NCBI GenBank assembly: GCA_041662665.1
Contig: JBAZSC010000004.1
Span: 10,464-74,463, forward strand
Origin: Patescibacteria group bacterium
GTDB taxonomy: Bacteria; Patescibacteriota; JABMPQ01; JAQVVF01
DNA length: 64,000 nucleotides
Direction: 5' to 3'
The notes under the pieces: generated by a model
Told to the model about the DNA's origin: nothing
The model's input: only the letters and a program-made list of their open reading frames with translations
Databases searched by the model: none
In this document: positions 1-64,000 of the stretch, one piece after another
How the letters are laid out: each line of letters starts with the position of its first letter
Position numbering within the stretch: the first letter of the stretch is position 1
Program-made: the position numbers and the translations under genes

Positions 1-367
1 ATATTCCAACTAAAAGATAAGTCAAAAAAACAGTCACAATGTAAATTCCGCCAATTTTAAGAATTTCTTTAAACTTTTTGCCATTATCTTTTTCTTCAGG
101 ATGAACAAAAATAATTAAATAGCCTAAAAGCAAAATTATCAATCCAATCGCGCATGGATTTATGCCATCAATCAATCCAGCAACTATCACAATAGGCAAA
201 GTTAATTGTTCGGCATTCAAATGCAACATTTGTCCGACATCACAACCAAAAATAACAATTTTTTGCGCTTTACAAGTCGCTTCCGCAGCCAAAACTTGGT
301 TAGTAACTAGCAAACAGTAACTAGTAATTAGCAAAATAAAAACACTGATTTTTCTAAAATATTTCAT
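1..367 (-). CDS. CcdA/DsbD-family thiol-disulfide / cytochrome c biogenesis-type membrane protein, N-terminal part (gene runs past the window start)
   Basis: Minus-strand ATG at 367. My translation gives MKYFRKISVFILLITSYCLLVTNQVLAAEATCK...GINPCAIGLIILLLGYL, with the INPC motif typical of CcdA/DsbD TM1. The ORF is open to position 1. Confidence 0.4.
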   Translation of the reverse strand, partial: MKYFRKISVFILLITSYCLLVTNQVLAAEATCKAQKIVIFGCDVGQMLHLNAEQLTLPIVIVAGLIDGINPCAIGLIILLLGYLIIFVHPEEKDNGKKFKEILKIGGIYIVTVFLTYLLVGI

Positions 368-568
368 AAACTAAATCTAACACAAAAATTTATTCGGAAC
401 AATATTTCACCCTTCGGGTGACCACCCGCAGGGTGGCAATATTCAATATTCAATTCTAGCATCCAATCTTCGTAACAATATCCAAATTTCCTAATTTCCG
501 AATATCTTAATATCCGAATATATTTCGAAATACTTTATAAACTTTAAGAACTTTATAGACTTTACAAA

Positions 569-2209
569 CTAGAGTATCTCTTCCCGTTTTTCCTTGATAT
601 ACACAATCCAATCTTCAATAATTTCAATCATTAATTGGAATGGCGCTTCAATCAAAAAATCCATAATAAAAATAAAAACATTAACTCTAGAAAAAGTATT
701 AGAGATCCATCTGCCAAATCTCAAAATTGGCAAAGTAAAAATATCAAAAATAAATGTGATTATATTCTCTTTTTCTGTTTGTAAAATCAATTCTCGAACA
801 CTTTGCCGTAAAGAAACGCCAAAGAAACAAACGATACTGAATAACACAATGAAAATACCACCAGAAACAACATTAAAATCAAGTTTATGTAAAGACCAAA
901 TAATAAAACCAAACGTCATTGAAAAAACTAACAGATACAATGCCGAAAAAATAAAATTAAAAATAAATTTTCTTTTTCTCAATAAAACTTTTTCTTTGAC
1001 AAAAATTTTTCTTTTTACATCATCGTAAACAATTTCTTTTATGCCAGAAATAATTTTGTCAGAATTTTTTTCACCTGGTACTCGAACAAGCAATGCTACC
1101 AAAAATATCAAAAATGGCGGAACTAAAATATTCACAATAAATGCTGGATAATTTATCAATGACAAAAAAATCAATTCATACGGCACTTCTATAACTAATG
1201 CCAATAATATTTTTGTTAGCAAAATGTAAATAACTGCTCTAACAGCTTTGCGTCTTAATTTTGTTTTAAATTCTGCATATTTTTCTGAACAAACAGAACG
1301 CAATTTATCTTCCAATGATAAAATATCTGGCGGTGCAAAAGGATCAAATTCCAACGATGGCTCTGGCGGATTGATAAATAATTCCTTAGCATTCTCTGGA
1401 CTCTGTTCAATAAAACTTTTTAAAATCACAAACGGCGCCACATATTTTCGAACTAGCTGGTACAACCGATTCGCCATTTTATGATTCAATTGCCGATCTA
1501 TTCCATCTTTAATTAAATCAATATCATTCGCAATTTTTTCAATTGTTTGATATGAAGGCGTAGCAAACCAATTTGGAAAATGCAATCTAAACAAATGGTA
1601 AGACAAAATATCATCATCTGACTTTATCAATGCTCGATGAATCGCAATATAAACTTGAATATCTTTCTCGCCTTCCTTAATTCCTTGCTGCTCTAAAGAA
1701 ATTTTCTTAGCCAGCATATCGTACATGCAATTTACTAATGCTGTTTCCACTATTTTCGGTTTTAATAAATTATCAATTTCACAAGCTGAAATTGCCAGCA
1801 ACCATTCAATTTTTTTCAATGAACCTGGCAATTGCCTTTTTGCCAATTGATTATTTAAAAAAATATATTTATTCAAAATCGCGCTGATTTCTTCAACTGT
1901 TTCTTCAGTCACGCTCATATTTTTCAAATGCCTTGATCTAATCAATTCTCGAACTAACGAATCAGCAATAATTTTTGCCTTATTTTTATGGACAAATCTT
2001 CTTTTCAGAATTCTCAAAATTGCGCTTTTTCGTAATAAATGCTCTTCGCGATAATCAACTGCTGTTCTAATTTTTTCATAAAAAAAAGACAAAGTGGAAA
2101 TAACTTCATTTACTTTTATTACGGATCCTTTTCTCTTCTTATCCAAAGTCGATGCTTCGAAGAAAGCATCAAACAAATCATTGGCTTTTTTAGATAATCT
2201 TTTTTGCAT
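569..2209 (-). CDS. Hypothetical large membrane-associated protein (soluble N-terminal about 300 aa plus multi-TM C-terminus)
   Basis: 546-aa ORF with AT-rich host-like codon usage. Hydrophobic C-terminal helices; no family recognised. Confidence 0.5.
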   Translation of the reverse strand: MQKRLSKKANDLFDAFFEASTLDKKRKGSVIKVNEVISTLSFFYEKIRTAVDYREEHLLRKSAILRILKRRFVHKNKAKIIADSLVRELIRSRHLKNMSVTEETVEEISAILNKYIFLNNQLAKRQLPGSLKKIEWLLAISACEIDNLLKPKIVETALVNCMYDMLAKKISLEQQGIKEGEKDIQVYIAIHRALIKSDDDILSYHLFRLHFPNWFATPSYQTIEKIANDIDLIKDGIDRQLNHKMANRLYQLVRKYVAPFVILKSFIEQSPENAKELFINPPEPSLEFDPFAPPDILSLEDKLRSVCSEKYAEFKTKLRRKAVRAVIYILLTKILLALVIEVPYELIFLSLINYPAFIVNILVPPFLIFLVALLVRVPGEKNSDKIISGIKEIVYDDVKRKIFVKEKVLLRKRKFIFNFIFSALYLLVFSMTFGFIIWSLHKLDFNVVSGGIFIVLFSIVCFFGVSLRQSVRELILQTEKENIITFIFDIFTLPILRFGRWISNTFSRVNVFIFIMDFLIEAPFQLMIEIIEDWIVYIKEKREEIL

Positions 2210-2357
2210 AACAAGCTATCTTAGCTAAATATGCAATTTTAGTCAACAAAAAACCCAAATAATTTTAGGTTTTTAGATATAAGATATCTGTGTTATCTGT
2301 ATAGAATCTGTGTTATCTGTATAGAATCTGTTTTAAATCTGTGTAAAATCTGTAGCA

Positions 2358-3602
2358 TTAGACTTCAATATATCCTTTTTCCCAATTATCAATAATCATT
2401 TTTTCCATCATTGTTTTACCGCCGACATATTCATAGAAAATCTTATTCCATAATGATTCTTGATGGTGATAAAGATATTTAATCATCTCTTTTCGCTTCG
2501 CCAAACCCATTTCATTATCAATCAAATTAAAACTAATCAGTTCATCATTCAAATCGCCTTTAAAAAAATCTCCGACAAAATTCAAACCTTCCCAAAAAGC
2601 AAATTCTAAACCTTTAAATTTAACATCGAGTTTTGATAATGATTCTTCTGCTTTTGACCAATGAATTGTTTCTGGATTTACATGCGGTTCAAATAACCTG
2701 AAGTCATTTTCATCATCTTTTGCTAAATATCTTTGTACAATTCTAAAAAAACCAAATGGCATTTTTTCACTCAACACATCGCCACGAATTAATGAATCTA
2801 AATTATTTGCAAATTTTCCATCTGTTTTATGTTTTTCAATTAATTTAGAATAAAAAGGAATTTCGTTCAAATAATGCAAAATCAAAGAAAACATTCTCAA
2901 GGTTTCACCTGCAATTCCAGATGAGATTGGAATAATAAAAATTATTCCTAATTCTTTTAAATGGCTTAAATTATGATATTTTTTCTTAATAAATCTTTGG
3001 GCAATTCTTAACCATTTTTCATTTAAAACAATTACTTCGATATCACGATACTCAAAATCTGATGGCTGTAACTTTAGATAAGCTTTACTAAAAACATTAT
3101 TCATCCAATCTCTTGATTCAACAAATCTAAGTGCCGCATATACTTCTCTCCAATCTTCTTTTTCTAACAATAATTCCATACTTTTGTACTTCAAAGCTGA
3201 CAAAATATTCGGCGGCGGATTTTTTAATAAAAATTCTTTTGCCTTGTCTTTTTTTATAAAAAAACCTCGCTTATTATCTGTAATCTCCAATGCTACTTGT
3301 ATTGCTTTAGAACAAGATTCTTTTTTTTCACAAATCGGTTGACCAAGCATTTCAAACAAAGCTCGATCATCTCTTTTTAATTTTAAAATAATTGCTTTAT
3401 GAATAGTCAACGCATGACTATTTTTCGGCAATTTCAAAATTCCAAGCAATTCCTTTATTCGAAAATTATTTTCCGAAACAATTTTATCCAATACTAAAGA
3501 TTTTTTAAACTTTTTTTCCATCAACTCCGCAGTTTTTAAAACAGTAACCTTGTCGGTTCTCAAAATTCTCGCAATTTTTTCCGCTGAAACATAGTTTGCC
3601 AT
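2358..3602 (-). CDS. Hypothetical protein
   Basis: 414-aa ORF with no recognisable motif. Confidence 0.45.
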   Translation of the reverse strand: MANYVSAEKIARILRTDKVTVLKTAELMEKKFKKSLVLDKIVSENNFRIKELLGILKLPKNSHALTIHKAIILKLKRDDRALFEMLGQPICEKKESCSKAIQVALEITDNKRGFFIKKDKAKEFLLKNPPPNILSALKYKSMELLLEKEDWREVYAALRFVESRDWMNNVFSKAYLKLQPSDFEYRDIEVIVLNEKWLRIAQRFIKKKYHNLSHLKELGIIFIIPISSGIAGETLRMFSLILHYLNEIPFYSKLIEKHKTDGKFANNLDSLIRGDVLSEKMPFGFFRIVQRYLAKDDENDFRLFEPHVNPETIHWSKAEESLSKLDVKFKGLEFAFWEGLNFVGDFFKGDLNDELISFNLIDNEMGLAKRKEMIKYLYHHQESLWNKIFYEYVGGKTMMEKMIIDNWEKGYIEV

Positions 3603-3671
3603 AAAATATAAGTTAATAGAAAACAGAAAACAGAAACAACGACGACGTTACTGTTTCCTATTTTCTGTTTT

Positions 3672-4619
3672 CTAGAGCAGATAATTCTCTACTTTCACTT
3701 TATCAAATTTATTTAATCCACTCTTCGTCATTAATCCATTCTTTGCTCCAATTTTTTTCACAACTGATGATGCATTAGCAGTTGCTAATTGAATTGCATA
3801 ATTAACATCATTTTTAAAAAATAGTCCAGAAACAAATCCAGATCCAAAAGCATCTCCAGCACCAGTACTTTCAACAGCCTTACCTCCCATTGCCTTTGCT
3901 TTATAACAAGTTTTTCCGCTACAAGCTTCAACACCTTCCATTCCATTTGTAATTACTACTATTCCATCAGTCAAACTGTCTAATTTTTCAAAAATTTCTT
4001 TTGCATTTTTTAAACCAGTCAATTCTTTTGCTTCATCAAGATTTAAAATCAACACGCCAACTTTTGCTAAAAAAGGTTTTAAAGAAGTCATGCCTAATTT
4101 TATTTCCGAATTTCCAGGATTCCACGCAATTCTTATTTTTTTATCATTTGCACAATCAAAAATAGTTTTCAGAACTTTTACATTACCAGACAAAGAAGTA
4201 ATGTAAAACCATTTTGCATTAATTTTATTACATGGAATATCAGACTCTTTAAAATATTCACTTGTCCCTCGATGCACCAAAGCAACTCTGCCATTTTCAG
4301 TTGAAATAATAATTGAATAAGCTGTATATAGGTCTTTAGTTTCAGTAATAAATTGTGAACTAATCCCAAATTTTTTTAAATCTTCTAACACTGCCATACC
4401 TCCTGGATCATTTCCAATTCTACTAATACAAGCAGTATTCAATCCAAAATTTGAAAAAGTTGCTGCTGCATTAGTTGCTCCTCCGCCAGTAAAAAAGAAA
4501 ATCTCATCAACATCATTTTTTGATCCCAAATCAAAAGATAATTTATCTTTAGTTATAGGAAATTTTCCTTTCAAAAAAACATCGCGAGTCGCTGATCCAA
4601 TTGTAATTACATCAAACAT
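3672..4619 (-). CDS. PfkB-family carbohydrate/nucleoside kinase (ribokinase-like)
   Basis: N-terminal VITIGSATRDVF plus GGGATNAA, and C-terminal GAGDAFGSGF anion-hole motif of the PfkB family. Confidence 0.8.
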   Translation of the reverse strand: MFDVITIGSATRDVFLKGKFPITKDKLSFDLGSKNDVDEIFFFTGGGATNAAATFSNFGLNTACISRIGNDPGGMAVLEDLKKFGISSQFITETKDLYTAYSIIISTENGRVALVHRGTSEYFKESDIPCNKINAKWFYITSLSGNVKVLKTIFDCANDKKIRIAWNPGNSEIKLGMTSLKPFLAKVGVLILNLDEAKELTGLKNAKEIFEKLDSLTDGIVVITNGMEGVEACSGKTCYKAKAMGGKAVESTGAGDAFGSGFVSGLFFKNDVNYAIQLATANASSVVKKIGAKNGLMTKSGLNKFDKVKVENYLL

Positions 4620-4644
4620 AAATAAAAATATTAATAAAAAATAT

Positions 4645-5001
4645 TTAAATTATTCTATTGCCTAATCCTTCTATCATTTTTTTCATCGCCTGTATCATTT
4701 CTTCTTTATCAGATGAGCCTTTGGTCAAAACAGAATTAGCATTAGTTGCTAAGAAAGTATGGACTTCTTTTAATGATGGAGTAACTTCGGATAATTTAAA
4801 AATATTACCAACCTTTTCTATATAAATTCCTTCACCCTTCACATTTCTAAAACCATTTTCATTTTGATGAAAAGTTTTTGATGCCAATTCTTGAATTTCT
4901 TGAAAAGCTCTTTCAAATTGTTCAAAATTAAGTTCCTGAAGATCTAAATTTTCGAAATTCTTAGGTCCCTCAACATCTAAAGCAGGATGTTCTCCTATCA
5001 T
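4645..5001 (-). CDS. Hypothetical small protein
   Basis: 118-aa ORF in an operon-like position between gap and the PfkB kinase. Confidence 0.4.
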   Translation of the reverse strand: MIGEHPALDVEGPKNFENLDLQELNFEQFERAFQEIQELASKTFHQNENGFRNVKGEGIYIEKVGNIFKLSEVTPSLKEVHTFLATNANSVLTKGSSDKEEMIQAMKKMIEGLGNRII

Positions 5002-5031
5002 AATTTTGTTATTTAGTTATTTATAATTTCG

Positions 5032-6048
5032 TTATTTTATTAATGCTCCAGATTTAACAACATGCTCTACTAAAGTAACAGCGTATCCCCATTCATTGTC
5101 ATACCATGCCATAACTTTAACCAAATTTCCGCCAACAACTTTTGTAAATTCTGAATCAACAATACTAGCATGAGAATTCTTAATAATATCATGTGAAACG
5201 ATTGGTTCCGTAGAAAATTCTAATAAATTTTTCCATCGATCTTCTTTGCTCGCATCTTCCAAAATTTTATTTACTTCGGAAACGTTTGTTTCTTTTTTTG
5301 AAATAAATGTCACATCAGCAATAGAGCCACAAACAACCGGAACTCTAACAGCAATGCCATCAAATTTATCTGCCAATTCAGTTATTGCTTCAGTAGTTGC
5401 TTTTGCAGCTCCAGTTGTTGATGGCACCAAATTTTGCCCTGCTGATCTTCCACGTCTCATATCTTTCAAATCAGCTGGACCATCAACCAAGCTTTGAGTT
5501 GCAGTATAAGCATGAGTTGTATTCAACAACGCTTTTTCAATTCCTAATTTTTCATTTAAAATCGCAACAACCGGTGAAATAGCATTTGTTGTACAAGATG
5601 CGTTTGAAGTAATCACATCATCTTTCATTTTTTCTTCATTAACTCCTAATAAAATAGTTGGCACGCCTCCTTTTGCTGGTGCAGAAATTACCACTCTTTT
5701 TGCGCCAACTGTTAAATGCATTTTTGCCTTTTCTTTTTCCGTAAACACGCCAGTACATTCAACACAAACATCAACATTCAATTCTTTCCATGGCAATTTG
5801 CTTGGATCTTTTTCTTGAGAAAAATTAACTTTCTTGCCTTCCACAACTAAATTTCCATCAACAACTTCAACTTTCTTATCATATTTTCCATAGACCGTAT
5901 CATACTTCAAAAGATAAGCTAAATTTTCTAAATCTCCCAAATCATTAATTCCTACAATTTCCATTTCATCTTGCCGATCAAACGCAATTTGAAAAAATTG
6001 TCTGCCGATCCTGCCAAATCCATTGATTGCTACTTTTATTTTGTTCAT
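5032..6048 (-). CDS. gap: Glyceraldehyde-3-phosphate dehydrogenase
   Basis: INGFGRIGR Rossmann motif and the SNASCTTN catalytic Cys signature. Full-length 338 aa. Confidence 0.95.
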   Translation of the reverse strand: MNKIKVAINGFGRIGRQFFQIAFDRQDEMEIVGINDLGDLENLAYLLKYDTVYGKYDKKVEVVDGNLVVEGKKVNFSQEKDPSKLPWKELNVDVCVECTGVFTEKEKAKMHLTVGAKRVVISAPAKGGVPTILLGVNEEKMKDDVITSNASCTTNAISPVVAILNEKLGIEKALLNTTHAYTATQSLVDGPADLKDMRRGRSAGQNLVPSTTGAAKATTEAITELADKFDGIAVRVPVVCGSIADVTFISKKETNVSEVNKILEDASKEDRWKNLLEFSTEPIVSHDIIKNSHASIVDSEFTKVVGGNLVKVMAWYDNEWGYAVTLVEHVVKSGALIK

Positions 6049-6129
6049 AAAAATTCTTTTTTAAATAATAAAAACACCTGCTTCCCCTCCTTATAAAACA
6101 ATTATAACAAATTTTAACAATTCAGCCAA

Positions 6130-6160
6130 ACCAAAAAAGGGCACGTGCCCTTTTCAAAAA
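6130..6160 (-). terminator. Rho-independent terminator for the 6233-8623 gene
   Basis: Hairpin aagggcacgtgccctt flanked by A/T runs. Confidence 0.5.
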
Positions 6161-6232
6161 AGTTATTAGCAAATTATGAGCAAGTTAAAAAAATTGAATA
6201 AATTTTTTTAACAGCAAAAGATTAACGATTCT

Positions 6233-8623
6233 TTATTCAAAAAAGAAATCTTGGCTATCCGATGTTTCTAAATTAGTTGAATTAGATAAGGCATTCTTCT
6301 CAGCAATCACGAATTTAATCTTTTTTAATGTTCTGAAGTAAAATGATGGAGCAAATGGTCTGTTCTTTGTCTTGATATCTAAAGGATTTGGAACAGGATT
6401 TTTAGGTATCTTTACAAGATAATTTCTAATCTTAAATTTCAAAGTATGAGTTGTTTTGTTTTGATAAATTCTGTATGGTCCTCGCCAAATTCCGTCTCTA
6501 TCTTTAATAAATAGTCTTAAATTCTTTTCTTTGATCTTTGTCTTGTTTAATTTAGATTTTGAATATCTAACAGAGACTCTGAAATTAATATGTTTATTAA
6601 CATTTTTCTGATAGGCTCTTTTGACTGTACCAATATTTGATAATAGCTTTAAGTATCCTGGATAGCTGTTTTTCTTTGTAAAACCATTTAGATGTTTCTT
6701 TTTGTTTCTAATTAATTTGATATATAGATCGTTGATTGATTTTTGTTTAGGAAGAAGATAGAAAAGAAGATCTGCATTATCTTGTTGACTTTGATAAGTT
6801 TGGTTTAAAATTACATTTTCTAAATTAAGTTTTTCAATGAAAGGAATAACTGGAGCTTCAGTATTAATAATATATTCTTCAGTTTTTACACTTTCTGAAT
6901 TTCCAACATTATCAACTGAAAAGAATTTTAGAGTTGTTGTTTCAGAAATTTCGATTGGCGAAGAATAGACTAATGATGAAGTAGTTGGTTCTGTGCCATC
7001 AGTTGTGTAATATGTTGTAGCGACGCCAGAATTATCATCAACTGCTGTCAAGGTAACAGATTGAACTGATGTGTAAGTTTCACCAATTGGAGAAGCAGTG
7101 GTTATTGGTGCTACTGTATCAATAACATAAATCTCTGTTTTCACAGCTTCTAAATTACCAATGGCATTTTCTGAAAAGAATTTTAAGGTTGTATTCGTTA
7201 AAATATCAATCGGACTAGAATATGTTGGTGAAGCTTCTGTTGGGTCTGAACCATCTGTTGTATAGTATGTTGTTGCTGTCTTATTTGGAGTCAAAGTAAT
7301 TGATTGAGCGCTATTGTATGTATCACCTACTGGAGAGGCAGTTGTAACTGGAATATCACTATCCAATACATCGACAATTGTTTGGGCAATTTCCGTATAC
7401 CCTGCTACATTTTCGTGTACTCCATCACCAGAATCATATATGGCCTGTATATCCCAGTAATTACCAGCGTCTCCACCAACTCTAAATTGCCCGATATGTG
7501 GTTTGCTGTCAACTACTATGGCGGACGAGTACGAAGTGGCTATCAGATTTACAAGGTGTGTTTCCCAATCACTTCTTATCTGCCAGTTAGCATTCGACCT
7601 TGCAGTGAATGGTGTCGATAGCAGAACTACAGGTATAATATTATTAGTTACACAGGCATCAAGCATTGAAGTCCAATTGGCAAGAAAGATTGCCTCGGCC
7701 CCTTCTGCACTTGTGTCATCATTTGCGCTGGCTTCTATTATTGCCATCCTGGGGTGTAAATTAACCACATCATTCGTAAATCTTGCAGCAATTTGGGTAG
7801 ATGTTTGACTTCCAATACCCATATTCTGATATGTTGCAGAATGCAAAAGAGAGAATTGGTAACTAATAGAACTACTAAGTGAATATGTCGTACTGTTTTC
7901 AATAAACGAATAGTTTGCTGGATGTCCAGCCACAATAGAATCTCCAATATATACTATTTGAGGAGCTTGCATATAAACTTTGACAGGAAGTATTGAAGTG
8001 TATGGAGATTGTGCCGACCAATTATAATTAGTCGCACTAGGAGTCGCATCGTAAGCAAAATAGGCTGAGTTAGCCGCTTGACCAATTAATACATTCCATT
8101 GGTTACTACCTGCTCCACTAATAACTATTCCACATGCGATATAGTCTCCCTCTTGCACTGTCCAGGTAGTAGAGGGTGTAATATTTTTAGTCGCAGGTAA
8201 ACCAGTTAATTGGGCTAATACGTCTTCTTGATAAATTCTATCAAAAGTTGCGCCATTCTTACGCCATATCTGTATATAATAATTAGTTATATTAGTAACA
8301 TTATTTACGTGAATAGACAAATGGTCTATGACTCCATTTTGTCTAATACGCGACCTGTTATTATTAAGTAACCGATATCCGCTTGTATGTAATGACCCAT
8401 CGACACCCGAGTTGCCACCAACAGTTAATATTGCATCATAGCCACCAGCTTCAACAATATTCGAATTTGGAGCCATATCCCATGCATATGTAGAAGTAGG
8501 TACAAGCAAAATAAGTATCGGGATTAACAAGACCGCAAGTAAAATTAAAAAAGAGTTAAAAATTTTTACTTTTCCATTAAGCCCCCCCCCTCGTACTTTT
8601 TTGTTTATATTTAAATTATCCAT
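6233..8623 (-). CDS. Secreted SGNH/GDSL-family hydrolase with two chitobiase/hexosaminidase-C-like (YYTTDG...) beta modules and a lysine-rich C-terminal domain
   Basis: N-terminal TM/signal peptide. SGNH block I VYIGDSIVAG and block V DSGDGVHEN. Two tandem copies of about 85 aa (TTYYTTDGSDPT...LKFFS). Basic C-terminal 200 aa resembling the C-termini of the 22030-33614 paralog family. Confidence 0.65.
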   Translation of the reverse strand: MDNLNINKKVRGGGLNGKVKIFNSFLILLAVLLIPILILLVPTSTYAWDMAPNSNIVEAGGYDAILTVGGNSGVDGSLHTSGYRLLNNNRSRIRQNGVIDHLSIHVNNVTNITNYYIQIWRKNGATFDRIYQEDVLAQLTGLPATKNITPSTTWTVQEGDYIACGIVISGAGSNQWNVLIGQAANSAYFAYDATPSATNYNWSAQSPYTSILPVKVYMQAPQIVYIGDSIVAGHPANYSFIENSTTYSLSSSISYQFSLLHSATYQNMGIGSQTSTQIAARFTNDVVNLHPRMAIIEASANDDTSAEGAEAIFLANWTSMLDACVTNNIIPVVLLSTPFTARSNANWQIRSDWETHLVNLIATSYSSAIVVDSKPHIGQFRVGGDAGNYWDIQAIYDSGDGVHENVAGYTEIAQTIVDVLDSDIPVTTASPVGDTYNSAQSITLTPNKTATTYYTTDGSDPTEASPTYSSPIDILTNTTLKFFSENAIGNLEAVKTEIYVIDTVAPITTASPIGETYTSVQSVTLTAVDDNSGVATTYYTTDGTEPTTSSLVYSSPIEISETTTLKFFSVDNVGNSESVKTEEYIINTEAPVIPFIEKLNLENVILNQTYQSQQDNADLLFYLLPKQKSINDLYIKLIRNKKKHLNGFTKKNSYPGYLKLLSNIGTVKRAYQKNVNKHINFRVSVRYSKSKLNKTKIKEKNLRLFIKDRDGIWRGPYRIYQNKTTHTLKFKIRNYLVKIPKNPVPNPLDIKTKNRPFAPSFYFRTLKKIKFVIAEKNALSNSTNLETSDSQDFFFE

Positions 8624-8725
8624 TTTGTTTTAATTAATTTGTATTTTTAATTCTAAAAAATACAAAACAACTCACAGAGTTTTATCAAAATTATTATAGC
8701 ACAAAATATTATTTTCTAAAAATCA

Positions 8726-9010
8726 TCACACAAAAAACTTATCCACATCTATTTTATTTTTCTTAATTTCAATTCCTTCTTGTCTTAACAATTTTATTTT
8801 CTTTTTTAATCCTTTATTATATCCTCCAACAAAACCATCACTTCTTATCACTCTATGACATGGCACTTCTTTATTAAAATTTTTATTCAAAATATTACCA
8901 ACAGCACGATAAGCTCTAGGTTTATTTATCTTCTTTGCAATTTTTTTATAAGTAATAATTTTACCTTTTGGAATTTGCTTACAAATTTTATAAACTTCTT
9001 CTTTAAACAT
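8726..9010 (-). CDS. MGMT-family (methylated-DNA-protein-cysteine methyltransferase) DNA-binding domain protein, stand-alone C-terminal domain
   Basis: 94 aa with the PCHRVI active-site Cys motif and a helix-turn-helix region. Confidence 0.6.
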   Translation of the reverse strand: MFKEEVYKICKQIPKGKIITYKKIAKKINKPRAYRAVGNILNKNFNKEVPCHRVIRSDGFVGGYNKGLKKKIKLLRQEGIEIKKNKIDVDKFFV

Positions 9011-9083
9011 AAATTTATTATATCAAAAAAGCCTACTAAAATTGAAGTAGACTTTTTTTAAATTTTTAAAAATGATATTTAAA

Positions 9084-9155
9084 TACCGCCTAGGGGAATC
9101 GAACCCCTGTTGTCAGGATGAAAACCTGATGTCCTAGCCACTAGACGAAGGCGGC
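9084..9155 (-). tRNA. tRNA-Glu (anticodon UUC)
   Basis: The reverse complement, GCCGCCTTCGTCTAGTGGCTAGGACATCAGGTTTTCATCCTGACAACAGGGGTTCGATTCCCCTAGGCGGTA, folds as a cloverleaf with a TTC anticodon and a GGTTCGATTCC T-arm. It resembles bacterial tRNA-Glu. Confidence 0.8.
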
Positions 9156-9223
9156 ACAATTATTCTATATACACAGAATAATACTAAAATTACTTAAAGT
9201 CAATACTCAAACAATATATTATT

Positions 9224-9232
9224 TGTTATAAT
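9224..9232 (+). promoter_or_regulatory. Extended -10 promoter element (TGtTATAAT) upstream of the M23 peptidase gene
   Basis: tgttataat sits 24 nt upstream of the ATG at 9256. Confidence 0.35.
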
Positions 9233-9255
9233 AAAATAAATATTACATAAAATTC

Positions 9256-10782
9256 ATGAAAATAAAAACAACAATTTTAATTTTGTTATGTTTTCTTTTT
9301 ACTCCTTTTTTAACATTAGCGGAAGGCTCATCTGCCATATCCTACAGTTTTACTTGGCCATTAGATAAATGGATCTTTGACATGGAAGGTCAAAAATTTG
9401 GCACTATCAGAGGATCTGGGATTTATCATCTTGGCGATGATATTGGAATACAAGCAAACTCACCAGTTTATGCAATTGCCACAGGAGTTGTAAAAAATAT
9501 TGGCGTTTATACTGATTTCGGCACTGTTATTTTAATTGAACACACATTAGCAAATCAAGAAAAAATTGTTTCATTATATGGTCATCTTGGACGAGACACT
9601 CAAGTTGAAAAAGGACAATTTGTTAATAAAAATCAAATTATTGGTTATATCGGTACTACAGATGTTAATGGAGGCTGGCCAGAACATCTTCATTTCGGAA
9701 TCAGAAAAGGCGCCTATGTTACAAATTGGGTCTATTGGGGCTTAGGGTCAAAGGACAAATTAAATGATTGGCATAATCCAACTGATTTTTTATGGTACAA
9801 AATTAATAATCCAGATGTTAATTCTGGAAAAATTGTAACCTCCCCAAATTATCCTGGACGATCACACATTAGAATTTTTGACGAACAAGGTCTTGCCATT
9901 CCAACTTTTGATTTCTTCGCTTACCCTCCAAAGAACAAACAAGGATCTCAAATTTCTCTTGGCGATATCAATAATGATCAAAAACAAGAATTAATAATTA
10001 GCTCAAATAGTTATAAACCACAAATAAAAATTTTTAACAAAAATTCACAAGACTTTATTGCCAAATTCAAACCATTCTCCAAAAAATATAATGGCCAAAT
10101 TAATCTTGCAACGACAGATTTAAATTTAGACGGTCAAGATGAAATTATTGCCACATCTAGTTCAAATCAATATCCAAAAATAAAAATATTTTCTTTATCC
10201 GCCGAAGTCCCGCAGGACGAAGGCGGACTATACAAAACAACAAACACTTTTATAGAATTAACAAAAATTCCAAGTCCATTTAGCCATAAAATAAAATGCG
10301 GAATTAATTTAACAACTATTGATCTAAATAATGATGGCAAGAAAGAGATTCTCGCTACACCAGCCAATAATAAAAAATCAGTTTTAAAATATTGGGACGG
10401 CACAACTTGGCAAATTTTAAAATCCAGGATTTTCAAAAAAACTACCGCAAAATTAACAACTGGCGATATTGATGCAGATGGCAATGAAGAAATAATTGCT
10501 GGCTCACAATCAAATACAAGATCAGTCATCAAAATTATTAATAAAAATGGACACATCAGAAAGAAAAAAATTAAACCATTTGCCAGATATAATCAAGACG
10601 GAATAAATATTTCAACAGTTGATTACAATAATGATGGCATTACTGAAATAATTACTTCAATTGCCAAAAATGGCTCGCCTAGAATTAAAGTTTTTCAATA
10701 TCCTCAAAATATTGCCATTGCCAATTTTTTAGCCTATAATGAAAATTTCACTGGTGGTGTAAATATAGTGGGAATAAAATAA
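9256..10782 (+). CDS. Secreted M23-family metallopeptidase fused to FG-GAP/VCBS-like repeats
   Basis: Signal peptide. M23 motifs HLGDDIG (HxxxD) and EHLHFGI (HxH). At least five DxNxDGxxE repeats (DINNDQKQE, DLNLDGQDE, DLNNDGKKE, DIDADGNEE, DYNNDGITE). Confidence 0.8.
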   Translation: MKIKTTILILLCFLFTPFLTLAEGSSAISYSFTWPLDKWIFDMEGQKFGTIRGSGIYHLGDDIGIQANSPVYAIATGVVKNIGVYTDFGTVILIEHTLANQEKIVSLYGHLGRDTQVEKGQFVNKNQIIGYIGTTDVNGGWPEHLHFGIRKGAYVTNWVYWGLGSKDKLNDWHNPTDFLWYKINNPDVNSGKIVTSPNYPGRSHIRIFDEQGLAIPTFDFFAYPPKNKQGSQISLGDINNDQKQELIISSNSYKPQIKIFNKNSQDFIAKFKPFSKKYNGQINLATTDLNLDGQDEIIATSSSNQYPKIKIFSLSAEVPQDEGGLYKTTNTFIELTKIPSPFSHKIKCGINLTTIDLNNDGKKEILATPANNKKSVLKYWDGTTWQILKSRIFKKTTAKLTTGDIDADGNEEIIAGSQSNTRSVIKIINKNGHIRKKKIKPFARYNQDGINISTVDYNNDGITEIITSIAKNGSPRIKVFQYPQNIAIANFLAYNENFTGGVNIVGIK

Positions 10783-10796
10783 CTGCACTAAAATTA

Positions 10797-10890
10797 CAAA
10801 TCCCAAATTCCAAACAAATTACAAACCACAAATTACAAATCGCTTTTTTGTGATTTGAAATTTGGGATTTGTTTGGAATTTGGAATTTGT
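10797..10890. repeat. Long imperfect inverted repeat of the caaattccaaa / tttggaattg oligo-repeat family
   Basis: The left arm (caaatcccaaattccaaacaaattacaaacc...) is the reverse complement of the right arm (...atttgggatttgtttggaatttggaatttg) around a ttttttg loop. Confidence 0.7.
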
Positions 10891-10904
10891 TATTTAAGAC
10901 ACGT

Positions 10905-11978
10905 ATGTTAATTTTAGGTATCGACACATCCTGCGACGACACATCAGCCGCCATAGTCAAAGACGGCTCTTTTGTTTTATCAAATATTGTTTCTTCTCAA
11001 ACAGAAATCCATAGACAATTCGGCGGAGTTGTTCCAGAAGTTGCAGCAAGATCTCACATTGAATTAATCATTCCTGTTATTAAACAAGCTTTGCAAGAAG
11101 CAAATATAAAAAAAGAAGAATTAGATTTAATTGCCGTCACCAATGGTCCAGGTCTAATTACATCTTTAATGGTCGGCATTGATACTGCCAAGTCATTAGC
11201 CTATTCTTTAAATAAAAAAATCATCGCTATCAATCACATCGAAGGCCATATTTACTCCAACTGGCTCGTTCAAAAAAATAATTTCCGAATTTCCGAATTT
11301 CCCCTGTCCGCCGAAGCCAAACAAAGTGAGGCGAAGGCGGAGAATTTCCAATTTCCAATATTATGTTTAATAGTTAGTGGTGGTCACACTGAATTAATTT
11401 ACATGAAAGATCATCTAAATTACAACGTCATCGGCCAAACCAGAGACGATGCTGCTGGCGAAGCCTTTGATAAAGTCGCTAAATTATTAGATATCGGCTA
11501 TCCAGGCGGACCAATTATTTCCAAATTAGCAGAATCTGGAGATGATCAAGCTTACAATTTTTCTCGGCCAATGATTAATTCTAAAGATTTTGATTTTAGT
11601 TTTTCTGGATTAAAAACAGAAGTCTTAAGATTAACAAAAGAAAATAATATTTTTTCAAAACAACAAATTAACGATATTTGCGCTTCCTTCCAAAAAGCAG
11701 TTGTTGATACTTTAATTTTTAAGACAATAAATGCCGCCAAAAAATATAATGTCAAAACAATTATGTTGGGTGGCGGAGTTTCTGCAAACAAATCTTTACG
11801 AAAAAACCTTGAACAAAAAATCCAACAAGAGATCCCAGACTCTCACTTCTCAATTCTCAATTCCCAATTCTCAAGCGATAATGGAGCGATGATCGCTAGC
11901 ACAGCCTATCAATACGCTAAAAATAACAAGTTTAGCGATTTCTCAAAAATCATTCCAGAAGCAAATCTTTCGCTATAA
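10905..11978 (+). CDS. tsaD: tRNA N6-adenosine threonylcarbamoyltransferase TsaD (Kae1/YgjD family)
   Basis: MLILGIDTSCDDTSAAIV N-terminus and the HIEGH metal-binding motif. The true start is probably the ATG at 10905, since the 12 codons upstream in the ORF track lie inside the inverted repeat. Carries a roughly 25-aa in-frame repeat-derived insert at 11283-11358. Confidence 0.9.
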   Translation: MLILGIDTSCDDTSAAIVKDGSFVLSNIVSSQTEIHRQFGGVVPEVAARSHIELIIPVIKQALQEANIKKEELDLIAVTNGPGLITSLMVGIDTAKSLAYSLNKKIIAINHIEGHIYSNWLVQKNNFRISEFPLSAEAKQSEAKAENFQFPILCLIVSGGHTELIYMKDHLNYNVIGQTRDDAAGEAFDKVAKLLDIGYPGGPIISKLAESGDDQAYNFSRPMINSKDFDFSFSGLKTEVLRLTKENNIFSKQQINDICASFQKAVVDTLIFKTINAAKKYNVKTIMLGGGVSANKSLRKNLEQKIQQEIPDSHFSILNSQFSSDNGAMIASTAYQYAKNNKFSDFSKIIPEANLSL

Positions 11979-12024
11979 ATCTTAAACTGCCAAAATATGA
12001 CAGTTTTTTTACAAAAAAAATCAG

Positions 12025-12501
12025 CTAACATCGTAGCTGAGAATCACAAAGTACATCATCATCAACAACATAATTTTCCAAATCAAATCTCAATTCACCA
12101 GATCTAAAAAGCATCAACACAAAATTAACAATTGCATTATTATGACAATTGTCCGTCAAAAAAATCCGCCGATAACTACCATCAGAATCATAATAGAAAT
12201 AGATATCTGGACTGAAATCACTAATTTCTGCAAGTGTTACTTCCTTTAGATCATCTCTTTGCACATAGCCACCTAGACAATGCTCATCATTAAAAGAATA
12301 TTTTTTCATCTCCACAACAAAATACCTTATTTTTGCAACACTATGATCATATCTTGAAATTGGCTTGATGATCAAAGCTCTTAGACTTTGTTCGATCAAC
12401 ATTGCCGGTTCCTCCTCTTGTAAAAGGGCATCTTTTCTGATAGAATTAATCTCGAAATCGGTAAAACAATTTATTTTAGTACTAAATTCATAAAATGTCA
12501 A
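12025..12501 (-). CDS. Hypothetical protein
   Basis: 158-aa ORF with no recognisable motif. Confidence 0.4.
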   Translation of the reverse strand: MTFYEFSTKINCFTDFEINSIRKDALLQEEEPAMLIEQSLRALIIKPISRYDHSVAKIRYFVVEMKKYSFNDEHCLGGYVQRDDLKEVTLAEISDFSPDIYFYYDSDGSYRRIFLTDNCHNNAIVNFVLMLFRSGELRFDLENYVVDDDVLCDSQLRC

Positions 12502-15044
12502 GTCTTTCCAAAAAATATAATATTTTAGAACAAGAACAAAAATGGCAGAATTTTTGGGATCAAAACAATATTTATAAGTTCAATTCTAGCTCAAAAAAGC
12601 CAATTTTCTCAGTTGACACTCCTCCGCCTTATGCTTCAGCAGCTCATCTTCATGTCGGCCATGCCATGTCTTATACTCAAGCCGAATTTATCATCCGTTT
12701 CAAAAGAATGCAAGGTTTTAATGTTTTTTATCCCATGGGTTTTGATGACAATGGCTTACCAACTGAAAGATATGTTGAACAAAAATACAAAATTGCTGAT
12801 AAATCAAAAATTTCTCGCGAAGAATTTATTCAATTATGTTTAAAAGAAACCAAAGAAGTTGCCAAAACTTATACTTCTCTTTGGAAATCTTTAGGCCTTT
12901 CAATTGACTGGTCTTTATTATACTCAACAATCAGCGAATCATCTCGTCGTATTTCTCAAAAATCATTTTTAGATTTATACAAAAAAGGCTTATTAGAACA
13001 TCGCGAAGAGCCAACAATTTGGTGTCCGCACGACCAAACAGCATTAGCTCAAGCAGATCTTGAAGATGCCGAAGAAAAATCTACACTAAACTATATATCG
13101 TTCGAACTTAAACACTCAAACACTGAAACACCGGAACACTCTGACGATCCGACGCTCCGACGTTCTGACGCTCTCATTATCGCCACTTCCAGACCAGAAT
13201 TATTACCTGCATGTGTAGCTCTCTATGTCAATCCAGACGATGTCCGTTACAAAAACTTAATAAACAAAACTGCCATTGTTCCATTGTTTAATTATGAAAT
13301 CAAAATAAAATCCGACCCCACTGTTGATCCAAAATTTGGGACTGGCTTAATGATGGTTTGTACTTGGGGCGACTCCGAAGATGTTGCCAAATGGAAAAAA
13401 GACAAACTAGACACTAGATTAATTTTTGATAAATCTGGCCATCTTAATGAATGGGCAAAAACTTATCAAGGCTTAGATATAAAAACAGCTCGCACAAAAA
13501 TTTTAGAAGATTTACAAAAACAAAATCTTTTAGTCAAACAAGAAGATATTACTCATGTTTTAAATGTTCATGAACGTTGTAAAACTCCTGTTGAATTTTA
13601 TTTAACTAAACAATGGTTCATTAAAATTTTAGACAATTTAGAGGATTTTAAAAAACAAGGAAACAAAATAAATTGGTTTCCGCTCTTCATGAAAAAGAAA
13701 TATGACACCTGGCTAGATGGCTTAAAATGGGATTGGAATATTTCAAGAGAGCGCTATTATGGCGTCCCATTTCCAGTTTGGTATTGCAAAAAATGTCATG
13801 AAATAATTTTACCTGACGAAAAAGATTTGCCAATTGATCCATTACAAGATCAACCAAAACATCCTTGCCCAAAATGCCAATCGGAAGAATTTGTTCCAGA
13901 AAAAGATGTAATGGACACATGGATGACATCATCATTGACTCCACAAATTAATTCTCATTGGCAAGAACAAGATGAAAACAAAAAACTTTATCCAATGTCT
14001 TTACGGATTCAAGCTTTTGAAATTATCAGAACTTGGCTTTTTTATACAGTTGTAAAATCTTGGTACCATGAAAAAAAATTACCATGGCAGGATGTTATGA
14101 TTTCAGGCCATGGCTTGGATGAACAAGGCCGAAAGATTTCTAAATCATTAGGCAATTATGAACCAGTTGCTAATATAATTAAACGCTATGGTTCTGATGC
14201 TCTGCGTTATTGGTCAGCTGGATCAAATTTAGGAAATAATTTGAGATATAAAGAAGAAGAAGTCAAAGATGGCAAAAAATTAATCACCAAATTATTCAAC
14301 GCTTCAAAATTTAGCTTAATGTTTTTGCAATCCGTCAATCCGTCCGACTTTAAGAACTTTATGAACTTTAAAAACTTTCAACTTCAACCTCTTGATCAAT
14401 GGATATTAAGTAAACTTCAAACAACAATTAAAAACGTTACTGAACATTTTAACACGTACGAGTATTCAAAAGCCAAAAAAGAAGTTTACAACTTTTTCTG
14501 GAAAAATTTTGCTGATAATTATATTGAGCTTGCAAAATCAAGACTTTACAATGATGAAAACAAAGTAGCTAAAACATCAGCTCAAGCAACATTATATATT
14601 TGTTTAATAAATATTTTAAAAATGTTCGCGCCAATCTTGCCTCACATCACTGAAGAGATTTGGCAAGCGTTGCGAGAATTAAACAACGAAACAAAAAAAC
14701 AAGAAAACAGTCCAACTATCGAACAATCAATTCATATTAGTGCTTGGCCAAAAGTTGATAAAAAATTAGTTAACGAAAAGCAAGAAAAACTTGGTGATCA
14801 GATTGTCGAAATTTTAGCCGAAGTCCGAAAAACAAAATCGAATACTAATCTTGCAATGAATAAAGAAATCAAAGAAATAATTATTGATTCTAAAGAAAAA
14901 GATTTAGAAAAATTCTTTCCAGATCTAGCCAATGCCACACATGCCGAACAAATTTCATTTGGCACTGGCGATCTTCACCCTACGAGTGACCACCCGAAGG
15001 GTGGGAAAATTTCTGAAAATCTTAAAATAAAAATTGTTTTGTAG
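12495..15044 (+). CDS. valS: Valyl-tRNA synthetase (class I aaRS; Val assignment from the PPPYAS...HVGHA motif)
   Basis: HIGH region PPPYASAAHLHVGHA and KMSKS region KISKSLGN; 849 aa. Contains in-frame repeat-derived inserts at 13137-13176, 14332-14386 and 14962-15003. Confidence 0.75.
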   Translation: MSSLSKKYNILEQEQKWQNFWDQNNIYKFNSSSKKPIFSVDTPPPYASAAHLHVGHAMSYTQAEFIIRFKRMQGFNVFYPMGFDDNGLPTERYVEQKYKIADKSKISREEFIQLCLKETKEVAKTYTSLWKSLGLSIDWSLLYSTISESSRRISQKSFLDLYKKGLLEHREEPTIWCPHDQTALAQADLEDAEEKSTLNYISFELKHSNTETPEHSDDPTLRRSDALIIATSRPELLPACVALYVNPDDVRYKNLINKTAIVPLFNYEIKIKSDPTVDPKFGTGLMMVCTWGDSEDVAKWKKDKLDTRLIFDKSGHLNEWAKTYQGLDIKTARTKILEDLQKQNLLVKQEDITHVLNVHERCKTPVEFYLTKQWFIKILDNLEDFKKQGNKINWFPLFMKKKYDTWLDGLKWDWNISRERYYGVPFPVWYCKKCHEIILPDEKDLPIDPLQDQPKHPCPKCQSEEFVPEKDVMDTWMTSSLTPQINSHWQEQDENKKLYPMSLRIQAFEIIRTWLFYTVVKSWYHEKKLPWQDVMISGHGLDEQGRKISKSLGNYEPVANIIKRYGSDALRYWSAGSNLGNNLRYKEEEVKDGKKLITKLFNASKFSLMFLQSVNPSDFKNFMNFKNFQLQPLDQWILSKLQTTIKNVTEHFNTYEYSKAKKEVYNFFWKNFADNYIELAKSRLYNDENKVAKTSAQATLYICLINILKMFAPILPHITEEIWQALRELNNETKKQENSPTIEQSIHISAWPKVDKKLVNEKQEKLGDQIVEILAEVRKTKSNTNLAMNKEIKEIIIDSKEKDLEKFFPDLANATHAEQISFGTGDLHPTSDHPKGGKISENLKIKIVL

Positions 15045-15046
15045 AA

Positions 15047-15148
15047 ATTCTACCTGGCTTTAGCCAAGGGTTGTAGGACTTTAGTCCTAGTTCGTCATAA
15101 ATAATACGAGAACTAAAGTTCTCCTAACCCCAGCTAAAGCTGGGTAGA
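15047..15148 (+). other. Closed array of four short hairpins (cTTTAg/cTAAAg palindromes) immediately 3' of valS
   Basis: Outer stem ttctacc/ggtagaa encloses the hairpins ggctttagcc, taggactttagtccta, gagaactaaagttctc and cccagctaaagctggg. Confidence 0.4.
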
Positions 15149-15159
15149 ATCACCAAAAT

Positions 15160-15190
15160 AAAAGACCGTTTTCACGGTCTTTTTAAATTA
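15160..15190. terminator. Bidirectional rho-independent terminator (valS / 15204-15452 ORF)
   Basis: Hairpin agaccgttttcacggtct flanked by A-runs and T-runs. Confidence 0.6.
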
Positions 15191-15203
15191 ACAATTTTTA
15201 TTT

Positions 15204-15452
15204 CTAAAGAAGATCCTTGCCAACATCCTCATTATCTACATTATCGCTTTTTAGACCCTTTTTAGACCACTTTTCTATTACTGCAATAAGATCCCCTTTT
15301 AACTCATTTAGCTCTTCATCACTCATTTTTTCCAAAACATCACTACTCAACGTATCAATGTACTGACAAGCAGTATTCAATTGTGCTTCAATTCTTTCTC
15401 TTTTAGTTTGCATTTCTCCTTCTAACGAACCTTCGACTTGTTCTATTGGCAT
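15204..15452 (-). CDS. Hypothetical small acidic helical protein
   Basis: 82-aa ORF immediately downstream of pilB on the same strand. Confidence 0.35.
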   Translation of the reverse strand: MPIEQVEGSLEGEMQTKRERIEAQLNTACQYIDTLSSDVLEKMSDEELNELKGDLIAVIEKWSKKGLKSDNVDNEDVGKDLL

Positions 15453-15482
15453 ATTATTTTTATATTAATTAATTAATAAAAT

Positions 15483-17135
15483 CTACACTACTCTTCCCAC
15501 TTCCTCAACCGTTGTAATTCCATCAACAGCTTTTAACAAACCATCCTGCTCCATAGTCATCATTCCTTGAGCAATTGCTGCCTTTTGAATTTCGATATTT
15601 GAAACTCGATATCCAATCGCCTCTTCAATTTTATTATCAACTTCAAACATTTCATAAATTCCAGTTCTACCTTTATAACCAATATTATCGCAAACTTTGC
15701 AACCTTTTGCTTTATATAATTTTTTAATTCCTGTTTTTGGATAAAATTTGCCTAATTTTTCTTTCAATTCTTTTTCTTCATCTGCATCTGGATTATATTC
15801 TTGTTTGCATTTATCGCAAATTCTTCTAACTAATCTTTGCGCAATCACTAATCTCAAAGCCGGCGCTAATTCTTCTGGGCGCAACCCCATACTAATTAGA
15901 CGTGGAATTGCACCTGCTGCATCATTAGTATGCAAAGTTGATAATACTAAATGACCAGTCAAAGAAGCTTGAACTGCAATTTCAGCTGTATCTTTATCCC
16001 TAATTTCACCAACCATTACTACATCTGGATCTTGTCGCAGTACTGATTTTAGGGCATTTGAAAAATCCAGTCCTTTTTTTGGATCAATTTCTGTTTGTGA
16101 AATTCCTTTTATTTTATATTCAATTGGATTTTCTAATGTAATAATATTTTTCGCTGGATCATTAACTTCAGTGATGCAAGCATACAAAGTTGTTGATTTT
16201 CCAGAACCAGTTGGACCAGTTGTTAATAGCAAACCAGATGTTTTTTTAATTGCTTTACTAACAAGATCATGTTCTCTTTTTCTCATTCCCAAATCTTCAA
16301 GTTTTAATCCAACAGTACCAGTTCCAAGAAGTCTCATAACTAATGTTTCGCCATAAGCTGTTGGCAATGTTGACACTCTCAAATCAATTTCCTTATTTTC
16401 CATATCAATCGAAAACCTACCATCTTGCGGTTGATCAATCACATTAATTTTTAATTTTGAAACCAGCTTTACTCTCGATAAAATTTTTAATGCCACTTCA
16501 TTTGGCAATTCCATAATATCTTGCAATACTCCGTCAATTCTATATCGTAATTTTGCCTTTTCTTTTTCTGGTTCAATATGAACATCAGAAGCATCAACGC
16601 TCAATGCGCCAGCCAAAATATAGTCAATCATTTCAGTTACTTTAACTTTTTTGATCGTCTCTTTCAAATCAGTTAAATTTTGAATCTGTTCTTTTGCGCT
16701 TAATATTTCTTCTTTGCCAACTTTTATTTCATCCTTTTGCGGAATAACAATTTTAACTTTTTTGTATATTTCTAATGCGCTTTCCAAACCTTCCAAAGAA
16801 ATTACATAAAATTGATATTTATAGCCCATCTTTGATAATTTTTCTATAACTAAATTTAAACTTGGATTATTTTTATCCACAATTCCAATTCTAACTTCAG
16901 AGTCTTTAATCAAAAAACAAACAGCTTGCGCTTTTCTTGCTAAATCTTCAGGAATCAAAGTTATTGCTTCCTTATCAAGAGGAAAAATCCTCAGATCAAT
17001 ATAAGGCAGATTAACTGTCAAAGAATAAGCCATCGCTTTCTTTTCTTTTATCTTTTTTTCGGAAGCTGTTAGTTTCTCTTTTAATTTTCTTTCACGTTCC
17101 TGCTCTAAAATTTTATCAGCATCAGTTTTTGCCAT
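15483..17135 (-). CDS. pilB: Type IV pilus assembly / type II secretion ATPase (PilB/GspE family)
   Basis: Walker A GPTGSGKSTT, the GspE/PilB N-terminal domain, a Walker B/Asp-box region and a C-terminal CxxC zinc motif. Confidence 0.9.
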   Translation of the reverse strand: MAKTDADKILEQERERKLKEKLTASEKKIKEKKAMAYSLTVNLPYIDLRIFPLDKEAITLIPEDLARKAQAVCFLIKDSEVRIGIVDKNNPSLNLVIEKLSKMGYKYQFYVISLEGLESALEIYKKVKIVIPQKDEIKVGKEEILSAKEQIQNLTDLKETIKKVKVTEMIDYILAGALSVDASDVHIEPEKEKAKLRYRIDGVLQDIMELPNEVALKILSRVKLVSKLKINVIDQPQDGRFSIDMENKEIDLRVSTLPTAYGETLVMRLLGTGTVGLKLEDLGMRKREHDLVSKAIKKTSGLLLTTGPTGSGKSTTLYACITEVNDPAKNIITLENPIEYKIKGISQTEIDPKKGLDFSNALKSVLRQDPDVVMVGEIRDKDTAEIAVQASLTGHLVLSTLHTNDAAGAIPRLISMGLRPEELAPALRLVIAQRLVRRICDKCKQEYNPDADEEKELKEKLGKFYPKTGIKKLYKAKGCKVCDNIGYKGRTGIYEMFEVDNKIEEAIGYRVSNIEIQKAAIAQGMMTMEQDGLLKAVDGITTVEEVGRVV

Positions 17136-17244
17136 ATGTTTTAAAAATATAAAAATATAAAAAAAATATTCTCACTTCAAGAATAGCAAATTTTAAATAT
17201 TTATACCAGATTCAAAAGTATTCAAAAAAATATCAATCAAAAAA

Positions 17245-17275
17245 CAAAAAAAGGGCAATTACCCTTTTTTTCAAA
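17245..17275. terminator. Bidirectional terminator downstream of the glutamate dehydrogenase gene
   Basis: Hairpin aaagggcaattacccttt with flanking T/A runs. Confidence 0.5.
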
Positions 17276-17280
17276 AAATA

Positions 17281-18585
17281 TTATTTCTTAATCTTTTTTG
17301 TTATTCTCTCAACTGCCAAAGCATCAGCGCCCATTCTCAAGTCAACTTTATATTTTTCCGCCATTTTCCAAACATCAGCAAAAGATTTTTTAATTATCTT
17401 ATTTAATTTTCCGTTCACTTCGTCTAACTTCCAATACTTTCCATCCATATTTTGCAACCATTCAAAATATGAAACAGTCACACCACCTGCATTTGCCAAG
17501 ATATCTGGAATCACCACTTTTTTCTTTTTAAACAAAATTTTATCAGCATCAGGAGTTGTTGGACCATTTGCCATTTCTAAAATTATATTTGCTTTAATTT
17601 TATCAGCATTATCGGATGTTACTTGATTTTCAATTGCTGCTGGCACTAAAACATCAACATCTAATTCCAATAATTCAGCATTTGTAATCTTTTTTGTATC
17701 AGCCAATCCACTAACACTTCCAGTTTTCTTTTTCTGATTCATTATTTTTTCCAAATCAATTCCTTCTTTTTTAAATACACCGCTTCTAGAATCAGAAACA
17801 GCAACAATTGTAAATCTATTATCAGCAGATAAAATCTTGGCAATATAGTAGCCCACATTTCCCACGCCCTGTACCGCAACAGTCAGTTTTGTTTTAGTGT
17901 TTAAGTGTTTCGGTGTTTTTTTCAACGCTTCACATAGCGTAAAATATCCGCCCAAAGCAGTTGCTTCTGTTCTTCCCAAAGATCCGCCTTTTTTAATTGG
18001 TTTGCCAGTAAAAGTTCCCAACCATTCATTATCTTTAATTTTAAAATTTTTGCGTTTTTGTCCGCTTTTGTGCTTTTGTGGTTGCAGTTTTTTTATTGTC
18101 AATTTCTTAAACTCATCTGACATCCAAGCCATAATTTCCGGAGTTGTATTAACATCAGGTGCTGGAATATCTTTGTTTGGCCCAATACAATCAAAAATTG
18201 CTCGCACATATCCTCTTGATAGATTCTCCAATTCTTTTTTAGATAATTTTTTTGGATCAACAATTACTCCACCTTTTCCACCACCCAAAGGAATATTTGC
18301 AACTGCACATTTCATTGCCATCCAAAAAGACAATGCTTTTACCTCATAATCAGAAACTTCTTGATGGAATCTTATTCCGCCTTTGTACGGCCCTCTTGCA
18401 GAATTATATTGCATTCTAAATCCTTGAAACATTTTAATTTTTCCGTCAGCCATTTTAACTGGAAAATTAACATTAATTTCTCGTTCTGGTTTTGATAAAA
18501 TTTCTAAATAAGTTTTATCTAGTTTTATCAATTCAGCTACTCGTCCAAGCTGAGTTAGAGCATTCTCGAATACATTTTCTGGCAT
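17281..18585 (-). CDS. gdhA: Glutamate dehydrogenase (Glu/Leu/Phe/Val dehydrogenase family)
   Basis: GPYKGGIRFH and LGGGKGG motifs and a C-terminal NAD(P) Rossmann fold. Carries an in-frame low-complexity insert (KKLQPQKHKSGQKRKNFKIK) encoded by cttttgt oligo repeats near 18050-18110. Confidence 0.9.
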   Translation of the reverse strand: MPENVFENALTQLGRVAELIKLDKTYLEILSKPEREINVNFPVKMADGKIKMFQGFRMQYNSARGPYKGGIRFHQEVSDYEVKALSFWMAMKCAVANIPLGGGKGGVIVDPKKLSKKELENLSRGYVRAIFDCIGPNKDIPAPDVNTTPEIMAWMSDEFKKLTIKKLQPQKHKSGQKRKNFKIKDNEWLGTFTGKPIKKGGSLGRTEATALGGYFTLCEALKKTPKHLNTKTKLTVAVQGVGNVGYYIAKILSADNRFTIVAVSDSRSGVFKKEGIDLEKIMNQKKKTGSVSGLADTKKITNAELLELDVDVLVPAAIENQVTSDNADKIKANIILEMANGPTTPDADKILFKKKKVVIPDILANAGGVTVSYFEWLQNMDGKYWKLDEVNGKLNKIIKKSFADVWKMAEKYKVDLRMGADALAVERITKKIKK

Positions 18586-18652
18586 AATTTTATTTTAGTT
18601 TATTAGTTGATTAGTTTATTAGCAATTAGTTAACAATTAACAATGAAACAAT

Positions 18653-18847
18653 TTACTTCTTGTTGATCTCATCGATTATTTCTTTTATTTTTTTATCGTC
18701 TAAACCATGAGCCATACAACCTTGTTCAATTGTTTCACCATGCGCCATCAAGCAACCAACGCAAGGCAAACCATGCTTAACCAAAACATCAACAGTTTCT
18801 GGTTTTTCCTCAACTGCTTTACTAATTAAAGTATCTTTTGTGATCAT
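18653..18847 (-). CDS. Small redox protein, DUF1858-like (CxxC-containing)
   Basis: 64 aa with GLPCVGCLMA...GCMAHG Cys pairs; adjacent to the ferredoxin gene. Confidence 0.45.
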   Translation of the reverse strand: MITKDTLISKAVEEKPETVDVLVKHGLPCVGCLMAHGETIEQGCMAHGLDDKKIKEIIDEINKK

Positions 18848-18855
18848 AAAATAAA

Positions 18856-19056
18856 TTATAATTTTGTAATTTTAATACATTGCACTGGACATGCATCAGC
18901 AGCCTCTTGGTTACAACTAATTTCATCTACTTCTGGATTTTTTGGAAATGATTTATTATTTTCACCCTTTAATTCAAAATTTTCCGGACAAATTGTTGTG
19001 CAAGCACCACAGCTAATACATTTTTCTTGATCAATTTCGATTTTAAATTTCGCCAT
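18856..19056 (-). CDS. 4Fe-4S ferredoxin (single-cluster type)
   Basis: 66 aa with CISCGACTTICP plus CP C-terminal cysteines. Confidence 0.75.
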   Translation of the reverse strand: MAKFKIEIDQEKCISCGACTTICPENFELKGENNKSFPKNPEVDEISCNQEAADACPVQCIKITKL

Positions 19057-19075
19057 ATTTTTTTATTAAATAATA

Positions 19076-19101
19076 TAATACAAATATACAAATTTATGCA
19101 A
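19076..19101 (-). promoter_or_regulatory. Conserved promoter-like block (TTGCATAAATTYGTATATTTGTATTA) upstream of ferredoxin
   Basis: The reverse complement matches the block upstream of hsp20 and ruvB and lies 19 nt from the ATG. Confidence 0.45.
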
Positions 19102-19185
19102 ATGATACAAATTGCGAATACGTCGATTCGTAATTCGCAACATTCGTATTATTCGTATTCGCATTCGTATTATATTTTATGTTTT

Positions 19186-20355
19186 TTAAAAAGACAATTG
19201 CTTTAATTTCTCTAGCACCACTTTTTCCACATCCAACAAACTAATATTATCAAAATCAACTAAAATTAAGCCGTTCACTTTCTTACCCATAAAAATATCT
19301 CTGATTTTTTCTTTTGCTGAATCTTTATTGGTTTTGAAAATTGCTTTAACTCGTCCTTGCTGAAATTCATAAAAAATTATCACAATTTCTGCTAAATTCA
19401 CTGACATTGAAATTTCTTCTTCAACTCCCAAAATATCATTTTCTTCCTTTGATCCAGTCTTTTCAAAATCTTGATAATTAACTAATGTCCAAGCAATCTT
19501 TTTCGCATCATCAAATTTTACTCGAGCCAAAGCTCTGCCCCATAATTTCAAAGTTGATAATGATTTATTCTTAAAAATTGATTTAATAATTTTTTGCTGA
19601 TCTGCACCAAGCGCAATTAATTGCGCTGCAATTGTAAAAGATCTTGGTGTTGTTGTTGATGTTTGAAAACTCTTTGTTGATGACACGATTCCTGTCAACA
19701 AACAATTTGCAATTTCCTCATCAACTATTTTTTCGCCAAAAGATTCTAACAAAGTATACACAACTTCGGAAGTTGAAGAAGCTGTTACATCAACTAAATT
19801 CACTTCTCCATATTGCTCATTTGATGAACTGCTATCAATATTTATAATTGGAGTTTCATAAAATAATTCTGTATTTTCTTCATATATTTTTCCAAGCTTT
19901 TCTAAATCTGGAACATCAATACAAATTATCAAATTATATTTAAAACCAGAAGGTTTTGTTATCACATTGCTTGCATCATAATTTCCTTTTTCTGGAGTAA
20001 TATAAATATTTAATTTATTTCCATCCTCATCAAAATCATAAGAAAATTGAGCGACTTTTGCTTTTGATGTGTCTAATGTAATCACAAAATTCTTAGAGCC
20101 ATCAATTGTTTTTCCTAATTTAGAAATATTAGGCAAAAATGATAATGTCGAAGATATCGGTGCAGAACAAACCATATCAACTTCATGTCCGCCCATTTTT
20201 TCCAAAACTAAACCCAAGGAAAGCAAACTTCCAATCGAATCTTCATCAAAATCGGCCTTTGTTACTAATAAAATATTCTTGCTCTTTTTTATTAATTCAA
20301 AAATCTGTTGCTTAGATGATAATTCCATAAAATTTAAAAAAATTACAATATACAA
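19186..20355 (-). CDS. DHH-family phosphoesterase-like protein (NrnA-like architecture with degenerate catalytic motifs)
   Basis: The NrnA-like N-terminal layout is present but DxD/DHH are replaced (DEDSIG; no DHH), and a DHHA1-like C-terminus follows. The first about 9 codons lie in the inverted repeat at 20344-20452, so the start is probably the downstream ATG near 20328. Confidence 0.45.
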   Translation of the reverse strand: MYIVIFLNFMELSSKQQIFELIKKSKNILLVTKADFDEDSIGSLLSLGLVLEKMGGHEVDMVCSAPISSTLSFLPNISKLGKTIDGSKNFVITLDTSKAKVAQFSYDFDEDGNKLNIYITPEKGNYDASNVITKPSGFKYNLIICIDVPDLEKLGKIYEENTELFYETPIINIDSSSSNEQYGEVNLVDVTASSTSEVVYTLLESFGEKIVDEEIANCLLTGIVSSTKSFQTSTTTPRSFTIAAQLIALGADQQKIIKSIFKNKSLSTLKLWGRALARVKFDDAKKIAWTLVNYQDFEKTGSKEENDILGVEEEISMSVNLAEIVIIFYEFQQGRVKAIFKTNKDSAKEKIRDIFMGKKVNGLILVDFDNISLLDVEKVVLEKLKQLSF

Positions 20356-20452
20356 ATCTCAAATTCCAAACAAATACCAAATCACAATACACAAAGATTT
20401 TTGGAATTTGGAATTTGGAATTTGTTTGGGATTTGGAATTTGGGATTTTAAT
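20344..20452. repeat. Long inverted repeat, caaattccaaa family
   Basis: tacaaatctcaaattccaaacaaatacc... pairs with ...ttggaatttggaatttggaatttgtttgggatttggaatttggg. Confidence 0.7.
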
Positions 20453-20564
20453 AAGTAATTCTATAACTCCAAAAATAATCTGTCAAATGTGGATTATTTT
20501 GTTAATTTTTGTTATCATAAATTTAGTTTAAATTATAATAAATATTAATTAACACAGTTACTGA

Positions 20565-21023
20565 TTGCTAGTTACTAGTTACTTCAAAATGGAAATTATT
20601 TCTAAATCATCGCAACAAACACAAGATATCGCTCACAAACTTGCTCAACAATTAAATGGTGGCGAAATTTTATGTTTCTCTGGTGAATTAGGTGCCGGAA
20701 AGACCACTTTTATTCAAGGCCTAGCCAAAGGATTAGAAATCAAAGAAAATCTAACTAGCCCAACTTTTGTCATCTTCAAAAAATATCCTGCCAAAAACAA
20801 TCTCGAATTTTATCATTTTGATTTATACAGAATTCATGATCCACAAGAAATTTTAGATTTGGGCTATACCGAAATCATTAATAACAAAAAAAATATATCA
20901 GCAATAGAATGGTCAGAAAAAATTAAGGATCAAATTCCACTCAAAAATGTAATTCATATTAACTTAGAATATCTCGACAAAGATCAAAGAAAAATAATAA
21001 TCAACGAGAATAATGAATTATGA
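20565..21023 (+). CDS. tsaE: tRNA threonylcarbamoyladenosine biosynthesis ATPase TsaE
   Basis: GELGAGKTT P-loop and SPTF motif; about 150 aa. An alternative start at 20589 is possible. Confidence 0.8.
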   Translation: MLVTSYFKMEIISKSSQQTQDIAHKLAQQLNGGEILCFSGELGAGKTTFIQGLAKGLEIKENLTSPTFVIFKKYPAKNNLEFYHFDLYRIHDPQEILDLGYTEIINNKKNISAIEWSEKIKDQIPLKNVIHINLEYLDKDQRKIIINENNEL

Positions 21024-21162
21024 ATCAAGAATTATGATTAGAATTATGAATTACTGAATAACGATTTTTTTAATTTTCATAATTCTCAATTCAATATTCA
21101 AATCATCATTCATAATTCATCATTCATAATTCATAATTCATAATTCATAATTCATAATTCAC
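21010..21162. repeat. Imperfect inverted oligo-repeat (gaattatga / tcataattc words)
   Basis: gaattatgaatcaagaattatgattagaattatgaatt lies opposite (cataattcat)n x about 6. Confidence 0.6.
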
Positions 21163-21166
21163 GTCT

Positions 21167-21862
21167 ATGATTTATCTTTGGTACATTTTTGTCGCCTTAT
21201 TGCCAGGTTTATTCTGGCTCTGGTTTTATCGTCGAAAAGACAGACAAAATCCAGAACCATTAAAACAAATTTTCAAAATCTTTGTTTGGGGCATGGCTGC
21301 AACAATTCCTGCTATTGCTTTGGAATTCTCCGCTGATTTTTTTATTCCTTATGCTTCGTCAACAAAATATTTAGCCATGGTTTTAAGCTCATTTTTAATC
21401 GTCGCTCCGATTGAAGAATTTTTTAAATATTTAGTTTTAAAGCACAAAGCAGCAGAAAGCAAAGAATTCAACGAACCAATTGATGGAATTATTTATGGCA
21501 TTGTTGTTGGCTTAGGCTTTGCGACATTAGAAAACTTTTTGGTAACTTTAAGCGATGGCGGAACAGTTATTATTTTACGCTTTGCAACTGCTACTTTAAT
21601 GCATGCGATTTGTTCTGGTATCGTTGGTTATTATCTTGCTCGTCAAAAATTCCATCCTCAAGGCAACAAATCAAGCGTCATGAAAGGACTTTTCCTTGCC
21701 ATTTTTTTGCATGGCTTATACAATTCCGTCGCCTCTTACAATTCATCATATTCAATCATTTTGCTCGCTATTTTAATCATTGTCATGTATCTGATGCTTT
21801 CTCAAGATATTAAAGCCATAAAAAGATTAAAAATTACTGCTCAACAAAATAATCAAGAATAA
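21167..21862 (+). CDS. PrsW-family intramembrane metalloprotease
   Basis: Multi-TM protein with the EEFFKYL (EExxK), FATATLMH and HGLYN motifs of the PrsW family. Confidence 0.65.
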   Translation: MIYLWYIFVALLPGLFWLWFYRRKDRQNPEPLKQIFKIFVWGMAATIPAIALEFSADFFIPYASSTKYLAMVLSSFLIVAPIEEFFKYLVLKHKAAESKEFNEPIDGIIYGIVVGLGFATLENFLVTLSDGGTVIILRFATATLMHAICSGIVGYYLARQKFHPQGNKSSVMKGLFLAIFLHGLYNSVASYNSSYSIILLAILIIVMYLMLSQDIKAIKRLKITAQQNNQE

Positions 21863-21947
21863 TTCATTAGTACACCATTCGCAAACACTTGTCCACCGAA
21901 GTCCCGCAGGACGCAGGTGGATTCGAAAATTAATTAGAGTGTACAAC

Positions 21948-21982
21948 CAAAACTCCAAGAAATTTCCTGGAGTTTTTTTTGC
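21948..21982 (+). terminator. Rho-independent terminator after the prsW-like gene
   Basis: actccaagaaatttcctggagt followed by a T8 run. Confidence 0.6.
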
Positions 21983-22029
21983 CTGCACATTGCCAAGTCT
22001 CTGTATTCAATCTTTTAATCTTGAGTAGA

Positions 22030-24078
22030 TTATCTACCTATGGCATAATATCTTTCTGAAAAATCAAATGGAGAATTCAAATAAATCGTAAAAGTATTTT
22101 CTTTGTTATTTTGTCTGGCGTCTAAATCAGACCATTCTCTTAGTTCAACATCATATAATTTTAAATGCAAGTCGCTTTCTTTTAAGCCAGTCATTTTCTT
22201 TTTTAAAACTTTAAATTCTTTTTTAGTATAATAAAAAATCACTTTAATTTTAAAGCTATCAGACAATTGATTTAAATCAGTTGTTATCAACCAATTTTTT
22301 TTCAACAACATATTTTCTGCATTAACATAAGTTATTGGATATTTTTTAAATCTTTGCACTTGCCAATAATAATTATATTTTTTAAGACTCTTAGAATATT
22401 TCTTAAAAACAAAATCAAAATCATTAGCAAAATAATTATGGTTTTTTCCTTTAATCTTGACTGTTTTATCGTTTGCTTTCTTAGTTACAAATTTAGCTTT
22501 TTTAATTACATACTTTTTACTGACAACAGAAGATTGATTGCCAGCATTATCAATTGCCATAAATTTCAAAGTCATGTCTTTGGAAACAACAATTTTCTTG
22601 CTGTAAACATCGGAAGTTGTTTTTGGCTTCTTGCCATTAGTTGTATAATAAATTTTATCCACGCCAGAAAGAGCATCAGTTGCTGACAAAGCAACTTTTT
22701 TAATATTTTTATAAGTGCCTTTTTTTACTGATGCCAAAACTTCTGGAGCTGTCGCATCATAAACAATGCTGGCTGACACTGCTGCTGTTTCTGCATACCA
22801 AGTATCTCGAAATTTTGCATAAACAGTTTTTGTCCCCTCGCTAGCTGATAAAGTAAAAGACTGCGAAGTTCCATATGTCGTCCATGCTGATCCAAAAGAA
22901 CTGCTGTTTTCTGTTGTTGCCATTTCTAATGTATCGCTTGAAGAAGACAAACCAAGCGTTAAACTTGAAGAATTAGTGTAAGTTGCTCCAGAATTAATTA
23001 TTAATGCTGCTAAAGACGGACCAGGAGTATAGGTATAAACCAAACCAGTAGCAATATCATAATTACACACTTGCGACCGATTATTAGAATCAACATCAAT
23101 AGAAGTATAATAGCCAGAACTAGAAGCACCTATAGTATATGTCGCCCAAGAGCCAGACACATTAGTCGCATATTTCAAACCATTGCCAGAATAAGTAATT
23201 CTAACTTTATCATTAGAATCAATTGCCAAAGAATTATTTGATCCCACAGTGCCAGAACTGTCTAAAATTTGTACTGTCCCCCAAAAGCTGGGCCTACCAG
23301 TAATATACTTCAAATCATAACTTACATTATCAAAATAACAAATATGAACATTATCGCCGGAATCAACGCCAAGATCCATATGCGTAGAAGTATAGTCACC
23401 CATATCAACATCATCCAAAGTTTCTCTCACCCAACTCCCAGAAGAATTTGTTACAAATCGCAGATGATTATTAGTATCATCATAATAACTTATCTGCGGA
23501 TAGTTATTGGAATCTAACTCAATTGCTGTATATTTTCCCATATCAGTACTTGTATCATCAACCACTTCTGTGCTCCAAGAACCATAATGGCCTTTGGCAT
23601 ATTTCAAATCTTGTCCTGTTGAATAATAATAAGAAATATGCGCTTCGCTGTCAGATCCAACCGCAATTGAAGTGTACCTGCCTACAACACCAGTTGCATC
23701 TACCTGTTCCGTCTGCCATGATCCAGAAACATTAGTTGCATATTTCAAAGAAGTATTATCTGTATCATAATAACTGATATGCGCTTTATTATTAGAATCC
23801 AATGCTAATGAAGAATATCTACCAACATCGGGACCGCCAAAACCATCTACTATCTCGCTTGTCCAAGAACCAGTTAAATTATTGACATATACCAAATCTT
23901 CATCACCTATAGCATAATAACAAATATGAATTTTATCATTCGTATCAACTTTTAATTCAGTGTCTGTAATATTTGCTAATATCGTAATTGTACTCGCTGA
24001 CCAGTCAGCCGCTTTTACATTTTGCCCAACAAAAATTACACTAATTAAAATTAAAAATAACCACAAAATTTTTCGCAT
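22030..24078 (-). CDS. Secreted repeat protein, paralog 1 of 6: signal peptide, YATN-type propeller-like repeats, chitobiase-C-like module and lysine-rich C-terminal domain ending YYAIGR
   Basis: Signal peptide MRKILWLFLILISVIFVGQNVKAADW; repeats of about 46 aa (SLALDSNNKAHISYYD.TN..LKYATNVSGSW); a KIYYTTNGKKP...KFMAIDNAGN module; lysine-rich tail. Confidence 0.8.
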   Translation of the reverse strand: MRKILWLFLILISVIFVGQNVKAADWSASTITILANITDTELKVDTNDKIHICYYAIGDEDLVYVNNLTGSWTSEIVDGFGGPDVGRYSSLALDSNNKAHISYYDTDNTSLKYATNVSGSWQTEQVDATGVVGRYTSIAVGSDSEAHISYYYSTGQDLKYAKGHYGSWSTEVVDDTSTDMGKYTAIELDSNNYPQISYYDDTNNHLRFVTNSSGSWVRETLDDVDMGDYTSTHMDLGVDSGDNVHICYFDNVSYDLKYITGRPSFWGTVQILDSSGTVGSNNSLAIDSNDKVRITYSGNGLKYATNVSGSWATYTIGASSSGYYTSIDVDSNNRSQVCNYDIATGLVYTYTPGPSLAALIINSGATYTNSSSLTLGLSSSSDTLEMATTENSSSFGSAWTTYGTSQSFTLSASEGTKTVYAKFRDTWYAETAAVSASIVYDATAPEVLASVKKGTYKNIKKVALSATDALSGVDKIYYTTNGKKPKTTSDVYSKKIVVSKDMTLKFMAIDNAGNQSSVVSKKYVIKKAKFVTKKANDKTVKIKGKNHNYFANDFDFVFKKYSKSLKKYNYYWQVQRFKKYPITYVNAENMLLKKNWLITTDLNQLSDSFKIKVIFYYTKKEFKVLKKKMTGLKESDLHLKLYDVELREWSDLDARQNNKENTFTIYLNSPFDFSERYYAIGR

Positions 24079-24152
24079 ACTTTTTTATTAATTAGTAGTG
24101 ATATTCCTGCCTGATAACAGTCAGGTATAACAAAATTTGCGTAAATTCACAA

Positions 24153-26000
24153 TTATCTTCCGATTGCATAATATCTTTCCGAATAATTAAATGGCGAACT
24201 TAAATAAATCATAAAAGTATTTTTTTTAGTATTCGGCTTGACTTGCAAATCCGCCCATTCTCTTGATTCAGAATTATATAATTTTAGATAAAGATTTTTC
24301 TCTTTCAAACCTTTTACCTTTTTCTTTAAAGCCTTAAATTCTTTATTAGTATAAGAAAATACTAATTTTAATTTTACTGGTTTGCTAGAATTATATTTTT
24401 GATAATCAGTTTTAATTTTCCAATATTTCTTTATCAAATTATGCTTTGCGTCAACAAAAAGTTTCGTATACTTTTTTTGCCTCTCAACCAAAAAATATCT
24501 TTTTGTCTTTTTAAAACTTTTTGGAAATTTTTTGAAAGTCAAATTTAATTCTCTTGCATAATATTTTTTATTTTTTTTCTTGATTTTAACTTCATTCTTT
24601 TTCTTGGATTTTTTTGTTGTAAATTTTGGATTGCCAACATATTTAACAATTTGTGAAACAACATCTGATTCAGCATGCCAAGCATCTCTATATTTTACAT
24701 AAACAGTTTTCTTGCCTTTTTTTGCTGGCATTTTAAATGTCTTATCAGCCAAATAACTTTGCCAAGTTTTGTTTGAAAAATCAGATTTTGTTGACACAAT
24801 CATTTCGACCGGACTTTCAGTCAAAGAAGATGTAATATGAATTTTTCTATAAGCAGAATATTTACGTCCATAATTTATTTCTGTTATTTGATTTGAAGGA
24901 CCAGGAGTATTAGCAAGTTTTAATTTCTCGCTTGTCTGATCATAATATGCGATATAGGCTCTGTTTTTTGAATCCACATCCAAAGATGGATAACCAACAA
25001 CATCGCTGTCATTCAAAGTATTTTTTACAAAAGAATCAGTTACATTGCTCATATAGCCTATCCAATTTCCTCCTCCAACTGTTCCGCCATAATAACTTAA
25101 ACGAACCTTATTATCAGAATCTAAAGCTAAAGAATTATTAAATGCTGTAAAATCAGGCAAGATTTCACTATCCATATCGCTTATCGTCCAATTACTGTCT
25201 GCCGTTGTTTTAGTCGCATATTTAAGCGTCGTATTAGGATTAGCTAAATACAAATAAGCCAAATGTGCTGTATTATTGCTATCAAACTTCAAAGAATTAA
25301 AATAACCAGTTCTATAAGTACTATCAATCGCGCTCAATACCCAACTGCCGGAAACATTAGTCGCATATTTCAAATAATCATTTGTCCCTTCAAAATAAGC
25401 AATATGAACTTTATTATTAGAATCAATAGCCAGAGAATTAAACGTTCCACTATTATCAACCGTATCCAAAGTCTCATAAACCCAATCACCAGTAACATTA
25501 GTCGCATATTTCAAATGATCATTAGTACCATCATAATAAGCAATATGCGCCTTATTATTTGAATCCAAGGCTAAAGACGGATATGAACCAGCTTCAATTG
25601 TCGGATCTAAAATTGTTACTTGCCAAGAACCAGAAGCATTAGTCGCATACCGCAATTGATCTTCAATCATAGCATAATAAGCCAAATAAAAATTATTATT
25701 AGAATCAACTGCCGAAGAAATAAATAATCCTGCATAAAGAGTATCATCAACAGTCTGTTGCTCCCAAGCCCCAGAAGCATTTGTAGCATACTTTATTTTA
25801 TGATCAGTATTATCAAAATAACCAATATAAATCTTATCATTACTGCCAACTTTTAAAGAAACAACAGCCGCACCTTCTGACACCATTGGCACGTTTCCCA
25901 TATCAGCCACATCGCTAAAAACCCAATCAGCAGCCTTAACATTTTGGCCAAAAATAAACAAAGTAAAAACAACAATCAAAATTAACAATCCTTTTTTCAT
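24153..26000 (-). CDS. Secreted repeat protein, paralog 2 of 6
   Basis: Same architecture: signal peptide, 7 repeats, beta module after the TPGPS linker, and a lysine-rich C-terminal domain ending RYYAIGR. Confidence 0.8.
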   Translation of the reverse strand: MKKGLLILIVVFTLFIFGQNVKAADWVFSDVADMGNVPMVSEGAAVVSLKVGSNDKIYIGYFDNTDHKIKYATNASGAWEQQTVDDTLYAGLFISSAVDSNNNFYLAYYAMIEDQLRYATNASGSWQVTILDPTIEAGSYPSLALDSNNKAHIAYYDGTNDHLKYATNVTGDWVYETLDTVDNSGTFNSLAIDSNNKVHIAYFEGTNDYLKYATNVSGSWVLSAIDSTYRTGYFNSLKFDSNNTAHLAYLYLANPNTTLKYATKTTADSNWTISDMDSEILPDFTAFNNSLALDSDNKVRLSYYGGTVGGGNWIGYMSNVTDSFVKNTLNDSDVVGYPSLDVDSKNRAYIAYYDQTSEKLKLANTPGPSNQITEINYGRKYSAYRKIHITSSLTESPVEMIVSTKSDFSNKTWQSYLADKTFKMPAKKGKKTVYVKYRDAWHAESDVVSQIVKYVGNPKFTTKKSKKKNEVKIKKKNKKYYARELNLTFKKFPKSFKKTKRYFLVERQKKYTKLFVDAKHNLIKKYWKIKTDYQKYNSSKPVKLKLVFSYTNKEFKALKKKVKGLKEKNLYLKLYNSESREWADLQVKPNTKKNTFMIYLSSPFNYSERYYAIGR

Positions 26001-26050
26001 TATTTTATTTTAATTAACTTTTAACTTTAGATTTTAGACTTTTAACTCAC

Positions 26051-27895
26051 CTATCTGCCGATAGCATAATATCTTTCCGAATAATTAAATGGCGAATTTA
26101 GATAAATAATAAAAGTATGATTAGTTGTATCAGGTTTAACTTGTAAATCAGCCCAACTATCAGATTCAGAAACATAATATTTCAGATGCAAATTCTTTTC
26201 TTTTAATCCTTTAACTTTCTTTTTCAAAACTTTGAATTCATCGCTAGTATACTGAAATACTAATTTTAATCTAACTTGCTTGCTTCCTGTATATTTATTA
26301 AAGTCAGTATTTACTTTCCAATATTTTTTTAACAAATTGTGCTTTGCATCTGCAAAAAGTTTTGTGTATTTTAATTGTCTTTCAATTAGAAAATATCGCT
26401 TTGTATTTTTGAATTTAGTTGGATATTTTTTGAATTTAAGCTTTAGATCTCTTGCGTAATAAGTTTTATTCTTTTCTTTAACTTTCACTTCATTAGATTT
26501 CCTTGCTTTTTTTGTTACAAACTTTATTGGATTGCCAGTATATTTTACTTCTTGAGAAACAACATTAGATTCAGCATGCCAAATATCTCTGAATTTCATA
26601 TAAACAGTATTTTCACCTTTTTCTGATGGCATTCTAAATGTTGTATCAGCTGAATATGTTTTCCAAGTTTTATCTGAAAAATCAGATTTTGTTGAAACGA
26701 TCATTTCTGTTGGAGTTCCTGCAACTGTTGATTTTATATTAATATTTCTTGTTGCTGAATAATTTCTACCATTATTTATTTCAGAAGAAGTGATACTTGG
26801 ACCAGGAGTGAAAGCATAATTCAAATCATTATCAGTAGTATTATAATATGAAATATGAATACGATTATTTGAATCTACGTCAAGTGAAATTTGATTATAG
26901 TATCCAAATAATACCACTATGTATGATCCAACATTATCAATCACATTATATGTCCATGACCCTGAAGTATTAGTTGCATACTTTAATTGTTGCTCAGTAA
27001 CATCATAATAACCAATATGTACACCATTATTGTTATCAACAGCTATCGAAGTATTATATCCTGCTTGATTTGCCGTATCCAAATTCGTTGCAACCCAAAC
27101 ACCAGTAGAATTAGTAATGTATTTCAAATCTAAATTTGTAGCATCTAAATAACTAATATGGATGCTATTGTTAGTCCCAATCGCCAAAGAAGAATACCAT
27201 CCAGCCTCAACTGAATTATCTAAAGTACTTGTTGACCAAACACCAGACAAACTATTCGTCGCATATTTTAGAGTACTATTAGTTTCATCACGATAACTAA
27301 TATGCGCAAACCCATTTGAATCAATACCAAGCGAATTAAAAATGCCCACATCACCAACTGAATCAACTGTTGTCAACACCCAAGAACCGGTTGCATTAGT
27401 TGCATATTTTAAATCACTATTAGTTGAATCATAATAGCTAATTTGAACCGCATTATTTGCATTCAATACTATTGATGTATTATTTATATCAAAAATACCT
27501 ACTGTAATAGTACCTGAATTATCAACAGTTGTAGCAACCCAAGAACCAGAAGCATTTGTGGCATATTTCAAATTACTATTAGTATCATCAATATAACTAA
27601 TATGAGATTTGTTATTACTATCAATTGCTATTGAAACACCTTCGCCTACGTTTCCTGCACTATCTACAGTTGTAATAGCCCACGAACCTGACTCATTTGT
27701 TATATATTTCAAATCATTAGTACCAACTTCAAAATAAGCAATATGCACAAAGCCATTATGATCAACAGCAATCGCATTATCAGCGCCAGTATTTACAGCA
27801 TCGATTGAAGATTTCTGCCAATCCGCAGCCTTCACATTTTGGCCAAAGATAAACAAACCAACAATGGCCAGACAAATTAATAAATACTTCCGCAT
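26051..27895 (-). CDS. Secreted repeat protein, paralog 3 of 6
   Basis: Same architecture; ends RYYAIGR. Confidence 0.8.
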   Translation of the reverse strand: MRKYLLICLAIVGLFIFGQNVKAADWQKSSIDAVNTGADNAIAVDHNGFVHIAYFEVGTNDLKYITNESGSWAITTVDSAGNVGEGVSIAIDSNNKSHISYIDDTNSNLKYATNASGSWVATTVDNSGTITVGIFDINNTSIVLNANNAVQISYYDSTNSDLKYATNATGSWVLTTVDSVGDVGIFNSLGIDSNGFAHISYRDETNSTLKYATNSLSGVWSTSTLDNSVEAGWYSSLAIGTNNSIHISYLDATNLDLKYITNSTGVWVATNLDTANQAGYNTSIAVDNNNGVHIGYYDVTEQQLKYATNTSGSWTYNVIDNVGSYIVVLFGYYNQISLDVDSNNRIHISYYNTTDNDLNYAFTPGPSITSSEINNGRNYSATRNINIKSTVAGTPTEMIVSTKSDFSDKTWKTYSADTTFRMPSEKGENTVYMKFRDIWHAESNVVSQEVKYTGNPIKFVTKKARKSNEVKVKEKNKTYYARDLKLKFKKYPTKFKNTKRYFLIERQLKYTKLFADAKHNLLKKYWKVNTDFNKYTGSKQVRLKLVFQYTSDEFKVLKKKVKGLKEKNLHLKYYVSESDSWADLQVKPDTTNHTFIIYLNSPFNYSERYYAIGR

Positions 27896-27951
27896 AATTT
27901 TTTTGTTTTAAATTTTTAAATTTCTGAAACTAAATTTATATAAATTATATA

Positions 27952-29802
27952 TTATTTACCAATTGCATAATATCTTTGCGAAAAATTAAACGGAGATTTC
28001 AAATAAACCGTAAAAGTATTTTTCTTTGTATTGCGTTTAGCTGACAAATTAGTCCACTTTTTTGATTTCAAATTATATGCTTTTAGATATAAATTCTTTT
28101 CTTTCAACCCTTTTACTTTTTTCTTTAATTTTTTAAATTCTTTTTTAGAATATGAAAATACTAATTTTAATTTAACATTCTTACTTAATTTATATTTTGA
28201 AAAATCAGTATTAATTTTCCAATATTTTTTTAACAAATTATGCTTTGCATCCACAAAAAGTTTTGTAAATTTCTTTTTTCTCACAACCAAAAAATATCTT
28301 TTTGTTTTTTTAAAAGCTTTTGGATATTTTTTGAAAGTCAAATTTAATTCTCTAGCATAATATTTTTTATTTTTCTTTTTAATCCTTACTTCATTTTTTT
28401 TCTTCGCTTTTTTTGTAACAAACTTTGGATTACCGACATATTTGACATTAAAAGATACAACAGCAGATTCAGCACTATAGACATCTCTAAATTTAACGTA
28501 AATTGTTTTTATGCCTTTTTTTGAAGGCATTTTAAAAATCGTATTAGCCAAATAACTGCTCCAAATCTTATTAGAAAAATCAGACTTTGTCGAAACAATC
28601 ATTTCAGTAGGACTGCCAGAAACTGAAGATGCAATATTAATTTTTCTATAAGCTGAATAATCCCTTCCATTATTTATTGTTATTGTTTGAACTGAAGGTC
28701 CAGGAGTATAAGTATAATTCAAACTAGTATTAACTAAACCAGCACTAGTTTTAAAATAAATAACATGTGTTCGATTCATTGAATCTATTCCTAACGATAT
28801 TGGACGATAATATGCATTAAAAGTTTCAAAAGAAAACAAAAGACTGTACGATCCAGTATCCTGTTGATTATAAATTGACCATTGTCCAGAAACATTTGTC
28901 GCGTATTTTAATCTGCCATTTAAAATATCATGATAAGCAACATGCAATTTATTATTATCATCAATTTTTAATGAAGGATAATAGCCCACTTGACCTGCAC
29001 TGTCATTATCAATAACACTTGCAACCCATGCTCCTGAAATATTAGTAATATATTTTAAATCAGAGTTAGTATAATCCAAATAAGCAATATGAATTTTATT
29101 ATTTGAATCAATCGCTATGGAAGACTGAAGACCTACCGATCCATTAGAATCTAAAACTACAGATAGCCAAGAACCACTATCATTAGTAATATATTTTAAA
29201 TCGGAATTAGTAGTATCACGATAAGAAATATGCACCTTATTATTTGAATCCAATGCCAAAGAAGAACTACCTCCAACATCAGTACTAGAATCTATTGTTT
29301 CATTTGCCCATGAACCAGACACGTTTGTCGCATATTTCAAATTGCTATTATCTGAATCATAATAGCTTACATATATTTTTTTATTTCCATCCAAAGCCAT
29401 TGATACTTGTCCCAAGCCAATAGTTCCACTATTATCAATTATCTCGAAAACCCATGTTCCATTAACATTATTCGCATATTTTAACCAATCATTCGTTCTA
29501 TCTTCATAAACAATATATACTTTTCCATTAACATCTATTCCCAAAGAAGAATTACCAACATTAACAGAGTTATCAACAATTTCTGCCATCCAAGTACCAG
29601 AAGAATTAGTCGCATATTTCAAATCAGAATTAGTATTATCAAAATAACTAATATGAACTTTGTTATTTTGATCAATTGCTAATGCATTAACACTTCCAGC
29701 AGATGCCTCCAATTCCTGCGACTGCCAATCAGCAGCCAAAACATTTTGGCCAAACAGAAACAGACCAACAATGGCCAGACAAATTAATAAATACCTCCGC
29801 AT
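27952..29802 (-). CDS. Secreted repeat protein, paralog 4 of 6
   Basis: Same architecture; the 7 repeats are counted explicitly; ends RYYAIGK. Confidence 0.8.
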   Translation of the reverse strand: MRRYLLICLAIVGLFLFGQNVLAADWQSQELEASAGSVNALAIDQNNKVHISYFDNTNSDLKYATNSSGTWMAEIVDNSVNVGNSSLGIDVNGKVYIVYEDRTNDWLKYANNVNGTWVFEIIDNSGTIGLGQVSMALDGNKKIYVSYYDSDNSNLKYATNVSGSWANETIDSSTDVGGSSSLALDSNNKVHISYRDTTNSDLKYITNDSGSWLSVVLDSNGSVGLQSSIAIDSNNKIHIAYLDYTNSDLKYITNISGAWVASVIDNDSAGQVGYYPSLKIDDNNKLHVAYHDILNGRLKYATNVSGQWSIYNQQDTGSYSLLFSFETFNAYYRPISLGIDSMNRTHVIYFKTSAGLVNTSLNYTYTPGPSVQTITINNGRDYSAYRKINIASSVSGSPTEMIVSTKSDFSNKIWSSYLANTIFKMPSKKGIKTIYVKFRDVYSAESAVVSFNVKYVGNPKFVTKKAKKKNEVRIKKKNKKYYARELNLTFKKYPKAFKKTKRYFLVVRKKKFTKLFVDAKHNLLKKYWKINTDFSKYKLSKNVKLKLVFSYSKKEFKKLKKKVKGLKEKNLYLKAYNLKSKKWTNLSAKRNTKKNTFTVYLKSPFNFSQRYYAIGK

Positions 29803-29874
29803 AATTTTTTTGTTTTTATTCCACCAAAGTTCCGCAGAACGTAGGTGGATTAATTTTTAAAAACTTAAAATAAA

Positions 29875-31686
29875 CTATTTTATTCCAATCCCAAAAGTCC
29901 TTTTGCTAAAAGAAATTGGAGAATCAATTATTAAAGTAAAAGTTCTCTTTTTTAAATTTAAAGTTGCAAATGAATTTTTCCACTTTTTCTTTAATTTATT
30001 GTAATATAATAATTTCAAATCACTTTGTTTTAATGTCTTATTATTCTTTTTTAATTTTTTGAATTCTTTTTTAGAATAATTAAAAGTCACTTTTAATCTG
30101 AAATTATTCTTGGCTTTTTTATAAGTATATTTATTTAAATCATCTGTCACTAGCCAATATTTTTTTAATAGCTTATTTTTGTCTATTTTCTTAAAATAGT
30201 TACTGAATAATTTTGATTGAACAAAATATTTTTCTTTTTTTAAATTTTTTGGATATTTTGTCATTACAAAATTCAAATCTCTCGCAGAATAAACCTTGCC
30301 TTGCTTTTTCAACAAAACTTCATTAACTTTTCTAGCCTTTTTTGTTACAAATTTTGGATTTTTAATGTATCTAATTGTCTTTGTTAAAGCACCTGATTCA
30401 GCAAACCATTGATCTCTGAAATTGACATAAACTGTTTTTGTTCCATCAACTTTTGATAAAGTAAAAATCTTTGATGTATCATAAGCTTCCCAATTTGCAT
30501 TTGCAAAATCAGCATTTTCAGAAATTATCATTTCAGTTGGACTGCCTGCTGAAGATAAAGACAATGCTACTGTTCTTAAGGCAGTATATGCTTTATTAGA
30601 ATTAATCTTTAAACTTGTATTTGTTGGTCCCATAGAAGCAGCGTATTTTAAATCGCCATTTGTATGATCCTGATAAGCAATATGAATTCTATTTAGATCA
30701 TCAACCTTAATTGAAGTTTGAAAACCTAAAATTAAAGTATCGCTTCCTTGATCAACAATATATTTCTGAAAGGTTCCTGAAATATTTGTCGCATATTTCA
30801 AAGAATAATTTGGATAACCATCATGATAACTAATATGAGCATAATTATTTTTATCCAAGCTCAAACTAGAAAACATTCCAGTCAATCCTCCTGCTAAAAC
30901 TGCAGTATCAATTGTTGTTTTCTGCCAACTTCCAGATAAATTTGTAATATATTTCAAAGCTTGCACTCCGCCATCATAATAGCTAACATGCACTTTATTA
31001 TTTGTATCAACAGCAATTGAAGAATATTGTCCAACTCCTCCATTATCAATTGCTGAGCTTAAAAAAGATCCTGATTCATTTGTTGCGTATTTTAACCATT
31101 GATTACTGCTATCATAATAGCTAATATGAGCTTTGCCATTTGAATCAACTGCAATTGATGTATTGCTTGTAGAAGATAATGTTTCTACATCGTAGAAAAA
31201 CCAAGTTCCAGATGACTTGATTGCATATCTAACTTTTGATCCATTATAATAGCTAATATTCAATCGATCACTTGAATCAATCGCCATATCCACAAAAGTC
31301 CCGCCCAAAGCATCTAAAACAGAATTTCCCCAATTTCCTCCAGCATTTGTGGCATATTTCAAATCATCATTTACAGCATCATAATAAGCAATATGAATTT
31401 TGTTCGCTGAATCAACCACTAAAGAAGGATAAAGCCCAACCATTACTGAACTCTCGTCAATTATCGTAATTTGAAAACTGCCAGAACTATTAGTCGCATA
31501 TTTTAATTTACCATCACCAAGATATGCAATATGAACATATCCTAACGAATCAACACTAATTGATGTTCCATCTCCAGCAAAACCAGTTGCATCAACTGTT
31601 GTTTTTTGCCAATCTGCTGCCAACACAGTATGACCAAACAACATCAGGCAAAACATTGCCACCAAAATTAATAATTTCTTTTTCAT
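29875..31686 (-). CDS. Secreted repeat protein, paralog 5 of 6 (more divergent)
   Basis: Signal peptide, LKYATN repeats, beta module and a lysine-rich tail ending FGIGIK. Confidence 0.75.
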   Translation of the reverse strand: MKKKLLILVAMFCLMLFGHTVLAADWQKTTVDATGFAGDGTSISVDSLGYVHIAYLGDGKLKYATNSSGSFQITIIDESSVMVGLYPSLVVDSANKIHIAYYDAVNDDLKYATNAGGNWGNSVLDALGGTFVDMAIDSSDRLNISYYNGSKVRYAIKSSGTWFFYDVETLSSTSNTSIAVDSNGKAHISYYDSSNQWLKYATNESGSFLSSAIDNGGVGQYSSIAVDTNNKVHVSYYDGGVQALKYITNLSGSWQKTTIDTAVLAGGLTGMFSSLSLDKNNYAHISYHDGYPNYSLKYATNISGTFQKYIVDQGSDTLILGFQTSIKVDDLNRIHIAYQDHTNGDLKYAASMGPTNTSLKINSNKAYTALRTVALSLSSAGSPTEMIISENADFANANWEAYDTSKIFTLSKVDGTKTVYVNFRDQWFAESGALTKTIRYIKNPKFVTKKARKVNEVLLKKQGKVYSARDLNFVMTKYPKNLKKEKYFVQSKLFSNYFKKIDKNKLLKKYWLVTDDLNKYTYKKAKNNFRLKVTFNYSKKEFKKLKKNNKTLKQSDLKLLYYNKLKKKWKNSFATLNLKKRTFTLIIDSPISFSKRTFGIGIK

Positions 31687-31763
31687 GATTTTCCCTCGTC
31701 CGCCATGCTTCTTCGCTTAAGCGAAGAGCGAAGGCGGATATTAAATAGTAATTATTTTAAAAT

Positions 31764-33614
31764 TTATTTTTTTCCTATTGCATAATAAATTTCATTCCAA
31801 GATATCGGCGAAATCAAAGTGATAGCAAATGTCCTATTTTTCACAGAATGTACGGCATTTAAATTATGCCATTTCTTTTCTTTAACATTATAATATTTTA
31901 AAACCAAACTACTTTCTGACAAACCTTTATTTCTATTTTTTAAAGTCTTGAATTGCTTTTTTGTATATTTAAAAACAAATTTAGTTTTAAAATTATCAGC
32001 TAATTTATATTTATTAAAATTACCTTTTATTTTCCAATATTCTTTAATCAAATTTTTCTTGGCTGCAATATAAGTTTTTGAATATTTTCTATATCTTTTT
32101 ACTTGCCAAGAATATTTTGCTTTTTTCAAACCTTTTGGCAATTTCAAAAATTTTAAATAAAATTTTTGAGCAGTATATTTTTTATTTTTCTTTTTTATTA
32201 AAATTTCTTTGCTTTTTGCATTTTTTGTTACAAAAGTTGGATTTGGCAAATATTTAATTGAATCAGAAACAGTTGCTGATTCCGCATACCATTGATCTCG
32301 AAATTTTACATAAATAGTCTTTTTGCCAACCCTAGAAGACATTTCAAAAACTTTATTCACATTATATGTTTCCCATTCTGCTCCAGCAAAAGTAGAATAT
32401 TCAGACAACATCATTTCTGTTGGATTGCTAGTTGCAGATAAAACCAAATCAACATCTTTAAAATTTGTATATTTTTTACCTGCTTCTATTACAACTTCTG
32501 GACTTATTGGACCAAGTACATCAGCAAATTTTACTTCACCATCCCAAGGAGAATAAGTATGCAGATAAAATAGACCAACGTAAAGTCTGTTTGAAGAATC
32601 CATAGCCAAAGAAATTGGCTGTTCAGCTGTATGAATTGCATCTCCAATATCACTAACAGCTACAGTTGAAAAACTTGTCCCAACATTATTTGCCAGCTTA
32701 AAATCAAAGTTATCCACATCATAATATCCAATTCTTACTCTTGAATTGCTATCAACTACTAGAGAAGAATATATTCCAACATCTCCAGCAGTATCAACTG
32801 TCGAATTTGACCAATAGCCCAACATATTATTTGCGTATTTCAAATCTCGATTCCCGCGATCATAATAACTAATATGAACGAAATCACTATCGTCAATTTT
32901 TATTGAACTAAACTCACCAACATTACCGCTATCAACGGTTTGAGCCACAAAATTTCCAGAAGAATTTGTAATATATTTTAAAGATAGATTTGCCGAATCA
33001 TAATAACTGATATGGACTTTATTGTAATCATCAACAGTTAATGAAGAAAATAGTCCGACAAAAGTACTACTGCTATCTATTGTTGATAATGTAAAACCAG
33101 TTCCATTAGAATTTGTTGCGTATTTTAAATCGTCATTTGTTAAATCATAATAACTAATATGCACATAACCTAATGAATCAACACCAATCGAATCATACAT
33201 ACCAACTTCGCCTGTTGTATCAATTGATGATGCTGCCCACACTCCAGAAGCATTAGTCGCATATTTCAAATCAGAATTAGCATAATCATAATAACTAACA
33301 TGCGCCTTATCATTATAATCTATTGCAATTGATGGATACTGTCCCAAACCAGAACCAAGATCAATTGTTTCACTCACAAAACTGCCAGATGCGTTTGTTG
33401 CATATTTTAGATAATAAGTTGCACCAGTTGTCTCTAAATAAACCAGATGCGCTTTGCTATTTGAATCCAAAGCAATTGCCACAATAGGACCAACACCTAC
33501 TCCTCTCGACAATGACTCAAATTGCCAATCCGATGCCTTTGCTTGACCAAAAAAACAAAAGACACAAGACAACGTTGCAAAAACCACTCCTAAAATTAGA
33601 GATTTTTTTCTCAT
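31764..33614 (-). CDS. Secreted repeat protein, paralog 6 of 6 (more divergent)
   Basis: Signal peptide, LKYATN repeats and a lysine-rich tail ending YYAIGKK. Confidence 0.75.
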   Translation of the reverse strand: MRKKSLILGVVFATLSCVFCFFGQAKASDWQFESLSRGVGVGPIVAIALDSNSKAHLVYLETTGATYYLKYATNASGSFVSETIDLGSGLGQYPSIAIDYNDKAHVSYYDYANSDLKYATNASGVWAASSIDTTGEVGMYDSIGVDSLGYVHISYYDLTNDDLKYATNSNGTGFTLSTIDSSSTFVGLFSSLTVDDYNKVHISYYDSANLSLKYITNSSGNFVAQTVDSGNVGEFSSIKIDDSDFVHISYYDRGNRDLKYANNMLGYWSNSTVDTAGDVGIYSSLVVDSNSRVRIGYYDVDNFDFKLANNVGTSFSTVAVSDIGDAIHTAEQPISLAMDSSNRLYVGLFYLHTYSPWDGEVKFADVLGPISPEVVIEAGKKYTNFKDVDLVLSATSNPTEMMLSEYSTFAGAEWETYNVNKVFEMSSRVGKKTIYVKFRDQWYAESATVSDSIKYLPNPTFVTKNAKSKEILIKKKNKKYTAQKFYLKFLKLPKGLKKAKYSWQVKRYRKYSKTYIAAKKNLIKEYWKIKGNFNKYKLADNFKTKFVFKYTKKQFKTLKNRNKGLSESSLVLKYYNVKEKKWHNLNAVHSVKNRTFAITLISPISWNEIYYAIGKK

Positions 33615-33796
33615 TATTTTTGTTTTTTATTTTAATAAATTTTAATTACTGATATCTTAACATTTTTTTACCTATTTAACAAAAAAGCTATCCACTGCCA
33701 AAATTTACATTATGCCAATAATAATGTATAATAAAATTAATCAAATATCATTTTTAAAAACAGAATTAAAATTAGAAAAAGTATTTGCATTATTTG

Positions 33797-33836
33797 CATA
33801 TTCGCAATATTTGCATAAATTCGTATATTTGTATTA
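33797..33836 (+). promoter_or_regulatory. Conserved about 40-nt promoter-like block ending at the hsp20 start codon (candidate leaderless promoter: TTCGCA-17-TATATT)
   Basis: catattcgcaatatttgcataaattcgtatatttgtatta is near-identical (1 mismatch) to the block upstream of ruvB and is related to the block upstream of ferredoxin. Confidence 0.5.
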
Positions 33837-34393
33837 TGCCTAAACAATCTTTTTTCGCAAGATTTTTACAATCAAAACAAGTTGCTGACAATCCTACGCC
33901 GCCAAAACCACCAGTTGGACATCTGCCAACTCCAAAGACTTCTCAGCCAGATCCAGCTCCAATCCAAGTTCAACAGCAACAACAACCACAACCTCAACAA
34001 AATTCTTCTCAATCTTCACAAGATAGTCAAGAAAATTACGAAGGCCAGCTTGCTATTGATGTTTATCAAACTCCTCAAGAAATAGTTATTAAATCAACAA
34101 TTGCTGGTGTTAATCCAGAAAACATTGACATCAATATCGATAATGACATGGTTACAATCAAAGGCGAAAGAAAAAATATCACTGAAGCAAAAGAAAATGA
34201 TTATTATTATCAAGAATGTTATTGGGGCTCTTTTTCAAGATCAATTATCTTGCCAGAAGAAGTCGTTGCTGATAATGCTGTTGCTGAATTAAAAAATGGA
34301 ATTCTGACAGTCAGATTACCAAAAGCAAATGCCGTTAAAACCAAAAAAATAGAAGTCAAAATGGCGAGCGATACAGTGACTAGTAATCAATAA
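33836..34393 (+). CDS. Hsp20/alpha-crystallin family small heat-shock protein with a Q/P-rich N-terminal extension
   Basis: Alpha-crystallin domain (LAIDVYQT...VTIKGER...AELKNGILTVRLPK). The start is assigned to the ATG at 33836 (MPKQSFF). Confidence 0.85.
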   Translation: MPKQSFFARFLQSKQVADNPTPPKPPVGHLPTPKTSQPDPAPIQVQQQQQPQPQQNSSQSSQDSQENYEGQLAIDVYQTPQEIVIKSTIAGVNPENIDINIDNDMVTIKGERKNITEAKENDYYYQECYWGSFSRSIILPEEVVADNAVAELKNGILTVRLPKANAVKTKKIEVKMASDTVTSNQ

Positions 34394-34466
34394 CTAGCAA
34401 CAAGAAATCCAATTGCCAATTACTAATTTTTCTAGTTACTTGTTACTTGTTAATACATTATATTTA

Positions 34467-34500
34467 CCCGAGCTACAGCTCGGGATTATTATTGTTTTTT
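34467..34500 (+). terminator. Rho-independent terminator after hsp20
   Basis: cccgagctacagctcggg followed by a T-rich tract. Confidence 0.65.
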
Positions 34501-34558
34501 ATTCTTTACAAATTAAAAAATAGCTGTTATATTATTTCATTAAGATTTCAATATTTTT

Positions 34559-34846
34559 TTGTTTATAATGCAAACGATAAAAGTAATTTTAGATCGATTT
34601 TTCGATGATTCCGTAATATTAATTACCGAATCTGGCAAACAAATTTTATGGCCAAAAGACAAGCTTCCAGAAGAAGCAGAACTTGGTCAAACTTTGAATT
34701 TGACTTTAAATATAAATTCGCCTGCAATAAATTTTGTTAAAAAAAATAAAGATAATGCAATTCAAATACCGCAAGATCATACCAAAATCGCCAAAGCAAT
34801 TTTAGAAGAAATCTTAAATAGCAACGAACAAGAAATCTTAAAATAG
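34559..34846 (+). CDS. Hypothetical small protein
   Basis: 95-aa ORF. Confidence 0.4.
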   Translation: MFIMQTIKVILDRFFDDSVILITESGKQILWPKDKLPEEAELGQTLNLTLNINSPAINFVKKNKDNAIQIPQDHTKIAKAILEEILNSNEQEILK

Positions 34847-34871
34847 TACCCTAAACAAAAGGAGAACCGAA

Positions 34872-35246
34872 GTGGAACAATCAGAAGGATACGCGATCTT
34901 TGATTTTAATTTAGATCCTTCAAAAAGAAGTAAATGGTCAACTGGTTCTTTTCTTGAACCAAATTCTCCATTCTTTTCAAAACATGTAGAAATCGGAATT
35001 AGCCAACGCAATTCACAATCGCGACCAGACTCTCAACATTTTCACCGCGAAACCAAAGAATTTTATTTGGTTATTTCTGGACAACTTGTTCTGCAAATCA
35101 ACAATAAAACAATTATCCTAAAACCTCTTGAAATGGTTGTTGTTTTACCTAATTCAATTCATGCAGTAATAAAAGCAGTTGATGACACAAAATTCATTGT
35201 CATCAAATCACCTTCGGGACTTAATGACAAAGTAATCGTTCCCTAA
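34872..35246 (+). CDS. Cupin-fold protein (GTG start, SD-bearing)
   Basis: G(X)5HXH-like HRETKEFYLVISGQLVL and PNSIHAV cupin motifs. aaggag sits 8 nt upstream of the GTG start. Confidence 0.5.
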   Translation: MEQSEGYAIFDFNLDPSKRSKWSTGSFLEPNSPFFSKHVEIGISQRNSQSRPDSQHFHRETKEFYLVISGQLVLQINNKTIILKPLEMVVVLPNSIHAVIKAVDDTKFIVIKSPSGLNDKVIVP

Positions 35247-35248
35247 AC

Positions 35249-35272
35249 ACCTACTCTCGTAGGTTTTTTTAT
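35249..35272 (+). terminator. Terminator after the cupin gene
   Basis: cctactctcgtagg followed by a T7 run. Confidence 0.55.
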
Positions 35273-35333
35273 TTCAATATTCAAATCATAATTCTTTATT
35301 CTTTATTCATAATTCTCATGCTAGAATAATTTA

Positions 35334-37073
35334 ATGCCTAAAAAAATATTTAAAACTTTTTTTATAATTTCAATCATTTTCTTAACCACGTTAAGCCTTT
35401 CTTTAATTGTCTTAAATTTTTATTACAAAGATAAATTTTATCCAGGTACAACAATTGCTAATTTTAATGTTTCTGGAAAAACAAAACAACAAGCAACTGA
35501 TTTTTTAAATAATAAATTAGAAGAATTTAATCAAGGAATTAGTTTTGTTAATAAAGATTATAACCAAAAAATAAAACCAGAACTTTTTGGCGTTGAAATT
35601 GATTTAGAAAAAACAATCAATCAAGCTTTTGATAAAACAAATTCTGGAAGCAAACATAATCGAAGTTTCAATATCATTAAAACTTTAATTTTAAAAGATC
35701 ATAATAATTTAATTTATTCGATCCAATCAAATAAATTAGAAAATTTTTACAATCAAGAATTATCCAAATTAGACCAGCAAAAAAAAGAGACCAACATCTC
35801 TTTTCAAAAAAATAATTTAAAAATAATTTCTGGAAATTCGGGCTTTTCTTTAAACAAGCAATTTTTAACAAGCTTAATAAATTCCAGAATTAAAAATTTA
35901 TCAGCTGACGAAATAAATGTTCCATTTCAAAAAATCAATCCTGAAAATAATAAAAAAATAATTTTTAAAACAAGTCTTGAAGCCAAAAATATTGTTTCAC
36001 AAAAAATTATTTTGCAATACGAAAAAGATAAGTGGATAATTGACCAAGATACGTTAAAATCCTGGGCTAATTTTGCTGTTCAAAAAACACCAATTACTAG
36101 TTATCCAAGTCTAAATAAAAATTATCCAGTACAAAATCTAATTTATAATTCTTTATCAACTAAACAAAAAAATAATTTTCAAGATCAACTAGTTGCCTAT
36201 TTTGACCGACAAAAAATCGGCGATTATTTATCAAAAGAAATTGCGCCAAAAATCAATCAAGCTCCTCAAAATATCCGCTTGCAAATGCAAAATAATGAAT
36301 TAACAATTTTTCAGCCTGCCAAAAAAGGCAAAGAATTATTAATCGAAGGCAATCTAAAAAATATTATTGATAATATCAAAAATCAAAATACCAAAATTAA
36401 ATTATTAACCAAATCTTTAGGCGCTGAAATTAACAAAAAAAATATCAAAGAACTTGGCATCAAAGAATTATTAGGCAAAGGCGAATCAAATTTTTCTGGA
36501 AGTCCTACCAATCGCATTCAAAATATTACTGTTGCCGCCCAAAAACTGAATGGTATTTTAGTAAAACCAAATGAAGAATATTCTTTAGTTAATAATTTAG
36601 GCGAGGTCAATGCTGAAGCAGGATACCTGCCAGAATTAGTTATTAAAGAAGACAAAACCATCCCAGAATATGGAGGAGGTTTATGCCAAATCGCCACCAC
36701 TAATTTTCGTGCTGCGCTAAATTCAGCCTTACCAATCACCGAACGCCAATCGCATTCTTATGCAGTCCAATATTATGATCCGCAAGGAACAGATGCTGCA
36801 ATTTACATTCCTCATCCAGATCTAAAATTTTATAACAATACTAAAAATTATATTTTAATTCAGACATCAATCTTTAATGATATTTTAACTTTTGAATTTT
36901 ATGGAACTAATGATGGCAGATCTGTCAGATTTGAGGGTCCAGAATATTGGGACCAAAAACCTGACAAATCATTCAAGGCAAAATATTCCCAAATTATTAC
37001 CTATCCCGACAAAACCGAAAAAAAATCAACCTTCTTTAGCTATTACGATAATCCTGATAAATACAAACACTAG
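35334..37073 (+). CDS. VanW-family protein with N-terminal TM anchor
   Basis: C-terminal VanW-like region (GGGLCQIATTNFRAALNS...YIPHPDLKF) and an N-terminal signal anchor. Confidence 0.6.
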   Translation: MPKKIFKTFFIISIIFLTTLSLSLIVLNFYYKDKFYPGTTIANFNVSGKTKQQATDFLNNKLEEFNQGISFVNKDYNQKIKPELFGVEIDLEKTINQAFDKTNSGSKHNRSFNIIKTLILKDHNNLIYSIQSNKLENFYNQELSKLDQQKKETNISFQKNNLKIISGNSGFSLNKQFLTSLINSRIKNLSADEINVPFQKINPENNKKIIFKTSLEAKNIVSQKIILQYEKDKWIIDQDTLKSWANFAVQKTPITSYPSLNKNYPVQNLIYNSLSTKQKNNFQDQLVAYFDRQKIGDYLSKEIAPKINQAPQNIRLQMQNNELTIFQPAKKGKELLIEGNLKNIIDNIKNQNTKIKLLTKSLGAEINKKNIKELGIKELLGKGESNFSGSPTNRIQNITVAAQKLNGILVKPNEEYSLVNNLGEVNAEAGYLPELVIKEDKTIPEYGGGLCQIATTNFRAALNSALPITERQSHSYAVQYYDPQGTDAAIYIPHPDLKFYNNTKNYILIQTSIFNDILTFEFYGTNDGRSVRFEGPEYWDQKPDKSFKAKYSQIITYPDKTEKKSTFFSYYDNPDKYKH

Positions 37074-37189
37074 ACAAGAATACAAATCTACAAATAACGC
37101 TAATCTACGAATATACGAATCGTCGTATTCGCATATTCGCTATATTGGCATTATTCGTATATTCGTATTTTACCCAACAAAAAACTGTA

Positions 37190-37330
37190 GGCTAATGTCC
37201 CGTGCTACCTTATGTGAACGCATATTTCACAGAAAATAGCGCGGGACGAAGTAACAATCCCAAGTGATTCAGTAGTAAAACACCGCCGAATCCTTTCTGA
37301 TTGTTCCTTATAAAATAGCTGCCTACAGAT
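37190..37330 (+). ncRNA. Candidate structured ncRNA (GC-rich nested-stem element in an AT-rich 436-nt intergenic region); strand uncertain
   Basis: Outer stem ctgtaggc (37194-37201) pairs with gcctacag (37319-37326). Inner stems include gtcccgtgc/gcgcgggac and tgtgaa/ttcaca. No match to the tRNA, tmRNA, SRP or RNase P signatures that I can recall. Confidence 0.25.
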
Positions 37331-37465
37331 TTTTGGCCACGAAAAACATTACTTTTTTTTCATGACTAAACAGCTTAGCATATTATATTTCGCCTGTCAA
37401 TACTTTTTGCTATAATATAATACGAATATGCAAATCTATGCAAATAATACGAATATACAAATTCG

Positions 37466-37505
37466 TATATTCGCAACATTTGCATAAATTCGTATATTTG
37501 TATTA
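37466..37505 (+). promoter_or_regulatory. Conserved about 40-nt promoter-like block upstream of ruvB
   Basis: gtatattcgcaacatttgcataaattcgtatatttgtatta ends 5 nt before the ATG at 37511. Confidence 0.5.
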
Positions 37506-37510
37506 CATAA

Positions 37511-38533
37511 ATGATAAAAAACACAACACCAAAAATCATCGCACCAGAAGAAAAATTAGAAGACAAAGCTCTTGATTTTACCTTAAGACCAAAAAAATTA
37601 GATGAATTTATTGGCCAAAACAAGCTAAAAGAAAACCTCAAGATCTTAATTCAAGCTGCAAACATGAGAAAAGAACAAATTGATCATTTGTTACTTTATG
37701 GCCCTCCTGGTACTGGAAAAACAACACTTGCCAACATTATTTCTTGTGAAACAAACGTCAATATCAGAGTCACTTCAGGACCAGCCTTAGAAAAAGCCGG
37801 AGATCTAGCTGCCATTTTAACAAACCTAAAAGATAATGATATTTTGTTTATTGATGAAATACACAGAATGAACAAAAACATTGAAGAAGTCCTTTATCCT
37901 GCCATGGAAGACTATTCTTTAGACATCGTTCTAGGCAAAGGTCCTTCTGCCAAAACAGTCAGATTAGATTTGCCAAAATTTACTCTTATCGGCGCAACTA
38001 CCAGAATTGGTTTATTATCATCACCTCTTCGCGATCGTTTTGGTGCAATTTATCATTTAGATTTTTATGAAGATCACGAATTAGAAAAAATTGTCACTAG
38101 ATCAGCCAATATTCTAAATATAAAAATTGAAGCTTCGGGTTCATCAGAAATCGCTAAAAGATCTAGAAAAACTCCTCGAATTGCCAACAGATTATTAAAA
38201 CGAGTTCGCGATTTTTCTCAAGTAAAATCAGATGGTACAATTACTCAAGCAACTGCTAAAAAAGCTTTAGATTTATTAGAGATTGATAGCTTAGGATTAG
38301 ATGCCGTTGACCGCAAAATTTTAATGACTATTATCCAAAAATTTAATGGCGGACCAGTAGGTATTAAAACAATTTCTCAATCAACTGCCGAAGAACAAGA
38401 TACATTAGAAGAAGTTGTTGAACCATTTTTATTGCAACTCGGTTTTATCAATCGTACAGCCAAAGGCCGAGAAACAACCAGTCTTGCTTATCAACATTTA
38501 GGCATTACTAACATCAAAGAATGGAAAAAATAG
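37511..38533 (+). CDS. ruvB: Holliday junction branch-migration helicase RuvB
   Basis: [11 protein letters not shown] Walker A, DEIHRMN Walker B and the RuvB C-terminal winged helix. Confidence 0.95.
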
Positions 38534-38573
38534 TTTTTTTACTTTTTAATTTTTCCTTTTTACTTTTTTTAAC

Positions 38574-38798
38574 ATGCCAATTTACATCATCTATATAATT
38601 TTTTATGCCCTTCTCGCAATCTACATCATTGCCAGTTTTTTAGTCATTAATTATATTTATAAATATAAACATTTAGGTCCAGCTGTAAAATATCTTATTC
38701 CGCTTTATATTGCCGTATCATTAATCATTATAATTATTGCTAATTTTTATATATTAAAGACCGGCTTTTCCGAAATTATCACTTTAAATATTTTTTAA
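38574..38798 (+). CDS. Hypothetical small membrane protein
   Basis: 74 aa with two hydrophobic helices. Confidence 0.35.
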   Translation: MPIYIIYIIFYALLAIYIIASFLVINYIYKYKHLGPAVKYLIPLYIAVSLIIIIIANFYILKTGFSEIITLNIF

Positions 38799-38830
38799 TT
38801 TTATTTACTTATTACTAGTTACTTTCGCTC

Positions 38831-39346
38831 ATGCTAAATTACACTCTTAATCCAGACGAAAAATTAATAATGCTTATTAGAAAACATAAGATCTACTATC
38901 TAAAACATGCTTTAGTAATATTATTTTTATCAATTTTACCAATTTTATTATATCTATTTTTAGCCTTAAATTTTGAAGATCTATTCAATCCAATAATTGA
39001 TACTTTATTTATAATCATAAGTTCTATCTATTATTTAGCTATTCTTTTTTTCTCACTTATCAGCTGGATGAATTATTATCTTGATGTTTGGTTGGTTACT
39101 AATGAAAGAATAATTGAATACGAACAGAAAAGCCCATTTCGTCGCGAAACTGGTGAATTAATGCTTGAATCAATTGAAGATGTCTCAGTTAAAGTTGAAG
39201 GCATTATTCCATCAATTATAAAATCTGGCAACATTTATGTTCAAACTGCAGGCCAAGCCGAAAGATTTATTTTTACAGATGCGCCAAGACCTGAAGAAAT
39301 TAAAGAAACAATTGTTAAACTAACACATCAATCACTGCATCAATAA
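38831..39346 (+). CDS. Hypothetical membrane protein (two TM helices plus a C-terminal bPH/YdbS-like region?)
   Basis: 171 aa; TM hairpin followed by a soluble domain. Confidence 0.4.
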   Translation: MLNYTLNPDEKLIMLIRKHKIYYLKHALVILFLSILPILLYLFLALNFEDLFNPIIDTLFIIISSIYYLAILFFSLISWMNYYLDVWLVTNERIIEYEQKSPFRRETGELMLESIEDVSVKVEGIIPSIIKSGNIYVQTAGQAERFIFTDAPRPEEIKETIVKLTHQSLHQ

Positions 39347-39361
39347 AATTATAAAAATAAA

Positions 39362-39392
39362 TTAAGCCTTGATAATCTTCAAGGCTTTTGTT
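39362..39392 (+). terminator. Rho-independent terminator
   Basis: aagccttgataatcttcaaggctttt followed by gttat. Confidence 0.6.
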
Positions 39393-39395
39393 ATA

Positions 39396-39518
39396 TTTGG
39401 CAGAAGAATCTTGAATCTAGAATTTGGAATCTAGAATGAATAATGAATTTAGAATACAGAATTCTCGATTCTAAATTCCAAATTCTATTCCAGATTCTAG
39501 ATTCCAGATTCTATATTC
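39396..39518. repeat. Inverted oligo-repeat element (gaatctagaat words)
   Basis: ttgaatctagaatttggaatctagaatg is paired with cagattctagattccagattctat. Confidence 0.6.
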
Positions 39519-39526
39519 TAATTTTT

Positions 39527-40570
39527 ATGTCCACAAAACTTTCAGACTACGACTACAATCTTCCACAAAAACTAATTGCCCAAACACCAGCTTCTCCAAG
39601 AGACAAAGCACGTCTTTTAGTTTTGAATCGAAAAAATGACAAGATTTTTCATCACAAATTTTTCGAAATTGACAAATTTTTGAAAAAGGGCGATGTCATA
39701 GTTTTAAATAATACCAAAGTCATTCCAGCCAGATTATATGGCAAAAAAGAAACCGGCGGTAAGGTCGAAATTTTATTATTAAATCCTGTAGCGACAGGGC
39801 ACTGCCCTGTCGCGGTCTGGTCGTGTCTCACCAAGCCAGGCTTAAAACCAAATACTAAAATAATTTTTAATAACAAAATTTCTGCCAAAATAATTTCTCG
39901 TGAAAATGAAAAAGCAACTATAGAATTTGATTTAAACAAAAAACAATTTAACCAATTTTTAAAAAAATCTGGCAATGTCCCATTACCTCCATACATCTCA
40001 CCAAAACAAAAAAACAATAAAACAAAAAAACAATACCAAACCGTTTTCGCAAAATTTGATGGTTCTGTCGCCGCTCCAACTGCTGGTCTTCATTTCACGA
40101 ACAGATTAATCAAAAAATTAAAAAATAAAGGTATTAAATTTGAATATATAACTTTACATGTCGGTTTAGGCACTTTTCAGCCAGTCAAAGAAAATGATAT
40201 TACTAAACACAAAATCCATTCAGAATACGCTGAAATTTCTGCACAAACCGCTAAAAACTTGAACAATGCAAAGAAAAAAGGCCATCGCATTATCGCTTGT
40301 GGAACAACAGTAGTTCGAACACTCGAAGCCGCAGCAATTAACAATTTAGCAATTAAACAATTTAGCAATAATACATCAATTTTTATCACGCCAGGCTATA
40401 AATTCAAATTCGTTGACGCGATGATCACGAATTTCCATTTACCAAAATCAACACTATTAATGTTAATTTCTGCTTTTTCTAATTTAAAACAAATTAAAAA
40501 AACTTATAAAGTCGCCATAAAAAACAAATACAAATTTTATTCTTTCGGTGACGCAATGTTAATATTGTAA
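39527..40570 (+). CDS. queA: S-adenosylmethionine:tRNA ribosyltransferase-isomerase QueA
   Basis: MSTKLSDYDYNLPQKLIAQTP N-terminus typical of QueA. The start is assigned to the ATG at 39527. Carries an in-frame GC-rich palindrome at 39786-39833. Confidence 0.85.
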   Translation: MSTKLSDYDYNLPQKLIAQTPASPRDKARLLVLNRKNDKIFHHKFFEIDKFLKKGDVIVLNNTKVIPARLYGKKETGGKVEILLLNPVATGHCPVAVWSCLTKPGLKPNTKIIFNNKISAKIISRENEKATIEFDLNKKQFNQFLKKSGNVPLPPYISPKQKNNKTKKQYQTVFAKFDGSVAAPTAGLHFTNRLIKKLKNKGIKFEYITLHVGLGTFQPVKENDITKHKIHSEYAEISAQTAKNLNNAKKKGHRIIACGTTVVRTLEAAAINNLAIKQFSNNTSIFITPGYKFKFVDAMITNFHLPKSTLLMLISAFSNLKQIKKTYKVAIKNKYKFYSFGDAMLIL

Positions 40571-40582
40571 AACAAATTTTAA

Positions 40583-40618
40583 ACTAATTTTCCGACGCTC
40601 TGACGTTCTGACGCTCTG
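40583..40618. repeat. 8-nt tandem microsatellite, about 4 units of CTCCGACG/GACGCTCT
   Basis: tccgacgctctgacgttctgacgctctg. Confidence 0.7.
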
Positions 40619-40620
40619 AT

Positions 40621-40648
40621 TTTCCGAAATAAAAAAGAGCCCATTAGG
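40621..40648 (-). terminator. Terminator of island gene A
   Basis: The minus-strand RNA forms agaguccuaaugggcucu followed by U6. The identical sequence recurs at 41431-41458. Confidence 0.65.
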
Positions 40649-40666
40649 ACTCTATAAAAAAGAGCT

Positions 40667-41203
40667 TCAGTTCATCTTCATCCTGTAAGCTTCACAAACC
40701 TTGAAAGTCAGACTTCCCCGAAAATCATAATAGTTGGTAGCACGCTTGCCATTTCCATTCACTGGCAAGTTTTCATAATCGTAAAAAGTTGAATCGTCAA
40801 TGTGACTCAACGAAATCTTTCGAGCCATTTTGCGATTCACATTGATTGCAGTCATCATTCGACCCTTGTATCGCTTCGGCCGATGTCCACCGATCAACCG
40901 CTCAGCGCGACGATTGTCTTCACCAACCTTCACGCCAACAGTCAACAGATGACGCCGCCTCAAGTTCGAATAAGGAGTGCCATTCCCACGTTCACCATGA
41001 TGTTTTCCAGTCCCGGCAACAGGCTTGCCCCGAACCGGATCTCTCATCCATTCCATCACATTCTTCTTCTCTTCACGCTTCCTTTCCACTTGCTTTCGCA
41101 CTTCTTCGTCATACGACATCCTGTTCTCAATTTCTCTTCTCTGATAGTCTCTGTCAGCAGTATTCTTGTTTGCAACACAAGCAGTATCTCGATGAATGCC
41201 CAT
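40667..41203 (-). CDS. Island protein A, hypothetical (AGTGKHHG-motif family)
   Basis: Start reassigned to the ATG at 41203, preceded by ggagggaaagag (SD). The ORF-track N-terminal extension (TTG start at 41311) contains the sigma70 promoter. The product is charged and R/K/E-rich. Confidence 0.6.
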   Translation of the reverse strand: MGIHRDTACVANKNTADRDYQRREIENRMSYDEEVRKQVERKREEKKNVMEWMRDPVRGKPVAGTGKHHGERGNGTPYSNLRRRHLLTVGVKVGEDNRRAERLIGGHRPKRYKGRMMTAINVNRKMARKISLSHIDDSTFYDYENLPVNGNGKRATNYYDFRGSLTFKVCEAYRMKMN

Positions 41204-41273
41204 CTCTTTCCCTCCACGCGCCTGTTTTTCCAGGCTGTTCGTCCCTCCACGACACCAGAAAACAGAATAAAAC

Positions 41274-41301
41274 ATTATATCACAACCATATAATTTGTCA
41301 A
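41274..41301 (-). promoter_or_regulatory. Canonical sigma70-type promoter of island gene A (TTGACA-N16/17-TATAAT)
   Basis: The minus strand reads ttgacaaattatatggttgtgatataat. Confidence 0.65.
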
Positions 41302-41378
41302 GATTTTTCAATATTTAAGCTTATTTAAAACAAAAAAACTACAAACATTTCCGAAAATCTGACAATCAGAAGCTCAGA

Positions 41379-41428
41379 AGTCTGACGCTCCGACGCTCCA
41401 ACGCTCCGACGTTCCCACGTTCCCAAAT
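41379..41428. repeat. 8-nt tandem microsatellite (CTCCGACG)n, about 6 units
   Basis: gtctgacgctccgacgctccaacgctccgacgttcccacgttccc. Confidence 0.7.
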
Positions 41429-41430
41429 AA

Positions 41431-41458
41431 AAAAGAGCCCATTAGGACTCTACAAAAA
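41431..41458 (-). terminator. Terminator of island gene B (identical to that at 40621-40648)
   Basis: aaataaaaaagagcccattaggactct. Confidence 0.65.
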
Positions 41459-41477
41459 GGTACAAATTACAAATAGT

Positions 41478-42248
41478 TCAATCGAATACAACTGGTACGA
41501 ACCCACCCTGATTGTGCCAAGGCATATGCTCTCCCATCGCAAATCCGAAAGGATCTTCAAACCGACGATCTTCCAGATCCTCAATCTTTGGAACCTTCCA
41601 ATTCGAACTCCGATCTGTAACAACTCGATTCAGCTTAGGATCGAACATTCTGAATTGAAGCCCATCTTGACTGAAAAGATCCGCATTGAAATGGATTCCT
41701 CCATTCCTATCTTCTGCATCTTCATCTTCATCATGTTCATCAAACTGCTCAAAACTCTTCCCATCAGAAGAATTGTCATCATCTTCACAATCGTCTTCAT
41801 CCTTATCATTCACATCATCAGCACAAATGTAAGCAACAGCCGGTTCAGGCACATCGTTGATAGTCTTTTTCTTTGAAATGGCCACAAGTTCCTCAATCGT
41901 AACCTGATGCTCTTCCCTGAATTGCCGATCGATCTCAGCTTCCCATTCCTGAATGGTCGAATCATCAGCTTCACTCAAAGTCATCTTCCTCAAAACCAGA
42001 TCACGATGTTCACTTTCCATATCATGCACACCCTTCGGCTGTTTCGTTCCAATCAACCTTGTTCCACACTTCAAACGAATTGTACAAGTTGATTCACCTT
42101 GTCCAGAATCACCATGATGCTTTCCAGTTCCAGCAATTGGAAAACCCCTTTCCGGAGCAATGTAAGTTCGCTTCTCCCCTTTCTCTGCAAGTTCGTTCAG
42201 CCTCATCGTATGATAAACACGCTTCTGATCCTTGGACAACCGAGCCAT
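41478..42248 (-). CDS. Island protein B, hypothetical paralog of A (AGTGKHHG motif) with a long poly-acidic tract
   Basis: Start reassigned to the ATG at 42248, preceded by gcggagggaaagagaa (SD). Shares RGFPIAGTGKHHGDSGQG and RLIG with protein A. Contains the acidic stretch DDVNDKDEDDCEDDDNSSD...DEHDEDEDAED. Confidence 0.6.
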   Translation of the reverse strand: MARLSKDQKRVYHTMRLNELAEKGEKRTYIAPERGFPIAGTGKHHGDSGQGESTCTIRLKCGTRLIGTKQPKGVHDMESEHRDLVLRKMTLSEADDSTIQEWEAEIDRQFREEHQVTIEELVAISKKKTINDVPEPAVAYICADDVNDKDEDDCEDDDNSSDGKSFEQFDEHDEDEDAEDRNGGIHFNADLFSQDGLQFRMFDPKLNRVVTDRSSNWKVPKIEDLEDRRFEDPFGFAMGEHMPWHNQGGFVPVVFD

Positions 42249-42372
42249 TTCTCTTTCCCTCCGCGCCACCAAAACTTCTTGTTTGGTGGTCGTTTTCCCG
42301 CTTTTTTCTCTTGCGGGTCCCATCGATCTCGTACCCAAAATAACATAGAACTAACCAGAAATATAGCATTTT

Positions 42373-42401
42373 ATTCTATCATTAAAAAATAAAAATGTCA
42401 A
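42373..42401 (-). promoter_or_regulatory. Sigma70-type promoter of island gene B (TTGACA-N17-TAGAAT)
   Basis: The minus strand reads ttgacatttttattttttaatgatagaat. Confidence 0.6.
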
Positions 42402-42467
42402 TAGAAATCAAAAATACCAACTTTTTGGCTTTAAAAAGACAAGAAAAATATCATAAATTTGAGTGGT

Positions 42468-42546
42468 GGCGTTCTGACGATCCAAAGCTCCCACGCTCCG
42501 ACGCTCCGAAAGTCCCACGCTCCGACGCTCCCACGTCCCACGTTCC
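42468..42546. repeat. 8-nt tandem microsatellite, about 9 units (CTCCGACG/CTCCCACG)
   Basis: gttctgacgatccaaagctcccacgctccgacgctccgaaagtcccacgctccgacgctcccacgtcccacgttccc. Confidence 0.7.
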
Positions 42547-42548
42547 CA

Positions 42549-42580
42549 AATAAAAAAATGGCATCAAAGCCATTAAATAA
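42549..42580 (-). terminator. Terminator of island gene C
   Basis: The minus strand forms aatggctttgatgccatt followed by T7. Confidence 0.6.
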
Positions 42581-42587
42581 AGAACAA

Positions 42588-42941
42588 CTACAACTTTTTT
42601 GCTTCTACTCTTCTTTCAATTTCTCGCCTTACAGCCGACAACACACCTTGAGGCATCAGCTTCGAATCAAAATTCGTCCAACGAAAAATTTCAAAACCTA
42701 CTTTGATTTCACCCAAAGCAATCACTTCTCTCGCAATTTCCAACCTTTTCTGCAAATAATCCAAATCTTCCTTTCTGCACCATCCTCTCCTTTCAAATCC
42801 AAATTCATCAAAACCCCAGTCTGCCAAAACATCATCTGGATGATCAAAAAAATCTGTTTTGTGATCACCCTCGAAAGGATAAAAAACAGTACCACGCCTA
42901 ACAAAAATATCATTCAATGCATACTTCCGACCCTTATCCAT
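42588..42941 (-). CDS. Island protein C, hypothetical 117 aa
   Basis: Strong SD aaaggagagg 5 nt from the ATG; a 7-bp GC hairpin in the leader. No recognisable domain. Confidence 0.55.
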   Translation of the reverse strand: MDKGRKYALNDIFVRRGTVFYPFEGDHKTDFFDHPDDVLADWGFDEFGFERRGWCRKEDLDYLQKRLEIAREVIALGEIKVGFEIFRWTNFDSKLMPQGVLSAVRREIERRVEAKKL

Positions 42942-42994
42942 TTCCTCTCCTTTGCCTGTCTCCCCCTTTTGACAGGCTTTTTTTGCACCTTAAA

Positions 42995-43022
42995 AGTATA
43001 TCAAAATTTTTCATAAAGTCAA
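42995..43022 (-). promoter_or_regulatory. Sigma70-type promoter of island gene C (TTGACT-N16-TATACT)
   Basis: The minus strand reads ttgactttatgaaaaattttgatatact. Confidence 0.55.
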
Positions 43023-43052
43023 TATTATATTATAATCATAATATCAAAACCC

Positions 43053-43081
43053 TTGACTTTAAATAAAAAAGATATTATAAT
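43053..43081 (+). promoter_or_regulatory. Sigma70-type promoter of island gene D (TTGACT-N17-TATAAT), divergent from the gene C promoter
   Basis: ttgactttaaataaaaaagatattataat, followed by the SD aagggggg 5 nt before the ATG at 43118. Confidence 0.6.
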
Positions 43082-43117
43082 CAACCGTTCGTTCTCTTGA
43101 CAACAAGGGGGGAAAAA

Positions 43118-43918
43118 ATGCCTCCATTCAGCCAAACAAGATTAAATATCAACAAAATGCTTTTTGAACGAAAATGGTTTCAAAATACTGATGCTAATAT
43201 CGTTCAAAAACTCTTCAATTTGCCTGAAGCTTGTAATGGTTTTTTGGAAGATCTAGCAATTCGTCCTGAACAAATTGGCAAATGGACACTTTCCAAAATC
43301 TCTGAAATCTTCATTCCATTCAATGAACGTGCCTGGAACATTTACATCGTTTTTGAAATCAAAAATCAGAATGATGAAATCAGTCATTTCCAATACCATT
43401 CTTGGCAAAAAGGACCTTCGTCTGGAGTCAAAGGCATTGTTTTGATCAAAGATAAGACTTCTGGAAAAATCTCACACTTTGTTTTATTACAAGGCTATAA
43501 ATTTGGAGCAGGAGTACTAACTTTCGATTGTATTGGTGGCTTTGCTGAAGATGGTGAAGAAAATGAAGCCGGAATGACACAACGATTCCGCACTGAAATG
43601 AAAGAGGAGCTGGGACTTCCAACCTTGCCTCCTCATCAAATTGTTTCTCTTGGCAGATTTAATCCAGATGCTGGGATTTCCAATAACAGACCTTTCTTGA
43701 TGGTTGCAATTGTTTCTTCTGAACATTTGCCATACATCGAAACATCAAATCTCCCTAATCCAAGCACATTTGAAAACGTTGCAAAAATCATTGTTCCAGT
43801 TTCCGAACTTGCAAGATTTGTTGACAATTGCGAAGACTCGTTCTTTCATGTCTGCATTACCAGACTTTTAGCCAAAGGCATTACTCTTTCCACCAGCCCC
43901 ATCTCAACTCACCCTTAA
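43118..43918 (+). CDS. Island protein D, hypothetical with a degenerate Nudix-like box in its C-terminal half
   Basis: GGFAEDGEENEAGMTQRFRTEMKEELGL approximates the Nudix box GX5EX7REUXEEXGU with a one-residue shift. Start at the ATG after the G-rich SD. Confidence 0.45.
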   Translation: MPPFSQTRLNINKMLFERKWFQNTDANIVQKLFNLPEACNGFLEDLAIRPEQIGKWTLSKISEIFIPFNERAWNIYIVFEIKNQNDEISHFQYHSWQKGPSSGVKGIVLIKDKTSGKISHFVLLQGYKFGAGVLTFDCIGGFAEDGEENEAGMTQRFRTEMKEELGLPTLPPHQIVSLGRFNPDAGISNNRPFLMVAIVSSEHLPYIETSNLPNPSTFENVAKIIVPVSELARFVDNCEDSFFHVCITRLLAKGITLSTSPISTHP

Positions 43919-43934
43919 GTGAGTTTTTTTATTC
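43903..43934 (+). terminator. Terminator of island gene D
   Basis: actcacccttaagtgagt followed by T7. Confidence 0.6.
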
Positions 43935-44101
43935 CTTGTCAACCGTAATGCCTTCAAAATTTAGTTTCAAAAATTAAGGGATTTAGAAAATAAGAAAATT
44001 AAAATAAATTCATATCATATTTTTAAGGCATGAAGGTTGAACAAAAAAATCGCAATAGCGATTTAATTTAGAGTTATTTAAATAAATAAAAGTTTATTTT
44101 T

Positions 44102-45469
44102 TCAATTTTCTTTTTCCGTTTTCAATTTTGTAATAATCATCAAAGCAATAATCAACCAAAATAAAATTGACAAATCATTTTTAAAATACGGCACATCAAC
44201 AATACCATGCATAATTATACAAACCATCGCACCCATCAAAGCAATTTCCAATTTCCAATTTCCAATTTCCAATTCTCCCATCCCAGTTTGTAATTTGTTG
44301 TTTGTAATTTGTTTGTTTTTTTGTTCTTTTGTTTTTTTGTTTTTTTCAAAACCTTGCCAAAAGAATAAAACTAAAATCCAAACAAAAGAAATTAATCCGA
44401 GCACCCCCGTCTCCACCCAAAAATTCAAAATAATATTATGCGGATAAACTAAAATTTCAGTATGCTTATTTAATTTATAATTTGGATAAGCTTTTTGAAA
44501 TCCAGCTAAACCAGCTCCAAAAATTGGATTTGCTTTTATTAAATTCCATGTTCCTTCCCAAAGAACAAGTCTCACATCGCCTGAAGTTTCTTGAAAAGTA
44601 ATAATTGGCACCACTTTTTTTGAAGTTACTGGAACTATCAAAATAGAAATTATCGAAACAATCGCCAGTCCAACCACCCACCATCTGAATTTCGTAAACA
44701 TCAGCATAAAAAACAATCCGATCAAAATTCCAAAAATCGCACCCTTAGACACAGCCAAGACAACTGCTATTACTCCTGCTAAAACAACCAAACAATAAAA
44801 CAATAAAACAAAAATCGACACAATTTGTTTTCTTGTTTTATTGTTTTCTTGTTTCATGCCGACAATCAACCCACTAAACAATACAACTATTGGTGCGACA
44901 TATAAACCGATCGCATTTGGATAATCAAACACGCTCGTTGCTCGTTTTAAATTTGGCAAATTATAATCTACTGGAATATTAATATTAAAAATGTATTGAA
45001 TAATCGCATAAACAGAAATAACTAATGATGACAAACCTAATGCCCACAAAATTAAATTTAATTGCTTTTTAGATCTTAAGACATCAAGCAAAATTAAAAA
45101 AACTAAAATTGGTTCTACAAAATATGCTCTAAATCTTCCCAAAGCATGTTTAAAATCAGCCGAAACAAAAACTGAAATTATCGCAGCCAGCAAAAATAAC
45201 AAAATTGGCAACCACCATTTTTTCAACAGTTCTCGCCAATTCGCAACAGTCTGCTTTATCTCTTTATTTAAAATCTTCTTAACAACAAAAATTAGAGTTA
45301 AAACTAATACCATCAATTCCAAAAATGTTGACGGCAATGGCCCAAGATTAAATCTCAACAAATACAATGGCATGGCAAAGACAACTAGACTTAATCCAAT
45401 ATCAACTCTTCGCCAACAAATAATGGCGTAAATAATCAATAGTGAAAATACAATAATTATGTTTAACAT
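44102..45469 (-). CDS. O-antigen ligase / Wzy-like polytopic membrane protein with an in-frame repeat insert
   Basis: 10-12 TM helices in Wzy_C-like topology. The repeat at 44243-44310 is translated in frame as KQITNNKLQTGMGELEIGNWKLEI. Confidence 0.55.
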   Translation of the reverse strand: MLNIIIVFSLLIIYAIICWRRVDIGLSLVVFAMPLYLLRFNLGPLPSTFLELMVLVLTLIFVVKKILNKEIKQTVANWRELLKKWWLPILLFLLAAIISVFVSADFKHALGRFRAYFVEPILVFLILLDVLRSKKQLNLILWALGLSSLVISVYAIIQYIFNINIPVDYNLPNLKRATSVFDYPNAIGLYVAPIVVLFSGLIVGMKQENNKTRKQIVSIFVLLFYCLVVLAGVIAVVLAVSKGAIFGILIGLFFMLMFTKFRWWVVGLAIVSIISILIVPVTSKKVVPIITFQETSGDVRLVLWEGTWNLIKANPIFGAGLAGFQKAYPNYKLNKHTEILVYPHNIILNFWVETGVLGLISFVWILVLFFWQGFEKNKKTKEQKNKQITNNKLQTGMGELEIGNWKLEIALMGAMVCIIMHGIVDVPYFKNDLSILFWLIIALMIITKLKTEKEN

Positions 45470-45518
45470 AAACTCAAAGCACTAATTTCGTTAAAAGCTT
45501 CTAAGGTCGCTTTTAACT

Positions 45519-45626
45519 CCTAAACAAATTCAAAACTCAAATTTCAAATTCCAAAACATTGACGACGAGTTTTGAAAATTTTGATTTTGAGCATTTAGAT
45601 TTGTTTAGAATTTAGGATTTAGGATT
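45519..45626. repeat. Long inverted repeat (caaattcaaaa / tttggaattt-type words)
   Basis: Left arm cctaaacaaattcaaaactcaaatttcaaattccaaaac pairs with right arm gagttttgaaaattttgattttgagcatttagatttgtttagaatttaggatttagg. Confidence 0.65.
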
Positions 45627-45634
45627 TTCTAAAA

Positions 45635-47515
45635 TTATTTTTCAGGTATATTATAAACCAAAATTGATCCGCCAATTATTGTTACTGGCTTATATTTTTC
45701 AAGCCAAGAATAATCTTTTTCTCCGTTAACTCTCGCATAATATTTTGAATTCTGATAATAAGTTGCTGAAACTGCCAGCCAACCAGTTGTTTCGCCAAAA
45801 CTCGATCGCCATAATTCTTGTTTATCACCCATATAATAAGATGGTACTGATCCGCCAAAATAATCAACTTTTATTTTTTCAATTTTATTATCATCAACAA
45901 ATTTTGCCAATCTCTTCAAATCCTGACCCCAATCAGTATTAGAATCAACTGAATATTTATAGCCATTTTTGTACCCACCAACTAACTCATTATAATACGC
46001 TAAATAATGAGGCCAAATTTCAAATTGAACAACAATATACCACAAAATTAACAAAGTACCAAAAATAATTCTCGGAATTTTAAATTTCATTGTCTTGTTC
46101 ACTTGATCTGTTCCTAGCTCCCGCATTCGAGACTCATTCGAAAAATCGATTCGAGTGAGCTTCGCAAAGCCCCATCCGCACAGCATTATCATAAATGGCC
46201 ACAAACCTAGAATATGCCTTAAACCAATATTTAAATTTCCTAATATACCAACCATCATAAACATTGTTATGCAAGTAATTGCAATAAAGAAAAATAAATA
46301 ATCATTCATTATTTTCACAAACTCATTCCAAAATCGATTCCATTTTCCATGAATATCAAGCTGTTCTTGATCTTTTTTTACTCGTTTATAAATACAATAG
46401 CCTAATACAATTAATGAAAATCCCAACAACATCTGCAAAACTAAAGTAGTTTTAATTAAAAATGACACTGGATAAAAATACCACCAAGATTGATTAGATG
46501 TCTGACCTAAAAAATAAGTCGTATTTCCACCAGCTACTCTAGCAAAAACCATTCTAAGTCCCAAACCATAATATGCGTATGGACGTAAAACTCGATTATC
46601 CGACATTTTATTCAGAACATTTTTAATCTGAATTGACAGATTATCAGTTTGCTCTAAAGAACCATTTATTGTTTGATGAATTTTGTCTACAGGCATTCTA
46701 CAAGTAAACAATGCATAAGTTGCTCCAACTATTGAAAATCCGATCGCACAAATTAAAATAAAAGAAATTGAGAACATCCATAATCTTCCAAACCATGCTC
46801 GTTTAAATTTATTATATCCCAAAAAAGTAGTCGGGCTAGTTGGTCTCCAAACAAACACTAAAACAAAAATTAATAAAATCATGTAGACAACTAACAGAAT
46901 ATTTGAAAATTTTGCTAATTGCGCGATTCCAAAAAATATTCCGCTTGCCCACAAATACCAGCCTTGCGGTTTTTTTATAAATTTATAAAAATAATAAATT
47001 GCAAAAAAGAAAGTTGCTGTCGCGCCCAAATCAGTTGTTACCAATCTAGAATGAGCCAAAATATTCGGCGATAAACAATAAAAAAATAAACAAACAAGTC
47101 CAACTTTCCAACCCCACAATTCTCGTGCAAAACGATAAATAAATAATCCAAAGATTAAGGCTAAAATCAAAACTGGAATTCTAGTCAGCAATAAAATTTG
47201 ATCTGCATTGTTACCCATTCTATAAATAAATTCCCAACCGCATTCCCATTGTCCATTTGTATCAGTTGTCCAACAAATTTTATCAACTGGAAATTTCAAA
47301 TTCTTAACAAATAATAATGGCAATGCATCCCAAACTTTAATCAATGGCGGATGTTCTGGATTTAACCTATAATCTAAATATTTTATATAAGAATAACCAG
47401 CTGGAATATGTGCCACTTCATCCGTTGTACCAGAATCGCCTTTCAAAGAATAAAGACCCAAAACAAACATGGTCCCTAGCATTAATAAAACAAATAGCCA
47501 TTGAAATTTTTTCAT
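45635..47515 (-). CDS. GT39/GT83-type (PMT/ArnT-like) membrane glycosyltransferase
   Basis: N-terminal TM, then DEVAHIPAGYSYIKYLDYRLNPEHPPL, which fits the dolichyl/undecaprenyl-phosphate-sugar-dependent family. Multi-TM, 626 aa. Confidence 0.65.
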   Translation of the reverse strand: MKKFQWLFVLLMLGTMFVLGLYSLKGDSGTTDEVAHIPAGYSYIKYLDYRLNPEHPPLIKVWDALPLLFVKNLKFPVDKICWTTDTNGQWECGWEFIYRMGNNADQILLLTRIPVLILALIFGLFIYRFARELWGWKVGLVCLFFYCLSPNILAHSRLVTTDLGATATFFFAIYYFYKFIKKPQGWYLWASGIFFGIAQLAKFSNILLVVYMILLIFVLVFVWRPTSPTTFLGYNKFKRAWFGRLWMFSISFILICAIGFSIVGATYALFTCRMPVDKIHQTINGSLEQTDNLSIQIKNVLNKMSDNRVLRPYAYYGLGLRMVFARVAGGNTTYFLGQTSNQSWWYFYPVSFLIKTTLVLQMLLGFSLIVLGYCIYKRVKKDQEQLDIHGKWNRFWNEFVKIMNDYLFFFIAITCITMFMMVGILGNLNIGLRHILGLWPFMIMLCGWGFAKLTRIDFSNESRMRELGTDQVNKTMKFKIPRIIFGTLLILWYIVVQFEIWPHYLAYYNELVGGYKNGYKYSVDSNTDWGQDLKRLAKFVDDNKIEKIKVDYFGGSVPSYYMGDKQELWRSSFGETTGWLAVSATYYQNSKYYARVNGEKDYSWLEKYKPVTIIGGSILVYNIPEK

Positions 47516-47533
47516 TTTTGTTTTTTTGATTAT

Positions 47534-48139
47534 TTATTTTGTTTCTTCTTCAACAACCTTGAATAATTGCTTCTTCAAATACATTACAATAAAAATTACA
47601 ATAACACCTACAACAACAATCAAGGTCACAAACAAAATACTATTTTGCACATATTGCCTTAAAACTTGCCAAGATTCTCCGAAAAAATAGCCTAAGAATG
47701 TCATAACAGTTGCCCAAACAAAACTGCCAACCGCATTCAACAATAAAAATTTTCCGAAATTAATTCTTAATGCTCCAGCCAAAATCAAAACCATTGCTCT
47801 GACTCCATAAACAAATCTTACCAACAAAATTGTTTTGCTAGCATGTTTTTTCAACAGTTGATCAAGACCAACAGCTTTTTCTTTTTTTCCAATTAATACT
47901 TTTTGTAATCTGTTTACCAAGGCCTTCTCTCCAAATCTTCCAATTACGTACCAAACAATATCAACTAATAATACTGCAATTGTTGCGAAAAAAATCACCC
48001 AAACAACATTAAAATAACCTTGGGCTGCCAAAAATCCAGCTGCTAAAAGTAAAATTTCTCCACCAACAATAACACCGGCAAAAATTCCAATGTAACCATA
48101 TTGTATTAAAATTGCCGAAAGCGCGGAAATTTCTAACAT
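47534..48139 (-). CDS. DedA/TVP38-family membrane protein
   Basis: YGYIGIFAGVIVGGE...G motif region and four TM helices. Confidence 0.75.
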   Translation of the reverse strand: MLEISALSAILIQYGYIGIFAGVIVGGEILLLAAGFLAAQGYFNVVWVIFFATIAVLLVDIVWYVIGRFGEKALVNRLQKVLIGKKEKAVGLDQLLKKHASKTILLVRFVYGVRAMVLILAGALRINFGKFLLLNAVGSFVWATVMTFLGYFFGESWQVLRQYVQNSILFVTLIVVVGVIVIFIVMYLKKQLFKVVEEETK

Positions 48140-48146
48140 AGTAATT

Positions 48147-48258
48147 AAATCTCAAATTACAAACAAATCTCAAATCACAAAGATACAAACTTTAAATCCT
48201 ATTTTGTAATTTGTCTTTTGTAATTTGTTTGGAATTTGGAATTTGGAATTTTCGTAAC
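48147..48258. repeat. Long inverted repeat, caaattccaaa family, overlapping the 3' end of the 48192-49766 gene
   Basis: Left arm ctcaaattacaaacaaatctcaaatcacaaag; right arm gtaatttgtcttttgtaatttgtttggaatttggaatttggaatt. Confidence 0.7.
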
Positions 48259-49766
48259 GCTAAATTCTGTCCAGCAATAATCAATCCAATCAAAAACCAA
48301 ATATGAATAATATATAAAGAAGAAAAAGTCATGTATTGAATTAAAATTCCAGCAAATGCAACTGTCAGTCCGACAACCAAAGTTTTATCCATAAAATCAT
48401 CGCTCTTAAACCAAACTTTCAGCGTTCTAAAAAAGATAAAAAATATCATTGCCAAAAAAATCAGCAATCCAAAAATTCCAGTCTCTGCCCAAATTTCTAA
48501 AAATTCATTATTTACAATTGCCCAACCATTCTTTGGAATGGAAATTGGACCTTGCGCTACCTCTGGTCCAAAACCTCCAATCCCAACTCCCAAAATCGGA
48601 TTCCTCTGAATCAAAAACCATGCCTGTTTATAAGTTGAATATCTTTCTTCAATTGATGCACCTTCTTCAAATTCTGTTGCTTGAGCTGTAAAATTTTTAA
48701 TATTTACATCTTTCCTTGTAAATTTTAATAAATATATTGTCGATACAATTGCAATTATCGCAATCGCCGCAATTATAATAATTCTTTTCGGCGAAAAAAA
48801 AGATTTAAAATAAAATAATGCAAACAAAACCAACATTCCAGCAAATCCCAAATAAGCACCGCGCGAGACCGTCAAAACCAAATTCAAAACCATCAAACCA
48901 AGTATTACAAATAACACAATTGGCGCACTCAAATTTAGAAGCCGGTTTGTTTTATTGTTTTTTTGTTTTTTTGTTTCTTGCCCTAAAATCAAACCATTGT
49001 CAATTTCATCTTGTTTGCCTCGTTTTCTACTCAATATCATCGCCAAACATATTCCCAAAGGAATTAACAAAAAGTTACCAAAATATAATGGCTCAGAAGA
49101 TGTCCCTTGAATTCTTGGAAAACCGAATACTTGTGATGTATATATATCTCTCAAACCTGTTATTTCTTTTGGAATACCAATCATATCTCCGACAAATTGA
49201 AAAAGTCCATAAATAGACACTACTAATCCAGACAGCAATATCACCCAAACAATTTTTTTAAATAATTCTTTTGAATTAATCAAGCTTGGAATAACTAATG
49301 CCACCAGCATTACAAAAAAATTAAAACCTAAAATTGTCAAACTTCTTGAAATATTTTGAGCATTAGCTAAAGATAAAACAGAAACGCCAGTAAACAAAAA
49401 AACAAAAATTATTAATGGATTTTTAACATAATTATTTTTTTTCTTTGCCAAACTAACCAAAAAAAATGCAATCAAAGTTATCAACGCAAAAACTTGTGAA
49501 ATTCTCACTGTCATACTTCCCATTTCAAACGATCCTAATCTTTCAAAAGGCAGAAAAAAAGCGACTAAAAATAAACCAAAATAAGGTTTTTTAAAAATTG
49601 CCAAAGAAAGCCCAATAAAAATCATCGCACCAACCAAAAACAGAAAAACAGATTTATACTGATCATTTACTAAAACTCCAGTAATAGCGCAAACAACTAA
49701 AACAACCAAAGTCTTAATTAAGTTTTCTTTGCTAAAAATATTCAGTTTTTCAATTGCTTCAGCCAT
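48192..49766 (-). CDS. O-antigen ligase / polymerase (Wzy)-like polytopic membrane protein; C-terminal tail encoded by a repeat element
   Basis: At least 10 TM helices. The last about 20 aa (KFQIPNSKQITKDKLQNRI) are encoded by the inverted repeat. Confidence 0.55.
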   Translation of the reverse strand: MAEAIEKLNIFSKENLIKTLVVLVVCAITGVLVNDQYKSVFLFLVGAMIFIGLSLAIFKKPYFGLFLVAFFLPFERLGSFEMGSMTVRISQVFALITLIAFFLVSLAKKKNNYVKNPLIIFVFLFTGVSVLSLANAQNISRSLTILGFNFFVMLVALVIPSLINSKELFKKIVWVILLSGLVVSIYGLFQFVGDMIGIPKEITGLRDIYTSQVFGFPRIQGTSSEPLYFGNFLLIPLGICLAMILSRKRGKQDEIDNGLILGQETKKQKNNKTNRLLNLSAPIVLFVILGLMVLNLVLTVSRGAYLGFAGMLVLFALFYFKSFFSPKRIIIIAAIAIIAIVSTIYLLKFTRKDVNIKNFTAQATEFEEGASIEERYSTYKQAWFLIQRNPILGVGIGGFGPEVAQGPISIPKNGWAIVNNEFLEIWAETGIFGLLIFLAMIFFIFFRTLKVWFKSDDFMDKTLVVGLTVAFAGILIQYMTFSSLYIIHIWFLIGLIIAGQNLALRKFQIPNSKQITKDKLQNRI

Positions 49767-49892
49767 ATATAAACTTATCCATATTTTATCCCATTTTTAA
49801 CATTTTAGCAATTCGAAAAAACATTCGCTTTATTCGCAAATTCATTCGAGTGAGCAACAAAAAAAGAGCACAAAATGCTCAAAAAAGTTCTA

Positions 49893-50261
49893 TCACTTTC
49901 TCATCGTAAGTTTCAAAACAATAACTCCTCTTTCTTCATCATTTTTCAGACCAAAATGATCATCCTCACAAAATGTAAACCCATCCTTTCTATAACTTTC
50001 AATTACGGGAAAAAGCAACAACAATGTTTCAATGGTTATGCATATTCCTGATTTTAAATCGTCTTTGTCTTCATGAGTTTTAGGCAAAAAACCAATTTTC
50101 ACAAATGGCACTTCTAGATCTACTGATGTCACTTCAGGTTTGCATTCTAAATGAACAGTTCTAACGATACCGCCACCCAAAGTATCCTTTTCCATAAGAC
50201 ATATTAATCCAGATTTTTCTTTCGATTTATCATCTGAACGAACAACTACTATTTCTCCCAT
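49893..50261 (-). CDS. Hypothetical protein (SD-bearing, GC-richer)
   Basis: Start assigned to the ATG at 50261, preceded by aaaaggaggagaaa. The ORF-track start at 50333 lacks an RBS. Confidence 0.4.
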   Translation of the reverse strand: MGEIVVVRSDDKSKEKSGLICLMEKDTLGGGIVRTVHLECKPEVTSVDLEVPFVKIGFLPKTHEDKDDLKSGICITIETLLLLFPVIESYRKDGFTFCEDDHFGLKNDEERGVIVLKLTMRK

Positions 50262-50378
50262 TTTCTCCTCCTTTTCGCCTAGGACATAAAAAAGTACAAT
50301 AAAATATTTTACTAAATTAAAATACAAAGTCAATATTTAATTTCGTAATTTTCAATTTCGATAATTTAATCTATCTAA

Positions 50379-51467
50379 CTAATCTATTATTTTTAACTCG
50401 TTATAAACTTCTAATGTTTCTTCAGCACATTTTTTCCAAGAAAATTTATCAGCTTGCTTTAATCCATCTGCTTTCATCATGATCTGTTTTTCAGGACTTT
50501 TCAAAACTTCTATAATATTTTTCACCCATACTTCTTTATTTTTTGGATCAATTAAAATTCCTGCATCACCGACAACTTCTGGCAACGATGAAGAATTTGA
50601 AGAAATAACTGGCACTCCACATTTCATTGCTTCTAATATCGGCAAACCAAAACCTTCATAAATTGACGGAAATGCAAACAGTTTCGCACCATTATATAAA
50701 TACGGCAAATCACCTTCTTCAACATAATCCGTAAAAATAACTTTATCTTGAAGATTTAGTTCTTTAATCAGTAAAAATATATTTTCATACCTCCACCCTT
50801 TTTTACCCGCAATAACAAGCTTCAAATCTCCAATATCCGAATATCTTAATTTCCGAATATCATTAAATACGTTTACCAAAAATTCTAAATTTTTTCTTGG
50901 CTCAAGTGTCCCAACATTCAAAATATAATTTCCACTAATTCCATATTTTTTCTTAACCTCTTCAATTCTATTCAAATCAGTTATCACTCTAAATTCTGAG
51001 CCCGCTGCCTCATAAATCACTTTTATTTTATTTTCATCTAATCCAAGTTTTTCCACTAAATCTTTTTTCGCACTTTCTGAAATTGTAATAATATAATCTG
51101 CAAACTTATACGACCAAGGCATTAATTTTGTAAAATAAAACCTTGAACTCATTGAAAAATTTTCTGGATAAAGAATTGGAATAATATCATGAATTGTCAC
51201 CACTTTTTTAAAATTTCCAAATTTCGGCACAGAAAAACAAGTTTTGTGAACAACATCTGGTTTTATTAATTTTACTTTTTTTACAAATTTTACCTGATCC
51301 CACCAAATTCTTTCATAAGTTCTCAAATCTTTATTTTTTCCTGAATCAATTAAAAAATACTCATTTTGAGTATCAATTTTTTTTAGATTTTCAACTAAAT
51401 TTTTAACATAAAAACCAAACCCGCTCTTCTTTCCCAACATTGTCTGTGTATCGATGACTATCCTCAT
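50379..51467 (-). CDS. GT4-family (GT-B, glycosyl transferase group 1) glycosyltransferase
   Basis: C-terminal EGFGLPILEAMKCGVPVISSNSSSLPEV signature. Confidence 0.85.
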   Translation of the reverse strand: MRIVIDTQTMLGKKSGFGFYVKNLVENLKKIDTQNEYFLIDSGKNKDLRTYERIWWDQVKFVKKVKLIKPDVVHKTCFSVPKFGNFKKVVTIHDIIPILYPENFSMSSRFYFTKLMPWSYKFADYIITISESAKKDLVEKLGLDENKIKVIYEAAGSEFRVITDLNRIEEVKKKYGISGNYILNVGTLEPRKNLEFLVNVFNDIRKLRYSDIGDLKLVIAGKKGWRYENIFLLIKELNLQDKVIFTDYVEEGDLPYLYNGAKLFAFPSIYEGFGLPILEAMKCGVPVISSNSSSLPEVVGDAGILIDPKNKEVWVKNIIEVLKSPEKQIMMKADGLKQADKFSWKKCAEETLEVYNELKIID

Positions 51468-51477
51468 TTATAAGCAC

Positions 51478-51700
51478 TGTCATCCTGAACCGCAGTGAAG
51501 GATCCCGTTGCTAAATAAATAATCACGGGATTCTTCGGCTTCGGCCTCAGAATGACAATATCTAAAAATATATTTTTCTAAAAAAATAAAAACAGATATT
51601 GGCAAAAATTATTTTTTTCTGAAGGCGAGGATTGTCTGAGCCCCGAACCGCAGTGAAGGGGCGAGTTCCGCAGCCTGAAGAAAAAAATAATTTTTGACAA
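51478..51700. other. Two GC-rich structured elements sharing gaaccgcagtgaagg, separated by an AT-rich spacer
   Basis: tgtcatcctgaaccgcagtgaaggatcccgt...acgggattcttcggcttcggcctcagaatgaca and ctgagccccgaaccgcagtgaaggggcgagttccgcagcctgaag. Confidence 0.4.
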
Positions 51701-51725
51701 TCAACACAAAACATCTTTTTCAACA

Positions 51726-53180
51726 TTATTTAACCTTAATGCCTTCTTTAACCAATTCCTCTTTTCTCAAAGAAATAATTTCTTTAACCTCGCCTATCAA
51801 AATTGCTTTAATTAAAAATGCAATCCCAAAATAAACAGCAACAGCAATCAATCCTCTGATCGCAAAATTCCAAGATTCAGGCATTATAAATAATGCTATT
51901 GCCATAAAAATTCCAGCGATCAAAGATTTGCCAGCAATTTTATAATTCAATCCAACTTTTTCCAGTTTCCAAATTATTAATGCTGTCAGAACTGCAACTG
52001 CAACTTCAGAAACAACTGTTGAAATTGCTGCACCATAATATGAATATTTTGGAATCAACCACAAACATAATACAACTGCCAAAATTGCCGTAAAAATATA
52101 AACCCACATTGTTTTATGCTGTTTATTTGCTGCAACTGCAGCATTTCCAAAAAGATGAGAGAAAAAGATCGCGCCAGTTGCGATAATCAATAATTTCAAA
52201 ACATTTCCAGAATCAGAAAAATCACTACCTCCAAAAAATGCCATTATTGGTTCTGCAAGAAACAACGTTCCTATAATTAACGGAATTACAAAAATAATCA
52301 AAATATCAAATCCTTTTTTATAAATTTCTTCAAACTTCTTTCTATCTTCTTCAAAAAACTTCGACATTACAGGCAACAATAATCCAGCAAAAATCGCTGC
52401 AAAAGTAATTAAGACTTCCAAAACTTTGTATGCCGCGCCGTATACACCGACATCGCTTTCTGATTTCATAATTGATAAAAACAAAGTATCAACTTTAAAA
52501 TAAATTAAATTAAAAACTACTGAAAAAGCCAAAGGCGCAGTCATGATCAAAATCTTTTTCCACAATGCAAAATCAAAAGCTAATTTAACTTTTACATATT
52601 TTCTGGAATAAAGGAACAGCACCAAAAAATTTACAAAATTGGACAACGCAATTCCAAAAATCATATACAAAATTGAAGCGTTTGCATTAATAACAAGTAT
52701 AACAGCAACCAACCAAACAATTCTGCCAGCAACTTCAGCAACTGCCACTTTATACATTGAAAAATATTTTTGAAAAACACCGATTAAAGTTTGATTTAAT
52801 AAAATAAATAAATAAGAAGCAGCTCCAACCACAACGCCCCATTTTACAATTGGATCATAAGGAAAAAGCCAAATTACCAAAGAACCAATCGTCAGAATTA
52901 ACAATCCTGACAATCCTTTTATTGTCATTGCATTACTGACAAATTTATCTTGATCAATATTTTTCTTTGATATTTCACGAGTTACAACCAAATACAAACC
53001 CAAATCAGCCATAATTGAAAAAACAGATAGATAAGCCATAATTGTCGTATATTGTCCAAATCCAGACTGGCCTAAATATCGAAGCATTAATGATACTGTC
53101 ACCAATGCCAAAACCATTCCAATTCCTTTGCCGACAAATTGTATCAGCGTATTATGCGCAACTTTTCTAGCTAAAGACAT
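51726..53180 (-). CDS. Polysaccharide/oligosaccharide flippase, Wzx (MOP superfamily)
   Basis: 14 TM helices with a PST-family N-terminus (LIQFVGKGIGMVLALVTVSLMLRYLG). Confidence 0.75.
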   Translation of the reverse strand: MSLARKVAHNTLIQFVGKGIGMVLALVTVSLMLRYLGQSGFGQYTTIMAYLSVFSIMADLGLYLVVTREISKKNIDQDKFVSNAMTIKGLSGLLILTIGSLVIWLFPYDPIVKWGVVVGAASYLFILLNQTLIGVFQKYFSMYKVAVAEVAGRIVWLVAVILVINANASILYMIFGIALSNFVNFLVLFLYSRKYVKVKLAFDFALWKKILIMTAPLAFSVVFNLIYFKVDTLFLSIMKSESDVGVYGAAYKVLEVLITFAAIFAGLLLPVMSKFFEEDRKKFEEIYKKGFDILIIFVIPLIIGTLFLAEPIMAFFGGSDFSDSGNVLKLLIIATGAIFFSHLFGNAAVAANKQHKTMWVYIFTAILAVVLCLWLIPKYSYYGAAISTVVSEVAVAVLTALIIWKLEKVGLNYKIAGKSLIAGIFMAIALFIMPESWNFAIRGLIAVAVYFGIAFLIKAILIGEVKEIISLRKEELVKEGIKVK

Positions 53181-53318
53181 TCGTTTAAAAAACTAAAAAT
53201 ATAAAAATCACTAACTCATATTATCATTTTTTCTATGCAACAGCAAACAAAAAAGAGCAGAATGCTCTTAATTTCTAATTTCCGAATTTTTATATTTTTA
53301 ATTTTTTATATCCGTACG

Positions 53319-53882
53319 CTATTCCGTATCTTTCATTACAACATCAGAAATCATCTCTTTTTGCTCAAGCTTTGCAGAAACAGGCTTACGTTGTTCTTCA
53401 CGTACTAAATCATCCTTCACAACAATAGCTTTTTTACTAATCGAAACAATTTTATCAAAAGAAATAATTAATTGGCCTTTAAACAATTTTCTTAAAAAAC
53501 CTGTTTTTACATACATTTTTTCAAGTCTATAAGAAATATCATCCATTTCAAAATCAACAACTTTGCCTAATTCTTCTCCACTCTCTGTTACAACATTATT
53601 ATCTTTGATTTTAATTTCTTTTTTCAAAAGTTCTTCAAACAAACCAAAATTATTTAATGGCTTTACTGACATCTCACTATCAACAAAAACATTTCCATCT
53701 CTAATTTCTTTTACATCTTCAATTCGTAAAATTCGCTGTTCTTTCAATAAACCTTCAGACAACTGAAAACCTAATAATTTTCCAGTTTCAAAATTAATTA
53801 TGAATTCATTTATTTTGCCAATTTCTTTATTGCTAGAAACAACCAAAATAGTCGCACCAATTGTCTCGTTGTAATCAATCAT
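53319..53882 (-). CDS. Hypothetical protein, possibly tandem PRC-barrel-like domains
   Basis: Two related halves of about 85 aa; weak PRC-barrel resemblance. Confidence 0.35.
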   Translation of the reverse strand: MIDYNETIGATILVVSSNKEIGKINEFIINFETGKLLGFQLSEGLLKEQRILRIEDVKEIRDGNVFVDSEMSVKPLNNFGLFEELLKKEIKIKDNNVVTESGEELGKVVDFEMDDISYRLEKMYVKTGFLRKLFKGQLIISFDKIVSISKKAIVVKDDLVREEQRKPVSAKLEQKEMISDVVMKDTE

Positions 53883-53884
53883 AA

Positions 53885-53962
53885 ACGTGAATTAAGAATC
53901 ATGAATTAAGAATTATGAATTTTATCATAATTCTTGATTCTTTATTCATGATTCTCGTGGCT
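53885..53962. repeat. Inverted oligo-repeat (gaattaagaatcatgaatt / aattcttgattctttattcatgattc)
   Basis: Related to the words at 21010-21162 and 35270-35330. Confidence 0.55.
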
Positions 53963-54446
53963 TAATTACTATTTTTCTATTCGGATCTTCGCCAATACTT
54001 TCTGTACAAACTAGCTCATTATTTGCCAAACACATATGAACAACTCTCCGCTCATAAGCAGTCATTGGTCTTAATACGATTTCTTTGTTAATTCGAACTA
54101 CTTTTTCCGCAGTATCCAAAGCTATCTTTTTTAAATATTCTTCTTTTTCTTGGCGATAATTATTCACATCAATGTAGAATGGAATTTCAGAAACGCTATT
54201 TTTTCTTTTTAAAAATACTTTTGCTAAATGTTGAATTGCAAATAAATTGCAGCCTCGCTGTCCAATCAAATAATTTGCATCATCAGCCTCAATATTCAAA
54301 CAAACAATTTCCTTTCCTTCTTTTTCGTCAATTCGAGCATTTGTCTTTCCATTGATTCCCATTTTCAGAATTAAATCTTCAACTACTCCTTTTACCTCCT
54401 CGATACTTGTTGCATTGATTTCATTCATATGTTTTAAAATAATCAA
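53946..54446 (-). CDS. jag: Jag/KhpB-type R3H RNA-binding protein
   Basis: KH-like domain plus R3H (LIGQRGCNL...; YERRVVH). Located downstream of yidC. Confidence 0.75.
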   Translation of the reverse strand: MIILKHMNEINATSIEEVKGVVEDLILKMGINGKTNARIDEKEGKEIVCLNIEADDANYLIGQRGCNLFAIQHLAKVFLKRKNSVSEIPFYIDVNNYRQEKEEYLKKIALDTAEKVVRINKEIVLRPMTAYERRVVHMCLANNELVCTESIGEDPNRKIVIKPRES

Positions 54447-54585
54447 TAATCAATTACCAATAATCAATAAATAATCAATTTCCAATAACTAAATAATCAA
54501 TAAAATCGTCGCAATTTTGATTATTAAATTATTGGTTATTGGTTTTTTACTGATTATTGAAATTTGATTATTGGTTATTTAAGCC
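54440..54585. repeat. Inverted oligo-repeat (aataatcaat / attgattatt words)
   Basis: aataatcaataatcaattaccaataatcaataaataatcaatttcc... lies opposite ...ttgattattaaattattggttattgg. Confidence 0.6.
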
Positions 54586-55286
54586 GCTGTTACTCCCGAA
54601 ACTCCAGTTTTCTTAGTCATTATATATTGTTGCGCAATTGCAAATAAAGTTGTTGTAATCCAATAAATTGCTAAACCTGCTGGCAAACTCATCGCAATAA
54701 AAACTGTCATTACTGGCATAAAATATGTCATTTGTTTTCCTAACATTCCTGCCATTTTATCGCTTGTTTTCTTTTGTTTTGAAAATACCATCCATGATTG
54801 CACAAATTGTAAAAGCCCAGCAATAATTGCCAAAATCAAATTTGGAGTTGTCATACTAACTAATCCAAACAACATTGGATTAATGCTTTCTGGTTTTGAA
54901 ACAAAAGAATATAGCAAATCCATGCTAGAATTTTGTAAACCTTTTTGAAATACTCCATACAAAGCAAAAATAATTGGCAATTGAACTAATAAAGGTAAAC
55001 AAGAAGACATTGGATTAATTTTGTTTTCTTTATAAAATTTCATCAATTCTTCGCTTTGTTTTTGCTTGTCGTCTTTAAATTTATTTTTAATCTCATCCAT
55101 TTTTGGTTGCAATCCTTGCAAAGATTGTTGCGATTTCATTGACTTTAATGACAAAGGCAACAAAACAAAACGAATCAAAATCGTTACAATAATAATTGCA
55201 ACACCAATATCACCAATCATGTTATACAGCCAAACTAATAAATTTAATAATGGCTGAAATAAAATTATATTATATAGTTGAATCAT
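54579..55286 (-). CDS. yidC: Membrane protein insertase YidC (short form)
   Basis: GVAIIIVTILIRFVLLPLSLKS and NPMSSCLPLLVQLPIIFALY motifs of the YidC/Oxa1 family. Confidence 0.85.
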   Translation of the reverse strand: MIQLYNIILFQPLLNLLVWLYNMIGDIGVAIIIVTILIRFVLLPLSLKSMKSQQSLQGLQPKMDEIKNKFKDDKQKQSEELMKFYKENKINPMSSCLPLLVQLPIIFALYGVFQKGLQNSSMDLLYSFVSKPESINPMLFGLVSMTTPNLILAIIAGLLQFVQSWMVFSKQKKTSDKMAGMLGKQMTYFMPVMTVFIAMSLPAGLAIYWITTTLFAIAQQYIMTKKTGVSGVTAA

Positions 55287-55302
55287 AGTTTTAAAAATTT
55301 AT

Positions 55303-55416
55303 AAATTACAAATCCCAAAATCCAAACAAATCCCAAATAACAAATTACAAAATATCTTTTGTGGTTTGTAATTTGGAATTTGTAATTTGTTTGGTATTTG
55401 AAATTTGGAATTTCAC
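55303..55416. repeat. Long inverted repeat, caaattccaaa family, overlapping the 3' end of yidD
   Basis: Left arm aaattacaaatcccaaaatccaaacaaatcccaaataacaaattacaaa; right arm tggtttgtaatttggaatttgtaatttgtttggtatttgaaatttggaatttc. Confidence 0.7.
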
Positions 55417-55671
55417 AGGTACGTTATCCACTCCGCCATGACTCCACGGATTACATCTTAACACACGCCAGCCAGCCAACAAAGAGCCTTTAAAAATTCC
55501 ATGTTTTTCAATTGCTTGATATCCATATTCTGAACAAGTCGGATGATATTTGCAAACACCATAAGGAAGATAATTAGATATTAAGCCATGATCAGGAGAA
55601 ATGGTTTTCTGATAAACTTTAATCAAAAGCAATAATGGCAATCTAAATATATACATAAATACAATTATCAA
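55345..55671 (-). CDS. yidD: Membrane protein insertion efficiency factor YidD, with a repeat-encoded C-terminal tail
   Basis: ISPDHGLI...[17 protein letters not shown]...RCNPWSHGG core. The C-terminal 23 aa ([23 protein letters not shown]) lie within the inverted repeat. Confidence 0.75.
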
Positions 55672-55790
55672 TTCACAATTACCAATTTACAATCAATTAA
55701 TCAATGATCAATAATCAATTTTCGACGAAGTTTTGTAAATTGTAAATTAGTAAATTTATTGAAAATTGATAATTGGTAATTGAAAATTAA
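55655..55790. repeat. Inverted oligo-repeat (caattatcaat / attgataattg words)
   Basis: caattatcaattcacaattaccaatttacaatcaattaatcaatgatcaataatcaatt lies opposite aaattgataattggtaattgaaaatt. Confidence 0.55.
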
Positions 55791-56131
55791 ACTATTCCCG
55801 CCATACTCAAAACTCTATCCAAAGCCTGATTAACTTCGGTATAGCTTTTTCCAATAATTTCCGGCCTCACCAGTACAATTATATCAAATCCTTTTTTCAA
55901 TTTACAATTTTTTATTTTTAATCTAAATACTTCTCTTAGAATTCTTTTAATTTTGTTCCGAATTACAGCCTTTTTTGAGATTTTTAATCCAACTAAAAAA
56001 CCAACGCGCGTTACATCTAATCCGTTTGGTAAAAATCTTATTGCTAGAAACTCGTCGCCACAGAATCTGCCTCTTTTATGAATTCTGCCAAAATCATCTT
56101 TCTTTGTCAGCCTGTTTTCTTTTTGAAGCAT
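55787..56131 (-). CDS. rnpA: RNase P protein component
   Basis: Conserved RNR-like basic motif (KAVIRNKIKRILRE); 114 aa; between rpmH and yidD. Confidence 0.85.
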   Translation of the reverse strand: MLQKENRLTKKDDFGRIHKRGRFCGDEFLAIRFLPNGLDVTRVGFLVGLKISKKAVIRNKIKRILREVFRLKIKNCKLKKGFDIIVLVRPEIIGKSYTEVNQALDRVLSMAGIV

Positions 56132-56225
56132 TATCTTAGTTCTAAAAGTTATAAAGTTATAAAGTTCGTAAAGTCCGTAACTTTATAAACTTTATAACTT
56201 TATGAACAGCACGAACTAACGCAAA

Positions 56226-56366
56226 CTAAACAGTCAGTTTTTTTCGGCCTTTTGCTCTTCTTCTTTTCAGCACATTTCTTCCGCCTTTTGTGCTCATTTT
56301 CTGCAAAAAACCATGAGTTCTAGCTCTTTTTCTCTTTTTCGGTTGATATGTTCTTTTTGTTGCCAT
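56226..56366 (-). CDS. rpmH: 50S ribosomal protein L34
   Basis: [46 protein letters not shown]. The ORF-track N-terminal extension is discarded. Confidence 0.9.
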
Positions 56367-56499
56367 ATGTCTCAATTTACCAGAAAAAAACTGATTAGTC
56401 AATCCAATTACGATATTGAGAAAACAATAAAATCTTGTTAATATAAAAATATACTGAGGCAAAAAATAATATTTTTGGCTCTAATTTACCTAAAAAAGT

Positions 56500-57582
56500 A
56501 TGCCAGAACAAAAAACAAATACGCAAAAAATTCAACCAGTAAAAAAATATCAAAAAAATAAAAAAATAATCGTTGCCTGTTGTTCAATTTTTGCTGGATT
56601 TTTTATTATTTTATTTTTTACATTTATCGCAATTTGGTTTTTTGTTTTGCCAAAAAGTTCTAATCCTCCAAAAAATCTCCCCAACATTTCCCAAAATATT
56701 GCTTTAAATTCACCAGCAGAATCTAACTCCCAAAATTATTTAATTTCCGAAAATATCATCCTACAAAATATTGGCCTGCAAGATTCTTATATGCAAACTG
56801 TCTATATTGCTAAATTCCATGATCTTGCTCCTTATCAAGATGTTTTAGAAGAAACAATCTCACCAACAAATTATGAAATTATTAAAGATGAAAATAATAA
56901 TGAATATCTAAAATATACTTTTTATAACTTGTCTGCAAATGAATCAAGAAATTTTAATCTTCAATACAAAATAAAAATAAATGCAGTTAATTATGATTTA
57001 AAAAATTGCCAAGGAAATTCTACGAATCAATTTTTATTGCCAGAAAAATCAGTTGAATCAGACAATCCAGAAATAATTGATTTAGCAAAAAGTATCACCA
57101 AAAATTCTCAAAATCAATGCCAGGCTTCGAAAGACATTTACAATTGGATTGGTGACAATATTAGCTATCCAGGCTATATTCCAGATGCCAAAGGCGCATT
57201 ATGGGCATTAGAAAATAAACAAGGAGATTGCACAGAATTTGCTGACCTAAATATTGCTTTAAATCGCGCTGATAATATTCCTGCTCGTTTTGTTGAAGGT
57301 TTAGTTTATCAATCCGATCAAGAAACAGATCCATCACAAATGAAACATGATTGGTCGCAAGTTTATTTGCCAAGCACAGGATGGGTGCCAGTTGATCCAA
57401 CTTTTGGCAGACTATCAACAAATCGCAAAGATTATTTTGCCGAAATTCCAGATAATCATGCCATTTTAACAATTGGGCAGAATTTAGAAATATTGCATGG
57501 CTTTTATTTTTATTATTATGAATATAATGGATCAACCATAGAAACAACTCAAGAAAATTGGCGAATGCAAAAGACAAATTAA
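56500..57582 (+). CDS. Transglutaminase-like (Cys-His-Asp papain-fold) domain protein with an N-terminal TM anchor
   Basis: KQGDCTEFADL (Cys), HDWSQVYLP (His) and WVPVDPT (Asp). Confidence 0.75.
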   Translation: MPEQKTNTQKIQPVKKYQKNKKIIVACCSIFAGFFIILFFTFIAIWFFVLPKSSNPPKNLPNISQNIALNSPAESNSQNYLISENIILQNIGLQDSYMQTVYIAKFHDLAPYQDVLEETISPTNYEIIKDENNNEYLKYTFYNLSANESRNFNLQYKIKINAVNYDLKNCQGNSTNQFLLPEKSVESDNPEIIDLAKSITKNSQNQCQASKDIYNWIGDNISYPGYIPDAKGALWALENKQGDCTEFADLNIALNRADNIPARFVEGLVYQSDQETDPSQMKHDWSQVYLPSTGWVPVDPTFGRLSTNRKDYFAEIPDNHAILTIGQNLEILHGFYFYYYEYNGSTIETTQENWRMQKTN

Positions 57583-57589
57583 AAATTTT

Positions 57590-57660
57590 TCAAAATACCT
57601 TATCTTAAAGGTATTTTTTTGACACAAAAAAAGCTAGATAAATCTAGCTAACAAGGTACT
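57590..57660. terminator. Bidirectional terminators (aataccttatcttaaaggtatt-T7 for the + strand; agctagatttatctagct-T7 for the minus-strand operon)
   Basis: Two hairpins, each followed by a T-run on the appropriate strand. Confidence 0.55.
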
Positions 57661-57671
57661 ATTCACAACTC

Positions 57672-57941
57672 TTATGCCGACAAAGCTTGATCAATCAAGA
57701 CTCGCAAACCTTGATCAGTAATCCTATACAATCTTCTTCGAGGTCTTCTCAAACTAACATGTTCCTCTCTGCGACTTGCAATATCATTTCTATCTTCCAA
57801 TTGATCCAGCCAAACATATACAGTTCCACGCTTCAATTTTCCTGAAGATCTTTCGATAATATCCAATCCATACATCTCATTTCCATTTTCTTGCAAAATT
57901 TCCAAAATCAATATTTCCAATCCAGAATAATCATTCATCAC
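57672..57941 (-). CDS. Winged-helix transcriptional regulator, PadR-like
   Basis: LEILILEILQENGNEMYGLDII...GTVYVWLDQLEDRNDI resembles the PadR wHTH. The SD aggaagaggagg precedes the ATG. Confidence 0.45.
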   Translation of the reverse strand: MMNDYSGLEILILEILQENGNEMYGLDIIERSSGKLKRGTVYVWLDQLEDRNDIASRREEHVSLRRPRRRLYRITDQGLRVLIDQALSA

Positions 57942-57960
57942 AGCCTCCTCTTCCTAAAAT

Positions 57961-58452
57961 TCAGGAAATCGCCGAACTGATTGTGTTAGCAAGATAACTA
58001 AAACGCATAGGCAACAAATAACTTCCTCTCGGATTTTTCGCAAGATGCTCTTTCGCCTCCATAATATGTAGAGTCCACACTGCAACACTCGGAACATTCA
58101 AGGGCTTTATCCATTCAATTAGCTCCTCAACGGAAATTGCATACTTCTTCCTCTCGCAAAAATAATTCGATAAATTAGGCAAAAATCGCCTATGACTATT
58201 ATGATTATCACGATCACTTGCGACAGCAAAATAAATGTTTCTCGAAGATTGCACATTTCTCACAATACCAAAACCGATCAATCCACAAGGTGACTTCACT
58301 GCATTTGTCCACTCAATAACCAGAATAGTTCCAGAACTAACAATTTCATTAACCGTATCATCAGTCAATAATCTTTCTAAAAATCCACGAACCGGCATTT
58401 CTTCTAAATGCAACATTACTTGTTCTGTTCCACCTTTAAACATCGTCACCAT
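57961..58452 (-). CDS. Hypothetical protein, paralog A2 (tandem paralog of 58490-58954)
   Basis: Start at the MVTMFKGG ATG at 58452, preceded by aaaaaggaggaagaca. Shares about 45% identity by eye with the upstream paralog. Confidence 0.55.
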   Translation of the reverse strand: MVTMFKGGTEQVMLHLEEMPVRGFLERLLTDDTVNEIVSSGTILVIEWTNAVKSPCGLIGFGIVRNVQSSRNIYFAVASDRDNHNSHRRFLPNLSNYFCERKKYAISVEELIEWIKPLNVPSVAVWTLHIMEAKEHLAKNPRGSYLLPMRFSYLANTISSAIS

Positions 58453-58489
58453 TGTCTTCCTCCTTTTTCCTATGAAAAGCAATCAAGAA

Positions 58490-58954
58490 TTATAATGCCG
58501 AATTAATTGGATAAATACAAAAACGCAATGGAAGAAAGCTATCACTACGACCAGAAGAAGATTGTTCTTTTGCTTCCATAATATGATACGCCCATATATC
58601 AGCTGCAGGAATATTCAATGGCTTTATCCAATCCATTAATTCATCAACAGAAATTCCGGTCATTTTCCTATCGCAACAAACTTTATTAATTGCAAAAAAC
58701 TTACCTTCTCCTTGATCCTTTGCACCAGCAAAAAATACATTTTTTGAAGTTTCCATATCTCGTAAAATTCCAAACCCAATCATTCGACAAGGCCTTTTTA
58801 CTGCACTCGTCCATTCCAAAACCAAGATAGTTCCATCACTAACAATTTGATCAACTACGTCATCTCTCAATAATTTCTCCAAAAATTCACGAACTGGCAT
58901 CTCTTCAAAACGTCTTTCCAATTCTTCTTCAGTCCCTTCAAACATTGTTACCAT
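58490..58954 (-). CDS. Hypothetical protein, paralog A1
   Basis: Start at the MVTMFEG ATG at 58954, preceded by aaaaggaggagaaaagaca. Conserved blocks EEMPVR.FLE.LL.DD, GTILV.EWT.AVK.PC..IGFGI and HIMEAKE. Confidence 0.55.
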   Translation of the reverse strand: MVTMFEGTEEELERRFEEMPVREFLEKLLRDDVVDQIVSDGTILVLEWTSAVKRPCRMIGFGILRDMETSKNVFFAGAKDQGEGKFFAINKVCCDRKMTGISVDELMDWIKPLNIPAADIWAYHIMEAKEQSSSGRSDSFLPLRFCIYPINSAL

Positions 58955-59110
58955 TGTCTTTTCTCCTCCTTTTCTGCGAACGATAATTTTTAAAGAGCAT
59001 TTTTCAATATATAATAAACTGAACAAAAAAACAAGACTAAAACCTTGTCTTTGTGTAACTACAAATTTTAGATTGCCAAAAGGCTTAAGTAAGATTAAAA
59101 TAACAATATT

Positions 59111-59198
59111 GGAGAGGTGCCAGAGAGGCCGAATGGGCTGGTCTCGAAAACCGGTATGCCCGAAAGGGCATCGTGGGTTCGACTCCCACCCTCTCCGC
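59111..59198 (+). tRNA. tRNA-Ser (anticodon CGA)
   Basis: GGAGAGG acceptor stem; anticodon loop CTCGAAA; long variable arm GTATGCCCGAAAGGGCATC; T-arm GTGGGTTCGACTCCCAC; discriminator G. Confidence 0.85.
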
Positions 59199-59310
59199 CT
59201 TCGCCCGCCGAAGCTTTAGCAAAAGCGAAGGCGGGATAGTCAAATACACGAATCAATGTTTCTGTTTTTTCTAATTCACGGGCGGGCTTCGGCGGACAAA
59301 GTCCGTTAAG
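59196..59310. repeat. GC-rich palindromic elements (CCGCC-GAAG...GAAG-GGCGG family) abutting the tRNA-Ser 3' end
   Basis: cccgccgaagctttagcaaaagcgaaggcggg and cgggcgggcttcggcggacaaagtccg. Confidence 0.6.
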
Positions 59311-59385
59311 AAATATTAATTTTAACTTAAATAAAAAATTATCCATACAAATCCGCGTGTAATCCGCATTAATCCGCGCGTAAAA

Positions 59386-60837
59386 CTAGAGTTTTCCTAA
59401 ATCCAATTCTTCATCAAATCTTATTTGTTTTACAAAATCAGGCATGTGACTGACCATGATCATCGCTCCTTCGTAGTCATTAATTGCTTTAGCAATAATT
59501 GGCAAATGACGAAAATTAATATGATTAGTTGGTTCATCCAAAATTAATAAACCTGGCTTCATTAAAGTTAATCTTGCAAAATTCAATAATCCTTTTTGCC
59601 CTTCTGACAAATCTCCAACTTTATGGCTCATCATGCTGCCATCAATCAAAAAACCAGATGCAACTGAACGCATGTTATGTTCATCTAGTCCTTCAGCTAA
59701 AATGCTTGAAAGAGAATCATAAACAGTTTGATCAAAATCTAAATTAGAAAAATCTTGGCTATAATATCCAACTTTAACATCTTCTAAAATTTTAGCATTT
59801 TCATCTTTATTGTTTACTAGAGTTCGAAGCAATGTACTCTTGCCTATTCCATTTGGTCCAACAACTAAAAGATGCATTCTTTTTCGAATCACTTTTTCAG
59901 TTTCTTTCAAAACTGGCTCGTGATTTTTAATCACTTTAACTGCTTTAATTTTTACAATTTCTCCAGAAATATCTTGAACTGGAATTTCAAATTCTCTAAT
60001 CGTCTTATCTTCTTTTCTAACATCAACCATATTTTCTTCCATTTCTTGAGCTTCCAATTTTAATTTTCTTGCCAATTGACGCATCTTTCCGCCTTTGTTT
60101 GCAAAAAAATTAACTTTTTCTTTGCGATCAATAATTGATTTTTTTAACTGAGCATTTTTTCTTTGCTCTCTAAGAACTCTACTTTTTATTTCCTCTACTA
60201 CTGAAAAATAATCGCCGACATAAGTTTCAATCTTATGTGTAAAAACATCAAGATAAATAACGCCTTCAGTAAAACAATTCAAAAAATCAGCATCGTGCGA
60301 AATCACAATTACTGTCTTATCATACATCACTAAAAATTCAATCAAGTGTTCAATGCCGGCTTGATCAAGATTATTAGTCGGCTCATCCAATAACAAAATA
60401 TCTGAATTTTGAATCAACGCATTTGCCAACAATAATCTTGCTTGTTGTCCGCCAGATAAATCTCCGACTTTTCGATCAGTTGGCACATCTAAATTTACTG
60501 CTTGTAAAACCTTGAATATTTTACTTGCCATATCAGGCTGTTCTACTTCAAAAGCTTTCTCAAAATACTCGCTAACCTTCAAAGAAAAATCTTCTCGCTT
60601 CATCACTTGGCGAGCAGTTGCAATTGTTGCTCCATTTGAAATATGAATTTGACCAGATGTTGGCTGTAATTCTCCCATAATTAAAGCAAATAACGAACTT
60701 TTTCCAGCGCCATTTTGACCCATCAATGTTATTTTAGCTCCTTTTCGAACACTAAAACTGACCTCGTCCAAAACAGGCTTATCATGATCATATTCAAAAT
60801 TTACTTCATCAAATCTTAAAATTACTTCTTCAGCCAT
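59386..60837 (-). CDS. ABC-F family ATPase (tandem ABC domains, no TMD; EttA/Uup-like translation factor)
   Basis: Two Walker A motifs (GQNGAGKSS; GPNGIGKST), two signatures (LSGGQQ; LSEGQK) and two Walker B motifs (LLLDEPTN; LILDEPTN). Confidence 0.9.
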   Translation of the reverse strand: MAEEVILRFDEVNFEYDHDKPVLDEVSFSVRKGAKITLMGQNGAGKSSLFALIMGELQPTSGQIHISNGATIATARQVMKREDFSLKVSEYFEKAFEVEQPDMASKIFKVLQAVNLDVPTDRKVGDLSGGQQARLLLANALIQNSDILLLDEPTNNLDQAGIEHLIEFLVMYDKTVIVISHDADFLNCFTEGVIYLDVFTHKIETYVGDYFSVVEEIKSRVLREQRKNAQLKKSIIDRKEKVNFFANKGGKMRQLARKLKLEAQEMEENMVDVRKEDKTIREFEIPVQDISGEIVKIKAVKVIKNHEPVLKETEKVIRKRMHLLVVGPNGIGKSTLLRTLVNNKDENAKILEDVKVGYYSQDFSNLDFDQTVYDSLSSILAEGLDEHNMRSVASGFLIDGSMMSHKVGDLSEGQKGLLNFARLTLMKPGLLILDEPTNHINFRHLPIIAKAINDYEGAMIMVSHMPDFVKQIRFDEELDLGKL

Positions 60838-60948
60838 AAAAATAAAATAAAAATGCGCCTTTCACGCAAGTGGAATTAATATAACATATTATCCAAAAAT
60901 GTACAGACTATTTGATTTAAAAAAATAAATAAAAAATAACACAAAAAT

Positions 60949-61626
60949 ATGTTCGAAAATCTCACCTTTACTATTATTATTTCTATTGCCAGTTTAGCTA
61001 TCCTTGACAGCATCAATCCGCTTGAACTATTAGCTGCCTTATTCATTTTTTCTATTAAAAAACCGATCAGCCGTTTTCTACCTTATGTTATTGGTATCTT
61101 TTTCTTTCACTTTTTAGTAGGATTCATTCTTTATTACACTCTTCATTTTATCCTAAATCTTAACATCTTTAATTCGCCTATCTTTGACCGCTCTCTTGAA
61201 ATCATTGCAGGCATTCTTTTAATCATTGTTGGACTAAAAATGAAAAAACATAATAAATCAACAATTAAAACAATTCTTAATCCAAAACCGCTCTATACTT
61301 TTCTGCTAGGTCTAGGCATTACAGCTTCTGCTCTCCCAAGCTCTGCCGTCTATTTTTCTGCTTTAGGAATTATTGCTAATGATGATCTAAAATTTGCAAG
61401 TCTTGCCCTGCTTTTGCTTATCTATAATATTATCTTTGTTTTACCGCTCTTTATTTTGCTGGCGATTTATTTATTATTTCAAAAACGTTCAGAAAAAGTA
61501 TTTTCCAAAATCAGAAATTTTATTCAGCATCGTTTAAATTCAATTTTAAAAGTAATTATAATACTAGTCGGATCATTTTTAATTTTAGACTTTATTCTTT
61601 ATCTTTTTCACACGCCAATTCTCTAA
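60949..61626 (+). CDS. Hypothetical polytopic membrane protein (DsbD_2/LysE-like topology, no Cys pair)
   Basis: Six TM helices with an N-terminal LAILDSINPLELL motif. Confidence 0.4.
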   Translation: MFENLTFTIIISIASLAILDSINPLELLAALFIFSIKKPISRFLPYVIGIFFFHFLVGFILYYTLHFILNLNIFNSPIFDRSLEIIAGILLIIVGLKMKKHNKSTIKTILNPKPLYTFLLGLGITASALPSSAVYFSALGIIANDDLKFASLALLLLIYNIIFVLPLFILLAIYLLFQKRSEKVFSKIRNFIQHRLNSILKVIIILVGSFLILDFILYLFHTPIL

Positions 61627-61660
61627 AAAAATAAAAAAGACCAAATCAATTGGTCAAAAC
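61627..61660. terminator. Bidirectional terminator
   Basis: gaccaaatcaattggtc flanked by A-runs and T-runs. Confidence 0.5.
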
Positions 61661-62349
61661 GCACTATGGGTGCATTCACAAGGATCTTTATGACAATTAT
61701 GACAGCCATTGCCATAATATTTCAAAACAACTGCCTCCAAATCAATATTCAATAAATTTGCAATTGCAATCGTCCAAGCTAATGTATCAGCTAATTCCAA
61801 TGCAAATTCTTTTTCCATCTCATCTAAAGTTAAACTTCTTTCAGGAATTCTCATCAACAGTTGCAACAACTCGCTAATCTCTTTAAACAAACGATTCAAA
61901 CAGTTTTCTAAACCTTTCTGCTCATTCCTTTTTCCATAAATCTCTTTCATTGAAGCACACCATTCTTTTAAAGTCCATTCCATCTGAACCACAAAATCTA
62001 TAACAGCATCAGGATCGTAAGACAATTTTGGATCCAATCTCCTTTCCGAACATTTGCATGATTTTTGCAAACAATAACTGCAAACACCTCTTGGATATTT
62101 TCTTGCCATATATTCCACCAACGGCAATTTCCAAAAATGGTTAGCAACGCAGAAAATCCTTGCTACTACACTTGCCAATTCTTTTTCAACATCACCATTT
62201 TTTCGAATTGCATCCTGCAAATTTCCGATTCCAACATTCAAAAAATTAATTCGCGCAGACAAACTTGGCAAAAATATTCTGTTGCGCCTTTCATAAAGTC
62301 CCCAAAAATGAATCATCAAATCCTGCAAACTTCTCTCTTCTTTTTCCAT
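61654..62349 (-). CDS. MazG-like nucleotide pyrophosphohydrolase with Cys-rich (CxxC) insertions (SD-bearing)
   Basis: Two MazG-like EExxE/D helices (EFALELADTLAWTIAIANLLNIDLE) plus CSYCLQKSCKC and CHNCHKDPCEC. The SD gaaaaggaggagaaaggg precedes the ATG. Confidence 0.45.
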   Translation of the reverse strand: MEKEERSLQDLMIHFWGLYERRNRIFLPSLSARINFLNVGIGNLQDAIRKNGDVEKELASVVARIFCVANHFWKLPLVEYMARKYPRGVCSYCLQKSCKCSERRLDPKLSYDPDAVIDFVVQMEWTLKEWCASMKEIYGKRNEQKGLENCLNRLFKEISELLQLLMRIPERSLTLDEMEKEFALELADTLAWTIAIANLLNIDLEAVVLKYYGNGCHNCHKDPCECTHSAF

Positions 62350-62441
62350 CCCTTTCTCCTCCTTTTCGAAGTTCTAAATATTTTGTTGTAACAAAGAACG
62401 AATTATTATAAGATAATATGAATATTAATTAAAGTCAAATC

Positions 62442-63170
62442 ATGACCATCTTAAAACAAATAGACCGAGAATTAAAACAACATATTGATCAAGGATACAA
62501 AGCAGGATCAATTAGATATTTCAAAGAAAAAATAAAAGTAATTGGCGTAAGAAGTAAGATTGTCAACAAGATTTCCCAAAAATATTGGAAAAATTTATCC
62601 ACCGAAGTCTCGCAAGACGGAGGTGGATCAAAATTAGAAATCTTTAATCTTTGCGAACAACTATTAAAAACTGGTTATAGTGAAAAAATCAGCATTGCCT
62701 TAGATTGGACATTTAGACTTAAAAAAGATTTTGAAAAATCAGATTTTAAAATTTTTACGTCTTGGCTTTCAAAGTATATTAGCAATTGGGCATCTGATGA
62801 CGATTTATGCACTCACCCATTAGGCTATCTTATTTATAAATTTCCAGAATTTTTACCGCAATTGCAAAAATTAACCAAATCAAAAAATAGATGGGAACGA
62901 CGTGCTTCAGCAGTCACATTTATTTATCCAATCCGCTATGATAAAAAATTTCTGCCACATGTTTTTAAAACTGCCAAAATCTTATTGCAAGATCAAGATG
63001 ATCTAGTCCAAAAAGGTTATGGCTGGATGTTAAAAGTTGCCAGCCAAAAATTTCCAGCAGATGTTTTAAAATTTATCAATCAACACAAATCCAAAATGCC
63101 ACGCACAGCTTTAAGATATGCCATTGAAAAATATCCACAAAGGATAAGAAGAGAAATCTTGAAAAATTAG
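62442..63170 (+). CDS. DNA alkylation repair protein, AlkD/AlkC-like HEAT-repeat family
   Basis: Helical repeat protein of matching size (242 aa) with a conserved Trp/Tyr layout. Carries an in-frame GC-rich hairpin insert at 62597-62630. Confidence 0.45.
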   Translation: MTILKQIDRELKQHIDQGYKAGSIRYFKEKIKVIGVRSKIVNKISQKYWKNLSTEVSQDGGGSKLEIFNLCEQLLKTGYSEKISIALDWTFRLKKDFEKSDFKIFTSWLSKYISNWASDDDLCTHPLGYLIYKFPEFLPQLQKLTKSKNRWERRASAVTFIYPIRYDKKFLPHVFKTAKILLQDQDDLVQKGYGWMLKVASQKFPADVLKFINQHKSKMPRTALRYAIEKYPQRIRREILKN

Positions 63171-63296
63171 CTTCTACCCTGCCCACGGCAGGAGTTAATC
63201 AACGCACAAAATAAAGACTTTTTCGCAAAACACGAACCCTTGCCACGCCTGCCCACCGTAGCATGTGCGAAGGTGGGGGCAAGGTAGAAAACTAAA
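63171..63296. other. GC-rich multi-hairpin structured element (candidate small RNA or REP cluster)
   Basis: Outer pairing ttctaccctgcc/ggcaaggtagaa; inner hairpins cctgcccacggcagg and cccaccgtagcatgtgcgaaggtggg. Confidence 0.4.
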
Positions 63297-63367
63297 AAAA
63301 TATCCGCAAAAAATCAAAAAACAAATTCTAGCAAAGACTTTATAAACTTTATAACTTTACAAACTTT

Positions 63368-64000
63368 ATGAACTTGTCTAACCGCGCATCAAACACGCCC
63401 GCTTCTCCTATTCGAAAATTGTTCCCCAAAGCATCAGAAGCCGAAAAAAAAGGCATCAAAATTTACAAATTGAATATCGGCCAGCCAGATTTAAAAACTC
63501 CTAACTGCATTAAAAAACGTTGCCAAAATTATCCAAAAGATTTAGTCTATGAACCTTCACCTGGAATTCCTGAATTAATTTCAACTTGGGCAAAATATTT
63601 TGCCAAAGATAATTTGCCAGTCACAGATAAAGACTTAATTATTACAACTGGCGGCAGCGAAGCTATTGTTTTTTCACTTCTTGCCACTTGCGATCCAAAT
63701 GATGAAGTTATTGTTTTCGAACCTTTTTATGCCAATTACAAATCTTACGCTATTCAAACTAGCGTCAAATTAGTTCCAGTTACTTTAAAAATTGAAGATA
63801 ATTTTCATCTTCCAAATGCTGAAGAAATTGAAAAAAAGATAACTTCAAAAACCAAAGCAATTTTAATCAATAATCCAAGCAATCCAACTGGAGCAGTTTA
63901 CAAAAAAAATGAATTGCAGATGATTACTGATTTAGCTATCAAGCACAATTTATTTATCATTTCTGATGAAGTCTATAATGAATTTGTTTTAGACAAAAAA
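63368..64000 (+). CDS. Class I/II pyridoxal-phosphate aminotransferase (aspartate aminotransferase-like), 5' part; gene runs past the window end
   Basis: ATG at 63368. My translation is MNLSNRASNTPASPIRKLF...IYKLNIGQPDLKTP...ITTGGSEAI...FEPFYANY...LINNPSNPTGAVY, typical of AspC-family enzymes. Open to position 64000. Confidence 0.8.
   Translation, partial: MNLSNRASNTPASPIRKLFPKASEAEKKGIKIYKLNIGQPDLKTPNCIKKRCQNYPKDLVYEPSPGIPELISTWAKYFAKDNLPVTDKDLIITTGGSEAIVFSLLATCDPNDEVIVFEPFYANYKSYAIQTSVKLVPVTLKIEDNFHLPNAEEIEKKITSKTKAILINNPSNPTGAVYKKNELQMITDLAIKHNLFIISDEVYNEFVLDKK

Follow-up and report, generated by a model that had tools for sequence, protein, structure and literature searches.

Palindromic repeats carried in frame within genes are already known in other bacteria, as intragenic REPs and as the Rickettsia palindromic elements (RPE). 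The latter, associated with Ogata et al. in 2000, are reportedly selfish repeats that sit in frame in the housekeeping genes of a reduced genome, at protein surfaces, where they are tolerated. RPE-1 is about 100–150 nt long and encodes 30–50 residues; it has no GTAG tag, and the short REPs of Rickettsia are of the CGTC type. The yeast mitochondrial GC clusters and the byp elements of Magnusiomyces are GC-rich mobile hairpins in an AT-rich genome, and are sometimes found in coding sequence.

Intragenic copies are also known for the GTAG-tagged REPs, where they are concentrated in genes for DNA-repair enzymes and for enzymes that modify or aminoacylate tRNA (Di Nocera, De Gregorio and Rocco 2013, PMC3733652). 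In Xanthomonas recB, different REPs occupy one site of orthologous genes, and short intragenic repeats of Rickettsia are equivalent to RPE-4 and RPE-6 (PMC3733652). Some REP families occur mainly as singletons, doublets not being obligatory (PMC3733652). The REPs of proteobacteria are thought to be moved by RAYT Y1 transposases, which recognise GTAG plus hairpin on single-stranded DNA (Nunvar 2010, PMC2817692; PMC3479197). Bacterial MITEs are small non-autonomous repeats that can likewise be carried as coding inserts (review PMC10969869). A literature search of incomplete coverage turned up nothing on REP-like elements from Patescibacteria or CPR.

The window analysed here is a 64-kb stretch of DNA with a mean GC content of about 31%. 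It contains an intact gene for tRNA preQ1(34) S-adenosylmethionine ribosyltransferase-isomerase, queA (39527–40570, + strand). The 347-aa product carries PF02547, matches PDB 1VKY at E = 5e-100, and has 100% identity with a Patescibacteria MAG protein that NCBI names QueA (MFA6296846.1, on a 136,403-nt contig). According to the original prediction, this gene carries a perfect GC-rich palindrome as an in-frame coding insert. The palindrome is indeed present within the 48-nt patch cctgtagcgacagggcactgccctgtcgcggtctggtcgtgtctcacc at 39786–39833, where G+C amounts to 32/48 (67%). The palindrome proper, GCGACAGGGCA-C-TGCCCTGTCGC, is a perfect one of 23 nt at 39791–39813 (no strand assigned), with 11-nt arms of 73% GC at 39791–39801 and 39803–39813 and a central C at 39802; the translation of the ORF reads LLLNPVATGHCPVAVWSCLTKPG, as claimed. 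We conclude that it is likely a copy of a low-copy, lineage-specific, REP-like family of GTAG-headed repeats, tolerated here as a coding insert.

The palindrome is the sole match in the 64-kb window when up to 3 mismatches are allowed, and no match of any kind was found in 100 dinucleotide shuffles. It is also the longest GC-rich perfect hairpin of the whole 64 kb; the best GC-rich perfect arm that a first-order Markov model of the window produced in 60 runs had 8 nt. The shuffles and simulations rule out a chance origin. As RNA the palindrome is predicted to fold at −22.4 kcal/mol (z = −3.6). An artefact of assembly or sequencing has next to no likelihood, since the same sequence is read in MAG, JGI and Logan/ENA contigs: an independent JGI contig contains the queA DNA with its palindrome and matches it at 100% over 2319 nt, and an identical QueA protein is encoded on a Logan/ENA contig. 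The recG copies described below are identical in JGI and ENA assemblies.

An Rfam scan of the window at gathering thresholds identified two tRNAs only, and the palindrome matches no known RNA family. No T-tract follows any of the six copies of the element, and those in queA and recG lie in mid-gene; the terminator scan passes over the queA palindrome yet makes a call at 39364–39387. A role as intrinsic terminator was rejected on these grounds. A CRISPR repeat is not indicated either: there is no tandem array, and no contig, the window included, has more than one copy.

The search of the genome for other copies, which had been proposed together with the original prediction, yielded five more in the same MAG, of which four are intergenic and one lies in recG. 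These show that the full element is a 29-nt palindrome, GTAGCGACAGGGCA-S-TGCCCTGTCGCTAC, with 14-nt arms. All five read GTAGCGACAGGGCA[C/G]TGCCCTGTCGCTAC, and the central base alone marks their orientation. The copy in queA (39788–39813, GTAGCGACAGGGCACTGCCCTGTCGC) retains 26 of the 29 nt, its terminal TAC being replaced by GGT. GTAG heads all six copies (39788–39791 in queA). In the full copies it is paired with a terminal CTAC, and it is unpaired only in the queA copy, which is truncated by 3 nt. GTAG also heads five other palindromes, located in the source MAG and in the queA and recG genes of relatives. Every locus holds a single unit, and the copy number is very low: at least six, the count of exact copies, one of them in the 64-kb window.

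The copies came to light in a scan of JGI metagenomes, in which the palindrome matched 17 contigs. Eleven of these are GC-rich singletons and six are AT-rich (31–35% GC); the six all come from metagenome 3300014208, and one of them is the queA contig of the window. The search pattern left the GTA...TAC extension and the centre base unspecified, so that their constancy is real evidence for a family. The proteins encoded beside the other copies have NCBI accessions between MFA6295914 and MFA6296249, on a 645,164-nt contig. With the QueA contig, this places the six copies in one MAG of at least 0.78 Mb, on two contigs.

The family is very restricted in its distribution. Among 185,579 species genomes (one per species) there were 7 singletons, mostly GC-rich, all outside Patescibacteria and with other loop bases, and a scan of IMG/VR for the palindrome gave no match. 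These seven and the 11 GC-rich metagenome singletons are consistent with chance occurrence in unrelated DNA. A widespread family was rejected, and the scans mark the exact palindrome family as lineage-restricted. One copy appears to be restricted further: in the spacer that separates a gene for a GT4 glycosyltransferase from an rmlC-like gene, the relative GCA_028699085.1 has no palindrome, yet the 245 nt leading up to the site match at about 95% identity, and this copy is therefore lineage-specific.

The four intergenic copies lie between co-oriented (unidirectional) or convergent genes. The distance from the stop codon upstream is 3–250 nt and, if the next gene is co-oriented, that to its start is 12–18 nt. 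No convincing target-site motif or duplication was found in the flanks of the six copies. The left flank of queA does resemble that of the copy at locus L023, but both L023 flanks match it, so that the likeness reflects AT-rich low complexity.

The position of the intergenic copies raises the question of whether the hairpins are cis-elements of the host, maintained by selection as stabilisers of mRNA, processing sites or protein-binding sites, with the queA and recG copies also acting as RNA or DNA, for example by causing ribosomes to pause. Their closeness to co-oriented genes, 3–60 nt past a stop or 12–18 nt ahead of a start, recalls REPs thought to be RNA elements, and at least three lineages have a hairpin in the queA loop, of differing sequence. 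Against this, one copy is missing from the orthologous spacer of a close relative, there is no T-tract and no terminator call, and the family is limited to one lineage among the 185,579 species genomes. The coding copies, moreover, are in frame, as would be expected if the sole constraint were an unbroken protein. We consider selection for such a function unlikely as the explanation of the family as a whole, although a cis-regulatory role of the intergenic copies would be compatible with REP biology.

The copy in recG is in the same reading frame as that in queA, giving ...QKL-VATGHCPVAT-LALLTR.... The same gene (L031/L029, protein P0121) has a second in-frame GTAG palindrome, a covarying variant GTAGCGACGTTGCA-T-TGCAACGTTTCTAC encoding VATLHCNVST, which replaces 9 nt of a site that is empty in relatives (83–84% identity). 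At the first site, close relatives carry other inserts. The recG of relative L034 (P0125, 83% identity) has there the palindrome CGAAGGCGAAAAA-acgg-TTTCTCGCCTTCG, and the gene holds at least two GTAG palindromes, this one and GTAGTCGAGATTtcggAATCTCGCCT. The family of the former is also present in the source MAG, in an intergenic position (L023 631–658).

The occurrence of one peptide in one frame in two proteins could be read as a His-Cys module, VATGHCPVA, selected at the protein level in QueA and RecG. The TAG in the element is a stop codon, however, and leaves only two of the three frames free in either orientation, which makes the shared frame weak evidence. Four identical DNA copies are non-coding and orthologues have no such motif, and a selected module is accordingly very improbable. 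We suggest instead that the peptide is a neutral by-product of the repeat.

It might equally be supposed that the insert is not translated at all, being removed by translational bypassing or RNA excision. The queA palindrome, with its stable GC-rich hairpin within AT-rich coding sequence, does resemble the mitochondrial byp elements. Bypassed elements need not preserve the frame, whereas all three coding copies (one in queA, two in recG) keep it and have no stops. Removal is thus hardly credible, and the open frames suggest that the inserts are translated.

In QueA the element encodes residues V88–A96 (VATGHCPVA), within a variable loop cassette that comprises codons 87–97 (PVATGHCPVAV, 39785–39817, + strand) as judged from protein, DNA and PDB alignments. 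Most orthologues, from Patescibacteria and elsewhere, read 'LLLKQIS-xxx-WECL' at this loop, and the window QueA is about 5 residues longer. This alignment had been named beforehand as a check, and it favours the reading as an insert. HMMER alignments leave a gap of 5 residues in 1VKY and of 4 residues in 1YY3 opposite 'HCPVA'. A conserved Cys motif at this position, independent of the palindrome, would have spoken for a different origin, and none is present in 35 orthologues, 1VKY or 1YY3; C93 of QueA is encoded by a TGC that belongs to the palindrome.

The AlphaFold2 model of QueA (mean pLDDT 81.7) has strands at 79–87 and 95–102 with a loop at 88–94 between them. Since residues 88–94 are the connecting turn, the palindrome is predicted to encode the tip of a β-hairpin. 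The protein keeps all 42 invariant columns in an alignment of 36 QueA sequences. On this model the insert would lengthen the β-hairpin tip of a small β-barrel domain, and the enzyme is apparently unharmed.

The same loop is also longer in the three nearest QueA relatives (68–79% identity), and there it is filled by GTAG-headed palindromes of different sequence. In L013 the loop contains GTAGAGACGCAAT-TT-ATTGCGTCTC, the sole hairpin of such quality in its 4-kb locus. In L008 it contains a degenerate palindrome, GTAGGCAAGATTCA/TGAATTTCGCCTCCAC, in which 9 of 11 positions pair and whose centre is the same His codon. GTA is in the identical frame in the window queA and in the loops of the relatives, and the left junction CCY-GTAG is common to the window queA, L008 and L010. 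Ahead of the conserved Trp, the relatives have retained 4–5 additional codons (KKIF, AQTTI) that the window queA has lost.

The imperfect palindrome of L008 on the same His codon, and the shared CCY-GTA-G left junction, are what might be expected if the palindrome had been made locally in queA, by template switching that turned a quasi-palindrome into a perfect one, with no repeat family involved. Such an origin would leave the five copies with identical 14-nt arms elsewhere in the genome unexplained, unless queA were the master copy. These copies all but rule out an origin de novo by template switching, and we rate a purely local event as extremely doubtful.

There is no clean empty site for queA, because the loops of all three close relatives are filled by other palindromes. 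The queA copy therefore probably took the place of an earlier palindrome, as opposed to landing in a vacant site. Comparison of the loops suggests that an older GTAG palindrome was present in that of the common ancestor and was later overwritten, in the lineage of the window, by a copy of the family that is now uniform.

A second case is found in another clade of Patescibacteria, where a different loop of QueA contains in-frame hairpin elements and is empty in sister sequences. One element is about 90 nt long and encodes VIART...CFASLAMT (L036, gene 2001–3101, P0015); it is a nested hairpin of −52 kcal/mol. The other, also a nested hairpin, is about 50 nt long and encodes SPLRPPFKKGE (L037, gene 2001–3065, P0020).

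The most unusual aspect of the system is that the same protein loops are occupied again by different GTAG palindromes with conservation of the 5′ junctions. This repeated occupation could hide a mechanism of hairpin-targeted replacement. One version, which is a rather long shot, is that these loops (QueA 86–98, RecG after 'QHFETIxKL', and the second QueA loop in the other clade) are landing pads, at which unrelated GTAG families are swapped by hairpin-targeted cassette exchange. Such an exchange would keep the 5′ junction, CCY-GTAG in queA and CTC-G[T/A]AG in recG. If true, a cassette exchange without a recognisable RAYT would turn over REP families and rapidly rewrite the surface loops of housekeeping enzymes.

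The window contains other short hairpins and repeats. A second hairpin family, TCCRCC-GAAGTCCCGCAGGACGMAGG-YGGA, occurs at 10199–10226, 21891–21920 and 29820–29849 and at L028 1476–1510, and has a 97% identical copy on another contig of the source MAG. At 10199 the repeat is read in frame, as SAEVPQDEGG, in a 508-aa ORF (9256–10782), read by eye as a putative M23-peptidase/FG-GAP-type repeat protein; the other copies are intergenic. The queA element had been assigned to a family distinct from these TCCRCC...GGYGGA hairpins, which is borne out, and the latter too are found in frame in genes. A third family, CACCCTWCGRGTG-ac-CACCCGMAGGGTG, has an intergenic copy at 408–435 and another at 14976–15003, which is in frame (HPTSDHPKGG) near the C-terminus of an 849-aa ORF (12495–15044), a putative valyl-tRNA synthetase (valS) as read from sequence alone.

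GC-rich tandem octamers (GACGCTCC and variants) are found between the ORFs downstream of queA, at 40594–40619, 41384–41423 and 42476–42548, and a related stretch (...TPEHSDDPTLRRSDA..., a 91% BLAST match) lies inside the putative valS at 13139–13173. The block directly after queA (40667–43918) has a raised GC content of 41–43%. None of its ORFs (214, 286, 185 and 273 aa) matches a Pfam family, and two of them share 'GTGKHHG(E/D)(R/S)G'; relatives L008 and L010 have syntenic unannotated genes after queA.

Many intergenic spacers consist of tandem repeats of 7–8 nt (TTTGGAA, AATTCTA, TTCATAA, AATAATC and others), for example 39405–39521 just upstream of queA, 20400–20448, 21076–21161, 48203–48251, 55365–55413 and 54437–54580. 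They are often large inverted pairs, such as the 64-nt arms at 54437–54500 and 54517–54580. A dispersed AT-rich repeat, with units like TATTCGCA and ATTTGCAT, is found upstream of several window genes and on other contigs of the MAG (window 37404–37519, 33782–33837, 37079–37172 and 19073–19157; L023 1606–1654; L025 2414–2503). In the GT4-rmlC spacer, the first 245 nt or so are about 95% identical between L023 (2808–3040) and L038 (4153–4400), the figure for QueA being 79%. Within this stretch are a pair of hairpins and AAAGCAGGTG...CACCCTGCTTTT, which resembles a terminator; the stretch may be a structured leader or a small RNA.

Comparison with the systems described above brings the element closest to the GTAG-tagged REPs. 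Like them, it forms a short hairpin of high GC content with GTAG at its head, is dispersed, mostly between unidirectional or convergent genes, and has some intragenic copies that are read through. Its length (29 nt in five copies, 26 nt in queA) is within the 20–40 bp of a REP unit, and the tag GTAG (GTRG) is at one end in all six copies. As with intragenic REPs, the host genes are a repair gene, recG, and genes for tRNA enzymes, namely queA and, for the other hairpin families, valS. There are also differences. The canonical tag is unpaired, whereas here GTAG is paired to CTAC in the full copies, and the 14-nt arms with a 1-nt centre are unlike the GTAG-tagged REPs. Classical REP families usually have more than the six exact copies found here, and in contrast to many REPs there are no inverted doublets (REPIN/BIME) or clusters, only singletons at every locus. 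The host belongs to Patescibacteria, a phylum outside the survey of GTAG-tagged REPs in PMC3733652.

The resemblance to RPE lies in the in-frame palindromic inserts at surface positions of conserved proteins in a reduced genome. The size is different, the element having 29 nt and 9–10 residues against about 100–150 nt and 30–50 residues. GC clusters and byp elements are organellar and unrelated in sequence, and the ribosome skips byp elements, whereas the frame continues through the inserts described here. A MITE has an internal segment bounded by terminal inverted repeats, and a target-site duplication; here the whole unit is one hairpin, and no common duplication is seen beside the six copies.

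REPs typically flank their RAYT gene. A tblastn search for RAYT/IS200 in about 0.2 Mb (the window and related loci), using approximate queries of low sensitivity, gave only noise (E > 1), and a Pfam scan of ten unannotated ORFs, including those of the 40.6–43.9 kb block, identified no transposase. Because no RAYT-type gene was found in the window or related loci, the mechanism of spread is proposed by analogy. We hypothesise that a REP-type mechanism spread the copies in the form of single-stranded DNA hairpins, most of the copies settling between genes and two landing in surface loops of QueA and RecG, where they would survive as long as the reading frame stays open. The queA copy would have overwritten a resident GTAG palindrome, with the loss of 4–5 neighbouring codons.

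These observations imply that the ultra-small, AT-rich genomes of Patescibacteria carry several families of short GC-rich palindromic repeats, and that their in-frame invasion of conserved genes (queA, recG, valS) parallels what is seen in Rickettsia and some proteobacteria. Inserts of this type account for odd patches of high GC and for lineage-specific extra loop residues in the proteins of CPR bacteria; they can also mislead alignment, homology modelling and gene calling. Loops that are repeatedly filled by different palindromes in sister lineages, with no RAYT evident, offer a tractable case for the study of REP-like movement and turnover, and allow one to ask whether palindromes contribute to the evolution of protein loops.

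What the first reader, a model, noticed from the sequence alone, without database searches (positions are those of the whole stretch)
40580..43935. GC-rich, SD-bearing, sigma70-promoter-bearing 3.3-kb island of unknown function between queA and the glycan cluster
About 45% GC versus about 28% in the flanks, with GC-ending codons (GAC, CGC, AAG). All four genes have strong purine-rich Shine-Dalgarno sites (ggagggaaagag-ATG twice, aaaggagagg-ATG, aagggggg-ATG), whereas the flanking core genes (gap, gdh, ruvB, valS, tsaD, yidC, pilB) have none. Each gene also has a near-consensus E. coli-type promoter (TTGACA-N17-TATAAT, TTGACA-N17-TAGAAT, and divergent TTGACT-N16-TATACT / TTGACT-N17-TATAAT). Every gene is closed by its own hairpin-plus-U-tract terminator. 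None of the four products (179, 256, 117 and 266 aa) has a function I can assign. The island has the hallmarks of recently acquired DNA from an SD-using, higher-GC donor and is the strongest candidate here for an undescribed system. The Nudix-like gene D is divergently paired with the small gene C, which is a layout seen for modification/de-modification or toxin/antidote pairs; that reading is speculative.
Basis: partly seen in the sequence, partly recalled or inferred. Interest (0 to 1): 0.8.

Follow-up and report, generated by a model that had tools for sequence, protein, structure and literature searches.

The report
GC-rich islet: Nudix gene plus orphans
A real 3.3-kb GC-rich patch in a low-GC Patescibacteria (CPR) genome holds four separately transcribed genes, one a Nudix sugar-nucleotide hydrolase that probably serves the neighbouring glycan cluster and three lineage-only orphans, and nothing shows they form one new system.

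Summary
The island has GC 0.405, against 0.309 ± 0.015 elsewhere. It is the strongest tetranucleotide outlier in the window. It holds 4 of the window's 8 near-consensus sigma-70 promoters. Each gene has its own terminator. A, B and C have strong Shine-Dalgarno (SD) sites, which 45 of the 48 other genes lack.

It is not a mis-join: the same sequence appears in four other assemblies, two of which span both borders. It is not strain-recent either. A related genome (Wzy 83% aa identical) carries C'-D'-Wzy and B'-A' in the same order, also GC-rich.

D is not unknown. It belongs to a family of about 110 clusters. In that family, 25 of 76 members hit Pfam NUDIX, and the family profile hits NUDT5 and NudF ADP-sugar pyrophosphatases. 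Its homologues lie beside nucleotide-sugar or glycan genes in 4 of 5 other genomic contexts, and never beside A, B or C.

A and B are tandem paralogues (shared motif P-x-R-G-x-P-[VI]-A-G-T-G-K-H-H). C is an orphan. All three are known only from this organism and one relative, and they have no functional hit.

Their promoters and hairpin-plus-SD leaders are better conserved than their coding sequences.

Verdict: an islet of autonomous, moron-like accessory cassettes. It is not a demonstrated four-gene system. Interest is moderate to low.

The parts
40667..41203 (-). Gene A, 178 aa. It is basic (pI 10.1), highly charged, and a paralogue of B. It carries the motif PVRGKPVAGTGKHHG...RLIG...LSHIDDST.
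   Evidence: ORF and called gene. BLASTP against B gives 2e-11. Against the partial orthologue A' in L007, nucleotide identity at codon positions 1, 2 and 3 is 0.68, 0.70 and 0.34, which indicates coding sequence. pI. No hit in Pfam, PHROGs, NCBIfam, PADLOC, PDB, phages or plasmids.
41204..41301 (-). Promoter of A (TTGACA-16-TATAAT, 41274-41301) and its roughly 65-nt leader. The leader has a hairpin at 41220-41235, followed by GCGUGGAGGGAAAGAG and the ATG.
   Evidence: The stretch from the -10 element to the ATG is about 93% identical to the relative (5 differences in 75 columns, read from the alignment), while the CDS is about 57% identical.
40594..40653 (-). Terminator of A (hairpin AGAGTCCTAATGGGCTCT plus a T-run, 40636-40653), followed by an array of 8-nt units (GACGCTCT, 40594-40619).
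   Evidence: The 70 nt at 40591-40660 are 84% identical to 41389-41458, behind gene B.
41478..42248 (-). Gene B, 256 aa. The N-terminal part is basic (residues 1-100, pI 9.3) and carries the AGTGKHHG motif. The rest is very acidic (pI 4.2, a D/E-rich stretch).
   Evidence: The orthologue P0004 in the relative is 49-54% identical and lacks the motif-bearing N-terminus. The AlphaFold model is mostly unstructured, pLDDT 39.6.
42249..42401 (-). Promoter of B (TTGACA-17-TAGAAT, 42373-42401) and its roughly 118-nt leader. The leader has hairpins at 42298-42316 and 42264-42292, followed by GCGCGGAGGGAAAGAGAA and the ATG.
   Evidence: Between window and relative the stems are conserved and the loops vary. 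The upstream and promoter block is 87% identical.
41366..41451 (-). Terminator of B (the same hairpin as A, 41434-41451), followed by an 8-nt array (GACGCTCC, 41366-41423).
42588..42941 (-). Gene C, 117 aa, an orphan.
   Evidence: The only match among 5.8 billion clusters is itself, named by NCBI 'MAG: hypothetical protein WC663_05825, Patescibacteria group bacterium'. A partial orthologue in L005 is 49% identical over 41 aa. No family, PDB, phage or plasmid hit.
42942..43022 (-). Promoter of C (TTGACT-16-TATACT, 42995-43022) and its leader. The leader has a hairpin at 42954-42977 directly 5' of AAAGGAGAGGAA and the ATG.
   Evidence: z = -4.1, 0 of 200 shuffles fold as well. The hairpin plus SD is 85% identical in the relative.
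42476..42574 (-). Terminator of C (42557-42574), followed by the longest 8-nt array (42476-42548).
   Evidence: The terminator hairpin is identical in the relative L007, and an array follows it there too.
43053..43117 (+). Promoter of D (TTGACT-17-TATAAT, 43053-43081), divergent from the C promoter, and a short leader carrying AAGGGGGG.
   Evidence: The -35/-10 block is 77% identical in the relative, where the SD is AGGAGG.
43118..43918 (+). Gene D, 266 aa. It is a Nudix-superfamily protein of the ADP-sugar pyrophosphatase (NUDT5/NudF) type, with an N-terminal extension of about 85 aa.
   Evidence: Exhaustive HMMER search found 109 clusters. 25 of 76 members hit PF00293, best 1e-10. The family profile hits NUDT5 at 4e-4, and more weakly AraR, NudF and MutT. 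One family member is named 'ADP-ribose pyrophosphatase YjhB (NUDIX family)' by JGI. Codon-position identities of 0.72, 0.85 and 0.60 against the orthologue indicate coding sequence.
43906..43935 (+). Terminator of D. The hairpin overlaps the stop codon and is followed by a T-run.

Best explanation
The region is a small compositional islet. It consists of four autonomous, strongly signalled single-gene transcription units (promoter, hairpin leader, SD, gene, terminator). It was already present in the common ancestor of at least two Patescibacteria species. It is a collection of accessory cassettes, not one system.

**Gene D.**
- Shown: D is a Nudix-superfamily protein of the ADP-sugar or NDP-sugar pyrophosphatase type.
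- Inferred: it hydrolyses a nucleotide-sugar or ADP-ribose-like substrate, and so trims the precursor pool for the adjacent Wzy/PMT_2/VTT glycan cluster.
- Inferred: functionally it belongs to that cluster rather than with genes A to C.
- Inferred: it reached this SD-poor, roughly 31% GC lineage from a higher-GC, SD-using Patescibacterium as a self-sufficient, moron-like unit.

**Genes A and B.**
- Shown: they are a tandem duplication of a whole cassette, including the terminator and the 8-nt array. They encode a fast-evolving, lineage-restricted, highly charged and probably largely disordered protein with a basic Gly/His/Arg motif.
- Speculative: they bind nucleic acid. They may bind their own conserved leader hairpins, which would explain why promoter and leader are better conserved than the coding sequence.

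**Gene C.** It is an orphan with no lead to function.
For: - The anomaly is real and the assembly is sound.
- The islet is shared with a relative in the same order. Protein identities are Wzy 83%, D 66%, B 54%, A 53% and C 49%. Raised GC is kept in both lineages.
- D is assigned to the Nudix superfamily.
- D homologues sit next to glycan or nucleotide-sugar genes. FdtA is the neighbour in two contexts (L011; L016-18, which also has PMT_2 and an RmlC-like gene). UDPGP is adjacent in L014. Three GT2 genes, an epimerase and an NTP-transferase lie within 1.4-6 kb in L013. Only L009 lacks such genes.
- The D family occurs in two modes. It is operonic and host-like in GC in a 38% GC, SD-using genome (L016). 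It is a GC-rich unit with its own promoter, hairpin, GGAGG and terminator in a 31% GC, SD-poor genome, at an unrelated locus (L009).
- No A, B or C relatives lie near D homologues.
- A and B are paralogues, and their 3' modules are duplicated.
- Regulatory DNA is better conserved than coding DNA.
- Morons are defined as independent transcription units of deviant composition (PMC3594210).
Against: - No mobility gene, att-like direct repeat or adjacent tRNA marks the borders, so acquisition is inferred from composition alone.
- The raised GC persists in both diverged lineages. Selection could maintain it, rather than it being a relic of transfer.
- D itself does not reach Pfam NUDIX. Its Nudix box has a spacer 4 residues longer than canonical, and Thr in place of the box Arg, so catalysis is unproven.
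- The link to glycan genes was not tested statistically, and CPR genomes are rich in such genes.
- Both structure models were too poor to use, with pLDDT 43.8 and 39.6.
- Nothing speaks directly to the function of A, B or C.
Confidence: 0.55

Rival explanations
1. The genes are native and lineage-specific, not transferred. Selection for very high or tightly set expression maintains the raised GC, G-rich codons, SD sites, consensus promoters and hairpin leaders. These features allow SD-dependent initiation with a stabilising 5' hairpin in a genome that otherwise uses leaderless or AT-rich initiation.
For: - The islet is shared and syntenic in a diverged relative, and the GC offset is kept in both lineages.
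- Promoters and leaders are under stronger constraint than the coding sequences.
- The 8-nt arrays behind each gene are the GC-rich form of a repeat type found throughout this genome, including inside valS.
- There are no mobility genes and no att sites.
- The host has other SD-led genes.
Against: - High expression alone therefore does not raise GC here.
- The D family shows the same GC-rich, self-contained unit at an unrelated locus in another low-GC genome, but is host-like in a 38% GC genome. That pattern is what transfer predicts.
- A, B and C have no relatives outside one narrow clade.
Confidence: 0.25
2. The four genes form one functional system, for example anti-phage defence, toxin-antitoxin, or a nucleotide or ADP-ribose modification and de-modification pair built around the Nudix protein D and the small protein C.
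For: - C and D have divergent, adjacent promoters, and this arrangement is conserved in the relative.
- Nudix domains occur in some conflict systems (own knowledge).
- The A, B and C proteins evolve fast, as expected for conflict genes.
- The location next to a surface-glycan cluster is a typical flexible region (own knowledge).
Against: - No PADLOC, Pfam, PHROG or NCBIfam hit for any of the four.
- Each gene has its own promoter and terminator, unlike typical toxin-antitoxin or defence operons.
- D-family genes in 5 other contexts never have A, B or C relatives nearby.
- D's closest structural relatives are metabolic ADP-sugar pyrophosphatases.
Confidence: 0.1
3. A degraded prophage or plasmid remnant. 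Genes A to C would be phage morons or orphans left behind after the rest of the element decayed.
For: - The layout matches a moron: an independent promoter and terminator with deviant composition (PMC3594210).
- Orphan status is typical of phage genes.
Against: - No PHROG hit.
- No relative in IMG/VR by pattern scan plus tblastn.
- No tblastn hit in 50,697 phage records or 72,556 plasmids.
- No integrase and no att repeats.
- Both flanks are core or glycan genes.
Confidence: 0.08
4. An assembly chimera that joins DNA from a higher-GC organism into a Patescibacteria contig.
For: Only the abrupt change in composition.
Against: - Sequence identical across both junctions was recovered in independent assemblies from different samples (ERZ27249449 and SRR18595301).
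- SRR6484324, JGI Ga0172379 and the NCBI MAG also carry identical island sequence.
- A relative carries the C'-D'-Wzy junction.
- Host-type 8-nt arrays lie inside the islet.
Confidence: 0.02

Closest known systems
ADP-sugar / ADP-ribose pyrophosphatases of the Nudix superfamily (human NUDT5; bacterial NudF/YjhB type)
   Same: - The profile of D's family hits NUDT5 chains over about 125 residues, E = 4e-4 to 8e-4. NudF and MutT follow at non-significant E-values of 0.07-0.15.
- 25 of 76 family members hit PF00293.
- D keeps the GGF...E...ExxEExG core: E160, E163, E164 and G166.
- D has the downstream D-x-G-[MLI]-[ST]-N loop, which aligns with DPGLSN of NUDT5.
   Different: - D alone does not reach the Pfam model.
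- The spacer inside the Nudix box is 4 residues longer than canonical.
- The box Arg is Thr in D and in its orthologue.
- An extra, mostly helical N-terminal region of about 85 aa has no match.
- The substrate is unknown.
Nudix hydrolases encoded inside glycan clusters, e.g. E. coli NudD/WcaH (GDP-mannose mannosyl hydrolase) in the colanic-acid cluster (own knowledge)
   Same: A Nudix enzyme is placed beside polysaccharide polymerase, glycosyltransferase or nucleotide-sugar genes. D-family genes neighbour Wzy_C/PMT_2, FdtA, RmlC-like, UDPGP and GT2 genes.
   Different: - There is no detectable specific sequence relationship to NudD. The best matches are of the NUDT5/NudF type.
- In this window D is an independent, GC-rich transcription unit, not part of the cluster's operon.
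Phage 'morons' (PMC3594210)
   Same: - Each is a single gene flanked by its own sigma-70 promoter and intrinsic terminator.
- Composition differs from the surrounding DNA.
- Each is apparently added between resident genes.
   Different: - The islet is not inside a prophage.
- It has no phage homologues.
- It is conserved across a species-level split.
NrtR/AraR-type Nudix-related transcription regulators
   Same: The AraR Nudix domain (5bs6) is among the hits of the family profile, E = 0.0024.
   Different: Those regulators carry a C-terminal winged-helix DNA-binding domain. D has no such domain and instead has an N-terminal extension. D also keeps the three box glutamates.

Membership tests
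Nudix superfamily (PF00293), for gene D | Significant sequence similarity to the family model or to solved members | tested here: met
   D alone gives no Pfam hit at E <= 1. By transitivity the feature is met: D matches 109 clusters, down to E = 6e-59 for the nearest non-identical one. Of 76 aligned members, 25 hit PF00293, best 1e-10. The family profile hits NUDT5 at 4e-4, with NudF and MutT below significance.
Nudix superfamily (PF00293), for gene D | Nudix box GX5EX7REUXEEXGU | tested here: inconclusive
   D has G141-x5-E147, then 11 residues instead of 7, then T159 in place of Arg, then E160-M-K-E163-E164-L-G166-L167. The family consensus is [RKT]-E-[LI]-x-E-E-L-G. The glutamates are kept. 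The spacing and the Arg deviate.
Nudix superfamily (PF00293), for gene D | Alpha/beta/alpha Nudix fold | tested here: inconclusive
   The AlphaFold model has pLDDT 43.8. Its secondary-structure order (strands, helix 150-165 over the box, strands) is compatible with the fold, but the model is unusable for a fold search.
ADP-sugar pyrophosphatase subfamily (NUDT5/NudF) | Pyrophosphatase activity on ADP-ribose or an ADP- or NDP-sugar | not testable with these tools
   This needs an enzyme assay. The only support here is the best PDB matches, a JGI annotation of one family member, and neighbourhood to nucleotide-sugar genes.
Phage moron | Independent transcription unit (own promoter and terminator) with deviant base composition | tested here: met
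Phage moron | Located within a phage or prophage genome | tested here: not met
   The flanks are queA and a Wzy/PMT_2 glycan cluster. There are no PHROG hits and no phage or IMG/VR relatives.
Integrative genomic island / mobile element | Integrase or transposase, flanking direct repeats, or a tRNA target | tested here: not met
   No such genes lie in or next to the islet. No att-like direct repeats bracket it. The nearest tRNAs are at 9083 and 59111.
Toxin-antitoxin or known anti-phage defence system | Match to known component families, and co-transcribed, co-occurring partner genes | tested here: not met
   PADLOC, Pfam and NCBIfam give nothing. Every gene has its own promoter and terminator. 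D homologues elsewhere lack A, B or C partners.
Integron gene cassettes | attC recombination sites, an integron integrase, and promoter-less cassettes | tested here: not met
   Each cassette has its own promoter. What follows each gene is a terminator plus tandem 8-mers, not an attC-like imperfect palindrome. No integrase is present in the window's neighbourhood.
Known cis-regulatory RNA (riboswitch or leader) for the A, B and C leaders | Match to an Rfam covariance model | tested here: not met
   No hit at gathering thresholds. Only chance-level hits (E >= 0.33) appear in the permissive scan of 40500-44100.

The most novel reading that the evidence does not exclude
Genes A, B and C, and D in its autonomous form, could represent a class of self-sufficient expression cassettes that spreads between Patescibacteria chromosomes. 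Each cassette would consist of a consensus promoter, a stabilising hairpin, a strong SD, a GC-rich gene, a terminator and a short-repeat array. A and B would found a new protein family (P-x-R-G-x-P-[VI]-A-G-T-G-K-H-H) that binds nucleic acid and autoregulates through its ultra-conserved leader. Their role would lie in symbiont-host or phage conflict.
Probability: 0.12. Interest if true: 0.6.

Novelty: new member of a known kind. Interest (0 to 1): 0.35.

Why it matters
If the reading is right, it removes a candidate 'new system'. What remains is three smaller points.

- **A glycan-linked Nudix subfamily.** There is an uncharacterised Nudix subfamily of about 110 clusters, largely from Patescibacteria-type genomes. 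It is repeatedly linked to nucleotide-sugar and glycan genes. It is a tractable candidate for control of surface-glycan precursors in episymbiotic bacteria.
- **Genes that carry their own expression signals.** An SD-poor, AT-rich CPR genome hosts genes that bring their own SD-based expression signals and keep them for a long time. That bears on how translation initiation works in these organisms, and on how transferred genes get expressed.
- **Regulation conserved above coding.** A, B and C are orphans whose regulatory DNA is better conserved than their coding DNA. This is an unusual pattern and worth a transcriptomic look.

None of these points is yet a surprise at the level of a new mechanism.

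Tried and rejected
**Searches that found nothing for A, B and C.**
- Family searches of all four proteins (Pfam, PHROGs, NCBIfam, PADLOC) gave nothing significant.
- PDB sequence searches for D alone, the A/B profiles and C gave nothing significant.
- The word-indexed search of 5.8 billion clusters found only self and one relative for B, C and D.
- Pattern scans of GTDB species genomes with the D and A/B motifs found nothing. The seeds reach only close relatives.
- The metagenome scan with the A/B motif found only the identical sequence.
- IMG/VR scans for B and C found nothing.
- The leader 17-mer gave 27 hits in IMG/VR. I judged these to be chance, and none encodes an A to D relative.
- tblastn of A, B and C against phage and plasmid collections gave no match.

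**Structure and RNA attempts.**
- Structure prediction of D (2-sequence alignment) and B (3-sequence alignment) gave pLDDT 43.8 and 39.6. I therefore ran no fold searches, since they would be meaningless.
- Rfam gave nothing at gathering or permissive thresholds.
Only single-sequence folds are available.

**Readings considered and dropped.**
- A diversity-generating retroelement (DGR) target: the differences between the A and B repeats are not adenine-specific, and no reverse transcriptase gene was seen near the islet.
- An integron: there is no attC site and no integrase.
- A Walker-A P-loop or AMP-binding loop reading of AGTGKHHG: the spacing does not fit and the domain is too small (sequence inspection).
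- Similarity of the motif to ribosomal proteins uL15 or bL27: this is only a low-complexity resemblance recalled from memory, with no search support.
- An in-frame upstream TTG extension of B: the peptide is poorly conserved while the RNA stems are conserved.
- Strains with the exact queA or Wzy protein but no islet: none are on record.

Full report
**1.

The window is about 31% GC. The stretch 40580-43935 is 40.5% GC. The A-C part is 42.2% and the D part is 36.0%. In comparison, 216 other windows of equal size give 30.9 ± 1.5%, with a maximum of 34.7% (profiles).

The islet is also the largest tetranucleotide outlier, at z = 8.9. It remains an outlier after normalising for base composition, with r = 0.65 against 0.80 ± 0.05.

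The four genes are:
- A, 40667-41203(-), 178 aa;
- B, 41478-42248(-), 256 aa;
- C, 42588-42941(-), 117 aa;
- D, 43118-43918(+), 266 aa.

Their GC3 values are 0.47, 0.37, 0.32 and 0.31, against 0.14-0.34 for the other 48 genes I scored.

A, B and C carry GGAGG or AAGGAG-type Shine-Dalgarno (SD) sites. D carries a G-run. Only 3 of the 48 other genes have any such site: a cupin, a MazG-like protein and one weak case.

Four of the eight promoter matches in 64 kb that reach at least 11 of 12 positions lie in this 3.3 kb, one in front of each gene. Each gene is followed by a hairpin-plus-T terminator, and the A and B hairpins are identical.

- A is 178 aa, not 179.
- The promoter spacer of A is 16 nt.
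- The GC contrast is 40.5% against 31%, not 45% against 28%.

**2. It is not an artefact**

The same sequence was assembled at 100% identity in four other data sets:
- ENA ERZ27249449, 10.6 kb, from the bPH-domain gene and queA through the islet to Wzy_C, PMT_2 and VTT;
- Logan SRR18595301, 6.3 kb, from upstream of queA to 44175 inside the Wzy gene;
- Logan SRR6484324, 3,049 bp, which starts inside gene A (41127) and so crosses only the right border;
- JGI Ga0172379.

Gene C's product is also in an NCBI MAG labelled 'Patescibacteria group bacterium', on a 136-kb contig.

**3. It is not strain-recent**

Sample SRR22388014 holds a relative. Contig L005 has C'(partial)-D'-Wzy in the same arrangement. 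Contig L007 has the C' terminator, an 8-nt array, B', and then A'(partial).

Protein identities to the window are Wzy 83%, D 66%, B 54%, A 53% and C 49%.

Identity by codon position shows real coding constraint:
- D: 0.72, 0.85 and 0.60;
- A: 0.68, 0.70 and 0.34.

The GC offset is kept in the relative. There, B' is 0.43, A' is 0.44 and D' is 0.36, against 0.29 for Wzy'.

The islet therefore predates a species-level split. No record of the exact queA or Wzy protein shows a context without the islet.

**4. Gene D is a Nudix protein**

D alone hits nothing in Pfam. The exhaustive HMMER search found 109 clusters, mostly full-length proteins of 240-300 aa.

Of 76 aligned members, 25 hit PF00293 NUDIX, best 1e-10. 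The family profile hits human NUDT5 ADP-sugar pyrophosphatase at E = 4e-4 to 8e-4. It then hits the Nudix domain of AraR, and more weakly NudF and MutT. JGI names one family member 'ADP-ribose pyrophosphatase YjhB (NUDIX family)'.

D keeps E160, E163, E164 and G166 of the Nudix box, and the downstream D184-A-G-I-S-N-N loop that aligns with DPGLSN of NUDT5. However, the box spacer is 4 residues longer than canonical, and the box Arg is Thr. Activity is therefore likely but unproven.

The AlphaFold model was too poor to use, at pLDDT 43.8.

**5. Where D-family genes live**

| Context | Neighbours |
|---|---|
| L011 | FdtA (sugar isomerase) is the next gene |
| L016, L017, L018 | FdtA is the next gene (17-nt gap); PMT_2 upstream; an RmlC-like isomerase downstream |
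| L014 | UDP-glucose pyrophosphorylase is adjacent |
| L013 | three GT2 genes, an epimerase and an NTP-transferase within 1.4-6 kb |
| L009 | DUF3352 genes on one side and rpsO-pnp on the other; no glycan genes |

With the Wzy/PMT_2/VTT cluster here, this points to a role in nucleotide-sugar metabolism for glycan synthesis. I did not test the association statistically.

No relative of A, B or C lies near any of these homologues, or elsewhere in the window. D is therefore not part of a conserved A-B-C-D unit.

**6. Two modes of the D family**

In L016 the host is about 38% GC and neighbouring genes use SD sites. There, D's homologue has host-like GC (0.37) and sits in an operon.

In L009 the host is about 31% GC and SD-poor. 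There, the homologue is 45.8% GC and has all of the following, at a locus unrelated to ours:
- TTGACA-17-TATAAG;
- a GC-rich leader hairpin;
- GGAGG;
- its own terminator.

This is what transfer of a self-sufficient single-gene unit from a higher-GC, SD-using Patescibacterium would look like.

**7. Genes A, B and C**

A and B are paralogues (BLASTP 2e-11). They share P-x-R-G-x-P-[VI]-A-G-T-G-K-H-H-G, then R-L-I-G, then L-S-x-x-D-D-S-T. The terminator plus array behind each is also duplicated (70 nt, 84% identical). The whole cassette was therefore duplicated in tandem.

A is basic, with pI 10.1. B has a basic N-terminal part and a very acidic remainder. The AlphaFold model of B is essentially unstructured. 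The B orthologue in the relative has lost the motif-bearing N-terminus.

All searches returned only self and the one relative:
- 5.8 billion clusters;
- GTDB genomes, by motif;
- JGI metagenomes, by motif;
- IMG/VR;
- phage and plasmid records by tblastn;
- PDB;
- four HMM libraries.

Their function is unknown.

**8. Regulatory DNA is better conserved than coding DNA**

| Element (window against relative) | Identity |
|---|---|
| A unit, -10 to ATG | about 93% |
| A coding sequence | about 57% |
| B upstream and promoter block | 87% |
| C hairpin plus SD | 85% |
| 8-nt arrays (unit number and sequence vary) | 29-53% |

The 27 nt before B's ATG are 26 of 27 identical, and the C terminator hairpin is identical.

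In A, B and C the leader ends in a GC-rich hairpin 2-4 nt before an exposed SD. The C hairpin folds with z = -4.1. In the B leader the stems are conserved while the loops vary.

Rfam has no match. With two genomes, covariation cannot be tested. The attempt at a joint alignment fold gave nothing.

I read the hairpin-plus-SD design as a stabilising, high-expression leader. Autoregulation by the basic A and B proteins is a speculation that would explain the conservation.

**9. No hallmarks of a mobile element or a known system**

There is no integrase, no transposase and no adjacent tRNA. No direct repeats bracket the islet. Defence-system models give nothing.

The 8-nt arrays are the GC-rich flavour of a repeat type present in most intergenic regions of this window. 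A 34-nt stretch inside valS is 91% identical to the array behind gene A. The islet's non-coding DNA is therefore partly of the host's own type.

**10. Verdict**

The 'recent' acquisition, the single 'undescribed system' and the C/D toxin-antidote idea are not supported.

The best description is an old islet of autonomous, moron-like accessory cassettes. It contains a glycan-linked Nudix hydrolase and three lineage-restricted orphans, two of them paralogues. The main rival reading is that the genes are native and selection maintains their composition and signals.

Noticed in passing
window 11279-11360 (inside tsaD) and 13106-13181 (inside valS): Short-repeat elements sit in frame inside two essential genes.
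- In tsaD the element is AATTTCCG x3, then a GC-rich hairpin (ccgccgaagcc...gcgaaggcgg), then AATTTCC x2. It adds roughly 20 aa between the HIEGH and SGGHT motifs.
- In valS, period-8 units of the GACG[AC]TCC type encode ...TETPEHSDDPTLRRSDAL....
- The valS copy is 91% identical over 34 nt to the array behind island gene A.

This is reminiscent of Rickettsia palindromic elements inserted in coding genes (own knowledge).
   Followed up: partly
window, most intergenic regions, e.g. 477-521, 20400-20448, 21076-21161, 37126-37169, 44242-44274, 45470-45634, 48203-48251, 54447-54578, 55672-55786: Nearly every intergenic region carries tandem arrays of 7-8-nt units. The unit sequence differs from locus to locus (TTTGGAA, TTCATAA x12.6, AATATCCG, TATTCGCA, CAATTTC and others). 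The arrays often form two inverted arms around a short centre such as tcgacgaag. L009, from another Patescibacterium, shows the same kind of arrays. Their origin and function are unknown.
   Followed up: partly
window 59200-59300, 11306-11343, 51468-51725: GC-rich palindromes recur in an otherwise 31% GC genome. One type is ccgccgaagc/gcgaaggcgg and another is of the form gaaccgcagtgaagg. One set lies directly after tRNA-Ser (59111-59199).
   Followed up: no
window 61654-62349(-) and 34872-35246(+): These are the only other clearly SD-led genes in the window. One is a MazG-like NTP pyrophosphohydrolase (AAGGAGG, GC 0.35). The other is a cupin (AAGGAG, GTG start). They may be further acquired accessory genes.
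   Followed up: partly
window 57961-58482(-) and 58490-59026(-): Two ORFs with no Pfam hit lie next to tRNA-Ser. The first has GC 0.38 and GC3 0.34, the highest outside the islet. This may be a second small compositional islet.
   Followed up: no
window 8726-9010(-), 9256(+), 35334(+) start regions: A -10-like TATAAT or TAGAAT lies only about 5-20 nt before the ATG of several core genes. Most other starts are preceded by A/T-rich tracts without an SD. This suggests leaderless or very short-leader, SD-independent initiation as the default in this organism.
   Followed up: no
L007 322-930 against window 41478-42248: The B orthologue in the relative has lost about 50 N-terminal residues, including the AGTGKHHG motif. 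It keeps the identical SD and leader, and the ORF stays open in frame upstream to a TTG in both genomes.
   Followed up: partly
L016 7239-7604: A gene with weak Avd and 23S_rRNA_IVP matches lies 3.5 kb from a D-family gene in another Patescibacteria contig. Avd is the accessory protein of diversity-generating retroelements. No reverse transcriptase was seen in the part fetched.
   Followed up: no

Follow-up and report, generated by a model that had tools for sequence, protein, structure and literature searches.

Octamer arrays behind three minus-strand genes of a Patescibacteria genome: probably slippage repeats, gene duplication and gene conversion rather than a new mobile cassette

Introduction

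In a Patescibacteria MAG of about 31% GC, three neighboring minus-strand genes, called here A, B and C, are each followed by an array of degenerate eight-nucleotide repeats. Do these arrays mark genes that were inserted by a cassette mechanism, or do they belong to the general repeat content of the genome? Insertion is suggested by the composition of the block, whose GC content is 38–46% against 31% for the genome. We analyzed a stretch of 64,000 nucleotides, called the window, and compared it with related loci. The census of the arrays in the source genome covers about 70 kb.

Results

Organization of the A/B/C block

Along the gene strand, every unit has the order promoter, 5' UTR, gene, terminator and array. 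The features of the block and the related array in the valS gene are as follows.

40590–40621, array A: about 4 degenerate units, CTCCGACG on the plus strand and CGTCGGAG on the gene strand
40627–40654, minus strand, predicted terminator A: stem-loop AGAGUCC-UAAU-GGGCUCU (40653–40636) and U-tract
40667–41203, minus strand, gene A: 178 aa, orphan, paralog of B, GC 46%
41204–41301, minus strand, predicted promoter A and 5' UTR: promoter 41301–41274, TTGACA-16-TATAAT with TG, 12/12 consensus match
41357–41425, array B: core of about 5.5 units at 41380–41425
41425–41452, minus strand, predicted terminator B: stem-loop 41451–41434
41478–42248, minus strand, gene B: 256 aa, orphan
42249–42401, minus strand, predicted promoter B and 5' UTR: promoter 42401–42373, TTGACA-17-TAGAAT, 11/12 match
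42470–42548, array C: about 9 units
42550–42574, minus strand, predicted terminator C: AAUGGC-UUUG-AUGCCAUU and U-tract, stem-loop 42574–42557
42588–42941, minus strand, gene C: 117 aa, orphan, unrelated to A and B
42942–43022, minus strand, predicted promoter C and 5' UTR: promoter 43022–42995, 10/12 match
13106–13173, plus strand, valS array: period 8, in frame

As read from the sequence, all three genes are equipped with a strong, near-consensus promoter of their own, a hairpin in the 5' UTR, a strong SD and, at the end, an intrinsic terminator. The three predicted terminators consist of a G+C-rich stem-loop with a U-tract behind it on the minus strand, as is the criterion for intrinsic (Rho-independent) terminators. 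The stem of terminators A and B needs a G-U pair, so it is perfect only as minus-strand RNA. These two terminators are identical over 28 nt (40627–40654 and 41425–41452). A further 22 nt, spanning the junction of array and terminator, are the same in units B and C (41413–41434 and 42536–42557). Homogenization is confined to the 3' flanks of A and B and does not extend to their promoters and 5' UTRs. In the 5' UTR of A, the hairpin GCCUG/CAGGC stands immediately ahead of the SD GGAGGG; in that of C, the hairpin GCCUGUC/GACAGGC precedes the SD. The 5' UTR of B has two hairpins, and their pairing is maintained despite base changes in relatives.

Array A lies between the stop codon of queA and the terminator of gene A. 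Its plus-strand units are ttccgacg, ctctgacg, ttctgacg and ctctgatt. To the left of the core of array B, 3–4 further degenerate units (TCCGAAAA, TCTGACAA, TCAGAAGC) start from position 41357. The valS array grades from AAACACTC units into CGACGCTC units and encodes KHSNTETPEHSDDPTLRRSDAL within an intact ORF of 849 aa; the product is a low-complexity loop right before the conserved ATSRPE motif. TRF called period 8 at 40594–40619, 41384–41423, 42487–42548 and 13139–13173. When up to 2 mismatches are allowed, the 16-mer CTCCGACGCTCCGACG has 12 matches in the window against 0 in 100 dinucleotide shuffles. All of these matches are on the plus strand and lie inside the three island arrays (those of the block and their counterparts in relatives are so called below) or valS. 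In about 70 kb of the source genome, the CTCCGACG family has four loci, three of them in the block.

The position of the arrays relative to the genes is regular. Island arrays start about 45–70 nt past the stop codon, directly behind the terminator, and all seven of them (three in the window, two in locus L003 and one each in L249 and L250) begin a few bases from the terminator U-tract on the gene strand. No inverted arms were found around the island arrays, which are direct tandem repeats without an inverted partner. Their flanks differ from one another except for the terminator module. Between an array and the next -35 element the spacing varies, with about 60 and 75 nt in the window and about 65 and 17 nt in L003. 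Behind array A comes the convergent queA gene instead of a promoter. An upstream-activator role of the arrays is unlikely, as they stand at no fixed spacing from the promoter that follows. We also considered the plus-strand ORF over array C (42395–42553, 52 aa) as a gene and rejected it, since it is not conserved in L003, L249 or L250.

A first-pass annotation of this DNA had described minus-strand genes with octamer arrays downstream, a modular build of the block and one more array in frame inside valS, and all three observations were confirmed. Its elements of a unit are present as well, although it had placed the array ahead of the terminator; in the direction of the gene, the array comes after it. 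It was also right that two terminators are identical, and the length of 27 nt that it gave is corrected to 28 nt.

Repeats of period 7 and 8 in the window

We assessed whether the octamer stands apart from other repeats of this genome. TRF finds 65 non-overlapping arrays in the window, against 4–10 in 10 dinucleotide shuffles. The dominant periods are 7, 8 and their multiples. Intergenic DNA makes up 13.7% of the window, though it holds 36 of the 65 arrays. The autocorrelation of intergenic DNA has peaks at lag 7 (0.359) and lag 8 (0.353), compared to a level of about 0.305, and genic DNA shows period 3 only. Reading through the intergenic regions, we distinguished 10 or more unit families, all of which recur at several loci. 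Palindromic arrays were also observed, and the repeats are often arranged in inverted pairs that fold into long hairpins. At the gathering threshold, Rfam reports two tRNAs only in the window; in E-value mode, it gives only sub-threshold miRNA-like matches to AT-rich hairpins.

Similar repeats occur far outside this genome. A scan with CGTBRGARx3 over 185,579 species genomes gave at least 120 listed matches, and the source genome is not among them. The matches listed include long arrays of CGTCAGAG, CGTTGGAG, CGTGGGAA, CGTGAGAG and CGTCGGAG in unrelated phyla, with up to 22 units; several of the listed unit arrays are present at five or more loci per genome. The idea that the octamer is a special, widely conserved motif was dropped: it has 22 matches in viral contigs against 12, 6 and 16 for permuted units, an excess of at most twofold. 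As the window documents, dispersed repeat families of 7–8 nt can be very dense in uncultured Patescibacteria, and they include long repeat-built hairpins and in-frame repeats within essential genes. We found no description of such a repeat load in Patescibacteria in the literature searched.

Genes A, B and C

The proteins of A and B are 37% identical over 89 aa (E 2e-11). By this alignment, A and B are old paralogs, and a duplication did take place. The product of gene A carries the motif PVAGTGKHHG. The family of B is very rare: besides A, B and P0002, three more representatives (P0004–P0006, at 50% clustering) were found among 1.84 billion. The family is a mosaic: its middle module and its C-terminal module each exist in two alternative versions, which are variously combined. 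The GC3 of B-like genes is 75–81% amid neighborhoods of about 32% GC. Pfam, PHROGs, PADLOC and NCBIfam assign no family to A, B, C or gene D. The scan of viral contigs for the protein family gave no relatives, and the scan of metagenomes with protein patterns from the family alignment gave no member. The conserved leader pattern TTGRTGGNNNGGAGGGAAAGRG had 63 matches in metagenomes, and tblastn confirmed none of them. The AlphaFold2 model of B, built on an alignment of 6 sequences, has a mean pLDDT of 49 and a pTM of 0.17 and gives no usable fold. The family stands out as tiny and extremely rare; it evolves fast and combines a structured leader that is conserved with a striking gene-specific GC excess and a fixed chromosomal position.

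The block and its arrays in relatives

In L249 and L250, queA is 79% and 76% identical to queA of the window. The three loci have a common gene order: VanW-RuvB-bPH_2-queA, then three minus-strand genes, then a D-like gene and, further on, Wzy_C-PMT_2-VTT. B-like and C-like genes occupy the same slot as in the window. Because these two relatives keep the gene order with such genes in the slot, the block is not an insertion. Flanking proteins of the window and L249/L250 are 73–93% identical, compared to 32% for B, 43% for C (the ortholog in L249) and 55% for D. In L127 and L129, B-like genes adjoin bPH_2 (84% identical) and queA (86%). The slot beside queA holds gene A in the window and a 141-aa gene in L129, L249, L250, L251 and L252. 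By these comparisons, the A/B/C block is an ancestral, syntenic and fast-evolving gene set. Among the Pfam families within about 8–10 kb, no integrase, recombinase or transposase was found either here or in L249 and L250.

Array C is found at the same position with the same unit family in the window (about 9 units), L003 (about 7), L249 (about 7) and L250 (about 9, two more than L249). It differs among the lineages by point changes and by gain or loss of whole units. Since it is found in all four lineages examined, with differences in unit number, array C is judged to be ancestral and to predate their divergence. The arrays behind A and B and the shared terminator occur only in the lineage of the window and L003. 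No such array stands behind the B-like genes of L127, L128, L129, L249 and L250. At other orthologous intergenic arrays (bPH_2/queA and upstream of VanW), the unit sequence has changed entirely between relatives.

The non-coding parts of the units have different histories. Terminator C is conserved in L003 and has been retained in L249 and L250 through compensatory changes. Terminator B of the window differs from that of L003 at several stem and loop positions. The promoter and 5' UTR of A are about 95% identical to those of L003, while the N-terminal coding sequence differs. The C/B intergenic stretch has 81% nucleotide identity against 64–69% for the flanking coding sequences, a figure that is inflated, as repeats align in any register and even the non-homologous bPH_2/queA arrays still score 77%. 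Arrays B and C of the window both start GGGAACGT GGGA(A)CGT, and both those of L003 start ...GAAA(A)T CGGAGCGT. Thus, in this lineage the arrays of one genome are more similar to each other than to their orthologs. Three other assemblies (ERZ27249449, SRR18595301 and SRR6484324) carry the block with 100% identity; no polymorphism of unit number was seen among the four assemblies, which possibly all represent one strain.

Discussion

Origin of the arrays

Probably, the block is explained by dispersed slippage-type repeats together with tandem duplication and gene conversion, and not by a new mobile cassette. The arrays would arise and change by slipped-strand mispairing in intergenic DNA that is saturated with repeats. 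A and B would go back to the tandem duplication, long ago, of one entire transcription unit, and in this lineage gene A would fill the slot held by the 141-aa gene in relatives. Later gene conversion among the 3' modules may have led to the identical terminators of A and B and to the common lineage-specific units of arrays B and C; it is proposed because the arrays of B and A resemble each other more than their orthologs. We infer slippage as the origin of the arrays and gene conversion as their homogenizer, and no dedicated function of the arrays. Some observations do not fit easily. The unit family persists behind terminator C though queA is just 76–80% identical, which could mean selection. 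The placement of the arrays at terminator U-tracts is more regular than pure slippage predicts, and independent slippage leaves the CTCCGACG-family unit in valS unexplained. Gene conversion is read here from patterns of identity, within the roughly 70 kb covered.

Could the arrays instead be selected cis-elements, such as a protein-binding array, an insulator or roadblock behind the terminator, or a regulatory region for the next promoter? We consider this possible but unlikely. In four lineages, array C has stayed in place with the same unit family, while other orthologous arrays have swapped their units. The abutment of all seven island arrays on the U-tract and the higher identity of the C/B intergenic stretch also point in this direction. 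In addition, the core TCCGA recurs in AT-rich arrays of the window (477–521, 11280–11302, 50832–50866 and 53270–53318). On the other hand, the distance from the array to the -35 element varies, array A has no promoter to regulate downstream, and the B-like genes at five other loci manage without an array behind them. Both the number and the sequence of the units drift freely, the identities of repeats are inflated, and a period of 8 does not fit the helical repeat of DNA. The formation of a G-quadruplex is also unlikely, as GGG tracts are present only in the arrays of the window.

It is rather improbable that the slot downstream of queA is an integrase-free exchange locus for a hypervariable mosaic family of orphans, with the arrays maintained as recombination or regulatory elements. 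This family, whose GC3 reaches 81% in a genome of about 31–33% GC, would be duplicated, swapped and shuffled there by way of its non-coding frame, which is unusually conserved and consists of the promoter, the structured 5' UTR, the terminator and the octamer array. Slightly less probable still is a weaker form of the idea in the first-pass annotation: the direct-repeat arrays, with the conserved 5' UTRs and terminators, would serve as homology arms, so that entire transcription units or alleles are duplicated, replaced or shuffled at a fixed slot by ordinary homologous recombination, as an integrase-free cassette hotspot. The content of the slot on the queA side does vary, the modules of the mosaic family are combined differently, and non-coding flanks are better conserved than coding sequences. 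Arrays and terminators show exchange within the genome, and the GC3 of B-like genes would fit the import of alleles. However, in no case could a breakpoint of recombination be located within an array. Lineages with the 141-aa gene have one array only, thus arrays are not needed there. The 37% identity of A and B indicates an old duplication and not an active process, and the block is identical in four assemblies. The sample for this reading is 6–8 loci, most of them on contigs of 1–2 kb.

That the array is a genome-wide element marking units that an unknown cassette mechanism has brought in recently is highly improbable and appears largely refuted by synteny, for although the GC content of the block, the location in it of three of the four arrays in about 70 kb and the lack of a recognizable recombinase speak for this reading, the block is syntenic and ancestral with array C older than the split of four lineages, a separate promoter and terminator belong to every unit, the direct repeats of the arrays include no inverted-repeat recombination site, the fourth array lies inside a housekeeping gene, six other strong-SD genes have no arrays, and no viral or plasmid-like relatives were found.

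The first-pass annotation had proposed a duplication/insertion mechanism, and its two halves fared differently. Duplication is supported by the A/B paralogs, the 28-nt terminators and the 22-nt junction; insertion is contradicted by the synteny in L249 and L250. Its remark that no recognizable integrase or transposase is involved agrees with the annotation of the surrounding 8–10 kb, here and in the relatives. Its view that the array marks inserted units does not hold, given array C in four lineages and the B-like genes of five loci without an array. The same is true for the suggested association with SD-bearing genes: six other window genes with GGAGG have no array, and the fourth copy is inside valS. 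The array was also taken for a genome-wide element; it proved to be nothing special but one of many period-7/8 families that fill the intergenic DNA.

If slippage, duplication and gene conversion account for the block, its mechanism is an ordinary one, and our findings open no new class of mobile element. The dense repeats and the rare gene family together are possible test cases for the persistence of repeats and compositional outliers in minimal genomes that may be short of some repair functions.

Comparison with known systems

Integron cassettes depend on the tyrosine recombinase IntI, with attI and the Pc promoter; the attC site at the 3' end of each cassette consists of imperfect inverted repeats that fold into a hairpin. 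The cassettes are generally promoterless and are expressed from the common promoter. The block resembles them as a row of small, function-unassigned genes in one orientation, with a repeated non-coding element behind each gene and with one slot whose content varies between relatives. It differs in that there is no IntI within about 8–10 kb, the repeat is direct and unlike attC, only short terminator hairpins are present, each gene is served by a promoter, SD and terminator of its own, and the block is syntenic and vertically inherited.

The phase-variable repeats of Haemophilus and Neisseria are tetra- to heptanucleotide tracts within the 5' end of an ORF or between -35 and -10, where a change in unit number switches expression. 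The arrays of the block are likewise short tandem repeats whose length changes by entire units. In contrast to phase-variable tracts, they lie past terminators, at least 17–75 nt upstream of the next -35, and the valS array is in frame in an essential gene. The arrays do not resemble MITE or REP elements either, for which terminal inverted repeats or a palindromic unit, a target-site duplication and conserved flanks are typical: inverted arms are lacking around the island arrays, and the flanks have only the terminator module in common.

The A and B units resemble known cases of tandem duplication with gene conversion. The paralogous units stand side by side in the same orientation, and their proteins are 37% identical while their 3' flanks are identical. 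The difference here is that the homogenized tract is non-coding and very short (22–28 nt plus repeat units).

The closest likeness is to STRR-like SSRs. The STRR heptamers of cyanobacteria were reportedly described by Mazel et al. in 1990. Dispersed intergenic heptamers are known as GGGAATC in Xanthomonas and GGGGAYT in Nostoc (Rehm et al. 2015, PMC4692102). They lie near the ends of ORFs and are kept between the same genes, with a length that varies between relatives; they have no link to mobile elements or surface-antigen genes, and polymerase slippage has been proposed as their origin (PMC4692102). The repeats described here differ from them in their very degenerate units, in many families per genome instead of one to three, in the frequent inverted pairs that form long hairpins, and in the host, a reduced Patescibacteria genome of about 31% GC. 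The island family is also GC-rich and lies immediately 3' of intrinsic terminators, and its G-quadruplex potential is not conserved. In both cases, head-to-tail units of 7–8 nt form one family at several loci, mostly intergenic and near the ends of ORFs, and orthologous arrays are retained with varying number and sequence of units and with no tie to mobile elements or surface-antigen genes. Thus, with units in the 6–9 nt range, head to tail at several intergenic loci, and with orthologous arrays that vary, these repeats belong to the class of dispersed STRs.

The orphan-gene block and its arrays

Three minus-strand orphan genes, A, B and C, lie between queA and gene D. The GC content is about 31% in the window and 41–48% across 40640-42940 (400-nt windows). 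The features of the block and the fourth array, in valS, are as follows (window coordinates):

40667-41203, minus, gene A, 178 aa
41478-42248, minus, gene B, 256 aa
42588-42941, minus, gene C, 117 aa
41301-41274, minus, near-consensus sigma-70 promoter of A, 12/12 match
42401-42373, minus, near-consensus sigma-70 promoter of B, 11/12 match
43022-42995, minus, near-consensus sigma-70 promoter of C, 10/12 match
40653-40636, minus, predicted intrinsic terminator of A
41451-41434, minus, predicted intrinsic terminator of B
42574-42557, minus, predicted intrinsic terminator of C
13106-13173, period-8 array in frame in valS, encoding ...EHSDDPTLRRSDAL... just before the ATSRPE motif

Each gene has a hairpin immediately 5' of a strong SD. 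On the gene strand, a degenerate array of the octamer CGTCGGAG (CTCCGACG on the plus strand) starts within a few bases downstream of each terminator U-tract, with about 4 units in array A, about 5.5 plus degenerate units in array B and about 9 in array C. The double unit with at most two mismatches matched 12 times in the window, always on the plus strand, and never in 100 dinucleotide shuffles. The first-pass annotation had described an array, a terminator and a promoter at each gene and an in-frame array inside valS; both descriptions were confirmed, with small corrections. The terminators of A and B are indeed identical, over 28 nt (40627-40654 = 41425-41452) rather than 27, and a 22-nt stretch spanning the array/terminator junction is the same in units B and C. 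The A/B terminator stem, as read from the sequence, pairs perfectly in minus-strand RNA only, since one of its pairs is G-U. The block, including its arrays, is 100% identical in three further assemblies (ERZ27249449, SRR18595301, SRR6484324), and protein A is identical to hypothetical protein WC663_05815 of a 'Patescibacteria group bacterium' MAG.

The first pass had also proposed a census to see whether the arrays systematically flank GC-rich, SD-bearing genes. In the roughly 70 kb of the source genome covered here, none of six further window genes with a GGAGG SD has a CTCCGACG array, nor do about 6 kb outside the window. In L249 and L250, contigs of relatives, the sole CTCCGACG array is at the C terminator.

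Synteny with relatives

The closest queA relatives are L249 (GCA_028699085.1, queA 79% identical) and L250 (76%). Both share with the window the order VanW, RuvB, bPH_2, queA, three convergent minus-strand genes, D-like, Wzy_C, PMT_2, VTT. The minus-strand trio of these relatives consists of a 141-aa gene and one gene each of B-like and C-like type; each contig also has an additional cNMP-binding gene. In the relative L129, queA (86% identical) has both the 141-aa gene and a B-like gene beside it; in L127, a B-like gene adjoins bPH_2 (84% identical). Protein identity between the window and L249 is 73–93% in the flanks, 55% for D, 43% for C and 32% for B. Judging from this shared order and these identities, the block is ancestral and syntenic, yet fast-evolving. 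In the lineage of the window and L003, the queA-side slot is occupied not by the 141-aa gene but by A, an old paralog of B. Thus, of the duplication and insertion proposed earlier, the former stands as an old tandem duplication and the latter does not.

The gene family of A and B

A and B are paralogous (37% identity over 89 aa, E 2e-11) and share the motif P(V/I)AGTGKHHG. Neither they nor C and the neighbour D matched anything in Pfam, PHROGs, PADLOC or NCBIfam. Members of the A/B family are extremely rare: one more (P0002) came from a word-indexed search among 5.8 billion proteins and three (P0004 to P0006) from a complete HMMER profile search against 1.84 billion representatives, and viral and JGI-metagenome searches gave none. 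The family is mosaic: its middle module and its C-terminus each come in two alternative versions, variously combined. The AlphaFold2 model of B was unusable (mean pLDDT 49).

The B-like genes at L127 684-1478, L128 104-889, L129 136-894 and L249 6896-7747 have a GC of 59–63% and a GC3 of 75–81%, in immediate surroundings of 32–36% GC and at an equal syntenic position; the GC3 of the window's copies is just 37–46%. This gene-specific excess persists in the syntenic slot. By eye, two hairpins are preserved despite base changes in five B-type 5' leaders (window 42249-42350, minus; L003 222-325; L127 585-686; L128 5-106; L129 38-138), with the variants CCCGC/GCGGG and CUCGC/GCGAG, and CCACCAAA/UUUGGUGG and CCCAcAAGC/GCUUgaUGGG. 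The second ends 2–3 nt upstream of the SD. Elsewhere in the window, 22030-33614 holds a row of six tandem minus-strand paralogs of about 603–682 aa.

History of the arrays

The array behind the C terminator has a common unit family and position in all four lineages examined:

Window, about 9 units
L003, about 7 units
L249, about 7 units
L250, about 9 units

The L250 array is two units longer than the otherwise near-identical L249 array. This distribution and difference indicate that array C is ancestral and changes by point mutation and whole-unit indels. The B-like genes of L127, L128, L129, L249 and L250 have no CTCCGACG-type array behind them; they have another period-8 tract (CTGC type) upstream of another terminator, AGACTTC...GGAGTCT. 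This terminator type is repeated after the adjoining 141-aa gene in L129, L249 and L250. The module TTGTTCTTTGTT..AGACTyyGTGTCrTrTTGAyyGGAGTyTTTTTT follows two adjacent, unrelated genes in L129 (955-1000 and 1548-1600) and L249 (6180-6235 and 6790-6840), paralleling the window's duplicated terminator.

The arrays behind A and B and the AGAGTCC terminator were found in the window/L003 lineage only. In both genomes, arrays B and C are closer to each other than to their own orthologs, with the common start GGGAACGT GGGA(A)CGT in the window and ...GAAA(A)T CGGAGCGT in L003. The B terminator has several differences between the window and L003, but is identical to the A terminator inside the window. 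Such within-genome likeness is the signature of concerted evolution, presumably by gene conversion.

Genome-wide repeat load

The island arrays are no special element. TRF (score of at least 40) found 65 non-overlapping arrays in the window vs 4–10 in ten dinucleotide shuffles, predominantly with periods of 7, 8 and their multiples. Intergenic DNA makes up 13.7% of the window and holds 36 of the 65. In intergenic DNA the autocorrelation has maxima at lags of 7 and 8, and genic DNA has period 3 only. Reading of the intergenic regions gave at least ten unit families with several loci each; AT-rich arrays at 477-521, 11280-11302, 50832-50866 and 53270-53318 have the TCCGA core of the island arrays. 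At orthologous intergenic sites of L249 arrays are present too, often with different units. Conserved genes of the window carry further in-frame arrays of period 7–9, which encode low-complexity loops:

40003-40035, array in queA
11280-11302, array in a conserved gene
14347-14378, array in valS
44242-44346 and 44780-44854, arrays in Wzy_C

The valS array is therefore not unique. Among the matches listed from 185,579 species genomes scanned, many phyla show long arrays of variants of the island octamer, and several genomes have the same unit at five loci or more. In viral contigs the target unit gave 22 matches vs 12, 6 and 16 for permuted-unit controls. Thus, the unit itself is not special.

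The matches listed include long, nearly perfect arrays in unrelated bacteria: a Burkholderia has (CGTCAGAG)n with about 22 units, a Chloroflexaceae MAG and Chryseobacterium balustinum have (CGTTGGAG)n with about 21 and 13 units, respectively, and a Phycisphaerales MAG has (CGTGGGAA)n with about 16. Such long octamer arrays are at L089, L079, L105, L069, L101, L033, L075 and elsewhere; some switch to the reverse complement mid-array (L056, L023).

Repeat-built hairpins and other non-coding elements

Many repeat arrays are inverted pairs forming long hairpins. Long imperfect hairpins with arms of degenerate 7–8-nt tandem repeats lie at 10791-10891, 20345-20448, 21008-21161, 37074-37172, 37404-37519, 39405-39521, 45520-45630, 48147-48251, 53885-53958, 54437-54580, 55303-55413, 55657-55788 and 56138-56207. 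Most have an A/C-rich 5' arm and a G/T-rich 3' arm. They occupy most larger intergenic regions, and one is the entire ruvB 5' UTR. The orthologous L249 sites (bPH_2|queA, Wzy_C|PMT_2) also have hairpin arrays built from other units, so position and structure persist while sequence turns over. Six repeat-built hairpins are centred on CGACG or CGTCG (3640-3647, 19121, 37121, 45563, 54507, 55723), and 12 of 27 occurrences of this pentamer are intergenic, vs 13.7% intergenic DNA. It is also the core of the island octamer.

A candidate for an unknown small RNA is a highly structured element at 37180-37340, between the VanW-domain gene and ruvB (MFE −55.7 kcal/mol on the plus and −62.3 on the minus strand; z-scores −6.7 and −6.95). 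On the minus strand, a U-run comes after its closing stem CUGUAGGC/GCCUACAG. The element is near-identical in L249 and, by gene call, L250; in the window it has no ORF of at least 30 aa and no Rfam match. A second intergenic hairpin family, G+C-rich and separate from the AT-rich repeat hairpins, has motifs such as CCACC...CCGCAG...GGTGG (401-440, 21890-21935, 29815-29855, 31690-31740, 51468-51700, 63171-63290; L127 1665-1710).

Origin of the modular pattern

The modular picture is real and is probably best explained by three processes jointly: an old tandem duplication would have yielded the paralogous units A and B, gene conversion would later have homogenised the short modules at the 3' ends, and the arrays would stem from a tendency of the genome as a whole to grow 7–8-nt repeats. 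That the arrays have a function seems unlikely to us, although they regularly follow terminators and array C has persisted, which might suggest one. It is still more doubtful that they serve as homology for unit exchange at the queA-side slot. The first-pass idea that they mark cassettes inserted without an integrase is very improbable, the block being syntenic in relatives.

Comparison with known systems

The block lacks the defining features of integron cassettes: no integrase is near it, the repeats are direct, unlike attC hairpins, and every gene is preceded by a promoter of its own. The position of the arrays does not agree with contingency loci, and they show neither the inverted arms nor the conserved flanks that MITE/REP elements would have. 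Among dispersed heptamer repeats, the classical example is the cyanobacterial STRR heptamers, and the arrays fit this intergenic kind. In Xanthomonas and Nostoc, such heptamers are mostly found no more than 50 bp from ORF ends and stay between the same genes, showing 'extensive length and sequence variation' among close relatives; they have no link to mobile elements or phase-variable genes, and polymerase slippage is their proposed origin (PMC4692102).
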